From positions 179,862,001 to 179,926,000 of the forward strand of contig OZ024742.1 in assembly GCA_964016885.1 (NCBI GenBank): a DNA stretch of 64,000 bases, written 5' to 3'. Under the pieces are notes generated by a model. It was not told the DNA's origin and did not search any database. It saw only the letters and a program-made list of their open reading frames with translations. This document shows positions 1 to 64,000 of this stretch, piece by piece. The stretch comes from Eledone cirrhosa. Its lineage: Eukaryota. Position numbers and translations under genes: made by a program. How positions within the stretch are numbered: the stretch's first letter is position 1; each line of letters opens with the position of its first letter.

Positions 1-2371
1 CTACTCTCTGATCATGACATGGTTCTCTGTGACCTGAGATTCCACCGTCCAATATACAAACCCAATGTCATCTCTCCTGTCCATCCGTTTGACGCTATGG
101 ATTTCCACAATGCAAACTGGGAAGCGATCAGTCATGATCTTGCACATGTCGACTGGTCCTTCACCCACACTCATACACCCACTAACATCAAAAAGTCCTG
201 GCAGACATTTGTGGACACTGTTACAAACATATGTGCAAAACACACCCCATTAAGAACTATAAACAAATCTAAGAGCAGAATCCCTAGAAATAGAAAAACG
301 CTCATCAGGAAAATTAAGAGAACGAACAAAAAAATCAACAAGCTGAAATACTGTCAGCAGCAACACATCAACTTGACTGCCATTTCATCACTAGAGATTA
401 AAAAACATAACCTCCAAAACAACATGATGTCTCTCATCAACAATCAGAGAAGAGCTGAAGAGGCCTGGGCCATTGAGAAGATCAAACTCAATCCCAAAGT
501 GTTCTTTTCATTTGCAAAAAAAAACACAAAATCACTGGCTCTACTGTTGGCCCTCTAATTGATGAAAATGGCACTCTTCAAGACAATGCTAAAACCATGG
601 GTGAGATACTGCAGAAACAATACTGCTCTGTTTTCAGCAATCCTGATATGGCCGATCTGGGCTGTATCGGCGATGTTACTCCCCATTACACCTTATCGGA
701 CATAACGTTTGGCGCCCCTGATGTCTTAGCGGCAATAAAGGAAATCAAGCATAATTCAGCAGTAGGTCCCGATAGGTTCCCTGCTTGTGTCTTGAAGGCG
801 TGTCAACACCAACTTGCATCTCCTCTTGCCAATCTGTGGCGGAACTCACTGGATGCTGGATATGTGCCAGAAAACCTTCTATCCCAGTCTGTTGTCCCAG
901 TTTTCAAAAAAGGAAACAAATCCCTTGCCGTGAATTACCGTCCAATCTCACTCACCTGTCATATCATTAAGGTATTTGAGAGAGTGGTGAGATCGCGAAT
1001 GACCCACTTCCTTGAGAGTAACAATATGCTGAACTCCAACCAGCATGGATTCCGTAATGGAAGGGATTGCCTGACGCAGCTACTGCATCACTTTGATGAT
1101 ATTTTGAGAGCCTTGGGAGAGGGTTCCAACACTGATGTTATCTACCTTGATTTCAGCAAGGCCTTTGACAGGGTTGATCATAACATTCTACTGAGAAAAC
1201 TGTCCAATATTGGTGTCACTGGAAAGCTGCTGCAGTGGATCAAGAGCTTCCTGTCAAACAGAACCCAACATGTTGTAGTTGAAGGAGTCAAATCCAGCCC
1301 AGCCAAAGTCAGTAGTGGGGTCCCACAAGGCACTGTGTTGGGCCCACTTCTCTTCATCATCTATATTAATGACATCACTGACATCATCAAACACAGCAAC
1401 ATTAACATTTTCGCTGATGATTCCAAGCTCCAAAAGGTCAACAATGGCTTGGATGACCGGATAAGACTTCAGTCAGACCTACTGGCTGTTACCCAATGGG
1501 CGGAAAAGAACAACATGTTACTGAACGAAGACAAATTCGAACTGATCCACTTTGGAAAAGAGGATGCTCTGAAACTCCCGTACTCCCTTCCCTCCGGGGA
1601 AACTCTCGTGGCATCTAACAACATCAGAGACTTGGGAGTAACCGTGGACAGCAACATAAGCTGGGCCACGCATATAAGCAGCAAAGTTGACATGGCCCGC
1701 AGAATGTGTTCCTGGATCCTCAGAACCTTCCAGTCGAGAGATTCCACACCATTATCCTTCTCTTCTCTACTTTTGCCCGACCACACCTTGAATACTGTTG
1801 TCCACTGTGGTCTCCCCACACGAAACAAAGTATCATGAAACTTGAAGCTCCTCAAAGGGCAATCACGAAAAAGATAGATGGCATGTCAGACCTTGACTAC
1901 TGGGGTCGACTAGAAAAGCTGAAACTTTACTCACTCCAACGTCGCCGTGAGCGTTATATTATCTGCATGATGTGGAAAATTTTCCATCATCACTGCCCAA
2001 ATGATGTTGGCATCGCCTTCAAAATACACCCAAGGCTTGGGCCCCCTGTTATCCGTCCCATACAAAAATCTAAATCGCAACTCATAACAACAATACGGCA
2101 CAATTATTTCACCTCAATTGGCCCTGTTCACTTCAACAACACACCAGGACACGTCAAAACAGAAACTGACCACACAAAATTCAAGAAGTCTTTGGACAAA
2201 TTCCTCCAAGTAATCCCGTACAAACCACCCACACCTGGATATGTCTCCGCAAACAGTAATTCTCTTCTCGAATGGGCCATGGTGCCCAAATCCTGAATTG
2301 AAAGACTTCGCCAGGTGGTGCTATTAAGTTAGACATGGCCTGGGCCAATACTGGCAAAAACATTTCAAAGT
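1..2371 (+). mobile_element. CR1-group LINE, 3' part of ORF2 (reverse transcriptase) plus short 3' UTR; two frameshifts
   Basis: ORFs 19-558, 597-1838 and 1706-2296 join into one ORF2. Motifs: GPD..PA.VLK, NYRPISLT, QHGFR.GRDC, YLDFSKAFDRVDH, GVPQGTVLGPLLF, FADD, then RPHLEYC..LWSPH and LYSLQRRRER typical of CR1-like elements. Frameshifts at an A-run (~520) and near 1750. Ends in (TA)n. Confidence 0.92.
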
Positions 2372-2411
2372 TATATATATGCATATATATAGACATATAT
2401 ATATATATATT

Positions 2412-2498
<87 letters not shown>

Positions 2499-2511
2499 AT
2501 GCATATATATA

Positions 2512-2557
<46 letters not shown>

Positions 2558-2605
2558 TATATATAGACATATATATATATATATATATATATATGCATAT
2601 ATATA

Positions 2606-2639
<34 letters not shown>

Positions 2640-2741
2640 TATATATATGCATATATATAGACATATATATATATATATGCATATATATATATATGCATAT
2701 ATATATATATGCATATATATAGACATATATATATATATATA

Positions 2742-2799
<58 letters not shown>

Positions 2800-2819
2800 T
2801 ATATATATGCATATATATA

Positions 2820-2865
<46 letters not shown>

Positions 2866-2873
2866 TATATATA

Positions 2874-2943
<70 letters not shown>

Positions 2944-2957
2944 TATATATATATATA

Positions 2958-3003
<46 letters not shown>

Positions 3004-3031
3004 TATATATATATGCATATATATAGACATA

Positions 3032-3085
<54 letters not shown>

Positions 3086-3145
3086 CATATATATATATAT
3101 ATATATGCACATATATATATGCATATATATATAATATATATATGC

Positions 3146-3189
<44 letters not shown>

Positions 3190-3199
3190 CATATATATG

Positions 3200-3239
<40 letters not shown>

Positions 3240-3247
3240 TATATATA

Positions 3248-3341
<94 letters not shown>
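2372..3341. repeat. (TA)n compound microsatellite with GCA/GACA interruptions
   Basis: Directly visible. Confidence 0.97.
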
Positions 3342-3342
<1 letters not shown>

Positions 3343-3344
<2 letters not shown>

Positions 3345-4216
3345 TAAGTTAAGAATGTACATCCACATATGTATACTGAAATACTAGTATGCATATGAAT
3401 ACACACATACGTGTACATATGTAGATGTACCGAGTTTTTCACTGGACACTTTACTGTGAGTGTCTAGCTATTCTGTATGTAAACACACAGACAAACCGGT
3501 TTTTAGAGTCATACTGGTTTTCGAGGGAAACACCTTTCCTCTATTCTCCAGAAAGCCAGACAGGAATATTGGACTAGTTTCGATGTTGTTACATCTCATC
3601 AGCAATATTTACCTATCTTCCGGCCTTTCTAGAGAATCGTAAAAGCACTTATCGTTATATGCTTTTTCTATGAAAATTAGTAGTGGGCAGACTAATTTGC
3701 ATAGAGTGTGAGTACGTACCGGTTCAGCGGAGACGATCAAAATAAATAACGAAACGAAATTAAATTTCGTTTCGTTTGTAACTCACTTTTGTATGACTGA
3801 CGCTTAAACAATTAAGTTAAGAATGTACATCCACATATGTATACTGAAATACTAGTATGCATATGAATACACACACACGTGTACATATGTAGATGTACCG
3901 AGTTTTTCACTGGACACTTTACTGTGAGTGTCCACCTATTCTGTATGTAAACACACAGACAAACCGGTTTTTAGAGTCATACTGGTTTTCGAGGAAACGC
4001 CTTTCCTCTATTCTCCAGAAAGCCAGACAGGAATATTGGACTAGTTTCGATGTTGTTACATCTCATCAGCAATATTTACCTATCTTACTAATTTTCATAG
4101 AAAAAGCATATAACGATATGTGCTTTTACGATTCTCTAGAAAGGCCGGAAGATAGGTAAATATTGCTGATGAGATGTAACAACATCGAAACTAATCCAAT
4201 ATTCCTGTCTGGCTTT

Positions 4217-4218
<2 letters not shown>
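3343..4218 (-). mobile_element. HHR-bearing repeat family A: ~468-bp unit x1.6 plus an inverted partial copy (retrozyme-like / PLE pLTR-like)
   Basis: attaagttaagaatgtac starts at both 3343 and 3811. 4085-4218 is the reverse complement of ~3551-3682. Three HHR cores. Flanked by (TA)n on both sides. Confidence 0.85.
3565..3609 (-). ncRNA. Minimal type I hammerhead ribozyme (copies at 4032-4076 minus and 4159-4203 plus, the last with a stem III mismatch)
   Basis: Minus strand reads aatattg-CTGATGA-gatg(taacaa)catc-GAAA-ctag-TC-caatatt: 7-bp stem I, 4-bp stem II, palindromic ACTAGT stem III, GUC cleavage triplet. Confidence 0.9.
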
Positions 4219-5487
<1,269 letters not shown>

Positions 5488-6545
5488 AATATATAAGATC
5501 AAAAGATGGTTAAAGGAGTTCCATGTATTTTATTATGCGCATTTCAAAAACAAACATCATCATGCAATAATATTTGTGTTTTCATCAGATAAAACAGGAG
5601 GACATGATATGAACGCTAAAAAAACACTTGTGGATAGTGCAGTTTTAAATCAACATATGAAAAGTAATTTTAGATTGATGTGTGATATTGGGAAAAATAT
5701 TTTATTTAGAGAGGGGGGTGGAAAGGATGAAAAAAGGGGAGGGGATGAGAGTGAAGGTGGAGAGGGAGAGATGGGTGATAGAGAGAAAGAGATAGTTAAA
5801 AAAAAAAAAAAAAAAAATCATATACAAACCTTAACTTCACATTATTTTTCTCAAATCCTTCAATACACAAACCTTAATAATTTTTTCTCTTCGTTAATTT
5901 TCAAATTTCCATAATACTTGTAAACATACACACAATTTTTTTTTGACGTTAGAATATTCATCCGCAATTATTATTTTTTTCTCTCTATCATCAAACTTTT
6001 TAATCTCAATACATATTAACTCCCTCTCCTTCTTCGTATATATTTTCCCCTTCGTTAATTTTCAAATTCTTTTAATTTATACATTATCTTCCAACGGTTT
6101 TCAACCTCTCTATGTAAAACAATATATCTTTTCTCAGTTATAAAAACTATCTCTTTCTCTCTATCACCCATCTCTCCCTCTCCACCTCCACTCTCATCTC
6201 CTCCCCTTTTCTCATCCTTTCCACCCCCCTCTCTAAATAAAATATTTTTCCCAATATCACACATCAATCTAAAATTACTTTTCATATGTTGATTTAAAAC
6301 TGCACTATCCACAAGTGTTTTTTAGCCTTCATATCATGTCCTCCTGTTTTATCTGATGAACACACAAATATTATTGCATGACGATGTTTGTTTTTGAAAT
6401 GCGCATAATAAAATACATGGAACTCCTTTAACCATCTTTTGATCTTATATATTATGTATACTCCAGTCCTACACATTGTAGAGTGCTTCTTATCCGATAT
6501 CTGCATTGCTTTATTGTACTACAATAAAACTCACCTCCTACATTA
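5488..6545 (+). mobile_element. HHR-bearing fold-back element: ~305-bp inverted arms (5488-5795 / 6145-6453), ~350-bp spacer, ~90-bp tail
   Basis: Arms are reverse complements; the ORF track shows the same peptide at 5576(+) and 6055/6294(-). Each arm carries an HHR. Flanked by (TA)n. Confidence 0.85.
6347..6413 (+). ncRNA. Type I hammerhead ribozyme (mirror copy 5528-5594 minus)
   Basis: ttttat-CTGATGA-acacacaaata...tgtttgttttt-GAAA-tgcgca-TA-ataaaa: 6-bp stem I, palindromic ATGCGCAT stem III, AUA triplet. Confidence 0.82.
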
Positions 6546-6784
6546 TATATATATATATATATATATATATGCATATATATATATGTACATGTATATATAT
6601 ATATATGCATATATATATGTATATATATATATATGCATATATCTATATGTATATATATATGCATATATATATATATATATGTATATGTATATATATATGT
6701 ATATATATATATGCATATATATATATATATATATGTATATGTATATATATATGTATATATATATATGCATATATATATATATAT

Positions 6785-9700
6785 AAACGGAAAAAATGAA
6801 ACGATATTTCATTTCCCACTCTTAGTACGGCTGTTACTTAAATATAAGTATGTACACGTACATACATATATGTATACCGACGTACAGTAGTATGTATATA
6901 TATATATATACATACATGCACACATATATATATGCACGTATGGATTCACCGAACATTTATTATAATGCTCGGTGTGTTGGGAAATGAAATATCGTTTCAT
7001 TTTTTCCGTTTATCGTTTTCGGTGCACCCGGCCGATTAACCCACTCGATATGCATATTGGGCTTCTCAGCCGTTAATATGCATAAGGTAAGTATATACGT
7101 TCAACAATCTGGCAGGAAGGTATACGTTGCTGACGATAGCTAACAAGCTTGAAACTAGTACAGCGTTCCTTTGTCAGTGTTGAACAAACGAGCAACGGTG
7201 GTTGCTAGACACTACGGCTTAATACGGGATGTTTGTTTACAAACACACCGAGCATTATAATAAATGTTCGGTGAATCCATACGTGCATATATATATGTGT
7301 GCATGTATGTATATATATATATATACATACTACTGTACGTCGGTATACATATATGTATGTACGTGTACATACTTATATTTAAGTAACAGCCGTACTAAGA
7401 GTGGGAAATGAAATATCGTTTCATTTTTTCCGTTTATCGTTTTCGGTGCACCCGGCCGATTAACCCACTCGATATGCATATTGGGCTTCTCAGCCGTTAA
7501 TATGCATAAGGTAAGTATATACGTTCAACAATCTGGCAGGAAGGTATACGTTGCTGACGATAGCTAACAAGCTTGAAACTAGTACAGCGTTCCTTTGTCA
7601 GTGTTGAACAAACGAGCAACGGTGGTTGCTAGACACTACGGCTTAATACGGGATGTTTGTTTACAAACACACCGAGCATTATAATAAATGTTCGGTGAAT
7701 CCATACGTGCATATATATATGTGTGCATGTATGTATATATATATATATACATACTACTGTACGTCGGTATACATATATGTATGTACGTGTACATACTTAT
7801 ATTTAAGTAACAGCCGTACTAAGAGTGGGAAATGAAATATCGTTTCATTTTTTCCGTTTATCGTTTTCGGTGCACCCGGCCGATTAACCCACTCGATATG
7901 CATATTGGGCTTCTCAGCCGTTAATATGCATAAGGTAAGTATATACGTTCAACAATCTGGCAGGAAGGTATACGTTGCTGACGATAGCTAACAAGCTTGA
8001 AACTAGTACAGCGTTCCTTTGTCAGTGTTGAACAAACGAGCAACGGTGGTTGCTAGACACTACGGCTTAATACGGGATGTTTGTTTACAAACACACCGAG
8101 CATTATAATAAATGTTCGGTGAATCCATACGTGCATATATATATGTGTGCATGTATGTATATATATATATATACATACTACTGTACGTCGGTATACATAT
8201 ATGTATGTACGTGTACATACTTATATTTAAGTAACAGCCGTACTAAGAGTGGGAAATGAAATATCGTTTCATTTTTTCCGTTTATCGTTTTCGGTGCACC
8301 CGGCCGATTAACCCACTCGATATGCATATTGGGCTTCTCAGCCGTTAATATGCATAAGGTAAGTATATACGTTCAACAATCTGGCAGGAAGGTATACGTT
8401 GCTGACGATAGCTAACAAGCTTGAAACTAGTACAGCGTTCCTTTGTCAGTGTTGAACAAACGAGCAACGGTGGTTGCTAGACACTACGGCTTAATACGGG
8501 ATGTTTGTTTACAAACACACCGAGCATTATAATAAATGTTCGGTGAATCCATACGTGCATATATATATGTGTGCATGTATGTATATATATATATATACAT
8601 ACTACTGTACGTCGGTATACATATATGTATGTACGTGTACATACTTATATTTAAGTAACAGCCGTACTAAGAGTGGGAAATGAAATATCGTTTCATTTTT
8701 TCCGTTTATCGTTTTCGGTGCACCCGGCCGATTAACCCACTCGATATGCATATTGGGCTTCTCAGCCGTTAATATGCATAAGGTAAGTATATACGTTCAA
8801 CAATCTGGCAGGAAGGTATACGTTGCTGACGATAGCTAACAAGCTTGAAACTAGTACAGCGTTCCTTTGTCAGTGTTGAACAAACGAGCAACGGTGGTTG
8901 CTAGACACTACGGCTTAATACGGGATGTTTGTTTACAAACACACCGAGCATTATAATAAATGTTCGGTGAATCCATACGTGCATATATATATGTGTGCAT
9001 GTATGTATATATATATATATACATACTACTGTACGTCGGTATACATATATGTATGTACGTGTACATACTTATATTTAAGTAACAGCCGTACTAAGAGTGG
9101 GAAATGAAATATCGTTTCATTTTTTCCGTTTATCGTTTTCGGTGCACCCGGCCGATTAACCCACTCGATATGCATATTGGGCTTCTCAGCCGTTAATATG
9201 CATAAGGTAAGTATATACGTTCAACAATCTGGCAGGAAGGTATACGTTGCTGACGATAGCTAACAAGCTTGAAACTAGTACAGCGTTCCTTTGTCAGTGT
9301 TGAACAAACGAGCAACGGTGGTTGCTAGACACTACGGCTTAATACGGGATGTTTGTTTACAAACACACCGAGCATTATAATAAATGTTCGGTGAATCCAT
9401 ACGTGCATATATATATGTGTGCATGTATGTATATATATATATATACATACTACTGTACGTCGGTATACATATATGTATGTACGTGTACATACTTATATTT
9501 AAGTAACAGCCGTACTAAGAGTGGGAAATGAAATATCGTTTCATTTTTTCCGTTTATCGTTTTCGGTGCACCCGGCCGATTAACCCACTCGATATGCATA
9601 TTGGGCTTCTCAGCCGTTAATATGCATAAGGTAAGTATATACGTTCAACAATCTGGCAGGAAGGTATACGTTGCTGACGATAGCTAACAAGCTTGAAACT

Positions 9701-9920
9701 AGTACAGCGTTCCTTTGTCAGTGTTGAACAAACGAGCAACGGTGGTTGCTAGACACTACGGCTTAATACGGGATGTTTGTTTACAAACACACCGAGCATT
9801 ATAATAAATGTTCGGTGAATCCATACGTGCATATATATATGTGTGCATGTATGTATATATATATATATACATACTACTGTACGTCGGTATACATATATGT
9901 ATGTACGTGTACATACTTAT
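6785..9920 (+). mobile_element. HHR-bearing family B: inverted partial copy (6785-6978) followed by ~6.9 head-to-tail copies of a 424-bp unit
   Basis: Exact 424-bp period (identical ORFs at 7229, 7653, 8077, 8501, 8925, 9349). One HHR per unit. Both ends abut (TA)n. Confidence 0.93.
7124..7166 (+). ncRNA. Minimal type I hammerhead ribozyme; identical copies start at 7548, 7972, 8396, 8820, 9244, 9668
   Basis: acgttg-CTGACGA-t-agct(aaca)agct-t-GAAA-ctag-TA-cagcgt: palindromic ACTAGT stem III, GUA triplet. Stem I extends via ctggcaggaagg/cctttgtcag and gttcaaca/tgttgaac. Confidence 0.9.
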
Positions 9921-9978
9921 ATATATATATATAATTTTAGGAATAAACAAAGAGTACTTAGAAATACATTGTTTTATT

Positions 9979-10025
9979 AGCTAACAGTGTTTCATCCATA
10001 ACTTATGGCAGGAATCATCAGAGCC
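9979..10025 (-). ncRNA. Hammerhead-like motif
   Basis: Minus: ggct-CTGATGA-t-tcc...gga-t-GAAA-cactg-TT-agct; short stem I, GUU triplet. Confidence 0.65.
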
Positions 10026-11254
10026 TATAAACAAGAGTATATCAATAGTTGCATGCTTCATCGAGCTGTGTCACCAGAACAAGGTTAAAGGACCAGCAAG
10101 GGGGTCCCGAGGCCAGCGCTCTATGGAAACAGACAGAATATATGATGCACATAATGTTATAAAATGTCTTAAAAAATAAAAAATAAAAAATTACACCAAA
10201 AATCTATCACTTAAATGGTGCAATAGATGATAAATATGTTGGGAGAGGGTAGCAAGGGATGAGTGAAGGTATTATTCAGCTTGATCACAAACAATAAAAA
10301 AAATAATGAAAAAGTACAAAAATACAGGGATAACAAAGCGATAAATATAACAAATACAAAACAATAAAGGAACAAAAAGCCCGAAAACTCTCAAAAATAT
10401 AAAACAAAGCAAAGCATAGATACATCAAAGCACAAGCATTGCAAAAACAGGGTGTACAGGCAGATTAAGAGAGTTTGCAAGCATTAATCTGTGAGAAGAA
10501 TAGTTGGTTAGCAGTGGTGCAGCCTTACATGTATGATAGTCCATATGAGGGATGGTGTACTCCAATTATATCAGCTTGTAACAGGTCGATTCTCCTTATC
10601 ATATCAGCACCCTAGGAACCACATCGATATTTTCCAGTTCCGAACGTAAGTGAGATAACACTATTTTTCCAACACCTATACCCAGGGGATTTATCACCAT
10701 AGGCCGTCTGGGATATACACCTAAAATCTAAACTAAAAAATAAAAGTACGATGAGTTAAAGAAATGTATGGTACATGTACAGCCGGCACACATGTGAGGA
10801 AATTGAAAACACGCCAGGTCACCAATAACTGGCATTCTCCAAAGTCCTCACGTTCGGTCGCTCAACCCAACGTCCCAGGTGAAATTCACTGTATGTCCAG
10901 GTTGGCGTCCAACCAATGTGTCGTACCGTATACAACTATACCACAGTAAATACAAATCGTGATGGCTATCCCGTTACATAGAGAGAAAGTGTATATAGGA
11001 AACTCCGCTTCCAGAATCATATATGGCAGAGTGAGCAGATATTGTTATAATAATAGGCGGGTTTATTAGAGTGAGTGCAAATTTCTGTATATAAGAGAGA
11101 ACTCACGGCCAAACCTGTCAATGACAGCTATGTTATTTATATGTCCACCACGGCTCTGTAGTATACTAGTTATCCTACATTGAGCTAAAAACACACTGTT
11201 ATACCAAGGGCAATATATCTGCGTGTCTGGGCATATTGATATATTTGTCAACGA

Positions 11255-11257
<3 letters not shown>

Positions 11258-11318
<61 letters not shown>

Positions 11319-11381
11319 GTATATATATATGCATATATGTATATGTATATATATATGCATATATGTATATGTATATATATA

Positions 11382-11420
<39 letters not shown>

Positions 11421-11505
11421 GTATATATATATGCATATATCTATATGTATATATATATGCATGTATATATAAGTATATGTATATGTATATATATATGCAT
11501 ATACA
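11258..11505. repeat. (TA)n microsatellite
   Basis: Directly visible. Confidence 0.95.
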
Positions 11506-11509
11506 TAGA

Positions 11510-11985
11510 TGTTAATGATCAAGAGAAAGTGATAGGAATCTAGGGGTGTGATAATAGACGGGGTATTAGAGAAATTGGGGAGGTGAGTTGAGTCCAAGAG
11601 GGGAATAGGACCCAAGACCGTGAATCAGATTTTGTTCAGTCCTGGTGCACACGGCCTGTGATACATGGTGTAAAAGGACACCCAGGACTGAAACATGTAG
11701 GGAAGAATGACGAGGAGAATAGAAATGACGGTCGACAGGAGTATCCAAACCGAGTCGTATGTCCCTAAAATGTTCGGCAAAACGGTCCGCCATACGGCGT
11801 CCCGTTTGTCCGATATTTAAAGACCCACAAAAGGAACACCATTCGGCATAGACAACGTGGGTAGATGTGCAGATGAACGAGTGGCGGATACGGAAAGAAC
11901 CGTTAAGACCTGAAAGAGTGGTGAGGGTGGAAATGAAGGGACAAGTGTTGCAATTGGAACGGAAACAAGGATGAGAGCCGAGAAG
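11510..11985 (-). mobile_element. Penelope-like element fragment, C-terminal GIY-YIG endonuclease (Neptune-like)
   Basis: Minus frame reads SFICTSTHVVYAEWCSFCGSLNIGQTGRRMADRFAEHFRDIR...PVDRHF...[17 protein letters not shown], the VVY...YIGQT.R signature of PLE endonucleases. Confidence 0.85.
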
Positions 11986-12042
11986 ACATGCATATATATA
12001 TAATATATATGTATATATATACGTATAAATATATATGTATAT

Positions 12043-12320
12043 GTCCTGTCTTCCTGCCTACTTATTAAGACTTTAGTCTTTGCTAAGTTCACTTCTAGGT
12101 TTTTGGTTTCTAGGTTTTTCTTCCATGTCCAGAATTTTGCCTCTAACTCTCTCCCTCATAGATTCAGCCATAAAGATTAGATTATCAACTTATAGAAGCT
12201 CCCATGATGTCTTCAAGGACATTCATAAGCAGAAGTGGGCTTAGGACTGAGCCCTGGTGGGCCCCAAACTGCACTTCACGTTCATCACTGTATTCACTGC
12301 CAATTATTATCTTGCTGGGT
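12043..12320 (-). mobile_element. Degenerate RTE LINE RT fragment
   Basis: HQGSVLSPLLL and NLAKTKVL match the RTE copy at 25821-27725. Confidence 0.8.
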
Positions 12321-12804
12321 GCCACAACTGGATTTAGAATGTAGGGGCCTGGGGCACTGCAGGTGTTAGGGGGGCCCCTCATGCACAAAACAATTGAACT
12401 ACACAGAAGACCCAAATTTACAGTTCAAAGTTGGCTTGGCACTTGTATTTGACATTCCCAGGGTCTTGGCACTTGTATTTGACATTCCCAGGGTACTTCT
12501 ATCTTTCTAAGCCAAACAGCTGTGGACAGCACCCCCAGCTATTGGGGGCGCTGTGGCAAATTCCCCTAAATTCATATTCTTAAATTGCTTTGTCTATCAC
12601 CTGCTGTCGACTTTTATGGCTGGTATCTCAGTTGAGTTTATATAAGGTAGGCCATCATAGTCCCATTTATTTATTTTTCATTCAGCGGGATAGAAGAAAC
12701 AGAAACTACATAAATATGCACATAAATTTATACATTTTTAATATATGGACATGTGGATATGCTACATATTAAAAATCAAAACCTACAGATACTTGCATAT
12801 ATAT

Positions 12805-13155
12805 TATATATATGTGTGTGTGTGTATATATATGTGTGTGTGTGTATATATGTGCGTGTGTGTATATATATGTGTGTATATATATGTGTGTGTGTATATG
12901 TGTGTGTGTATATGTGTGTGTGTATATATATATATGTGCGTGTGTGTGTATATATATGTGCGTGTATGTGTATGTGTATATATATTATTGTGTGTGTATA
13001 TATATATGTGTGTGTGTGTGTGTATACATGTATGTGTGTGTGTATATATGTGTGTGTGTCTATATATATGTGTGTGTGTATATATACATGTGTGTATATA
13101 TATATATGCATGTGTGCGTGTGTGTGTTTGCACGTTTGTGTGTGTATGTGTGTAT
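12805..13155. repeat. (TG)n/(TA)n microsatellite
   Basis: Directly visible. Confidence 0.95.
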
Positions 13156-13739
13156 TTTTCATACTCTCTTTCTATCTCATCTTGTAGTTCTCATTCTATC
13201 TTCTGTTGAAGGATTTGTGCCCAAGACGTAAATACTTTTTTTCCTAATACCATGCATAAAACTAATAATCTTTCCCCTTCATTGCACTGTGTTGTTCATT
13301 TTGTTGTTTCTGTTTAATTTTTACACACGCGCATAGACACACAGACACACATATATATATATATATGAAAAATGGAAAAAATGACTTCACTTGTGAAGTC
13401 ACTCTTTGCCTTTTTTCAAACTGTATCATGAATCTCACAATTTTACAATATATATATATATCATCATCATCATCGTTTAACGTCCATCTTCCACGCAGGA
13501 GTTGTCCCACTTGAGGCAAGGTTGGTCGGGTGACCTTGTCTCGCTCATATAGGACTATATATATATATATATATAAGCAAAGAGAACCTTAACTGTTAAG
13601 GTCTGATTTCTGGGTATGTCACTATTTATAAAACAAACTTTGTATTTTATCTGATGGGGGTGTACCAAAGTTTTGGTACCCTTGAAATATATATAATAGA
13701 ATAAATATGGTTTCATTAATATAGTTTCCATTTATTAAT

Positions 13740-13784
<45 letters not shown>

Positions 13785-14027
13785 ATAGAGAAATTAATGT
13801 GAGCAAGAAGCCAACAATAATTCATAATATATAAGTGACTATAACGTCAAGATGGAAATTATTTAACGTAAGATATGGGAAAATAATTCAATCTCAATTC
13901 AAAAAAAGTCAAGACAGAAATTTTATCCACAGATTTTGTGAAATCCAGGGAAAAAACCAATAGATTCTAAACTCAGAATGAAATTAAGGGTTAATACTTA
14001 TCCTTCAATTTGGAAAAATCTACAAAT

Positions 14028-14108
14028 GCTCTATATAGTCTTAAAAAGACTATTTCACGAAACTTTTCAGTGGGGTTACTCACGGTTGGAGTCGTTCATC
14101 AGTAGAGC
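14028..14108 (-). ncRNA. Type I hammerhead ribozyme with full stem III
   Basis: Minus: gctcta-CTGATGA-acga...tcgt-GAAA-tagtc(tttttaa)gacta-TA-tagagc; all three stems pair perfectly, AUA triplet. Confidence 0.9.
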
Positions 14109-14188
14109 TCAAACACGATAACCCAAATCACTGCTAAAATGTGCCAGAAAGGGAATTTAAAAGCAGGCTAATTACACCTCGTGTGGAA

Positions 14189-15058
14189 TCTATATATATA
14201 AAACTGTGGTTGTCTGTCTGTCTATCGATTTTTGGCACACATCTCCTCTTAGAATCTCTCACGGAATTGCACCGAAATTGCTAAACTTGTACATTGAGCC
14301 CTAGCGAAGACATCGGAAAAAAAAAATTTCAAATTGACCCACCCTATGTGACGAAGTCGAATATAATGTATCGATTTTTGAGCGTAAGTTATCAGTTATT
14401 TCCCTTTGTTCTGTTTACATTGAGCGTCTTACGTAAAAAATTACGCTGGCTTTCTCAGCGTTTAAAATGACATTAACACAATACACGAACAGTTGAACAC
14501 TAAGCTTCCGTTTTGCTTCATTTCCATTTAAAAGCATTTTAAAACAATATTTTTACTTGAAAACAAGTCTATTTAAAGACTACGTAAAACAAGCAAATAT
14601 TTCGTCGTTAGGCGTGCAGACAGACAGTCGTGCAGACAGACAGTCGTGCAGAGAGGTGATATAGGCGTGCAGACATACAGTCGTGCAGAGAGGTGATATA
14701 GGCGTGCAGACAGACAGTCGTGCAGAGAGGTGATATAGGCGTGCAGACAGACATAACTGATAATTTGGTTACGCTAATGTTTTTCTCTGCGTTGCAGTGT
14801 TTACATTTTCGATCTTTGTTAATAAATAACCAGTGCAGTTTCTATCCCCAGCATCCTCTTTTGTTATAACATTCGGGTTATCGTTATGTTTTCTTAACTT
14901 CATAAGGCATATTGTTGGTTGAGGGAATATTAATCAAAAACACCACATGCAAGTCTGCACAGTAGACACTACAGTTTTTAAGTCAAGAAAGAAACTTAAC
15001 ATTGTAACTTTAACACAGCTACTGAGCGACCCCGAGCAACGCCGGGCTTTACTGCTAG
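14189..15058 (+). mobile_element. Non-autonomous Helitron
   Basis: 5' TC (tctatatatataaaactg), (GTCT)n near the 5' end, 3' hairpin cccgagcaacgccggg then CTAG. Inserted between A and T with no TSD. Internal ~39-bp minisatellite at 14610-14752. Confidence 0.85.
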
Positions 15059-15704
15059 TAAGATAATAAACACACATGGAGAACAGGGCTAGTGACGTCA
15101 GAATAAGACGAATGACTGTTTACAAGAAACAGTAGTCAAAACATTCCGAAAAAACATCAACAAAAGGTATGGAGTTCAGCATAAAGCAATATTATCGCGG
15201 TTTAAAAAAAAAAAGACCGGGATTAGTCACAAATAATTTTAAGCACTCTAGGAAAATTCCGAGTATAACATAAATGAAAATAGAGAAATTAATGTGAGCA
15301 AGAAGCCAACAGTAATTCATAATATATAAGTGACTATAACGTTATGATGGAAATTATTTAACGTAAGATATGGGAAAATAATTCAATCTCAATTCTATAT
15401 ATTTCTCCTCGTCAATTTGATAAGCCCACAGGATTCATTGACTTGTCTCTATTTTCCTCTCTTTACATTGCATACCACCATGTGTTTGTTTCCTTCCCTC
15501 TGTTTTCCCACTGTCCCGATAACTTAATTGAGTTATCGCTCGCACTAAGTTTACGTATGTAGTCTTTAATACGTCGAAATACCAACGATAATCAGCAGAC
15601 TACTGAAGAGGACATTTAACCCTTGTCTATTTTTATTGATATGTTCATGTTCGCAACAACGCACCACGCCATTCTTCATTCATACATACATACAAACACA
15701 CACA

Positions 15705-16277
<573 letters not shown>

Positions 16278-16889
16278 TATATATATATGTGTGTGTGTAA
16301 AGGGGAGAGAGAAATAACATGATAAATTTTATATGGCTGTACATCGCGGAAAATAGTCTGTTTCATTTTTCTATTAATTCTCCATAGTTACATTTTAAAC
16401 TTATAGCCTCGTTTAAATGATTTTTTATGTGGTTGATTTATACGGAGTGGAAGAGGAAATACTGTATATATTTTATCTAATAGTTCTTCAACTTGCAATT
16501 TTATATATAGCTCTGATTAATGATTATTTGCTTAATTAATTCTTCATTGAGCCACACCGTGAAAGGTAGCCAAACTCATATATGTATCTCTGACTATGTC
16601 TAATTATATATATATACCCCTTTGAATTTATATATATAATATATATATATATGTATGAGTGTGTGTGTGAGTATGTGTATACATTTGTATGTATGTGTTG
16701 ATATGGATGCATGTGTGGACATGTACTGAGTACATGGCTAAGTTTTCAGTTATTGATTATTACAAGCAAGTTATCCAAGTTATCACTAGTGCTTTATTGC
16801 GTCTTCGGGCAACACACTTCTTTTTACAAAACTTAGATAACATTGTTCTGGTTAAACAGGTAGCAAGACACTGCTGGATAAATTCTCTG

Positions 16890-17400
16890 TGAGTGTGTGC
16901 ATGTGTATGTCTGTGTGTGTGTGCGTGTGTATGTGTATGTGTGTGTGTGTATGTATGTATATATATATATGTATGTGTGTGTGTGCGTGCGTGCGTGTGT
17001 GTGCGTGTGTGTGTATGTGTGTGTGTGTGTATGCATGTGTATGTATGTAAATATGTGTATGTGTGTGCGTGCGTGCGTGTGTATGTATGTGTATGTGTGT
17101 GCATGTGTGTGTGTGTGTGTATGTGTGTGTATGTGTGTGTATGTATGTGTATGTGTGTGTGTGTCTGTATGCATGTGTGTGTGTATGTGTATGCATGTGT
17201 GTGTGTGTGGATGAATGTGTATGTATGTGTGTGTGTGTATGTATGTATATATGTGTATGTGTGGGTGGGTGCGTGCGTACGTGTGTATGTGTATGTGTGT
17301 GCATGTGTGTGCATGTGTGTATGTGTGTGTATGTGTGTGTATGTGTGTGTGTGTGTATGCATGTGTGTGTATGGGTGTGTAAAGGAGAGAGAGAGAGAGA
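16890..17400. repeat. (TG)n compound microsatellite
   Basis: Directly visible. Confidence 0.96.
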
Positions 17401-17659
17401 TTAGTTTTATAGCAAAACTTTGAAGAACAAAGAAGAAATGATATAGAAATATGGGTAAGATAAAGTATCCAAAATAATATAGACATAGGCATGGATGTAT
17501 ATAGTTACATACATATACAAATATGTATGTGTGTATATATAATAACATACATACATATACACATATGTGTGTATGTATGTATACTGACATACATGCTTAT
17601 ATGTATGTATACATAATTACATTCATGCATACATACATGCATGTATATACCAATGCATA

Positions 17660-18003
17660 TCATCATTCATCATCATTTCATATTACGTCCGCTTTTCCTT
17701 GCTTGCAAGGGTGGGACGGGAACTGATTCTGGCTTGATTTCTACAGCTGGATGTCCTTCCTAACACCAACCTCATTTAAAGTGAGTGCTGGGTGCTTTTT
17801 TGCCGTGGCACCTCCACGATCACTTTGCAGTGGAATGATAAGGACCCCAGTCCCTATCATCTCATTTCTACAGCTGAGGAAACTGGAGCAATGTGAAATA
17901 AAGTGTCTTGCTCAAGGAAACAACACATCACCCGGTTTGAGAATTGAACTCACAACCTTTCGATTGCAAGGCCAATGCTCTAACAACTAAGCCATGTGCC
18001 TCC
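17660..18003 (-). mobile_element. Second copy of the same SINE, inverted
   Basis: Near reverse complement of 15941-16277. Confidence 0.88.
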
Positions 18004-19169
18004 ATTATATACATGCATATATATATTTATGCATAAATACATACATGCATATATGTAAACATAATTGCATGCATGTTGTTGAACTTCTGAGAATTCCAGT
18101 CGACCAAATAATGAAGCAACCTACTCGGTAAATGTATATCCAAGTGGCTGAGCATTCTACAAATACGTGCATTATTAACGTAATTCTCAGGGAGATTCAG
18201 CATGACACCCCCACCCACTCTCCTATATATACATGAAAAGATTCAGGACCCCAACGGCTGAGCTATGGCCATTTCGAGTTCGGATCTAGCCGGCGTCCTG
18301 AATCTGTTCATATTACCCACTCTACTACTCAAAGTATTGAGTACTCTCGTGCGTTATGGTCCACTTGGTATCTTACCACACCCACTTTGTTATATATATA
18401 TATATATATAATCAGTTACAACAGTGGCATTACACAGATACACACGTTTCGTTGGGTTTAACATGAACTCATTCAGTCTACCATAACTTCCAGGAAGATT
18501 TTTGATTATGTATGAGAGTCCTAAAGGTAAGGGTGAAGATCTCAATTAATTTATTAATTCGTAGTTAAACTCTATATATGTAAGGAAGAAAATTCTAAAA
18601 AGAAGAAAAAGGGGAGTACTTGTGTGCAGAAAGATGGCACATAACATAGGGTTAAATCTGCTTTTTGTTCAGCCTAGACCATATTTTCCAAACAGAATTT
18701 TGATTTGTGTGGACAATGATTTAAGAAATCCTGGCATATATTTAGGTAGTGTTTTCTTTAGAAGACAATTGTGAAAGTATATTTGGATGGTACATAGATA
18801 ATAATTTTCACTCGATTATAACAGAACAAAAACTTATTTATGTATGTGTGCAATAAGTATGTGCATGAAGGATGAAGCACAGAGGAATTGGAAGGAGATG
18901 CTTTGAAAGTGTAGTAACTAGAATAAGAATAGGGTGGTAAAATTTCAGGGCACTACTATTTTTGTTGGCAACAATTGATTCTCTTTCCACATGATTTGAT
19001 GGATAGATTACATGGAAATCTGTGTATGTAGTGCAATGCTATATGGAAGAGAGTTGTGGGCAAATTGTTGAGGATATATGAAGCCTAGAAAGTAATGAAC
19101 TGAGCATGCCCTATTGGATGTGTATTCCCAGAGACAGATACATCTTTATGCATCAGAGAACAAATACAC

Positions 19170-19600
19170 ATTTGAAGCAGGTGCTGTTTGAAATTAAAAC
19201 TGAACTCAAACTCTCCCATAAAGAAGCGAATGCAGAATGAAAAGCCAGAATCATAGAAAATAAAAAAAAAATCACTAAGGCATTCTTTAATTTCTCAAAA
19301 GAGACTGCTTTGTTACAGAAAAAATAGGCCTAAAAAGAATGGTACAGGCATGCAATGTGTATGGACTATGATCCTTGGGAGAAGAAGTTCCCAGAGTTCC
19401 AAGTTGAAGGAAGTTGTAGAAGAGGATGTCCAAGAAAACAGCTTTCAGGGGTGGTGAAAAGCTGATCTCAAGAAACTAAGCCTTACAAATGACATGAAAA
19501 ATGTAAACAACAACTGTGAGAAATTGTACTTGAGAGAACATGTCTAACTCATACAAGAATGGTGAACTGGATACAAAAACAATGATGATAATGATAATGA
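19170..19600 (+). mobile_element. Highly degraded RTE 3' end
   Basis: Remnants of WYGHVM and RGRPRKT codons and a (TGA/TAA)n tail. Confidence 0.5.
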
Positions 19601-19969
19601 TTAGGCAGTAGGGTAAAGGCAGGATTCATGACTGGCCATTTTCCAGGCCTCCATGACTAGTGAGAAGATAGGAGGGAGGTATGCTAAATTAGAATCTTGG
19701 CTCAAATTCATGCAACGAAGTGGACTCTACTGAAGTCATACAAAGTTCACGTAGTGGTGTTACACTCTGTGATAAATTAAGTCTACATTAGTCATTTTAC
19801 ACAACTAATCATTTAACCATGTGATCTGCCATAAAGTCAATGAGGAAACTGTGATAACTATGTTAAACCTGGTAGAAATAACCACCTAATTACCTTCAAA
19901 CTACAGTCTGCTGTTTTAGCAAAAGTCCTTGCTAAGTAAAACCCTTTCAATACTTGACATTTGTTGTAG

Positions 19970-20365
19970 GCTGGTGAATTTGATGAGTTGTTAGAGTGTT
20001 AGAGTGTTGGACAAATGCTTAGCAGTATTTGCTCCTGGTTTTTACTTGCTCACTTCAAATCCTGCCAAAGTCAACTTTATCTTCGAACTTTTGAGGTTGA
20101 TGAAATAAAATACCAGTCATAGAGGCCAATGTTATTGACTTTCCCCTCAATCAAAATTAGAAACAATCATTTTAAGGGTTTGGATTGACAGAATTGGTAG
20201 AGCAATGGATAGTATTTATTGTAGGCCTTTATTTTTTTAGTTCAAATTAGCCTTTCATCCTTCCAATTTTGATAAAATAAAGTACCAGTCAAATACTGGG
20301 CTGGTTTAATCAACTTGGCCTTTCCAAAAACACATTTGCTGGCCTTGCACCTATATTAGAAATCA
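19970..20365 (+). mobile_element. Two tandem degraded SINEs with Nin-like domain
   Basis: Motif cctttcatcctt....gataaaataaagtaccagtc occurs twice; the same family is on the minus strand at ~61000-61220, ~62020-62210 and ~62230-62400. Confidence 0.6.
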
Positions 20366-20385
20366 ATAATTGTCAGTTGGCACCC

Positions 20386-23300
20386 CATCACAACCACTAC
20401 TACCAACAATGCCGCCATTGCTACTGCCACGAACATAGCCACCATCACAACCACTAACATAACTACATCAACCACCACCACCACTGCCACCACCAACACC
20501 TCCATTGCTGCCACCACCAACATAACTACCACAACCACCAACATAACCACCACAACCACCAACATAACCACCAACATAACCACCACAACCACCAACATAA
20601 CCACCACAACCACCAACATAACCACCAACATAACCACCACAACCACCAACATAACCACCACAACCACCAACATAACCACCACAACCACCAACATAACCAC
20701 CAACATAACCACCACAACCGCCAACATAACTACCACAACCACCAACATAACCACCACAACCACCAACATAACTACCACAACCACCAACATAACCACCACA
20801 ACAACCAACATAACCACCAACATAACTACCACAACCACCAGCATAACCACCAACATAACTACCACAACCACCAACATAACCACCACAACCACCAACATAA
20901 CCACCAACATAACCACCACAACCACCAACATAACTACTACAACCACCAACATAACCACCACAACAACCAACATAACCACCAACATAACTACCACAACCAC
21001 CAACATAACCACCACAACAACCAACATAACCACCAACATAACTACCACACCCACCAACATAACCACCACAACAACCAACATAACTACCAACATAACTACC
21101 ACAATCACCAACATAACTACCAACATAACCACCACAACAACCAACATAACCACCAACATAACTACCACAACCACCAACATAACCACCACAACAACCAACA
21201 TAACCACCAACATAACTACCACAACCACCAACATAACCACCACAACAACCAACATAACTACCAACATAACTACCACAATCACCAACATAACTACCAACAT
21301 AACTACCACAACCACCAACATAACCACCACAACAACCAACATAACCACCAACATAACTACCACAACCACCAACATAACCACCACAACCACCAACATAACT
21401 ACCACAACAACCAACATAACCACCAACATAACTACCACAACCACCAACATAACCACCACAACAACCAACATAACTACCAACATAACTACCACAATCACCA
21501 ACATAACCACCACAACCACCAACATAACTACCACAACCACCAACATAACTACCACAATCACCAACATAACTACCAACATAACTACCACAACCACCAACAT
21601 AACCACCACAACAACCAACATAACCACCAACATAACTACCACAACCACCAACATAACCACCACAACAACCAACATAACCACCAACATAACTACCACAACC
21701 ACCAACATAACCACCACAACAACCAACATAACTACCAACATAACTACCACAATCACCAACATAACTACCAACATAACTACCACAACCACCAACATAACCA
21801 CCACAACCACCAACATAACCACCAACATAACCACCACAACCACCAACATAACTACCACAACCACCAACATAACCACCACAACAACCAACATAACCACCAA
21901 CATAACTACCACAACCACCAACATAACCACCACAACAACCAACATAACCACCAACATAACTACCACAACCACCAACATAACCACCACAACAACCAACATA
22001 ACTACCAACATAACTACCACAATCACCAACATAACTACCAACATAACTACCACAACCACCAACATAACCACCACAACAACCAACATAACCACCAACATAA
22101 CTACCACAACCACCAACATAACTACCACAACAACCAACATAACCACCAACATAACTACCACAACCACCAACATAACCACCACAACAACCAACATAACTAC
22201 CAACATAACTACCACAATCACCAACATAACCACCACAACCACCAACATAACTACCACAACCACCAACATAACCACCACAACAACCAACATAACTACCAAC
22301 ATAACTACCACAATCACCAACATAACCACCACAACCACCAACATAACCACCACAACAACCAACATAACTACCAACATAACTACCACAATCACCAACATAA
22401 CCACCACAACCACCAACATAACTACCACAACCACCAACATAACTACCACAATCACCAACATAACTACCAACATAACTACCACAACCACCAACATAACCAC
22501 CACAACAACCAACATAACCACCAACATAACTACCACAACCACCAACATAACCACCACAACAACCAACATAACCACCAACATAACTACCACAACCACCAAC
22601 ATAACTACCACAACAACCAACATAACCACCAACATAACTACCACAACCACCAACATAACCACCACAACAACCAACATAACTACCAACATAACTACCACAA
22701 TCACCAACATAACCACCACAACCACCAACATAACTACCACAACCACCAACATAACTACCACAATCACCAACATAACTACCAACATAACTACCACAACCAC
22801 CAACATAACCACCACAACAACCAACATAACCACCAACATAACTACCACAACCACCAACATAACCACCACAACAACCAACATAACCACCAACATAACTACC
22901 ACAACCACCAACATAACTACCACAACCACCAACATAACCACCACAACCACCAGCATAACCACCAACATAACTACCACAACCACCAACATAACCACCACAA
23001 CCACCAACATAACCACCAACATAACCACCACAACCACCAACATAACTACCACAACCACCAACATAACCACCACAACAACCAACATAACCACCAACATAAC
23101 TACCACAACCACCAACATAACCACCACAACCACCAACATAACCACCAACATAACCACCACAACCACCAACATAACTACCACAACCACCAACATAACCACC
23201 ACAACAACCAACATAACCACCAACATAACCACCACAACCACCAACATAACCACCACAACCACCAACATAACCACCAACATAACCACCACAACCACCAACA

Positions 23301-24300
23301 TAACTACCACAACCACCAACATAACCACCACAACAACCAACATAACCACCAACATAACTACCACAACCACCAACATAACCACCACAACAACCAACATAAC
23401 TACCAACATAACTACCACAATCACCAACATAACCACCACAACCACCAACATAACTACCACAACCACCAACATAACCACCACAACAACCAACATAACCACC
23501 AACATAACCACCACAACCACCAACATAACCACCACAACCACCAACATAACCACCAACATAACCACCACAACCACCAACATAACTACCACAACCACCAACA
23601 TAACCACCACAACAACCAACATAACTACCAACATAACTACCACAACCACCAACATAACCACCACAACAACCAACATAACCACCAACATAACTACCACAAC
23701 CACCAACATAACCACCACAACCACCAACATAACCACCACAACAACCAACATAACCACCAACATAACTACCACAACCACCAACATAACCACCACAACAACC
23801 AACATAACTACCAACATAACTACCACAATCACCAACATAACCACCACAACCACCAACATAACTACCACAACAACCAACATAACCACCAACATAACTACCA
23901 CAACCACCAACATAACCACCACAACAACCAACATAACCACCAACATAACTACCACAACAACCAACATAACCACCAACATAACCACCACAACCACCAACAT
24001 AACCACCACAACCACCAACATAACCACCAACATAACCACCACAACCACCAACATAACTACCACAACCACCAACATAACCACCACAACCACCAACATAACT
24101 ACCACAACCACCAACATAACCACCACAACAACCAACATAACCACCAACATAACTACCACAACCACCAACATAACCACCACAACAACCAACATAACCACCA
24201 ACATAACTACCACAACCACCAACATAACCACCACAACAACCAACATAACCACCAACACTACCATGAGTGCATCAATAAATATTAATCCCACCACCATAAC
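20386..24300. repeat. 3.9-kb minisatellite of 21-nt (ACCACCAACATAACYACCACA) and 12-nt (ACCAACATAACY) units
   Basis: Directly visible; all unit lengths are multiples of 3. Confidence 0.96.
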
Positions 24301-25727
24301 AAGACCATAAAGGTTATTCTTTCTTCATGTCTCTCCAACCATACCAGGATACAATCACACAATAAACACTGATAAATGTTTGGCAGATTAAATTAATGTT
24401 AACCATTGAAAAATCAATAATAAAAAATACATTGTATCAATTAGTTGACTGAATAATTAATTAGTAATAATCAAATATAATTTTAATGGCAAGAGATGGA
24501 AATGGTGGAATGGGTAGAGAAGACTGTAGGTGTGGTGTGAGAATATGGGAGCTAAGTGAAGATGGAAATTAATTACACAAACATATTTTTCATTAAATAA
24601 ATACTAAATCACAGAGGTTAATTCCTCAGAGACGGCGTCTGCATAAAAACAATAGTTAAGTTAGTACCAAAAGTGAGCATAAAAAATTTAATTAGTTGAA
24701 ATTGTACAAATGTTGTTTTCGTCATCGTCATTGTCATCGTCTTCATCATCATCGTCGTCTTCATCGTCATTCTATATCCATTTTCCATGCTGGCAAGAGT
24801 GGAACAGGTTATGACTGTCCAAGGCTACTTGGACTTGAAAGCCAGGTCTTGATTATATGTTTCACTTTTGGCATATTTTCTATAGACAGATACCCTTCCA
24901 AACACCAACTTCTTTACAAAGTGTACTTGGTGTATTTGATCATGGCACTATCACTATCACTTACAGAGCACAGTGGGTGCATTTTATCATAGTAACAGCA
25001 CTGCTACTTTACAGCGTGTTCTATGTACATGTTATTGTTTCATCAGCACTAACACTTACATAGTGTTATGGGTGCATTATATTGTGGCACTAGTAATACA
25101 GCTTAATATATATAAGTAGATTTTTTTTATACTCATTTTATTAAATGTTAACACTATTTTTTTCTCTCTGATTTATAAATTCTAATATGCTAATCTATTT
25201 ATGTATAGTATTGTACATCTGTTAAGAATTCTCTTTTCACTACTTTAGAAAGAAAAATAAATTTGCCTCTATATATATGGATACATCTTGACCCCCATCA
25301 CCATCATCATCATCATCATTTTGCATCTGCCTTCCATGCTGGCATGGGTTTGGACATTCCGTCATGTTCCAAGTGCAGATGGGTGCAGCAACCTGACTTG
25401 TCATTGTTTCTATGCCAACTTTTTTACAAGGTTTATTGGATACATTTTTTCATAGCACCAATATATATACAGATTATATACCTCTAGCATGGAAGATAGA
25501 CGTTAAACGATGATGATGATGATGATGATGATGTTTCATGTGTGTATGTGTGACATCAACACTAAGACTTTACTAGGTATACTGGGTGTGTGCTTTTTTT
25601 TTTTTTGTTTTTATGCATACTCATAAGTGTTGGACATTTATGTTATAATTAATTACTTTTTCTTTATAGACACACACATATATATACATACATACATGTG
25701 TACAAATGTATATAGACACACACACAC

Positions 25728-25780
<53 letters not shown>

Positions 25781-25820
25781 ATATATATATAGAATATATA
25801 TATACAATATATATAGAAAG

Positions 25821-28234
25821 TTGAAGCATGTTCTACAACGTGAGGACCAAAAACGTGAGGTGTTCAGGATTGCCAGGCAATGTGTCAAGGAAAACCGTGA
25901 TATTGTCGGGGAGAAGTGTGTGCTTAACGATGATGGCATACCTGCCATCACCGACGCTGATAAGAAGGTAGCTTGGAAGTGTCACTACGAAAGGCTTCTA
26001 AATGAGGAGAACAAATGGGAGAAAGACAGTCTCCCCCACATCGACCCAATAGAGGGACCAGCAGTGTTAGTCCAGGGTAGTACAATAAGCAAGGCAATCA
26101 AAGATATGAAGACGGGTAAGGCGGCTGGTCCTTCGGAAATAGTTGCTGAGATGCTGAAGGCATCTGGTTCGGTGGGACACACCATGGTCACCCGGATAGT
26201 TAACCAAGTCGTACAGAATGGGGTTGTTCCGAAGGACTGGCGTAGCAGCATCATCGTTAACTGCTATAAGGGAAAAGGAGATGCCCTAGATAGGAGTAAC
26301 TATAGAGGCATTAAATTAATCGACCAGGTCATGAAGGTCACGGAAAAAGTAATAGCGCAACTAATCAGAGAGAGAATTGATCTAGATGAAATGCAGTTCG
26401 GATTTGTGTCAGGCAAAAGTACCACAGACGCTCTTTTCATTGTACGACAACTACAGGAGAAGTACCTAGCTAAAAGTAAACCCCTATACTTAGCTTTCAT
26501 CGACTTGGAGAAAGCCTTCGACAGAGTCCCCCGTTCCATTATCTGGTGGTCTCTTAGAAAACTAGGTGTTGACGAATGGCTTGTGAGAGCTATACAAGCC
26601 ATGTATAAAGAAACAGTCAGTAAGGTTAGAATTAACAACGAATATAGTGAAGAGTTTAGCGTAAAAGTTGGTGTCCATCAGGGCTCTGTTCTTAGCCCCC
26701 TACTATTTATTATTGCCCTTCAGGCTATAACAGAGGAGTTCAAGACCGGCTGCCCATGGGAACTCCTATACGCAGATGATCTAACGCTCATAGCTGAATC
26801 AATGACCGAACTAGAGAAGAAATTCCAAACATGGAAGCACGGCCTAGAATCAAAAGGCCTTAAAATTAACCTGGCTAAGACTAAAGTTCTAGTTTGTAGG
26901 AAAGAAAATAAGGCGGGAGTCCCATCTGGGAAATGGCCATGCTCAGTGTGTAGGAAAGGCGTAGGTAGAAACTCCATTTTATGTCCCAAATGCAAAGTAT
27001 GGGTGCATAAAAGATGTAGTGGGATCACAGGTAAGCTAACTAAGAACTTAGATTTTACATGTGGCCGGTGCTCTGGTGCAATAAGTAGCAGCAAGGGCCC
27101 ACAAAATACTAGCTCCTTCAACTGCGCAGAGGGTTCTATAGAAATAGTGGACAGCTTCCGTTACCTGGGTGACAAAATCAGCAGTGGGGGAGGGTGCTCT
27201 GAAAGTACAGTAGCTAGAGTCAGAACTGGATGGAAAAAGTTCAGAGAGCTTATACCATTATTAGCCGCTAGAGGGTTCTCCCTAAAAATGAAAGGCAGGT
27301 TATACGATGCCTGCATACGAACAGCAATGCTGCATGGCAGTGAGACCTGGGCATTGTGTGCAGAGGATATACGCAGACTGGAGAGGAACGAAGCTTGCAT
27401 GCTCCGCTGGATGTGCAATAGTAATATACGTGAACGGCAAAGCATAAACGAACTAAGGAAAAAATTAGAAATAAGAGGGATCAGATGTTGTTTACTCGAG
27501 AGAAGGCTACGTTGGTACGGTCACGTGATGCGCATGAAAGACGACAGCTGTATAACAAAGTGCAGGGCAATAAAGATAGACGGTAGCCACGGAGTAGGCA
27601 GACCCAGAAAAACATGGGACGAGCTGATAAATTCCGACCTCACACGCTTACACCTCTCCAAGACAATGTCACTGGACCGAGACCTTTGGCGGTACTCAGT
27701 AATAGAGAAGACCCGCCTTACCTAAATACAAAGTAAAAACCTACTACAGTCAGTAGGCATCTCTATCAACCCCCCCCGTCCCACCACCTCCACCCCATCC
27801 ACACCGCCCCTTTCAATGTACAGTTATGTTGGTCCCACAACATCCAGGCCGAAACAAATGAGATCGTGTAGGTGTCACGACAAAAAAACACACAGTCCAC
27901 GCTGTAAATGTGGCCGTGTAGGCAACACGGTAAAAACCTCCCAGCCCCACACTGTAAATGTGGTTGGTGTTAGGAAGGGCATCCAGCTGTAGAAAACCCG
28001 CCAGACAGTCCACGCTGTAATGTGGCCGTGTAGGCAACACGGTAAAAACCTCCCAGCCCCACACTGTAAATGTGGTTGGTGTTAGGAAGGGCATCCAACT
28101 GTAGAAAACCCGCCAGACAGTCCTATGCGAGCAAGACAACCACTCTTGCCTCAAGTGGGAAAACCCCCGTCCAAACCCATGCAAGCGTGGAACACGGACG
28201 CTAAACCTGATGATGATGATGATGATGATGATGA
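25821..28234 (+). mobile_element. RTE-clade LINE, 5'-truncated (no APE domain): intact 634-codon RT frame, 3' UTR, (TGA)n tail
   Basis: KGKGD..DRSNYRGIKL, QFGF..GKSTTDA, FIDLEKAFDRVPR, GVHQGSVLSPLLF, YADD, HGSETW, RRLRWYGHV.R, GRPRKTW. ~113-bp tandem duplication in the 3' UTR (27893-28122). Sits in a TA/TG tract. Confidence 0.95.
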
Positions 28235-28334
28235 ATATATATATGTGTGTGTGTGTGTAACAAACTCTTATTTTATCTAAATATATGCAACTGAATGCTG
28301 TGTGTGGGAACTAAATTTCTTCTTCTTTGGCCAC

Positions 28335-28712
28335 TTATTCCTGAGAAGGTCATGAGGTCAGAGTCCTGAAACACTCCTTCCAGCAGGTCCAGTCAGAAGC
28401 AACAATCTCCAACTGATTGGGCTGGATCCCCAAGCAAGACCAGCCAAGATCATGGATGTTATCCAACCATCTTGCTCAGGGTCTACCCTTGGGTCTCCCG
28501 CCGGTTGGTTTTACTCATAAAATCTGTCTAGCGATTCTTTCCTGAGACATTCTAACCACATACTCATAGTATCAGAACTGTGATCCCTGAAATTGGAGAA
28601 GTGGGGATTCTAATGGAAGTAACTCCCTGATCCACAGCTGCACACTCTATCAAGTAACATTACACCAAAGACCCTTTGGAGGAAACCCATTTTGGCTGAT
28701 TGTATTCGCGAT
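28335..28712 (-). mobile_element. Degenerate 3' fragment of a second RTE family
   Basis: Minus frame VVRMSQERIARQIL*VKPTGGRPKGRP*ARWLDNIHDLGW with stops. Confidence 0.7.
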
Positions 28713-28728
28713 CATATATATATATATA

Positions 28729-29372
28729 TCATCATCATCATCGTTTTACCTCCGTTCTTCCATGCTAGCATGGGTTAGACGGGCTGTCCTGTTGTGAGTA
28801 GTTTCCGGTCGGCTGACCTTGTCTTGCTCATACAGGAACTGATTCTGGCTTGATTTCTACAGCTGGATGCCCTTCCTAACACCAACCTCATTACAAGGAG
28901 TGCTGGGGGCTTTTTTTTCCATGGCGCCTACACGTCCACTTTACAGTGTGGGCTGGGTGCTTCTTTGCCGTGGCACCTCCACGACCACTTTGTAGTGGGA
29001 GGGGATGGGGGCATATTGTCTATGTGCTTCAGCTTTGGCTTGTTCCCGTGGGGGTACGGGTCTTCTGTATTACAGCGTAACGCCAGAGGTCACGGTCATG
29101 TGTCATTGCTATTGAGAGGTGCAATTGGGTAAGTTCGGCCTTTATCACCGCATCCCAGGTCTTCTTGTGTCTCCCCACTCTGCGGCTTCCATCGACTTCT
29201 AGTGCTCTGCACCTTTTTATGCAGCTGTCATCCTTCATACGCATCACATGTCCATACCAACATAACCTCCTCTCCTGCACACAGCATTTGATTCCTCTGA
29301 TGCTCAGTCTCTCTCTCAATTTGTTTATACTTTGCCGTTCGCGTATATTACTATTACACATCCATCGGAGCA
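28729..29372 (-). mobile_element. RTE LINE 3' fragment related to the 25821 copy
   Basis: MLRWMCNSNIRERQSIN...WYGHVMRMKDDSCI, shared 3' UTR, (TGA)n tail. Confidence 0.9.
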
Positions 29373-29394
29373 TATATATATATATATATATATA

Positions 29395-29987
29395 GTTTTA
29401 ATATAGATGAGATTCTACAGGACTAGAACTGTTTCATTCATTAGAAATCATCAGGAATCTGGGTATCAAAAAATAAAAATGGTATTTATAGGTCTCTACA
29501 AGTGGTAGGAGAGGGTGGGGAGTGGGATGGGTGCAGATCATTGGTTGATAGAGAAGGGAATTCCTTAAAAGCTAATTCTACAAAGCTATAGTTTATTTTT
29601 ATTTATTTATGTTTTTAGAGTAACAAGGGCAGACAGAATTCTATAATTCTGTTTATAGAATTCTGTTTATAGAATTCTGTCTGCCCTTGTTACTCTAAAA
29701 ACATAAATAAATAAAAATAAACTATAGCTTTGTAGAATTAGCTTTTAATGAATTCCCTTTTCTATCAACCAATGACCTACACCCATCCCACTCCCCACCC
29801 TCTCCTACCACTTGTAGAGACCTATAAATACCATTTTTATTTTTTGATACCCAGATTCCTGATGATTTCTAATGAATGAAACAGTTCTAGTCCTGTAGAA
29901 TCTCATCTATATTAAAACTTTTATACTCTGCTATGTATTGAGTACCTTACTTACTGTGGTTACCTCCGATTCAACCCGGAATAACGT
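29395..29987 (+). mobile_element. HHR-bearing fold-back element: ~250-bp arms (29395-29645 / 29666-29919) plus ~65-bp tail
   Basis: Near-perfect palindrome in (TA)n with an HHR in each arm. The same tail sequence recurs at 43753-43910 and 44695-44850. Confidence 0.87.
29853..29903 (+). ncRNA. Type I hammerhead ribozyme (mirror copy 29410-29460 minus)
   Basis: agattc-CTGATGA-t-ttc(taat)gaa-t-GAAA-cag(ttctagtc)ctg-TA-gaatct; GUA triplet. Confidence 0.87.
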
Positions 29988-30011
29988 ATATATATATATA
30001 TATATATATAT

Positions 30012-30440
30012 CTAGGGCAGGTAAAATTCCCGAGATCCATGGGCGAGTTCTCTCCAGCGGTCTCTGTCCGTCATCATCACCACCATGTCCCATATCTCCA
30101 AGTGACCAGTGTCTGAACTTAGTGCATCAACATATGTTAACCTCGGTCTTCCTCTTCCAGTGTGTCCATGCACGGGCTCCCACAGAAGCACTGAGTGCAG
30201 TGTCAACTCTGGATGTCGGTGAGCATGTCTAGCTAACCTCAGTCTCCTCTGTGTCACTTTTGAGCTGACTTTTGGAAGGCTTCCGTACAGCTCTGAGTTC
30301 TTCATCCTCAGTGTATACTGATTAATGTTCAAAGCCATCCTCAGCATTCTCGTGTAGCACCCACCCACCATCTGAGTGAGTTTCTTGGTCAGTGTCCAAG
30401 TCTCAGACCCGTACAGAAGCACAGTCTCCACTAAAGCAGA
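30012..30440 (-). mobile_element. RTE-like LINE 3' fragment (third family)
   Basis: VLLYGSETWTLT, RRLRLA.H..RH, GRGRPRLTYVD. Confidence 0.88.
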
Positions 30441-30619
30441 CTCTATATATTAAATTTTTACCAAGGTACTGAGTTCTCTTTTCCTTTATAGTAATAATTG
30501 TTTTTAATATCTACAATTATAAACACTCTAACTAAATATTGCTGTTGTGTATCGATTACTTTCAATTAAGCAAGAAAGATAGATTGAATATGGAACTACA
30601 TACCTTCCCCTGTTTTGTT

Positions 30620-30880
30620 AGACCATATGGCTGTTGTTCAAACAATGGAACAGTCTGAACAAGTGGCTGGGCATTCCATGAACATGTGCACCTTTAACAT
30701 ACTTCTGAGGGACATTGAGATACAGTTTGTGACTTGAATTACAGGTACAGCCCATATTTTCTAGCTGAGTGGGCTGGAACAATGTAAAATAGAATCTCTT
30801 GCTCAAGGACACAATGTGCCACCAAGAATCAAAATCGCCACCATACAATAATGAGCCAAACATCCTGACAACTATGCTAC
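30620..30880 (-). mobile_element. Degraded tRNA-derived SINE (similar copies at 36760-36960 minus and 59445-59700 plus)
   Basis: Core cttgctcaaggacaca / gtccttgagcaag shared with the other SINEs. Confidence 0.6.
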
Positions 30881-32074
30881 GTAACTTTAGCTTCTGAGTT
30901 TGTTAGAAAATATTCTTATATAATTGAATAGGCGCTACATATACTAGCTGTTTAAAAGAATGCATTGTTAAGCAGAATTCTATGAGAACAACTTAACATA
31001 TGGAATAATAAGTCAGAAATGCCCACCTTATAATCAAAAGACATGAATCTTGAAACTCACCTCCTAGAAATATATCAACCCGACTAAAGCCGAGTAGTTC
31101 TATAAAATGTAGCCATCCTTCTTAAAATTCTATTAAAATTAAAATCTTCCAGTATAATTTCATTTAAAACCCATATGTTATGTTATGCTACAAATACCAT
31201 TTTGTTAATGAACTAATTAATAATTTTGGTATATACTCCAAATTTTTCATTATTTAATTAAAATGCAGTTTATTTCATTAGAAATATGGTAATGAAAGTG
31301 GTAAATAAATAATAATTTCCAATGTCTAATGAAATCTGATGCTACTAACAGTAAGAACTCAAACAAAATATACACATCTTCAGAAAAGATAACGGAAACT
31401 GCATGAACTAAATCAATATGCTAAGCTTTCAATAAACAGACAAAAATACAGGAAAGCTAACAAGCACCTATCATAACATGAAGATAAATAATAGCCACAA
31501 AGCATTAGCTGGATAATGCAGTGTAGTGTTTTATAAGATGCAGAGCAAGCATAACCCTTAAGTACCATAAAGGAAACTTTATCATAATTCCCAAATACAG
31601 GCTATTCATTCCTGCTATGAGGGAGTTTTGGAAAATTAGCATTAATGATAACATTAGAAATACCATTGGATTGGAACAATAGAATAGTATCAATGCAGTT
31701 TAGTAGGATTAATGATAACAACAGATGGAATGTCATTCAATTCACCCAATTCAATACTATAGAATACTATATATCAATTTCTAAGACCTTCCTTTTCAAG
31801 GCCTGGGATGTAGAAAGATACATTTCTGATATTGATGATAGTGATGTCAACATAATCTTACCTGTCAGGAAATTGCTTCTTTTCATAGATTCTGCATGTG
31901 GAATAGACACTATCTATCTGATATGCTTTCTCAGAGTGGAGGTCCACAATCTGGTTGGCTTATTCATCTTTGATAAACCAAATTGAGGCATATCACTTTA
32001 TGCAGAGGCTTTTATAGAAATGATGGCTTAGCTATCTCTAATAACATAAATGAGCATATTTTTGATAAAATAAA

Positions 32075-32540
32075 CAAATAGTATACTAGACCTGAAAAAT
32101 GCGCAAGCTCAAAAGAGCCACAGAATGCTATAATAAACCTTCAAAAGTGTGGGACTAAAGTTGTTGCTAAAAAATATTGTAATCATTATCTATCGTACAC
32201 TCTGTGGCATCCTTTTATAAAAAAGAGACTCATAATGAACTCAAGACGACACGATAATTATTTAAGCTAATGTTCAATATCTCATATTAGATGTTTAGTA
32301 ATGATTAATACGAAATGCACTTAAACCGAATTCTATATTATAAATTCACTTAAATAATGATCGTGTCGTCTTGAGTTCGTTATGAGTCTCTTTTTTATAA
32401 AAGGATGCCATAGAGTGTACGATCGATAATGATTACAATATTTTTGAGCAACAACTCTAGTCCCACACTTTTGAAGGTTTATTATAACATTCTGTGGCTC
32501 TTTTGAGCTTGCGCATTTTTCAGGTCAAGTTTAATATTTT
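32075..32540. mobile_element. Fold-back MITE-like palindrome, ~190-bp arms and ~80-bp spacer
   Basis: 32089-32266 is the reverse complement of 32349-32526 with few mismatches. No HHR core seen and not in a (TA)n tract. Confidence 0.75.
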
Positions 32541-32982
32541 TTTAAGGCAACGCTTGTAATAACTCTAGTTAAACATGATATATATTAATAATAAATTATC
32601 GTTGTAATGCAATTAAATTATATAATTGTTATTTTATAAATGATCTTATAAATATTATTGTAAGATGTATAAAAATATTTTCAGACTTTTAATATAAACA
32701 ACTAAAAAAAACAATCAATATTAAATAAATATATTTTACATAATAATTGTTATAGTTGAATTAATAAAAATTAAATATTACATACAAATAGTCTAACATA
32801 ATAATAACAAAAATAATCTAACAATAATAATAAAATAATCTAACATAAAATGAACAATAATATGGACAAATATACAAGTAAATATGATACAACCAATATT
32901 ATAAGCATGTTATAACGAACTGAAAAAAAAAATAGTTAATATAAATTTAAAAAATCATATATAAATTAATAATATAACTTAC

Positions 32983-33120
32983 CAAAACGAGAAAAATATT
33001 TTGATGATAAACGACGAATACAAGAGGAAGATTCGAAAGCGAAACGATAAATAAACATGCAAACAAAGTGACGGGTGTTTTTTAGCAACAACTACTCTCA
33101 TTGGTTGATTAGCCAATAAG
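32983..33120 (-). promoter_or_regulatory. Candidate first exon and CCAAT-box promoter of a host transcript
   Basis: Consensus donor TG|GTAAGT on the minus strand at 32983/32982, CpG-retaining stretch, opposed ATTGG and CCAAT at ~33100-33117. Confidence 0.3.
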
Positions 33121-35814
33121 ACAATACATTACAAAAGATGTTTGGCAGGGATCACCACGGTCAGCGAAACCCTTTGAATGTTTTTATTCACAAGTTACGC
33201 ATATATGTCAGACTTAAAACATTCTGTTGTTAGTCACTGCGTGTCTAACAGATAAGTAACTTTAAAGAACTAGGACTTATTATAACAAGCATAATGACGG
33301 TTAATATCCAATATACTTCATTTCTCAGAGAAAGGATTGAATTGCAAACAACTATGGAAAGAAAAAACTCTTAAGGAAGAGTGAGTTTAGAGAAAGGTTA
33401 AATTTTTCTCAAAATCTTACTACTCACATCTAATGAAACACAAAGTATAAACATTGCAAATGTAATGTCCTACTCTCTTTAAAGCCTAAATCTGATCAAA
33501 TATCATTTACTCCACACTAGACAACAATTTCAAACTATTTAACTGGCAAAACATAAAAGTTATCTACACTGCATGACTAATATAGTAAACACCATTGCAT
33601 GCAATAGGTGTTCCAGCCACACATTAATAGTTCCCAAACCATATAATATGCCTAGGAGTACTAAATCTAGTTCAAATGATTTCAAGACTTGAACAACTTG
33701 TTTCATTTTCATGCCTGTAACCATTTAGACTTCTGCAGTCCTTGGTCTCTGAACTGACATTTTCTTCTGCAAAATTGGGAGGCGTGCATCCTGCCTGAAG
33801 AAGGGGCCCTATGAGGCAGAGTGGCTGATGCAGCAGGTGCTGTTGGCTGCTCTCTCAAGCAATGTCTTTGCCAATTTGTCTGTGGGGCGCAGCTGAAGTA
33901 TACCATACAAATTAGGGCGTAGTGTCTGCCACTCACTCCCCACTTTACCTTACTTTTACTTTTTAAAGTTATTTCTTTTTTTCCTTCTTTTTCGTTTTAT
34001 TTTGATAAGCAAATGTTGATGAATTGTAAATTTATTTCGTTTATTGTTAACTAAAATTCATATCGTTAACACCTATCCATGTAACATTTCTCCCCCTTTC
34101 TATCTATTTATCTATCGATCTACCTATCTACCTACTCACCTTCTTTTTTATTTAATCCAACTTTCTATCAATCGATCGATATATCTACGTTTCTTTGTTC
34201 TTGTCAGTCTATCTATCTATCTATCTATCTATTTATATAACTATTTACCTACTATCTATCTATCTATCCATCAATTTGGTTAGCTCTACACCTTTCTTCC
34301 TTCTTAGTTATCTTCTGGTCGATTTTCTCTATCTACTGGCAAATCATTTAAACTAGAAACTATTGCAGAACTCTCTTTTATTCTCACTTTATTGGATGAT
34401 TAAGTTTTACGTTTGTTACACCAGAACCTAATTATATTATTGCTTCGAAGGACGAAACATCAATCTTTGCTTAGCTTTATTCTTCTTTTTATTTTCTTAT
34501 TCTTTTATTCTTATTCTTTTTATTTCCCAATATCTTTCTAACCTTAAGCTGAACGGTAAGGCTGAAGAATAAAGTATTTTCTTTACTCTTCTGTTAAAAA
34601 GTATATAAAAGTCTCTTACTCAATATTGCCATTAAGTATTTTCAAGGAATAAAGTTCATTTAGACGCTTAATATAAAGAGAAGGAAAGATGCACAAAAGA
34701 AGGAGAAAACTAACTGACTAACAAACATACATCACACATACAATGAAAAAAGTATGAACACTCCCCTACTGAAATAATGTCCGTATTTCTTCTTGTAATA
34801 TAAAGAAAGACAATAAGGATATTTTATTGTAGACTGAAAGTTAATAGATTTTTTTTTATCTGTGAACAATAAAAGTTCTCACATCTCTTCCTTCCAACTA
34901 ACCAACTAACCAATCAAGCCATGAAAATAACTTTTTTTTCTGAATAACAAGTCAGTCTATATTTATTTCTATTAAAAAGTTATTATATAAGAAATACTGC
35001 AAAAGACAGTTTCATGTTTTCCATCTTATTTTCTTGTATTTGTAGCCATTGTAATTGTAATTATTGTTGTTGTTTGTTTGTTTCCCTTTCTTTCATTTTT
35101 TCTATTCTAAGTGAAAAATAGCTTGGTAAACAGAGAAAACAAAGTGGAAATGTGTATTCAAGATTGGTCAAAGAATGACATACACATATGTAAACAACGA
35201 AGAGTAATAGAATGTAGAGAGGTGATTAAATCTATGACTATCTGATGTCTTATACAGTTCATTGATATTGTGGTCATTTTCACTATTCTTACGATAAAAC
35301 TGGTGAGAGACTGCTGTAGTGTGAATCTAATTGTTGTTGTTGTTATTGTTCATGCTCACTAAATTACTTAAACTTTTATTGCAATCTCAGAAAATATCCA
35401 TCAACTCTACAATACTCATAACAAAAGACGATAAGTTACCCCAGGGAATGAATTGTAGGGTCAATGAAGTGTGAAGGAATAGAGCTCATATTTGTGTGTC
35501 ATACAGACTGCAGATATTGTTTTTTATTGATTGGGATCAAGAGTTTGTGTCCATGACATTTGAAGGCCTTCCAAAAATGGTGAGATCAGATGTGGTGTTA
35601 CTTCATTGTCACTGATGCATGTAATATTCCAATCACTGTCATGAAAGATTCACTGTCTATATGTAGCTCCAAGAAGGCCATGTTCTGATTTGTGTTGAGT
35701 AGGTTGAGGGGTGAGAAAAAAATATATATTGACACAATAAGTACCAACGCATCAGATTTCATCGTGATAAATGGTTGTGTGACATGAGTGCCACATTCTA
35801 AACATTTGAAAACA

Positions 35815-36033
35815 TTAACCCTTTAGTATTTACATTATATATATACTGTTGTATTTTCATGATCGAGGCTTTACCTCACATAATTCTCTCAAATAATATT
35901 GAATCTAGAAGATTTTGATATTATTTATTCTGAGAAAAATACCTTAATATCAGTATGAGTGGCCCATTACAGCCGGTTTGAACAGAAAGAGGTGAGAGAA
36001 TTCTGGCCGGATATGGCCAGTTTAAATGGTAAA
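35815..36033 (+). mobile_element. piggyBac-like MITE (second copy 56238-56462)
   Basis: TTAA-CCCTTTAG start. The other copy ends AATGCTAAAGGA-TTAA. Shared body cagccggtttgaacagaaagaggtgagagaattctggccgga. Confidence 0.65.
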
Positions 36034-36139
36034 ACAAGAAATGTCAAAAAAAAAATAGCCAGAGACTACAAACACAGCAAGATTCAGAAAATTCTTCTTC
36101 TCTCCTGTGTATTTCCATAAAAATATAGATGCACATATA

Positions 36140-36760
36140 TATTTCACAAATATATATATATACACACTATTCGATGGGTGTTGACTCTATGAGTTCCTTC
36201 ACACATTTACAAGTTTTGTTTTTCATCTAGCATTTTATCCAAACAATCCTCCTCCACATCAAGAAGATATGGAAGAGTTGCCAGTTTAATTACCAATAGC
36301 CCAACCATGCAACAGGTTGCACTGGATTACATATTACCAGTAGCACTCAATAGCAATCTGGCATCCATATATACATGCATACATAAATATATACACATTT
36401 GGACTTCTTGACTGGATGGTAGATGAGATCTGAGCCATTGATGTTGAAACCCCAAACATTCTAACTGGAATCTGAAATTTCTACATCAACACCATCATAG
36501 ACTGCCTATACCTAAAACGTAAACAAGGTGGTAGATGCTTAACATCAGTCCAAATAGTATTTGAGTGTTGCATAATATTGCACAGATAGCATCTACAAAT
36601 GACCAAGCATAGAAGCCCATCCATAGAACAAATCTGTCTACAAGACACAGATAACAACTTGAGAGTTGGGAAGAATGGGAAACAACAAAATACACAATGC
36701 ATAAAAGAGATAGAGCTGCAGGTAAATCACCTAGATGTGATAAAAGGTGCACACAGTTTC
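36140..36760 (+). mobile_element. Degenerate R4/Dong-like non-LTR fragment
   Basis: YLKRKQGGRCL resembles the RLYL.RK.GGRGL motif of R4-clade RTs; many stops and frameshifts. Confidence 0.5.
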
Positions 36761-38094
36761 GTCAAATTGAACCGAGGAAACAATATTTCCGTTGGTCTTT
36801 CCAATACTCTCTATCAGTCGCAACTCCAGGTAGAAGGAGCAACATGAAATAAAGTGTCTTGTTCAAGGACATGATGCATCGACAGGTCCAGGAATTGAAC
36901 TCACAACCTCATGATTACGTATCCAATTCTCTTACCACTCAGCTACGTACCTTCACAGTGGAATAAGCATAAAAAATGTCACCCACATCATAAGCTTTGT
37001 CCAAAGATGTCATTACTATACTATTTACCTATGGGGCATGATGTAGTAGTCAACACATTGTCATTGTTTTCTTTTTGTCTTAGCCAAAAGACATAGTTTA
37101 AAGAGATGGATGCTAATCTGGTTGATCTTGATTTTGTTAAATAATTTTACAAATCTCAGTTTGATATTATTTGTACGTGTATGTTTGTGTATATATTATT
37201 TATACCTAATTATGTTTTACATTTATGTGTGTATAATTATATCTATATGTAATGTAAATTGTAACATTGAAGTTTATGCTTTTTGTGTTGCGTTTTGAAA
37301 TCATATTTATTTGATATTCATCTTTCGGTAATTTCACTGAATTTTTTAATGGTGTGGGTATTTTGGTATTTTTTATGTTTTGTTGTATGAACTAGACTTC
37401 CCTATGCATAGCATCATGTCATCTAGGTGGATAGTTTGAGGGTTTAAAGTCAGGATATAATGGGAGAAGGTTGAGCACGGCCTATTACACAATGGTATTG
37501 TAGACTCTGCAGACAATAGTAACTTTATTAGCTTTATTATATAGAAAGTAGATAATATGATAGCTGCTGCTTGATAACATCTGTCTTCCCCATTCGGTGG
37601 CTGTTGTATTCCAGTTTGGTATTCTGAGTTTGGGAAGATGGATGGCCCGTGTTCAATTTCCTGAATTTGGAGGATGAGTTGTGGGCTCATTTAGTAGGAG
37701 TCATGAGTGCAGATTAGCATTCAGTTTAGGGTGTTTGCTAAGTGTTTGTGGACTGTTTGGAGCAACAATAGACTTATTTACACACGCATCCATGCATGCA
37801 TGGATCTATCCATCCAGTCAGCCAGTCAGCCATCAATCCATCCATACATCTGAGTTGTATAATCTATTTTCTCTCACAAGATGAATATCAAAAGTGAAAG
37901 TTATAGAGAGCTAAAAGAACAAAGAGAAAATCTGAACATCACTTCTAACTGTGCTCAGATCTACAAAATTACAGATTTCAGTCCTACAGTATTACAGGTT
38001 TCCAGTTTTACATGTCTCCAGATCCCTAGTTGATTTGATCTTTTAATTTAAACAGATGATACGCATGGTTTGATAAATTAAGTATCTCTAATGC

Positions 38095-38137
38095 TACTAC
38101 TGATGCTGATACCACCATCACCTCCAATACTACTACT

Positions 38138-38209
<72 letters not shown>

Positions 38210-39085
38210 TACTACTACTACTTCCATCACCAATACCACTACTACTCTACCATAGATTCAAATGAATTGTTTGTATTTTTTTCAACTGCTTTCACATCTT
38301 CAGAGGAAGAAACCCTATGAGGCAAAATGATTGATGTAGTGGGTATGCTAGCTGTTCTCTGAGGGCCATAGCTGGGATATACTACTCAGTTAAGGGAGCA
38401 AAGTTTGCATCCTCCTCATTTCACCCGACTTTCTTTGTTCTTTATTTTCCTCCCCTTAACCTTTTTCTTCTTTTTTCCACCCTCTTCCTATTTATAAATA
38501 TATACAACTGAATATAAAATTTTGAATCAATAAAATGCTCTTCATTGAAAAATATTTTATGTTCAAACTTTTTACAGTAAAATCGGTTTTACACAACAAC
38601 AATGGGGTATGAATTTGTTTTGTCTTTGATAAATCTCTCAACTACTCATGAATATCTATCACCACTATACCATCACCACCACCATACCACTTACAACATT
38701 ACCGCTGCCACTACACTGCTACCATTGACACTACTACCATACCACCACCATTAATATTACCATTAAATCACCATTATCAGATCACCACAACCACTATACT
38801 ATTACCAGTGACACTATTACCATCCCATTACCATTAAAATTATCATTATATCACCATGATCACACTACCTTACTATCAACTCTACTACTATTTCACCATC
38901 ATCACTTCACAACTTCACTACCACCACCCATGCAACCACAAAGACTACTATTACATCATCAATATTACATCACCACTACCACTACACTGTTATCATCAGC
39001 TCTATCACCAAACCACAACCACAAAGACCAGCACTACACCTCAACTACTATACTGCCATAATCAACATTACAATCACACCACCAA
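38095..39085. repeat. (ACT)n microsatellite (38130-38250) and decayed ACC/ACT/ATC-rich tract (38655-39085)
   Basis: Directly visible. Confidence 0.85.
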
Positions 39086-39169
39086 CGTTATTTCTAAACC
39101 ATAGGCAGGGTACTGTAAAGGGTAATCAGCAGGTCCTCCTGGAGATTTCAGAATCAACAAGGAGCATAG

Positions 39170-39330
39170 AGGTGCAGGCATGGCTGTGTGGTGAAAGACT
39201 TTGCTTCAGACCCATGTGGTTCTGGATTCAGTCCAGCTACATGGCACCTTGGGCAAACATATTTTACAATAGCCTCAGGTTGACCAATGCCTTGTGAGTG
39301 GAATTTAGGGAACAGGAATTGCAGAAGCTG
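39170..39330 (+). mobile_element. Degraded tRNA-derived SINE (related copy ~56705-57050)
   Basis: tggctgtgtgg A box, caccttgggcaa core, ttgaccaatgccttgt shared by both copies. Confidence 0.6.
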
Positions 39331-40009
39331 ATATATACATATATATACGAGAGAGAGAGAGAGAGATGATACACATATATTTATAGATGTATATATAATG
39401 ATCTATCTGTATACATACACAGTAGGTAACTGAGACTACACCAATGTGTATATAAATATATACATTCTTTAAATATGTAGGCATGCAGATGTAAATTGAA
39501 AAAAAAAATGATAAACACTTTTAATCAATTTTCAGACTTAGTTGGGCCATCATCAGAAGGCATGTACATCATCCAAACAATCTCAAGGAAACACATGCCT
39601 TCATATTTAAAGAATGTGTATATTCATATACACATTAGTGCAGTCTTGGTTACCCACTCTCTATGTATACAGATACAACTTCATCATACACTTTGGCTAC
39701 TAGTGCACTTCTTAGTATATATATATATATGTGTGTATATATAGTGTATTTTGCAATACACTGCATGCTTAATTAAAAGCATTTTGAATACCTTACGCTA
39801 TTGTTTTAGAGTAGTGACAGTCTCGCTTACTTTACATTTTCAGCAATCAGGGGAAGATAAAGCTGACAGAGCTCTGTTTCGTACTATTTGGTACTTATCA
39901 AAGCAAAGTAGTCCACCTGTTCGCTGAAAATCATGAATGTTTGATTCTTATAGAATTCTAGTAATAATCAGGAACTGATGATACAGAGCGATTGCCGGTC
40001 AAGCAGAAA

Positions 40010-40665
40010 TTGGAAATTAGAATAACAACAAATAACAACAACACCCATTCCATTCATTTTTTTCTGTAAACAGAAAAAATGAATGGAATAACAACACCAC
40101 CCAAACAAACAACACTGACCTAAGAGAAGTATAAATAAACAAATAAATACATACACAAGGACAATAACAACAAACACATATAAACACACACTAGTAAACT
40201 AAGATAGAATACAATAACCAATACACAGTCACCCAAACACGAACACACATCAAACAAAACACTATATAAACACGCAAACGCATGCGCAGAGAAGACAAAA
40301 AAATAAATAAACAGACTAAATAAAGATGGCGTAGGCATACAATACAACGGGAGGAAATATGATAGCACCACTGACGATGTTGCAGATATGCAACGAAAGA
40401 ACTTTGTTAGACTATATATATGTGTTTGTGTCTATATTGTACCTGTATTTTTTACCGTTGGTCAGTCAATGGTAACATTGAGGACCGAATAAATTAAATT
40501 AACCGATATAAAAGACACAGAAGCGAAAACCAACCAAACAGTGAGTGTGTTCTGTTATTAATTCTGGCAATATTATTACACAAATATGAACCTCCCCAAG
40601 TATAACAATATTTGTTTCGACACACGATTTCATATAAAAAACCTCGCAAAACTAATTCATCGCCG
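40010..40665 (+). mobile_element. Penelope 3' end / pLTR copy
   Basis: Encodes the terminal NRKNEWNNNT codons and matches 48830-49447; contains CTGACGA-tgttgca/tgcaac-GAAA. Confidence 0.8.
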
Positions 40666-41540
40666 TTATATATATATTAGAAAGTGAGGTTTTTTTTACA
40701 AAATGAAAAATAACCGAGGTGTCCTACACGAGTGAAAGTATAAAGAAAAAAAGATGAAATCGAAAATGCAACTGGAGTCTTATTTAAAAAAAAATATATA
40801 TATTTTTATTTGGTTTATTTACCGGTTTCTCAGTTCTTCTGCTTTTCAAAAGTAGAGTTGAGATGGAGGGTCTGTGGTTTTTCTCACATCTGGTTGGTCT
40901 TTGAATGTTACTTGTTTTATATGGAAAAAAGTGGCTCGAAACGCTAGGTTTTTAGAGAAGTAATTTGATTGATTGGTCAATAATTATAATAAATTTCGCG
41001 CCAGTTCGCGTTACAAAGTTCTTCAAACAGGGGGGGGGGGGGGGGGGGCTCAGGTTCTTTTTTCATATATGAGTGTTTGAATTTCTTTTTACTTAAAAAA
41101 AAGAGGCTCACGAAGGCTTTTTTTAAATAAACGTAATTTGATTGGTTATAAATGAAATTATGGCTGTCACGTGAACAAGTTTTCATTAAATTTCGCGCCA
41201 GTATTTGGAAATTTATTCTGTAGCCTTTTTAGAGAATTTTATGACAAGCAAAATATAACGGAAATGGGATGGGAGAATTGTTCTGGTTCAGTGAATATGG
41301 TTAGTTCGCTAGGGTGTCAGAATTCAGATTTTCTATTGAAATAAAGAAAGTAAAGATATGTATGTTTATTTGTGTGCTTGTGTGTGTGTGTGTGTTGTGT
41401 GTGTGTTTGAATTCTTTTTACTTAAAAAAAGGGGCCCAAGAAGGCTTTTTTTATTACTGCGAAACCGGTAAAGGAACCAAATAAGAATATATATATTTAA
41501 AAAAAATAAAACTCCAGTTGCATTTTCGATTTCATCTTTT

Positions 41541-41612
<72 letters not shown>

Positions 41613-41617
<5 letters not shown>

Positions 41618-42897
41618 ATACTTTTGGAGGGTCATGTTGCCAATAAGAAACACACGCACCTGTTGCTTTCACTTCAATTTATTCTAATAAATTTATAAAT
41701 TTAGGAATTTATAAATTTCAGGTTGGTTGGTTGGTTCCACAACCAGATGGTTGTTTATATATTATCAAAGTTCTTTCGTCACACATTCTGTGACTGGGGA
41801 TTCCTTTCTTTGTTTCTGTGCCTCTCCTTTGTTCTGTCCTACGCCATTTTGTTTCTGTGTGTGTGTTGTGTGCTCAGTCTGCGCATGCGCCACATCCGGG
41901 TGTCTGTGTGTGTTTATATTCGTTTATTTATTTGTTTATTTACATGTTACAGGTTGGTTGTTTGTTCTATGTGCGTGTGTGTTTTCATTTTGTCCTTAAT
42001 TGTAAGTTGTGTTGTTGCTGTTCCAGTCATGTTTTCTATTTAATTTTGGTTGTAATTCTTTTATATTTATTGCCTCTGTGATTTGTCTAAACATTGCGTC
42101 TTTTCTGTGTGTAGATTCTATTTTTATTTCTATGTTCTCTAATTTACCCTTATGTTCTATTTTAGCATGTTGGTAGAGTACAGATGATTCTTTACTATCT
42201 TGAAGGTCTCGCCAGTGTTCATTTATCCGTTCCCCTACACTACGAGCTGTCTCACCTATGTACACTATATTTTTGTCTCTACATTGTCCTTCAATACATC
42301 TTATGCTATATACTACATTTCTAGTTTTACAATTAATATGGGGGCTTAATTTACAGGTTATACATTTCTTATCTTTACAGGGGGGTCTTTGAAAAGGGTA
42401 TGTCTTGCTAATAAGTATTTTTACGGAGGTACCTGGTCTTTCTACTATCTTAATATTGAGTTTATGTTTATCTAGCGCCCTTCTAAATTTGTAAGCTAAT
42501 TCACCTCTAGGGGTTATATAGATGAACATTACACTCTGGTATTTATTGCTTTCATACCATGAGTTTATTCTATTAGCCTTATTCCTAGTTCTTTCTATTA
42601 TATTCCAAAATTTGCTCCTATACAAGGGGCAGGTCCGATTTGTATCATTATTTACCATTTTTTCCCATTTGGTTTTGGCTCCTCTATACACTCTGATTTT
42701 ATCTCTCTGATTGTAACCATAGAACTGCATACAGTGGATGAAGTGTTGCATGTGTCTCTCTAGTTCTTCGAGGTTGCACATGCGGGACACCTTTCTCATC
42801 ACTCGTACCAAATCCACAATCAGTATGTTGATTTTGGTATGGTCCGAAACAGCTGAGTTTCTGTGGATCAGATATTTGGAAGTCATGGGAATGGAGG
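41613..42897 (-). mobile_element. Penelope-like element, 5'-truncated: RT C-terminal region, GIY-YIG endonuclease (ORF 41996-42886) and pLTR
   Basis: C..C..C...NCKTRNVVYSIRC....C....VYIGETARS..ERINEH...L..H....H...R.I.EA..I....PKLNRK; flanked by (TA)n. Confidence 0.92.
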
Positions 42898-43040
42898 ATT
42901 ATATATATATATTATATATATTATATATATATTATATATATATATATATATATAGTAATAATAATAAATTTGAAGACTAAAATCCAAAGAGAGCTCGATA
43001 AGGAGAAATATATATCAAGTATATAAGAACCGTAGAGCAA

Positions 43041-43151
43041 ATATTTATTAAAATAACAGATTAAAGTTTAAGCAAAAGTTTCAGAAGATCCCGTTAAGGG
43101 TGAAAGCAGCGATTCTTTGCTTAAACTTTAATCTGTTATTTTAATAAATAT
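43041..43151 (+). ncRNA. ~35-bp perfect hairpin capped by a degenerate hammerhead core
   Basis: Arms 43041-43075 / 43116-43151 enclose CAGAAGA-t-ccc(gttaa)ggg-t-GAAA-gcagc. Confidence 0.55.
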
Positions 43152-43169
43152 ATATATATTATATATATA

Positions 43170-43752
<583 letters not shown>

Positions 43753-43908
43753 GGTAAGATATTCCGGATTGAATCGGAGGTAACCACAGGAAGTAAGGTA
43801 CTCAATACATTGCAGAGTATGACAGTTTTAATATAGATGAGATTCTACAAGACTAGAAATGTTTCATGAAACAGTTCTAGTCCTGTAGAATCTCATCTAT
43901 ATTAAAAC

Positions 43909-43957
<49 letters not shown>

Positions 43958-44088
43958 AAAGTTATATTTAAATTGTTGGGTTACAACTAGTAAATATTTA
44001 TAACTGATATAAAAGCACTCAACAAGTATTTGGGGTATATTTACGATATTAAATAAATGGAAACATAGTTTCCAATTATTTAATATCG

Positions 44089-44186
<98 letters not shown>

Positions 44187-44228
44187 TGTATTTATTAAAA
44201 TGACAGCTTAAAGTTTAAGCAAAGAATA

Positions 44229-44299
<71 letters not shown>

Positions 44300-44313
44300 T
44301 ATATGTATATATC

Positions 44314-44367
<54 letters not shown>

Positions 44368-44368
44368 A

Positions 44369-44403
<35 letters not shown>

Positions 44404-44406
44404 TAT

Positions 44407-44448
<42 letters not shown>

Positions 44449-44461
44449 GTATATATATATG

Positions 44462-44492
<31 letters not shown>

Positions 44493-44523
44493 GTATATAT
44501 ATATATATATATGTATATATATG

Positions 44524-44556
<33 letters not shown>

Positions 44557-44653
44557 GTATATATATATGTATATATATATATATATATTAAAATATAGAG
44601 AAAAATACTGCAGGTAGCACATGGATAACATGTAATAAAATAAGTCCCTCATC

Positions 44654-44697
<44 letters not shown>

Positions 44698-44850
44698 TTA
44701 ATATAGATGAGATTCTACAGGACTAGAACTGCTTCATGAAACATTTCTAGTCCTGTAGAATCTCATCTATATTAAAACTGTCATACTCTGCAATGTATTG
44801 AGTACCTTACTTACTGTGGATACCTCCGATTCATTCCGGAATAACATATC
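43753..44850. mobile_element. Two mutually inverted mini fold-backs (43753-43910, 44695-44850) of the 29395 family around (TA)n
   Basis: Each is tail plus a hairpin centred on ttcatgaa; the sequences match 29878-29987. Confidence 0.8.
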
Positions 44851-44867
44851 TATATATATATATACAC

Positions 44868-44955
<88 letters not shown>

Positions 44956-44956
<1 letters not shown>

Positions 44957-45500
44957 AAATATTAAACAAATAATGAATAAAACAATGAAACAGTTCCTTA
45001 TATTAAACAAAAAAAGTTCATTATTTAACGATCGTTTCTAGGATATATATGTGTTAGAATTGGCATGCATATTCAACAGATCTATGTACAAAATTATACA
45101 AAATTATACAAACTATCAAGATTAAATATACATACCAAACACACATATACGCCGTCTTCAGAAGACGGCGTATATGTGTGTTTGGTATGTATATTTAATC
45201 TTGATAGTTTGTATAATTTTGTATAATTTTGTACATAGATCTGTTGAATATGCATGCCAATTCTAACACATATATATCCTAGAAACGATCGTTAAATAAT
45301 GAACTTTTTTTGTTTAATATAAGGAACTGTTTCATTGTTTTATTCATTATTTGTTTAATATTTTATCTTGACTCTGTATACCGTTTATCTTTCACCGAAA
45401 GTGATTTTTCATTACATCTCTTCCTTCCATGATATCCGGAATACATTGAGTTCTTCATACGGATTGGACACTACCGTAAACTCTTGGTAGATTTATCTAC
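44956..45500. mobile_element. Perfect ~410-bp palindrome (centre ~45161) plus ~135-bp tail, with a truncated HHR
   Basis: Centre cgccgtcttc-a-gaagacggcg; arms contain GAAA-cgatcg-TT; minus strand has CTGAAGA at the centre. Confidence 0.8.
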
Positions 45501-45625
<125 letters not shown>

Positions 45626-45632
45626 GATATAC

Positions 45633-45663
<31 letters not shown>

Positions 45664-45664
45664 C

Positions 45665-45779
<115 letters not shown>

Positions 45780-45786
45780 GATATAC

Positions 45787-45817
<31 letters not shown>

Positions 45818-45818
45818 C

Positions 45819-45944
<126 letters not shown>

Positions 45945-45951
45945 GTGTGTA

Positions 45952-45994
<43 letters not shown>

Positions 45995-46000
<6 letters not shown>

Positions 46001-46750
46001 GACGTAAACAAGAAAATTATGAAATTCGACTTACTAAAATTTGTTGGAATGAAATTTTAGAAAGTAAGTCAATTTTCATAATTTTCTCATTTACGTCTTT
46101 CATATAATTGTTCTGCATCCCCTTGCATAGAACCACAGAGTTACTAAGACAAAACATATATATTTGCTAGATCAGGTATGCATCTGTATGCATATGTTGG
46201 TAGATATACTAATTATTTATAATTAACTCCAAATTATTTGTTGAGCAAAACATCCCGAAATTACTACTATGGTTCATGGTAGTGGCTAGGCTCTTGTCTT
46301 ATTTACACTCCACTCCTCACTGATTAACCTCAGTGTCACGTGATTGATTGTTTTGAATTTGCCACTGACCAAGTAGGCAGTGAATTTTTTCAATGTCTTG
46401 GAATTTAGTCCCCGCTCGCTTTTTCCCATCCACTGAATTATTTTTATATAAGTTCCCAGTGTCCTCGCATTGTTTGGGAACTTAGCTGAGAATAGACTCC
46501 CTGATGACGTAAGGTTTCTCTGTGGATACGTTCCGTAACCATATTTATTCTTTTACAGAAACTAATTAGTTGGAGTGAAATTTTAGTAAGTAAGTCGATT
46601 TTCCTAATTTTCTTATTTACGTCTTTCATATAATTGTTGTGCATCCCCTTGCATAGAACCACAAAGTTACTAAGACAAAACATATATATTTGCGAGAGCA
46701 TAGGTATGCATCTGTATACATATGTTGGTAGATATACTAATTCTTTATAT
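45995..46750 (+). mobile_element. HHR-bearing family C: short inverted piece plus ~1.3 copies of a ~525-bp unit (HHR 46496-46576)
   Basis: 46063-46220 is repeated at 46588-46750; actcc-CTGATGA-c-gtaagg...ttttac-a-GAAA-ctaattag-TT-ggagt. Confidence 0.86.
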
Positions 46751-46767
46751 ATATATATATATGTATG

Positions 46768-46874
<107 letters not shown>

Positions 46875-47037
46875 GTATATATATATATGTATATATATAT
46901 ATGTATATATATATATGTATATATATATATATGTATATATATATGTATATATATGTATATGTATATATGTATATATATATATATGTATATATATGTATAT
47001 GTATATATATATATGTATATATATATATGTATATATG

Positions 47038-47084
<47 letters not shown>

Positions 47085-47087
47085 GTG

Positions 47088-47123
<36 letters not shown>

Positions 47124-47125
47124 TG

Positions 47126-47270
<145 letters not shown>

Positions 47271-47276
47271 ATATGT

Positions 47277-47362
<86 letters not shown>

Positions 47363-47363
<1 letters not shown>

Positions 47364-49445
47364 GTTTAGCGAGGTTTTTTTATATGAAATCGTGTGTCGA
47401 AACAAATATTGTTATACTTGGGGAGGGTCATATTTGTGAAATATTGCCAGAATTAATAACAGAACACACTCACTGTTTGGTTGGTTTTCGCTTCTCGCTG
47501 TCTTTTATATCTGCGATCTAACTTAATCGGTCCTCAATGTTGCCATTGACTGACCGACGGTCAAAAATAATACAGATACAATATAGACACAAACACATAT
47601 ATATAGTTTACATAATTTACATAAATCTTTCGCTGCACATCTGCAACATCGTCAGTGGTATTATATTTTTTCCTCCTGTTGTGTTGTATGTCTACGCCAT
47701 TTTTTATTCAGTCTGTCTATATATTTATTTATTTATTTGCTTGTTTGTTTATTTTATTTTGTCTTCTTTGCGCATGCGTTTGCGTGTGTGTACAGTGTTG
47801 TGTGTGCTGTGTGACTAGTGTGTATAGTGTTGTGTCTGCTGGGTGACTAGTGTGTGTTTATGTGCTTGTTGTTATTGTGCTTGTGTATGTATTTATTTAT
47901 CTTATTTTATTTTATTTTATTTATTTACTTATTTATACTTCTCTTAGGTCAGTGTTGTTTGTTTGGGTGTTGTTGTTGTTCCACTCATTCTTTCTGTTTA
48001 GCTTTGGTCTTCTAATTTCTATTTCACTGGCCTCTCTGATTTGCCTATTCGCTGGGTCATTCCTATGTTTAGATATTATTCTAATTTCTATGTTGTCTAT
48101 GTTACCGTCATGTTGTTTTCTAGCATGTTCGTATAGTACTGACCCGTTATTTCGTCCTTTTAGTTCCCCCATTGTTGGTCTATCCTTTCACCTATGCTAC
48201 GAGCTGTCTCACCTATGTATGTTGTTGTCATGTTTCTGCAAGTACCCTCTGTACATCTTATGCTATAGACTACGTTTCTAGTTTTACAGTTTATCCGGGG
48301 GTTCACCTTACATATGATACATTTCCTATTGGTACAGTGGGTTTTCTTAAAAGGGTAGGTTTTGCTGATCAGGGATTTTATGGTGGTTCCTGGCTTTTCT
48401 ACCACCTTTATTTTTAAGTGGGTCTTTCTCAGGGCCTTTCTACACTGGTTAGCTAATTTCCCTCCAGGGGTGGCGTCCACAAACATGACACTCTGATATC
48501 TCTGGTTGTCGTACCATGATGTGGCCTTCCCTATCTAATGTCTAGCCCTATCTAAGCTATTCCATGATTTGCTCCTGTATAGTGGGCAAATTCCTTTCAT
48601 GTCCAGTTCTATGAGGGTCTTATACTTTTCCATGGCTCCTTCGTATACTCTGACTCTGTCTCTTTGGTTGTAGCCAGAGAACTGCATGCGGTTGATGAAG
48701 TGTTGGATGTGTCTTTCCATTTCTGTAGGGTCGCACATGCTGGACACATTCTTCATCACTCGTACCAAATCTGCGATCAGAATATTAAACTTAGCACTAC
48801 TGGACAGATAGGCAAATCAGAGAGGCCAGTGAAATAGAAATTAGAAGACCAAAGCTAAACAGAAAGAATGAGTGGAACAACAACAACACCCAAACAAACA
48901 ACACTGACCTAAGAGAAGTATAAATAAGTAAATAAATAAAATAAAATAAAATAAGATAAATAAATACATACACAAGCAAAATAACAACAAGCACATAAAC
49001 ACACACTAGTCACCCAGCAGACACAACACTATACACACTAGTCACACAGCACACACAACACTGTACACACACGCAAACGCATGCGCAAAGAAGACAAAAT
49101 AAATAAACAAACAAGCAAATAAATAAATAAATATATAGACAGACTGAATAAAAAATGGCGTAGACATACAACACAACAGGAGGAAAAAATATAATACCAC
49201 TGACGATGTTGCAGATGTGCAACGAAAGATTTATGTAAATTATGTAAACTATATATATGTGTTTGTGTCTATATTGTATCTGTATTATTTTTGACCGTCG
49301 GTCAGTCAATGGCAACATTGAGGACCGATTAAGTTAGATCGCAGATATAAAAGACAGCGAGAAGCGAAAACCAACCAAACAGTGAGTGTGTTCTGTTATT
49401 AATTCTGGCAATATTACACAAATATGACCCTCCCCAAGTATAACA

Positions 49446-49447
<2 letters not shown>
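47363..49447 (-). mobile_element. Penelope-like element: 5'-truncated disrupted ORF (47933-48795) with a ~640-bp inverted pLTR (47406-48046 / 48808-49447) and ~43-bp tail
   Basis: NCKTRNVVYSIRC...YIGETARSIGERI, paralogous to 41996-42886; stop and frameshift; classical PLE inverted-repeat layout in (TA)n. Confidence 0.92.
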
Positions 49448-49496
<49 letters not shown>

Positions 49497-49562
49497 AATA
49501 TATATATATATGTATATATATAAATATATATATATGTATATATATAAATATATATATATATG

Positions 49563-49604
<42 letters not shown>

Positions 49605-49620
49605 AATATATATATATATG

Positions 49621-49674
<54 letters not shown>

Positions 49675-49703
49675 TATATATATATGTATATATATAAATA
49701 TAT

Positions 49704-49783
<80 letters not shown>

Positions 49784-49799
49784 ATATATATATGTATAT

Positions 49800-50112
49800 T
49801 AGTGATCCCCTCTTGCTTCTCAACATTCTCTACCAGATATTTTGTTTTAGTCTCATTCATTCTCAACCCCACACTCATCGACACAGTCTCAACCTCCCGC
49901 ATCAAATCGTCTGCCTCCTTCACTGTATTTGTCAATTTGTCACCAAAACTATGTCGTCGGCAAATTCAGCATCCGATACCTTTTTCGCCCTAACTCTCCT
50001 GCTCTGAGCCGGTGCTACAGTAAAGCCAGAGTCCTGGTGTTTCTCCAGTGCAAGGCGATGATAAAAAGTTAGGGAGCCAATGTAACTCTCTGGAGCACTC
50101 CAGCCAGTATGT
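49800..50112 (-). mobile_element. RTE-like RT internal fragment
   Basis: [25 protein letters not shown]. Confidence 0.75.
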
Positions 50113-50149
50113 CAATATGTATATATATATATGTATATATATATATATT

Positions 50150-50606
50150 TCGTTCCTGAATTTGTTTAGCAAGATTCTTTATCTGAAAACGTGTGTTGAA
50201 ACCGTTATTGTTATTCTTTGGGAGGGTCATGTTGCCAATAAGAAACACACGCAATTTATTATAATAAATTTACACGCAATTTATTATAATAAATTTAGAA
50301 ATCTAGAAATTTATAAATTTCCGGGTGGTTGGTTGGTTCCACAACCAGATGGTTGTTTATATATTGTCAAATTTCTTTCGTCAGACAATCTGTGACCTCT
50401 TCAGTAACTGGGGATACTTTTCTTTGTTTTTTGTGCCTCTCCTTTGTCCTGTCCTACGCCATCTTTTGTTGTATATATTATATATATATATGTATATATA
50501 TATGTATATATATATATGTATATATATGTATATATATGTATATATATATGTTTATGTATATATATATGTATATGTATGTATATATGTATATATATATATG
50601 TATATA

Positions 50607-50669
<63 letters not shown>

Positions 50670-51172
50670 GTATATGTATGTATATATATATATGTATGTA
50701 TATATATATATATGTATATATATATATGTATATATATATGTGTATATATGTATATATATATATATGAATGTATATATATATGTATATATATATGTGTGTA
50801 TATATATATGTATATATATGTATATATATATATGTATATATATATGTATTAGTCTTGCGAGGTTAAAGAGACTAAATAAAGTTGGCGTAGAAAATACAAT
50901 GCAACGGGAGGAAACAATACCACCACTGACGATGTTGCAGATGTGCAACAAAAGAACTTTGATAAACTATATATATGTGTTTGTGTCTATATTGTATCTG
51001 TATTATTTTTTTATCGTTGGTGAGTCAGTGGCAACATTGAGGACCGAATAAATTACATTACCGATATAAAAGACACAGAAGCGAAAAGCGAAAACCAACC
51101 ATACACTGAGTGTGTTCTGTTATTAATTCTGGCAATATCACACAAATATGACCCTCTCCAAGTATAACAATA
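50150..51172. mobile_element. Two Penelope pLTR pieces in opposite orientation separated by (TA)n
   Basis: 50200-50472 matches 41613-41850; 50865-51172 matches 40310-40610. Confidence 0.78.
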
Positions 51173-51230
51173 TATATATGTATATATATATATATATTTA
51201 TATATATTTATATATATATGTATATATATG

Positions 51231-51280
<50 letters not shown>

Positions 51281-51298
51281 AATGTATATATATATATG

Positions 51299-51350
<52 letters not shown>

Positions 51351-51372
51351 TATATAAATGTATATATATATG

Positions 51373-51456
<84 letters not shown>

Positions 51457-51463
<7 letters not shown>

Positions 51464-52477
51464 CGTAAATAAGAAAGTTATAAAAATTGACTTACTTACT
51501 AAAATTTCACTCCAACTAATTAGTTTCTGTCAGGGGATAAATATAGTTACGTAATAACTATAGAGAAGCCTTACATCATCAGGGAGTCTATTCTCAACTA
51601 AGCTTCCAGGCAATGCGGGGACACTGGCAACTTATATAAAAATAATTCAGTAGATGGAAAAAAGCGAGCGGGGCTAGATTCCAGGACACTGAAAAATTCA
51701 CTGCCTTCTTGGTCAAGTGGCAAATTCAAAAGAATCAATCACGTGACACTGAGGTTTACCAGCTTGGAGTGGGCGTGCTATTAAGACAGAGCCTAGCCAC
51801 TACTATCAGTCACAGTAGTAATTTCGGCATATTTTGCTCAACAAATAATTTGGAGATAATTATAAAGAATTAATATATCTACCGACATATGTATACTGAT
51901 GCATACCTATGCTAGCAAATATATATGTTTTGTCTTAGTAACTTTGTGGTTCTATGCAGGGGAATGCACAACAATTATATGAAAGACGTAAATAAGAAAG
52001 TTATGAAAATTGACTTACTTACTAAAATTTCACTCCAACTAATTAGTTTCTGTAAGGGGATAAATATAGTTACGTAATAACTATAGAATTTGAATTTGCC
52101 ACTTGACCAAGAAGGCAGTGAATTATTCAGTGTCCTGGAATCTAGCCCCGCTCGCTTTTTTTCAGCCACAGAATTATTTTTATATAAGTTGCCAGTGTCC
52201 CCGCATTGCCTGGAAGCTTAGCTGAGAATAGACTCCCTGATGACGTAAGGCTTCTCTATAGTTATTACGTAACTATATTTATCCCCTTACAGAAACTAAT
52301 TAGTTGGAGTGAAATTTTAGTAAGTAAGTCAATTTTCATAACTTTCTTATTTACGTCTTTCATATAATTGTTCTGCATTCCCCTGCATAGAACCACAAAG
52401 TTACTAAGACAAAACATATATATTTGCTAGCATAGGTATGCATCTGTATACATATGTCGGTAGATATATTGATTCTT

Positions 52478-52480
<3 letters not shown>
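51457..52480. mobile_element. HHR-bearing family C: 1.2 minus-strand units then an inverted copy (HHRs 51509-51587 minus, 52232-52310 plus)
   Basis: actcc-CTGATGA-c-gtaagg...ccttac-a-GAAA-ctaattag-TT-ggagt; period ~523 bp. Confidence 0.87.
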
Positions 52481-52544
<64 letters not shown>

Positions 52545-52835
52545 GTATATATATATGTATATATGTATATATATATACATATATGTGTATATATATATGT
52601 ATATATATATGTATATATATATATATGTATATATATTTATATATATATATATGTATATATATGTATATATATATATATATATGTATATATATGTATATAT
52701 ATATGTATATATATATGTATATATATATATATGTATGTATATATATATATATATGTATATATTTATATGTATTTATATATATATGTATATATATATGTAT
52801 ATATATATATGTATATATATATGTATATATATATG

Positions 52836-52866
<31 letters not shown>

Positions 52867-52905
52867 GTATATATGTATATATATATATATGTATATATAT
52901 ATGTG

Positions 52906-52950
<45 letters not shown>

Positions 52951-52954
52951 CTAT

Positions 52955-54590
52955 GTATAAGTATGTATACGTACATACATATATGTATACAGACGTACAG
53001 TAGTATGTATATACATGCACACATATATATATATGTACGTATGGATTCACCAAACATTTATTATAATGCTCGGTGTGTTTGTAAAACAACACCCCGTATA
53101 AAGCCGTAGTGTCTAGCAACCATCGTTGCTCGTTTGTTCAACACTGACAAAGGAACGCTGTACTAGTTTCAAGCTTGTTAGCTATCGTCAGCAACGTATA
53201 CCTTCCTGCCAGATTGTTGAACGTCTGAAAGTATATACTTTCCTTATGCATATTAACGGCTGAGTAGCCCAATTTGCATATCGAGTGGGTTAATCGGCTG
53301 GGTGCACCGAAAACGATAAACAGAAAAAATGAAACGAAATTTCATTTCCCACTCTTAGTACGGCTGTTACTTAAATATAAGTATGTACACGTACATACAT
53401 ATATGTATACAGACGCACAGTAATATGTATATATATATACATACATGCACACATATATATATGTACGTATGGATTCACCGAACTTTTATTATAATGCTCG
53501 GTGTGTTTGTAAACAAACATCCCGTATTAAGCTGTAGTGTCTAGCAACCATCGTTGCTCGTTTGTTCAACACTGACAAAGGAATGCTGTACTAGTTTGAA
53601 GCTTTTTAGCTATCGTCAGCAACTTATACCTTCCTCCCAGAGTGTTGAACGTCTGAAAGTATATACTTTCCTTATGCATATTAACGGCTGAGTAGCCCAA
53701 TTTGCATATCGAGTGGGTTAATCGGCCGGGTGCACCGAAAACGATTAACGGAAAAACTGAAACGAAATTTCATATTTAAGTGACAGCCGTACTAAGAGTG
53801 GGAAATGAAAGTATATACTTTCAGGCGTTCAACAATCTGGCAGTAAGGTATACGTTGCTGACGATAGCTAATAAGCTTGATACTAGTACAGCGTTTCTTT
53901 GTCAGTGTTGAACAAACGAGCAACGATGGTTGCTAGACACTACGGCTTAATACGGGATATTTGTTTACAAACACACCGAGCATTATAATAAATGTTCGGT
54001 GAATCCATATGTACATATATATATGTGTGCATGTATCTATATATATATACATACTACTGTATGTCTGTATACATATATGTATGTACGTGTACATACTTAT
54101 ATTTAAGTAACAGCCGTACTAAGAGTGGGAAATGAAATTTCGTATCATTTTTTTCCGTTTATCGTTTTCGGTGCACCCGGCCGATTAACCCACTCGATAT
54201 GCAAATTGGGCTACTCAGCCGTTAATATGCATAAGGATAGTATATTCTTTCAGACGTTCAACAATCTGGCAGGAAGTTATACGTTGCTGACGATAGCTAA
54301 TAAGCTTGAAACTAGTACAGCGTTCCTTTGTCAGTTTTGAACAAACTAGCAACGATGGTTGCTAGACACTACGGCTTAATACGGGATATTTGTTTACAAA
54401 CACACTGAGCATTATAATAAATGTTCGGTTAATCCATACGTACATATATATATGTGTGCATGTATGTATATATATATACATACTACTGTATGTCTGTATT
54501 CATATATGTATGTACGTGCACATACTTATATTTAAGTAACATCCGTACTAAGAGTGGGAAATGAAATTTCGTTTCATTTTTTTCCGTTTA
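52955..54590. mobile_element. Second locus of family B (~430-bp unit): ~2 minus-strand then ~2 plus-strand copies, slightly diverged
   Basis: HHRs at 53155-53197(-, intact), 53583-53625(-, GAAA to CAAA), 53852-53894(+, GAAA to GATA), 54281-54323(+, intact). Confidence 0.9.
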
Positions 54591-54614
54591 TATATATATA
54601 TAAACGTATATATA

Positions 54615-55171
54615 TATATGATAAAAATAGTCCTTCGTCAGTGATTTGCCAACCATCATTGATATTTCATCGCATTAAAAATAATATACCTCAGGTTGGT
54701 GCGAGCAATAGCTAAATAAAGCTATTGGGACAAGTAAATCGCGTAAAGCGAGTGAGACAAGTAAACAACATAGAAGGATGAAAGCAACGCAAAGATGGGA
54801 ATAAACAAGCAACATGGTTATCCGGTCAGCATAAGCTGGGTGGATTTCATGAGCGATCGTGATAGAGACCGTCCGACGTGAGCGAGATGTGAGCAAGAAG
54901 AGAACCCACTAGTAGCCAAACGGGAGGAAGTGAGAAGGGAGAAACAGAGAGAGAATGAGTGGAAGTGCGAGGAAGAGGTCAGTCGAGAGAAAGTGTAACT
55001 GTCAGAGGGGGAGAAAGAAGGTGAGAGCAACAGAGAGAACGGGGAAGCAGTAAGAGAGAAACAGACAAACGCAGCCGAGGTAAATATATATAAAAAACAT
55101 GAGAACAAAGAAGAATACTGCGTGGTTGCACATGGGTTACATATGATAAAAATAGTCCTTCGTCAGTGATT
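54615..55171 (-). mobile_element. ~525-bp unit with ~30-bp terminal direct repeat carrying CTGACGA; pLTR-like
   Basis: atatgataaaaatagtccttcgtcagtgat at 54616 and 55141; similar sequence at 44600-44657. Confidence 0.55.
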
Positions 55172-55185
55172 ATATATATATATAC

Positions 55186-55217
<32 letters not shown>

Positions 55218-55281
55218 GTATATATATATATATATACGTATATAGATATATATAAACGTATATATATATATATATATAAAC

Positions 55282-55386
<105 letters not shown>

Positions 55387-55522
55387 GGAAACACACATAT
55401 AGAAAGAACTGTGGTAAACAAATGAATAACGAACAATAAAGATATAGTGAAAATAATATGTTCCCTGTGTTTCTTTCTATTGGCAATATTGGTAACATGA
55501 CCATCCCCAAATATAGCAATAT

Positions 55523-55592
<70 letters not shown>

Positions 55593-55644
55593 TTGTATAT
55601 AGAACAATGCGAAACAGATTTCAGATATAGGTAGAGAGTTACTT

Positions 55645-55759
55645 CATTGTTTTACGATCGTTTCACAGGGTTGATTAATCTAGCATGGTGTTTGTTAAGT
55701 TATTACCTATGTTTAGTCTTGACAACCCTGTTCAATTGGCCATCCTCCTCAGCTCAATG
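55645..55759 (-). ncRNA. Hammerhead-like motif with long stem II
   Basis: Minus: CTGAGGA...acagggttg/caaccctgt-GAAA-cgatcg-TA; palindromic ACGATCGT stem III; imperfect stem I. Confidence 0.55.
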
Positions 55760-56855
55760 TGCCATATTGTTGCATTGACTCTGAAACCACATAGGTGTGA
55801 AATGAATTCCTTAACTCCATAGACATACTTACCGCTGTATAGTAGAAAATACATTCGAGAAATGTATATATTTTCATTATTACTTCTTATGATTTTTAAT
55901 AATGTTAATTTGCATAGAAGAGATTTTTTATTGGATAAATGATTATTGTTTTACAGCTGGATAATTTTTTATATACTGCAGGGCAATCATCCATTAGTGT
56001 TGTAATATTCCATCACTCTCACACATCACAATAATGGCTGTAATAAATATTGAACAAGAGACCATGTAGTTTAGTATATTCACAAATTGGGAGGACATTT
56101 CAGTTGCATCAAAGGCACAACAACATCCTTATTGATGGTGATCTACATGACAAACATACTGAGTACAATGAATAATATAGTTGGTGAGAGGACGGGCAGC
56201 TGACTATATAAAACTTGCCAAGCAAATGGTTGGAGAATTCTTTTAGCATTTACATTACTCTCTTTATACTATTATATTTTCCTGGTAAACACTTTATTTC
56301 ACATAATTATCTCACATAATATCAAATCTATGAGATTTTTATATTATTTATTTTGAAAACAATACCTTAACATCAGTATGAGTGGCCACTTATGGCCGGT
56401 TTGAACAGAAAGAGGTGAGAGAATTCTGGCCGGATACAGCCGGTTTAATGCTAAAGGATTAAGGACATAACACCCTCCTTATTACTGGTACCACAATAAT
56501 CCACTCGGCAGAGTGTGGAAATGTATGTCAAAAATGTAGCCCCCTGGACTATATGAGAGGTAAGTAAATCCACTTGAGTACTGACTTGTTTTATGGAAAC
56601 ATATCCAACCATTGTTAGCAGGGAAGACAAATGTGAAATTATGATGATGATTAACCCACTAGTTATTGTACCCTACATACATTTTACACTTATTTCTTAG
56701 TCATTTATGCACGGCTAAGAATTTGGCTTTGCAATCATGTTATTCTAAGTTCAATCACACTGTGTAGTACTTTGGATGAGTGTTTTCTGCTATAACTTTG
56801 AATTGACCAATGCCTTGTTAGAGGAATTTGGTTGGCAGAAACTGCAGAAGCCCAA

Positions 56856-56892
<37 letters not shown>

Positions 56893-57119
56893 TTATATAT
56901 GTGTCTGTGTTTATGTCTAATAACTTAGTGCTTTGACATAAAAGAGGTCATACATGAAAAAATATGTACTGGGGTCTATATGATCAATTCAACCAAGTTG
57001 GTGCCCCAGCATGACCGCCGTCTACTGACTGAATCAGTAAAAGAATAAACGAATATGCAGATATTGTTATTGTAGTAAAATGTAAGAATATAGTTCTTTT
57101 AATTATTTTCATTTTTATT

Positions 57120-57690
57120 CGAGGAGGAAGGGCAGGCGGTTTTCATCTGCCTGGTGGCCATGGCAAAAGAGATTGTGTGGTGGACAAGGTTGAAAGGTTT
57201 AAAGACAGACACTTTACTCTTCGGCGAATCCCTAATTAACTTTTTCAAGTTTCACTTGAAGAGGAAAATCAGGGTGGAGAGGCAAGTGCTGCCTTCTAGC
57301 AAGTTTGTTGAATGGTGGGTGAATGTAGCGAGAATGGTCCGAGTGAACGGGACCGCTCTGAATATACGTCTGTAGTTTGAGAGATGGAAAAATTGAGAGA
57401 GGGCGCTTGCCCTGGTGGTCAGGGTGGCCGTGGTCTTTTGTGTGGTTTTCGCCACGAGTAACCCTCGGAGGTCCCCCCCCCCATTGGGGAATTTTTCATT
57501 GTTTCAATTTTCATTTTTATTGTTTATATATATATATATATGTTTCTATGTCTTTTTTTCTTTTCTTATATAAATAATAAAAATATTTACACGCACAAAA
57601 CCCACATCGTACTGTCCTGTACCGTCCTGTGCTGTCTGTAATATTTTTCTTGATATCAGCCCTTGTGCCCAATAAAGAAATAATTATTAT
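57120..57690 (+). mobile_element. L1/Tx1-like LINE 3' end
   Basis: AMAKEIVWWTR...KRKIRVER..L....F.EWW resembles Tx1/L1 ORF2 C-termini; T-rich UTR, AATAAA and (TAA/TTA)n. Confidence 0.55.
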
Positions 57691-58270
57691 TATTAACACT
57701 ATTATTATTTATTTTTATTGTTATTATTATTATTTATTTATTATTATTTGTTTTTTTTTCATATTTTTCAGTTCTGAAACATTTGAGAATCATTTCATGT
57801 GGCACAATCAAAACTATAACATATTTGCCCCATTGAGTTTTTGGAATGTTTCCCAAGCTAGTCCATGCATGGATAGGGGCTTATTTAAGCAGAACTGAGT
57901 GGTGCTATAATCTAAACAGCAAAGAAATCATGGAATCCTGGCACTGTTCAACCATGCAACTTCTATCCAAACAATGTTAACAAAGATTATAAATAATATC
58001 AGCGATATATCACTATAAAATTTTAGGTAAAATAAAATTTAAATAAAACAGTAAACAAGATTTGTAAATTAACATTTCTTTGTATTTTTTCTTGTGTAGC
58101 CTAATGGCAGCAAAGAGGTAGTTTAACATATATTTCATAGAAATTAGCTAAATCTGCTAATTTCTCTGAAATTCAATATTTCTCTGATGTACAAACATAG
58201 GATATCTGCTGTACCAGTTTTGGTGAAACATTTCTTTTGCTTAATTTGCAGTCTGATGGAAGCCATCTTA

Positions 58271-59041
58271 TCTATATATAGATAAAACTGAGGATGTCTG
58301 TCTGTGTGTGTGTGAGTTTGAATCCCTAAAACTCGAGAACCACCCAACCGACTGTTTTCAAACTTTACACATGTAATACTTATGTTTCAGGGAGTGTTCT
58401 GAGCAAAGAAAATTCAAATGTTCAATGCCCTAGGGACCGCATTAGGCGATTTAGCGATCTCTCTATATAACTCTTAGTCTTTCTCTTTTTAGATAGATAC
58501 ATACATATAACGTCGCGCCCTTATAATATCTGTCTGTATGCCTGGCTGTCTGCATTACGTCACTTCCCTGAGGATGTCTGTGTGTGTTTGTGTGTGTGTG
58601 TGTGTGTGAGTTTGAATCCCTAAAACTCGAGAAGTACCCAACCGACTTTTTTCAAACTTCACATGTGTATTACTTATGTTTCAGGGAGTGTTATGCACAT
58701 AAAAAAATCCAACTTTTTTCATGGCCCGCATTAGGTGAAAAACTTCATTTTTTAGCTTTTTAGGGCTTTTTGGAGGCCTTACGTCTATTTTTACCGAAAT
58801 TTCAAGGCATATTATGCACATAAACAAAATTATTTTCTTGATCCCATAGGGTCCGCATTAGTTGAAAACCTGCATTTGTCCTGCTTCATCGAGTAAAATC
58901 TTAAAGATTATCCAACCATCAGAGTATTCGGTTTATTTTCTTTACATATTGTCCAAGCATGCAGTTTTTCCACGATTAGGTCTGTTGGTGGCCCGCGTTC
59001 CAAAATACCTTATCCCGTGCAACGCTGGGTACCCCTGCTAG
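58271..59041 (+). mobile_element. Non-autonomous Helitron, related termini to the 14189 copy
   Basis: 5' tctatatatagataaaactg, 3' cccgtgcaacgctggg...CTAG; internal duplication 58288-58400 / 58568-58692. Confidence 0.8.
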
Positions 59042-59974
59042 CCCTGTATAAAACTAACTGTGAAGTTTCTTTGTCACTAACACACTTTACTTAATACCAA
59101 ACTGCCTGAAACTACTTGTATAAAAATTAACTGTGAAGTTACATTATAACTAACAAACTTAACTATTGCAATACCAAACTACCTGAAACCACCTCTGGTT
59201 CTACAACATAATTGTTTGTTTGAAAGTTTTTATATTTATTTAAAAATCTTCTATCATAATTATGTATATGAGCCTTTGTTAAGTTATGTTCCAAACACCA
59301 GCGTAATAATGAGATATTACTAAATCCCTCCAAATTCGTGATTATTTTCAAAATAATCTGGAAAATAACAGGCAGTATTTTTCATTAGAAATATAATAAT
59401 AAAAAAGTTTAATGTAACAAGCAAAGAAAAGTGAGTTAAAAACATGTGAACTGGTGGCTAGAGTGTTCAACTCACAATCCTATGGTCATGGGTTACATTC
59501 TCAGATCAAGCAGTGCATTGTGTCCTTGATGAAGATATTTCATTTAACACTGCCCCAGCCCACTCAGCTGAAAACAATGGGTATTACCAACACCTGACTG
59601 TTAAACTTGTGATGGAGAAACATCCCATTTTGTAATCTTAATTGCTTAATGCCCCTGAAACTTGGTTAAACCCTGACCTGATGAACCTCTGGGCTTGTGA
59701 CAGACTTTAATTTTAGCTCCATGTAGAAAGAAAACTCTATTTCTCTGAATTACCTTAGTATATATCACCATCTTTAATTAAACCCAACCAAATCATCCAT
59801 ATTTCTTATTTCCCCCACAAAAACCATACCACTCTTATCATCTCTCAGCACCAAATAGTTTCACTCATTTTTCTTCTTTTTATCGCTATTCCTGTTTATA
59901 CATTTTCTATAATGCTGAGAGAGTTCAAGAATTCAATCTGTATTAATTTCTCCTAGTTATTTCTATTCCTCTAG

Positions 59975-60055
59975 GATAAGCTGAAGATGAAAAGACTAAG
60001 TGAACTACTGGTGCTGTTACATCCACCTCAACCCCACCAGCTTACCTTTTCTCAG
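59975..60055 (+). CDS. Candidate 81-bp host exon (DKLKMKRLSELLVLLHPPQPHQLTFSQ)
   Basis: Pyrimidine-rich acceptor ttctattcctctag, open phase-0 frame, CAG|gttaaa donor; no recognisable homology. Confidence 0.25.
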
Positions 60056-62462
60056 GTTAAATGGTTAAAAAGAAAGCAACAGCAAATTAGGAAAAAAAAA
60101 ACATGTTTACATCAAAAGTGAGTATTCTTGATTTTAACATTACTTTCACAAGAAACAACTTCTAAAATGAAATATAGAAGTGATTGGATGGTGTAGAAAA
60201 TATGATTAGATTTTGTGTAGCAGATTTGGTCATAGATGTAAAGTAGATTAAACCTGATGTTGCTCTATAATCTATTGTTGAATAATCTCTAATTATATAC
60301 TGTTGCATGAAACATCAAAGAAATGTCAGCTTTTAGCATACAAACTTACTATGATGGTTTAAAAAAGAAATAAACAGCAAAAAGAGAAGATCAGATTTCC
60401 TTTGTGAAGTATGCATAGGTTGACAATACGGGATCAAACATTTTCACTGTCTTCTCTGTGTCTATCTCTTGTATTCTACAAATTATCTAATCATTTTAGC
60501 TAGCATTTCATTGGTACCAATGTGTTGGCTGGGTCAAAACATTTGCAATAATTCTCTGGCGAAGCATATCACTCTAAATCTGATGATGCACCATAGAAAA
60601 GTAGAGGAGCAATGCCATCCAGTGCCCATCCTTGAGCACTGGATGGCATTGAATTGGGCCTGAATCACTCAATGCACTAGGTCAATCTGGCCCCACAATG
60701 CATTTCAACTTTATTTAGTGCAGTGATTATCTGCCTTTAAATTGTGACCATTGCTGCTGCGAGATTTACAAAAAATTGAAAATGGGTAAACAAATAAAAC
60801 TGTAAAACAATAAATAATAAATTAATAACAATAAAAATGTTATGGAGTCTCCCTTGTTTAGGGCAAAGACTGATGACCTATGTCCCCTTTGTAATAAAAA
60901 TTATAACAAACAATGATTTAAATATGAGAAAACAACAAACATGCGAGAGCTTACAATTGCGCATCTGAACAAATCAATAACAATAGCAACAACAATAAAT
61001 AATGGTTTCTTATATAGGCACAAGGCCAGACATTTTTTTGGGAGGGGGAAGTTGATTAAATTGACCTCAGTGCGTGACTGGTACTTTATTTTATCGACCC
61101 CGTAAGGATGAAAGGCAAAGTTGACCTCGGCGGGATTTGAACTTAGAACATATGGGGTCTTAACTCTATGCCACAAAGCATGTTGTCTGACTCTCTACCA
61201 ATACTGCTAATCTACAGCCCTGGTGGTAATGATAATAATAATTGGTCGAATCATCAGTGACTAAACCGGCAACTCCACCAAGCTTGCTTCATGAGGAGGG
61301 TGATGTTTGGACACCCTGCTGGATGAAAAACAAAACCCTTTAAAGGGTGGAGGAACTCAGGAGATTCAACAGCCATCCAGGCATTTGTAAAATCTCCAGT
61401 TGCAGAGTACAAAATACTGGATTGGTGACCATCACAGGATAGCTCACTTCAATTTTAAGGTTTGAGGGCCGCTTAAAGTCGCTTACATCACCTTCTAGAA
61501 ATGGTGTTTCAACAAAAAACACTAACCTCAATGAGTGAAATGAATAAACAGCAGAAATGTTATTTTTATGAAGTGTTTTTCCTCATTAATTTTTTCCTGT
61601 TTATTTATTTACATAGCTTTTTCATAGATTTGATTTATTGGTGGAATTTCAAGAATGCAAAAGACAAAGTATAAAAATGTATACATTCTTTGGCAGATAA
61701 ACAAATCATGTGAAAGAAGTTGCCTGGTGTTGTGGCAGTGATAGTAGTGGTGGCATTGGTGGTGTTGATGGCATTGTTGATGGTGTTGGTGTAACAGTTT
61801 GGGCTGTGTGCATTCTATTGTGGTACCATCACTACCACTTTTCAACACCTGGGTACTTGTATTCTCAACCAGGCTGTGAGCGAAAAGGAGTATGCTACAT
61901 GTTTCTAATTGAGGGAGGTGGTGAGTGGGAGAGGTGCTCCTAAAGAGCCAGCCAACCATTATAATTTTATATAAGAATCTTTGTTAATTTTTGTTCCAAT
62001 CACCAGCTTAATATTGGTTTCTGATTTAAGCACAAAGTCAACACTTTTGACCCCAGCACATTACTGGTGCTTTATTTTATCAACCCTGTTAGTATGAAAG
62101 ACAAAGCTAACATGAGTAGCATTTAAACCCATAAGGTATAGTGCCATAACTATATGTCACAAAGCATGTCGTCTGATGCCCTACCAATACAGCTAACCCA
62201 TTGCCTTACATCAACTTAATAATTGTTTCTACTTTTGGCACAAGGCCAGCAATAATCCCCGTGTATTACTGGTACTTTATTTTATCAACCTCGTAAGGAT
62301 GAAAGGCAAAATTAACCTCGGTGGAATTTGAACTCAGACGATAAAAAGCCGCAACTCTTTGCTGTAAAGCATGGCTTCCGACGCTCTGAATTGTATTACT
62401 AATCCCCTCCGAATTCTTGGTTATTTCCAAAAGAATTTGAAAATTTGAATATCATAGGCAAT

Positions 62463-62800
62463 GGAGTCACATGGCTTAGTGGTTAGAGCAATGGCCTTGC
62501 AATCGAAAAGTTGTGAGTTCAATTCTCAGACCGGGTGATGTGTTGTTTCCTTGAGCAAGACACTTTATTTCACATTACTCCAGTTTACTCAGCTGTAGAA
62601 ATGAGATGCTAGGGACTGGGGTCCATATCATTCCACTGCAAAGTGGTCGTGGAGGTGCCACGGCAAAAAAAGCACCCAGCACTCACTGTAAATGAGGTTG
62701 GTGTTAGGAAGGGCATCCAGCTGTAGAAATCAAGCCAGAATCAGTTCCTGTCTCACCCTGGCAAGCAGGGAAAAAAAAGTGGACATAAAATAAAATGAAT
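62463..62800 (+). mobile_element. Third copy of the tRNA/RTE-tail SINE
   Basis: Near-identical to 15941-16277. Confidence 0.88.
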
Positions 62801-63145
62801 GTCTTTCATGAGAAATATGGTAATGAAAATGGTTAACTTCAGACCAACTCATAGTATTAAATGTCAGATGATTCATGTTTTGGTTAGAAAGTCATTTAGA
62901 CTGTTATGTTACAATGCTGGTTACTTTAATAATACTATCAGCCAAAGATAACAACAAATATGTTGGCAAAGCAACAACAACCACAACAAATATAACAAAT
63001 AGAAATAGACACAAAATAAATGAAGGCAGGGTAGGCAGGATGGTGGGGGAATTCATTATCTGCTAGGTAAGATGACATACACCTGACCTACTTGTCATTA
63101 TTTTAGCCCTCAAGTATCAATACACCACTTATCTATTATGGTAAA

Positions 63146-63716
<571 letters not shown>

Positions 63717-64000
63717 CTGAGTATATGTTGGTTGTTTACCGACACCTCAGTATGCAGATTGGAGCACTCGACGAAGTACACAGGTTGGTTTGGTTACTCC
63801 GAAGTAATGTAAAATAAAGTAATTAAGTCAAATATTTAAAATTTGGCTTCGTTTATTAAAGATGTACTGCTATATATATTTCCGTGATAGTCATCATTGC
63901 CTGTGACCTCTTCAAGCAGTCCGAATTGGTGTGGTAGAGACAGGTACACATGTTGTTAAAGTGTTTTACTCCGTCAATACTCCGATATGTCCAGTTCCTG

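What the first reader, a model, noticed from the sequence alone, without database searches (positions are those of the whole stretch)
6785..9920. Seven apparently identical 424-bp units, each with a hammerhead ribozyme: retrozyme-like array
Seen: exact 424-bp period, no differences found by eye, one type I HHR per unit (7124-7166, +424n), no real coding capacity, an inverted partial copy at the left end, and (TA)n on both sides. Known: metazoan non-LTR retrozymes are tandem non-coding repeats with type I HHRs whose transcripts self-cleave to monomers and circularise, and Penelope pLTRs carry minimal HHRs. Inference: a read-through transcript is cut after GUA (7160, +424n) into 424-nt monomers/circRNAs, and the array is the product of one rolling-circle reverse transcription by a PLE RT. 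The unit is at or above the upper size I recall for animal retrozymes, and I do not know of a cephalopod description.
Basis: partly seen in the sequence, partly recalled or inferred. Interest (0 to 1): 0.9.

Follow-up and report, generated by a model that had tools for sequence, protein, structure and literature searches.

The report
Young retrozyme with Penelope insertion signature
This is a very young copy of a non-coding 424-base repeat found at thousands of sites in this mollusc genome; it carries a predicted self-cutting hammerhead RNA and has the back-to-back layout and two fixed ends of Penelope retrotransposons, so it was likely pasted in by a Penelope enzyme, probably reading a circular RNA.

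Summary
Confirmed: 6.95 identical 424-bp units (6978-9922), seven type I hammerhead motifs, an exact inverted arm (6783-6978), (TA)n flanks, no frame over 64 aa. Rfam misses the ribozyme; compensatory stem changes in related families support it. It is one young insertion of a dispersed family (1,830 exact ribozyme cores, 3,522 element-to-TA junctions of one type). Insertions are head-to-head arms ending at two fixed sites 59 nt apart, one of each: 26 of 33 pairs A+B, 1 B+B, 0 A+A, 6 unassigned. A coding Neptune/Nematis-type Penelope element in the same genome follows that rule with a 60-nt tail, and one unique chimera fuses exactly one permuted unit to it. Arms pass the ribozyme cut site without stopping, and rare variants fill every unit of both arms at one locus, favouring a circular monomer template; uncut multimers and later tandem expansion remain rivals. 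No RNA or cleavage data. Verdict: new member of the non-LTR retrozymes, ordinary in size; its value is genomic evidence for how Penelope enzymes move retrozymes, plus a testable enzyme-template pair. No relevant earlier scan finding came up in three look-ups.

The parts
6544..6782 (.). (TA)n-rich target tract, left side
6783..6978 (-). Inverted arm, 196 bp, unit positions 82-277 (numbered from the predicted cut, 7161=1); outer end is the family's B end, joined to (TA)n with 3 bases of microhomology
6978..9922 (+). Main arm, 6.95 identical 424-bp units, from unit position 242 to the family's A end (218), joined to (TA)n with about 5 bases of microhomology; head-to-head junction at 6978 shares 1 base
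7124..7166 (+). Type I hammerhead motif, repeated at +424n (last 9668-9710): 6-bp stem I, stem II with U.U at its base, 2-bp stem III with palindromic loop, predicted cut after GUA at 7160
7379..7437 (+). 59-nt tail between the A and B ends (repeated at +424n); inferred span between two RT start sites
9923..9931 (.). Short (TA)n remnant, right side
52956..54591 (.). Second, older insertion of the same family (92-94%): minus arm ends at A, plus arm ends at B, rearranged junction
3343..4218 (.). Distant sister family (467-bp unit, 61% over 245 bp), head-to-head in a TA tract, hammerhead with compensatory stems

Best explanation
The array is one very recent insertion of a high-copy, non-coding family with a predicted type I hammerhead, likely pasted into a (TA)n tract by the RT/endonuclease of a Penelope-like element that probably copied a circular 424-nt RNA. 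Shown: identical units, two arms joined head to head, outer ends at two fixed unit positions (A 218, B 277), one of each per insertion, TA target, no ORF. Inferred steps: (1) read-through transcripts self-cleave after GUA and are ligated to circles, as shown for coral, mussel and axolotl retrozymes; (2) a PLE protein, probably a dimer, nicks both strands of the TA tract and starts cDNA at A from one strand and at B from the other; (3) each RT rolls round the template for a variable distance (0.5 and 6.9 turns here); (4) the two cDNA ends are joined with little microhomology. Odds: PLE-driven insertion about 0.9; circular monomer template given that, about 0.65; the Neptune/Nematis-type family of L131 as the actual partner, about 0.45.
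For: Fixed ends genome-wide: 3,522 B-to-TA and 1,443 A-to-TA exact junctions, controls 0. In 48 loci chosen by unit or ribozyme, 33 head-to-head pairs: 26 A+B (2 are segmental duplicates), 1 B+B, 0 A+A, 6 with an end elsewhere (p 4e-7 for 26 of 27). In 40 loci chosen by the B end, 21 pairs: 14 A+B, 0 B+B, 7 other. A coding PLE family here has a 60-nt tail, TA target and 20 A+B, 2 B+B, 0 A+A, 4 unassigned pairs in 40 loci. PMC11167929 maps the PLE tail to two internal RT start sites. Chimera L154: exactly one permuted unit fused by 3-bp microhomology 5' of a truncated copy of that PLE, junction unique in the genome. Arms do not stop at the cut site: 6 stops against 6.4 expected in 137 arms. Single-unit bottleneck: two rare variants in 4 of 4 and 5 of 5 units of the two arms of L049; the window's derived variant is in all units of only 3 loci (26 matches). 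Stems covary: 11 of 16 pairs change on both sides, slid controls at most 2.
Against: No RNA, cleavage or long-read data. PMC11167929 found uncut RNA to be the dominant substrate in vitro, hammerhead mutants harmless, and no strand difference in start site. Arrays also grow after insertion: L110 has a two-unit periodicity absent from its other arm, L042 a variant in 6 of 7 units of one arm only. 41 of 544 arm comparisons at diagnostic sites disagree, including young L035; L130 has two private stem II changes in both ribozyme copies. The unit shows no sequence likeness to any PLE 3' end tried; the chimera is 1 in 60 loci of that PLE and a deletion could also make it. No excess of stops at whole turns. 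Core conservation within the family is not significant (0 of 12 v 59 of 309, p 0.13). The covariation set was partly picked by a stem-requiring motif search.
Confidence: 0.58

Rival explanations
1. Same PLE-driven insertion with two start sites, but the template was an uncut linear multimer transcribed from a homogeneous donor array; the ribozyme is not needed for the move.
For: PMC11167929: unprocessed RNA is the main substrate in vitro. A donor exists: the C4 locus has 12.6 + 6.6 units with 3 differences from the window's unit. Passing the cut site without stopping fits this equally. L130 was copied with a weakened stem II.
Against: A new mutation would sit in one unit of a multimer, yet variants fill all units of both arms (L049; the window's 3-locus lineage). 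Hammerhead stems are kept by compensatory change across families 61-80% alike. Similar ribozymes cut well as dimers (PMC7229834).
Confidence: 0.22
2. A short PLE-made insertion (about one unit) later grew to seven units by unequal crossing-over or slippage, as a minisatellite.
For: L110 and L042 show later expansion; two old loci hold 19 and 35 diverged units. The 2026 preprint proposes local amplification for retrozyme arrays.
Against: The longest uniform arrays are in the youngest lineage, and both arms of C4 and L049 are multi-unit with almost no private change, which needs two quick independent expansions.
Confidence: 0.13
3. The seven copies are an assembly expansion of one or two.
For: Zero differences between units; no read spanning the locus could be examined.
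Against: Other loci have multi-unit arms whose units differ from each other (L040, L042, L068, L074), so such arrays are real; both ends of this one follow the family rule.
Confidence: 0.04
4. The unit is the ordinary pLTR of a coding PLE and these are its truncated ends.
For: Spacing of ribozyme, A end and B end resembles a pLTR; only 11 coding references were tried.
Against: 0 of 64 unpaired arms has a coding PLE body directly 5'; arms run up to 12.6 units head to tail with no ORF; no likeness to the PLE 3' ends held.
Confidence: 0.03

Closest known systems
Metazoan non-LTR retrozymes (Cervera and de la Pena 2020, PMC7229834; mussel 350-390 bp, axolotl 330/350 bp)
   Same: Non-coding low-GC tandem unit, one canonical type I hammerhead each, thousands of copies, strongly self-paired monomer (z -8.45, partly from TA palindromes). 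The ribozyme resembles axolotl HHR_Amex2 (2-bp helix III, U.U at the base of helix II).
   Different: No target-site duplication seen; instead TA-tract insertion, inverted second arm and two fixed ends, none of which I found in the parts of the retrozyme papers I read. Circular RNA not shown here. Slightly longer than 400 nt.
Penelope-like elements with tail and inverted 5' copy (Craig et al. 2021, PMC8557442; Frangieh et al. 2024, PMC11167929)
   Same: Tandem and inverted arms, (TA)n target, tail at one end only, internal start sites downstream of a hammerhead.
   Different: No ORF; tail 59 nt, not 30-40; both ends show short microhomology to the target, whereas PAc starts without homology; canonical rather than minimal hammerhead; up to 12.6 exact units per arm.
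Vertebrate retrozymes as non-autonomous PLE derivatives (bioRxiv 10.64898/2026.07.22.740005)
   Same: Same conclusion on origin; unit size in range; most families reach at most seven units.
   Different: That work rests on co-occurrence and pLTR homology in vertebrates, insects and a coral, with no mollusc and no analysis of ends; here the link is the insertion signature and a chimera, and pLTR homology was not found.
L1 twin priming (recalled, not from a call)
   Same: Head-to-head inversion with 0-7 bp overlap or small gaps at most junctions.
   Different: Second start site is fixed, and one arm does not stop where the other starts (B-arm 5' end near 218 in 4 of 37, A-arm 5' end near 277 in 1 of 37).

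Membership tests
non-LTR retrozyme | Tandem non-coding unit of a few hundred bp, GC under 50% | tested here: met
   424 bp, 38% GC, frames at most 64 aa
non-LTR retrozyme | Canonical type I hammerhead in each unit | tested here: met
   Core in 7 of 7 units; 11 of 16 pairs covary in 7 distinct sequences; no Rfam hammerhead hit
non-LTR retrozyme | Dispersed multi-copy family, no LTR architecture or ORF | tested here: met
   1,830 exact cores; 88 loci mapped as arms only. PBS and PPT were not searched for separately
non-LTR retrozyme | Self-cleavage of the transcript | not testable with these tools
   Stems I and II form in the circular fold, stem III does not; a dimer fold pairs across the two ribozymes; prediction only
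non-LTR retrozyme | Monomer circular RNA in tissues | not testable with these tools
   No raw RNA run was offered
non-LTR retrozyme | Target-site duplication over 4 bp (optional in the original description) | tested here: inconclusive
   Both ends lie in (TA)n, where a duplication cannot be read
PLE-mobilised non-autonomous element | [quoted passage not shown] | tested here: met
   A 218 / B 277, 26 A+B v 1 same-type pair
PLE-mobilised non-autonomous element | Inverted 5'-truncated copy and microsatellite target | tested here: met
   33 head-to-head pairs in 48 loci; TA flanks
PLE-mobilised non-autonomous element | Sequence likeness to the pLTR or 3' end of an autonomous partner | tested here: inconclusive
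   None to the PLE ends held, but only part of the genome's PLE families was sampled; one chimera
autonomous PLE (pLTR of) | RT and GIY-YIG ORF attached to the repeat | tested here: not met
   0 of 64 unpaired arms; no long frame in the unit

The most novel reading that the evidence does not exclude
This family records the retrozyme life cycle in DNA: a dimeric Neptune/Nematis-type PLE protein grips one 424-nt ribozyme-made circle, primes one target strand at A and the other at B about 60 nt away, and both RTs roll round the circle; the coding family of L131 is the partner, as the one-turn chimera suggests. That would be direct genomic evidence of circular RNA retrotransposition in an animal and would explain the one-ended PLE tail.
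Probability: 0.3. Interest if true: 0.75.

Novelty: new member of a known kind. Interest (0 to 1): 0.5.

Why it matters
Which enzyme moves animal retrozymes, and whether it reads the circle, is left open in PMC7229834 and the 2026 preprint; how PLE tails and inverted arms arise is left open in PMC8557442. This family gives countable genomic rules (one A and one B end per insertion, no stop at the cut site, variants fixed across both arms) and a named enzyme-template pair that fits the in vitro assay of PMC11167929. The element itself is an ordinary kind of selfish repeat with no sign of a host function.

Tried and rejected
Rfam: no hammerhead hit, only TA-driven miRNA matches below cut-off. 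Isolated ribozyme fold is no better than shuffles (z -0.09). Sequencing runs: no RNA holder listed. Of 4 runs laid, two RNA-guess runs and one raw Hi-C run touched only TA-rich ends, no evidence either way; X1 contigs hold the unit with many variants and 20 loose ends running into (AT)n at the B site, but X1 may be the assembly's own source; no piece spans the array. Linear cut monomer as template: rejected, 34 of 37 A arms and 23 of 37 B arms cross the cut and 3 of 74 5' ends lie at it against 3.5 expected. L1-type twin priming and simple fold-back: rejected, either arm can be the longer (20 v 17) and 5' ends are unlinked in most pairs. Whole-turn stops: not significant in two of three windows, p 0.048 uncorrected in the widest. 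Partner by homology: blastn of the unit against held PLE 3' ends and nhmmer with a 6-copy profile found none; a second PLE family (15 loci) showed none. Four of 40 further coding-PLE loci had a family arm nearby, none fused. Pfam gave nothing for three window GIY-YIG fragments and only weak RVT_1 for L131; the Atlas placed L131 with RT/HTH_animal/GIY-YIG clusters. L110's two-unit period first looked like a dimer circle; rejected because its other arm matches neither unit type. Three look-ups in earlier findings gave one unrelated note.

Full report
OBSERVATION. The array is as described: period 424, no mismatch, 6978-9922, 6.95 units. 6783-6978 is an exact inverted piece. Each of the 7 units has CUGACGA, stem II, GAAA, a 2-bp stem III, GUA and a 6-bp stem I. 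Frames stay under 65 aa. Rfam does not see the ribozyme and the isolated motif folds no better than shuffles. Support comes from relatives: older subfamilies near 80% and a sister family at 61% were found by blast, a third 310-bp family by motif. In 7 distinct sequences 95.5% of cells pair and 11 of 16 pairs change on both sides, against at most 2 in slid controls. The motif search asked for stems I and II, so this is partly circular; the outer 3-bp helix, which was not selected for, also covaries in 2 of 3 pairs.

FAMILY. The genome (3.0 Gb) holds 1,830 exact copies of the 36-nt core. I mapped 88 loci on a concatemer of the unit: 48 chosen by unit or ribozyme (two in the window; some were best hits, so biased to young and long), 40 by one end motif. 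Numbering from the predicted cut, arms end at 218 (A) or 277 (B) and run into (TA)n; exact junction patterns occur 1,443 and 3,522 times (exact patterns of different decay, so the ratio means little). Arms are joined head to head. Of 33 pairs in the first set 26 are A+B (2 are segmental duplicates), 1 B+B, 0 A+A and 6 have an end elsewhere; of 21 in the second set 14 are A+B, none B+B, 7 other. The window is a B arm of 196 bp plus an A arm of 2,945 bp. Its exact variant occurs at three loci only: here, a 19-unit locus on C4 and one on C28, so it is among the youngest.

LINK TO PENELOPE-LIKE ELEMENTS. Inverted 5' copies, TA targets and a tail at one end are PLE marks (PMC8557442, passages read), and the tail is the span between two internal RT start sites (PMC11167929, parts 1-2 of 4 read). 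A very abundant coding PLE in this genome (L131, RT plus C-terminal GIY-YIG with a CX4CX2C linker, hence Neptune or Nematis by PMC8557442) has a 60-nt tail and the same rule: 20 A+B, 2 B+B, 0 A+A, 4 unassigned in 40 loci. At L154 exactly one permuted unit (329 to 331) is fused through 3 shared bases to the 5' side of a truncated copy of that PLE; the junction is unique. A template switch explains it simply; a deletion is possible; it is 1 of 60 loci of that PLE seen. The unit shares no sequence with the PLE ends I held, so the partner is a candidate. The unit is not a pLTR of a coding element in my sample: 0 of 64 unpaired arms has a PLE body directly 5' (11 references). The 310-bp and 467-bp families also show head-to-head arms with two different ends, each in one locus where both ends could be read.

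TEMPLATE. Arms cross the cut site freely: 6 stops within 10 nt against 6.4 expected in 137 arms. That excludes a cut linear monomer and leaves a circle or an uncut multimer. For the circle: two rare variants fill 4 of 4 and 5 of 5 units in the two arms of L049, one fills 4 of 4 in L038, and each subfamily's marks are shared by both arms (503 of 544 comparisons agree), which needs a one-unit bottleneck followed by many turns. Against: PMC11167929 found uncut RNA dominant in vitro; the C4 array could serve as a linear donor; L110 and L042 show expansion after insertion; L035 disagrees between arms at a diagnostic site; L130 carries stem II changes in both ribozymes; no excess of whole-turn stops; core conservation inside the family is not significant (p 0.13). 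No RNA data were available (see Tried and rejected).

MECHANISM. Most likely: transcription through an array, ribozyme cutting (probably as a dimer), ligation to a circle, capture by a PLE protein, nicks on both strands of a TA tract, one strand primed at A and the other at B with 3-5 bases of microhomology, rolling synthesis of variable length, head-to-head joining. Ends, arms and target are shown; cutting, circle, enzyme and strand assignment are inferred.

COMPARISON AND NOVELTY. It works like, and meets every testable feature of, the non-LTR retrozymes of PMC7229834 (passages and parts 3-4 of 6 read; mussel is already a molluscan example); cleavage and circle are untested. bioRxiv 10.64898/2026.07.22.740005 (parts 1-3 of 5 read, plus a word search) already argues PLE origin and gives 51-972 bp units, with no mention of tails or molluscs. 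PMC4209133 (part 1 of 4) defines canonical against minimal motifs; this one is canonical. PMC7761336: passages only. Nine searches found no cephalopod retrozyme paper and no account of tails or inverted arms in retrozymes; the library lacks most subscription papers, and I did not see the supplements of these papers, which may list cephalopod repeats or insertion ends. A tail at one end only is known for PLEs; the counted one-of-each rule, its presence in a retrozyme and the chimera appear new.

VERDICT. Real feature; new member of a known kind; interest 0.5. The boldest reading (two-site rolling-circle priming by the L131 family) has probability 0.3 and would deserve 0.75.

Noticed in passing
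L154:1915-4948 (G000 C6): Chimera of exactly one permuted retrozyme unit and a 5'-truncated coding PLE, 3-bp microhomology, unique in the genome.
   Followed up: yes
window 3343-4218; L068:7149-8500: Sister retrozyme family, 467-bp unit, GUC or GUU cut triplet, ends near 228 and 300.
   Followed up: partly
L037:5604-8152, L069:7900-10000, L097:3694-7001: Third young hammerhead family, 310-bp unit, arrays up to 8 or more units, head to head, ends about 35-40 nt apart.
   Followed up: partly
window 9932-10100, minus strand: Another repeat's 3' end with a hammerhead-like motif (core at 10021) faces the same TA tract; a similar end flanks the family at L048. The left flank 6443-6543 resembles the end of a further PLE-like family.
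   Followed up: no
window 11566-12057, 41996-42898, 48160-48534; motifs at 40371, 47655, 49200, 50404: Broken GIY-YIG fragments of at least three PLE families, several with inverted arms and hammerhead-like cores.
   Followed up: partly
L110:1007-5319: Ten-unit arm with a two-unit periodicity, a clear case of expansion after insertion or of assembly duplication.
   Followed up: yes
L050; L052-L053: Older loci grown to about 19 and at least 35 diverged units, on the way to satellite DNA.
   Followed up: no
window 20465-24257: 3.8-kb ACC/AAC-rich tandem array (54- and 75-bp periods) with stop-free frames over 1,200 codons on both strands, one reading as Thr-rich repeats.
   Followed up: no
window 477-2296 and 25716-27725: Two non-LTR RT frames (453 aa plus a shifted tail; 669 aa), likely LINE copies.
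   Followed up: no
window 5500-6443: Long inverted pair (about 5500-5800 v 6150-6440) left of the array, possibly another head-to-head PLE insertion; seen by eye only.
   Followed up: no

Follow-up and report, generated by a model that had tools for sequence, protein, structure and literature searches.

The window is a 64,000-nucleotide stretch of Eledone cirrhosa DNA that holds many inserts between TA tracts. Two of these, B1 and B2, are the only loci of family B within the window. In both, a 424-nt unit carrying a minimal type I hammerhead forms two inverted arms, placed head to head. Unit positions are numbered starting at the cut predicted for the hammerhead (after window position 7160), and the two recurrent end points are called the short and the long terminus.

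B2 has a left arm on the minus strand (52956–53771), which starts at unit ~248 and ends at the short terminus (unit 214–217), and a right arm on the plus strand (53772–54591), which runs from unit 215–217 to the long terminus (unit 275–277). Each arm holds about 1.9 units. The arms meet at an inversion junction with a 2-nt AT microhomology (53770–53772), and the right arm begins at the point where the left arm terminates. The right arm lacks ~101 nt (unit 254–354) at 53807–53810, the gap falling between two GAAA words. A tail of 60 nt between both termini (54529–54591, plus strand) is present at this end of B2 only. Motif search finds two intact minimal type I hammerheads, at 54281–54323 (plus strand, predicted cut after 54317) and at 53155–53197 (minus strand, predicted cut after 53161); the copies at 53583–53625 (minus) and 53852–53894 (plus) have a core substitution in GAAA. 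To the left of B2 is a TA microsatellite common to B2 and insertion E2 (52478–52955), and to the right is another (54589–54619), followed by insertion K1.

The left arm of B1 (6784–6978, minus strand, 0.46 units) runs from unit 82 to the long terminus (275–277) and includes the tail (6786–6846). The right arm (6978–9922, plus strand) starts at unit 242, continues through 6.9 identical units and ends at the short terminus (214–218); it holds seven intact hammerheads. Unit 82 is thus joined to unit 242 at the junction.

Aligned to the unit, both loci end at the same two points, which are 61 nt apart in B1 and 60 nt in B2, about 215 and 275 nt after the cut, with different junctions and copy numbers. 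The first-pass annotation had described the loci in these terms, and the alignments bear it out. Its locus limits (6785–9920 and 52955–54590) shift slightly, to non-TA limits of 6786–9917 and about 52958–54588, with 3–5 ambiguous TA bases per end. It had also called the ends swapped; B2 is indeed in the opposite orientation, but the swap is not a separate fact, because the reverse complement of B2 has the topology of B1. Inspection for target-site duplication showed both B ends sitting in TA repeats.

The two insertions had been proposed to be independent, and the test for a segmental duplication supports this. BLASTN (dust on) found zero matches between the flanks of B1 and B2 over 2.3–3.5 kb per side, so they are not a segmental duplication. 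The loci differ from each other by 4.5–6.9%, plus an 8-nt indel. The chance of B2 repeating both ends is 1.7e-4 if ends are uniform over the unit, and 0.003–0.004 if they are confined to the 22 TA runs of at least 3 nt in the unit.

There are 0 mismatches among the seven copies of B1. Such identity is expected from rolling on one circle; a multimer of uniform sequence, amplification after insertion or polishing of the assembly could also produce it. The four copies of B2 are 6–8.5% different pairwise, mostly through private changes, and B2 is therefore the older. Both right-arm copies of B2 have 3 substitutions in common that are absent from the left arm and from B1, and both right-arm tail copies carry one extra T that is likewise absent there. 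No other pairing of B2 copies has common variants. These arm-specific variants hint at two templates per insertion. Alternatively, they could stem from conversion between neighbouring copies, and one of the changes is at a CpG.

Ends of other TA-flanked inserts and PLE remnants

Unmasked self-BLAST of the window was swamped by TA repeats, and the masked version was used. We blasted 33 TA-flanked gaps and kept 25 for the end test, namely those with an inverted match or in a family having one. The other eight (starts 9934, 11497, 13462, 13781, 15941, 28245, 28730 and 49794) gave no self-inverted match and no family match. Sixteen of the 25 inserts are two-armed and nine are single-armed or unresolved. 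Fifteen of the two-armed calls come from an end motif repeated on the other strand, and the sixteenth, D2, from family alignment.

Equal ends occur in none of the 16 two-armed inserts. The 15 measured tail offsets are 31, 46, 60, 61, 65, 68, 72, 72, 88, 90, 98, 116, 118, 137 and 208 nt, one of which lies within the published 30–40 bp. In the multi-locus families B, C, D and E, every two-armed locus (9/9) pairs one short with one long end; the count is 8/8 if C2 and C3 are taken once, for which free choice gives 0.5^8 = 0.004. Unequal ends in single-locus families prove nothing about fixed sites. Long ends wobble, by 4 nt in C and between +46 and about +58 in D/G.

Family A (3343–4217) is a 467-nt relative of B. 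The units of A and B are only about 65–78% alike, yet the left end of A aligns with the short terminus of B. The right end of A (unit 21–22) is an exception, not being homologous to the long end of B. C1 (29395–29986) has inverted arms and a 68-nt tail, and C2 (43753–43908) and C3 (44695–44850) have the same short end as C1 and long ends within 4 nt. E2 (51458–52477) is made of a hammerhead tandem unit (~523 nt), with the short end on the left, the long end on the right and a 116-nt tail; E1 (45997–46745) has both of these termini and a 118-nt tail. D2 (50850–51169) joins a ~15-nt long-end arm to a ~306-nt short-end arm.

Families D and G contain coding remnants of Penelope-like elements (PLEs). 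In D1 (47364–49445), inverted arms enclose a broken PLE ORF remnant (thumb and GIY-YIG), and the left end bears a 46-nt tail. G1, a single-armed PLE (41614–42899, minus strand), ends at the D/G short terminus and has a 300-aa open frame (41996–42898). Read in translation, the motifs of this frame are a CX4CxxC linker followed by a GIY-YIG-like domain. Among 374 longer candidates the frame matched a single one, an RT-domain protein of Octopus vulgaris (803 aa), with 58% identity across 218 aa; the RVT_1 hit of this protein (E = 0.004) is below the curated cut-off. The best PDB match of the frame, to intron-associated endonuclease 1, is weak (E = 0.048), and Pfam named no endonuclease domain in three endonuclease-like frames. 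Neptune and Nematis have a CX2-5CxxC linker ahead of a GIY-YIG domain with CCHH (PMC8557442). By its C-terminal GIY-YIG with CCHH and its upstream linker, D/G is a putative PLE of Neptune/Nematis type, the endonuclease call resting on motifs, one homologue and the weak PDB match. The short end of D/G falls ~8 codons and the long end 23–27 codons after an ATG, similar to the rotifer Penelope pLTR, which extends 12 codons, or 22 with the tail (PMC3846280).

Hammerhead repeat and PLE tail

Our motif search for type I hammerheads required stems I and II of at least 4 pairs, CUGANGA, GAAA and NUH. Families A, B and E account for all 14 matches that it returned in the window, and 30 block shuffles gave 0. 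The hammerhead is present in 7/7 right-arm copies of B1 and in 2/4 copies of B2. Rfam at the gathering threshold gave 0 matches over the whole window, so that the hammerhead was missed. With E up to 10 on 6900–7700, Rfam gave 45 matches below gathering, mostly to TA-rich miRNA models; we rejected these as compositional, and none was a hammerhead. An automatic hammerhead alignment of B, A, C and F misplaced C and F, and pair counts were made without this alignment.

The B array has low GC and no frame of at least 120 aa except TA-repeat read-through. With no RT + GIY-YIG ORF, family B was rejected as an autonomous PLE. The predicted fold of the unit RNA has -151.3 kcal/mol (z = -8.45), driven in part by TA-rich self-complementary tracts. 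A tandem 424-nt unit with a type I hammerhead agrees in size with non-LTR retrozymes (about 150–450 bp). Judging from these features, family B is a candidate non-autonomous, hammerhead-bearing tandem retroelement of the non-LTR retrozyme type, with predicted self-cleavage and circularity.

Animal retrozymes form RNA circles, and PLEs have been named as their candidate mobiliser (PMC7229834). Retrozymes also resemble PLE pLTRs, and local amplification of PLE termini has been proposed (bioRxiv 10.64898/2026.07.22.740005). Family B shares with metazoan non-LTR retrozymes the 150–450 bp tandem units with a type I hammerhead in each (PMC7229834; bioRxiv 10.64898/2026.07.22.740005), as well as low GC, a highly self-paired RNA and PLEs in the same genome. 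In having a helix III of one pair and a palindromic loop, its hammerhead resembles the Amex1 motif of the axolotl. These papers tie retrozymes to PLEs through co-occurrence and pLTR homology. Inverted arms and tails are found in B; the available text of the two papers describes none for their retrozymes, and in that of bioRxiv 10.64898/2026.07.22.740005 the words tail, junction, boundary and target site are absent.

The stretch between the two family B termini is the known PLE tail, an identification that follows from published tail descriptions and from two internal start sites in vitro. PLEs insert as partial tandems, which often include an inverted copy truncated at its 5' end; the tail of 30–40 bp often occurs at a single end (PMC8557442). 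Naiads are biased to (TA)n and Neptune to microsatellites; the tail is attributed to EN-mediated resolution, and the formation of tandem and inverted insertions is termed undefined (PMC8557442). The tail has also been described as optional, at one inverted pLTR (PMC3846280). In vitro, a purified anole PLE nicks the two strands of AT-rich DNA and extends each of them, with RT starting in an AC-rich stem-loop at two internal sites, which form the borders of the tail (PMC11167929). The start site is not homologous to the cut DNA, and the strands did not visibly differ in where RT began (Frangieh et al.; PMC11167929). Uncleaved RNA is the main substrate, hammerhead cleavage is dispensable in vitro and a PLE dimer is predicted (PMC11167929).

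The inserts of the window share with EN+ PLEs the inverted 5'-truncated copy, partial tandems, one-ended extension, hammerhead in the repeat and microsatellite bias (PMC8557442; PMC3846280), and in D/G also ends within the first ORF codons. They differ in tail length (30–40 nt published; 60 nt in B and 31–208 nt windowwide) and in that the tail, optional in EN+ PLEs, looks obligatory and strictly one-sided here. B also has no ORF, unlike autonomous EN+ PLEs. Judging by its sequence, the window shares with PAc (Poseidon, Anolis carolinensis; PMC11167929) two tail-bounding internal starts downstream of the hammerhead, AT-rich DNA, probable cutting and extension of both strands and a start in a stem-loop. 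Unlike in PAc, TA microhomology is enriched, each strand apparently uses a site of its own, and the template is non-coding. The non-autonomous Chlamys elements such as MRC1 are likewise PLE derivatives with multicopy head-to-tail insertions, but they are green algal, of the N-terminal-EN clade mostly without hammerheads, and have (CA)n/(C)n targets (PMC8557442).

The core feature, two fixed internal ends, is therefore already published for autonomous PLEs. The window adds a non-coding hammerhead repeat with a PLE footprint, longer tails and an apparently strict rule of one short and one long end. In the open-licence PMC and bioRxiv literature we found no account of a tail on retrozyme arrays, of PLE twin priming, of strict short/long pairing, of 46–137-nt tails or of arm-specific two-template variants. 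The machinery that integrates animal retrozymes has so far been argued from co-occurrence and homology. As a mechanistic fingerprint of PLE enzymes, the tail of a retrozyme array gives evidence that does not depend on homology.

Candidate insertion mechanisms

We consider it likely that family B was inserted in trans by a PLE RT/GIY-YIG protein, probably of Neptune/Nematis type. The B unit would be transcribed as a multimer, and maybe cut and circularised. The PLE protein would nick both strands of a (TA)n tract, as the anole PLE does in vitro on AT-rich DNA. Each nick would prime RT inside the RNA, with the short site serving one strand and the long site, 60 nt away, serving the opposite strand. 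Both the ends and their 3–5 nt of TA pairing are seen; the choice of site would lie with the protein and RNA structure, aided by that pairing. Each cDNA would extend upstream for a variable distance over any number of unit boundaries (arms of 0.46–6.9 units). Joining of both cDNA 3' ends via 1–2 nt of microhomology would then give head-to-head arms and a one-ended tail.

Several observations are in favour of such copying. Both B loci have the same two termini. A one-ended tail beside inverted repeats is a PLE trait, and such a tail corresponds to the stretch separating the two internal RT starts in vitro. The hairpin loop at the B short terminus, the alignment of this terminus with the left end of A and the codon positions of the D/G ends also speak for it. 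The absence of equal ends in 16 two-armed inserts and the short/long pairing at 9/9 loci of B, C, D and E agree with it, and the apparent PLE ORF remnant of D/G shares the two-arm tail architecture. Against it, the B unit has no sequence match to D/G or other window inserts except family A, and so no tie to the window's PLE ORF or pLTR. Also against it are the deviating second end of A, tails mostly above the published length, the long end of D/G at two places, the short-end hairpin in 5/11 families, the sample of two B loci, the nine of 25 inserts that are single-armed or unresolved, and the endonuclease domain left unnamed by Pfam.

The first-pass annotation had claimed that each strand has a defined internal priming site; the fixed ends uphold this and match the in vitro starts (PMC11167929). 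Its preference for an internal start over priming from a ribozyme-made end likewise stands. We rejected priming at the hammerhead cut in family B because the right arm of B1 reads through seven intact hammerhead sites. That the strands did not visibly differ in where RT began in vitro (Frangieh et al.; PMC11167929) does not by itself predict strict short/long pairing.

Integration by PLEs may be obligately asymmetric, an idea we offer tentatively. A dimer would load two RNAs and divide the sites between its subunits, the first always starting at the short one and the second at the long one. On retrozyme circles each would roll independently, whole arrays would be written in one event and each arm would record a different RNA. 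If this is true, the tail is the footprint of the asymmetry, with a length set by RNA structure (46–137 nt across families), and retrozyme arrays are direct genomic records of rolling-circle reverse transcription. The short/long rule and arm-specific variants make countable genome-wide predictions that separate two RNAs from one RNA primed twice and from a folded-back cDNA.

In LINE-1 twin priming, both target strands prime, giving an inverted 5' segment with junction microhomology. The first LINE-1 site is the poly(A) end and the second is variable, whereas both sites are fixed and internal in these inserts. Applied to family B, a single multimeric RNA would be primed twice, the downstream cDNA running to the site primed by the second nick; we think this possible but doubtful. 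The B2 right arm starts at unit 215–217, the left-arm end, a position in keeping with twin priming of one RNA, or with a stall at a tail bound by protein. The arms overlap by 35 nt in B1 and by about 66–68 nt in A and E1, and 3/4 of B arm starts fall inside the 61-nt tail (post hoc P = 0.011). E2 is a misfit, 222–272 nt away, non-tandem arms overlap by hundreds of nt (D1 ~640, L ~407, F ~310), and the three substitutions and extra T of the B2 right arm are absent from its left arm and B1.

A single priming event is unlikely to account for the inserts. Here cDNA from the long site would fold back and be copied as DNA, and the endonuclease would resolve it at the short site, which would be a cut and not a start. 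Symmetric hairpin junctions with near-identical arms at several non-B loci (L 99.8%, D1 99.4%) are as expected, as are the symmetric junctions in C1, C2, C3, L and J, and EN-mediated resolution is the published origin of the tail (PMC8557442). The fold-back, however, requires the short-end arm to be nested in the long-end arm. This fails in B1 (long ~195, short ~2940 nt), D2 (~15 versus 306 nt) and E2 (389 versus 630 nt), barring later trimming deletions in all three. The B2 arms bear arm-specific variants, and both sites are RT starts in vitro (PMC11167929).

The annotation had the priming sites anneal to nicked (TA)n, and this stands in part. At 24 ends, the mean overlap of an insert with its TA flank is 3.2 nt, where the null gives 1.05 nt. 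Under a stricter best-phase null it is 3.5 versus 1.9 nt over 14 independent termini (P = 0.008), or P = 0.04 without the 10-nt outlier of family F. That TA pairing alone selects the sites is nevertheless improbable. The B ends use TA runs of 5 and 3 nt, twice each, and leave the runs of 16, 10, 6 and 6 nt in the unit unused. Overlap is 1 nt at the short end of C in 3/3 loci and at the ends of A, and initiation in vitro is non-homologous (PMC11167929). In a circular fold, the B short end spans the loop of a predicted 6-bp hairpin (210–225), and the long end lies after a predicted hairpin that family A has too. A hairpin at the short end is predicted in only 5/11 families. Folding of 12 segments (one hammerhead and 11 tail regions) gave z < -2.5 in 3/12, so there is no common tail structure. 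We infer that start sites are protein- and structure-directed, with a minor contribution from pairing.

It is very improbable that one ancestral insertion was duplicated, with copy number later altered by unequal crossing-over (or B1 homogenised by assembly): the 0-mismatch copies of B1 fit recent local amplification or polishing, amplification of PLE termini has been proposed (bioRxiv 10.64898/2026.07.22.740005) and C2 and C3, with their common junction, may be such a pair, but B1 and B2 have unshared flanks, different junctions and 4.5–6.9% divergence with the 8-nt indel, and the short/long rule holds in unrelated families too. A DNA foldback or MITE origin was rejected, since ends are unequal in 16/16 and tied to hammerheads and the PLE ORF.

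Neighbouring features of the window

About 18 PLE-like inserts are packed into 14 kb at 41547–55574, with hardly anything between them except TA tracts (up to 600 nt). This packing is repeated insertion into the same microsatellites. Directly beside B2 is family K (54620–55170), a single-armed 551-nt insert with a 26–31-nt terminal direct repeat and a unit of about 525 nt. It has a CTGANGA word at its end, and the motif search found no full hammerhead in it. A 67-nt relative at 44589–44655 ends within 4 nt of the point at which K does. C2 and C3 lie in opposite orientation and are 95% alike; their common symmetric junction falls at the hammerhead GAAA, ~15 nt upstream of the predicted cut, and is either a recurrent stop or a copied composite.

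The insert at 9934–11257 has the 16-nt right TA flank of B1 in common, and a hammerhead-like stretch on its minus strand near 10021 failed the stricter motif search. A second, different PLE-like endonuclease frame (11566–12057, minus strand), with a cysteine cluster and then a GIY-YIG-like stretch, has no Pfam match and overlaps the insert between TA tracts at 11497–11991. A 407-bp palindrome at 44957–45363 has one mismatch, at its centre, and a 137-nt tail, with no hammerhead by motif search. An 87% palindrome at 32071–32544 is without TA-tract flanks and was excluded from the tally. The inner end of the family F left arm (5798–5818) is a run of about 20 A, possibly untemplated.

Elsewhere in the window, a 3.8-kb ACC/AAC-rich tandem array (20465–24257) has several open frames of up to 1322 aa. 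Two LINE-type reverse transcriptase frames were recognised by eye from translations (1–2296 and 25716–27725). A dispersed repeat of 335 nt, SINE-like in appearance, occurs three times (15942–16276, 17668–18005 and 62461–62798) at ~92% identity.
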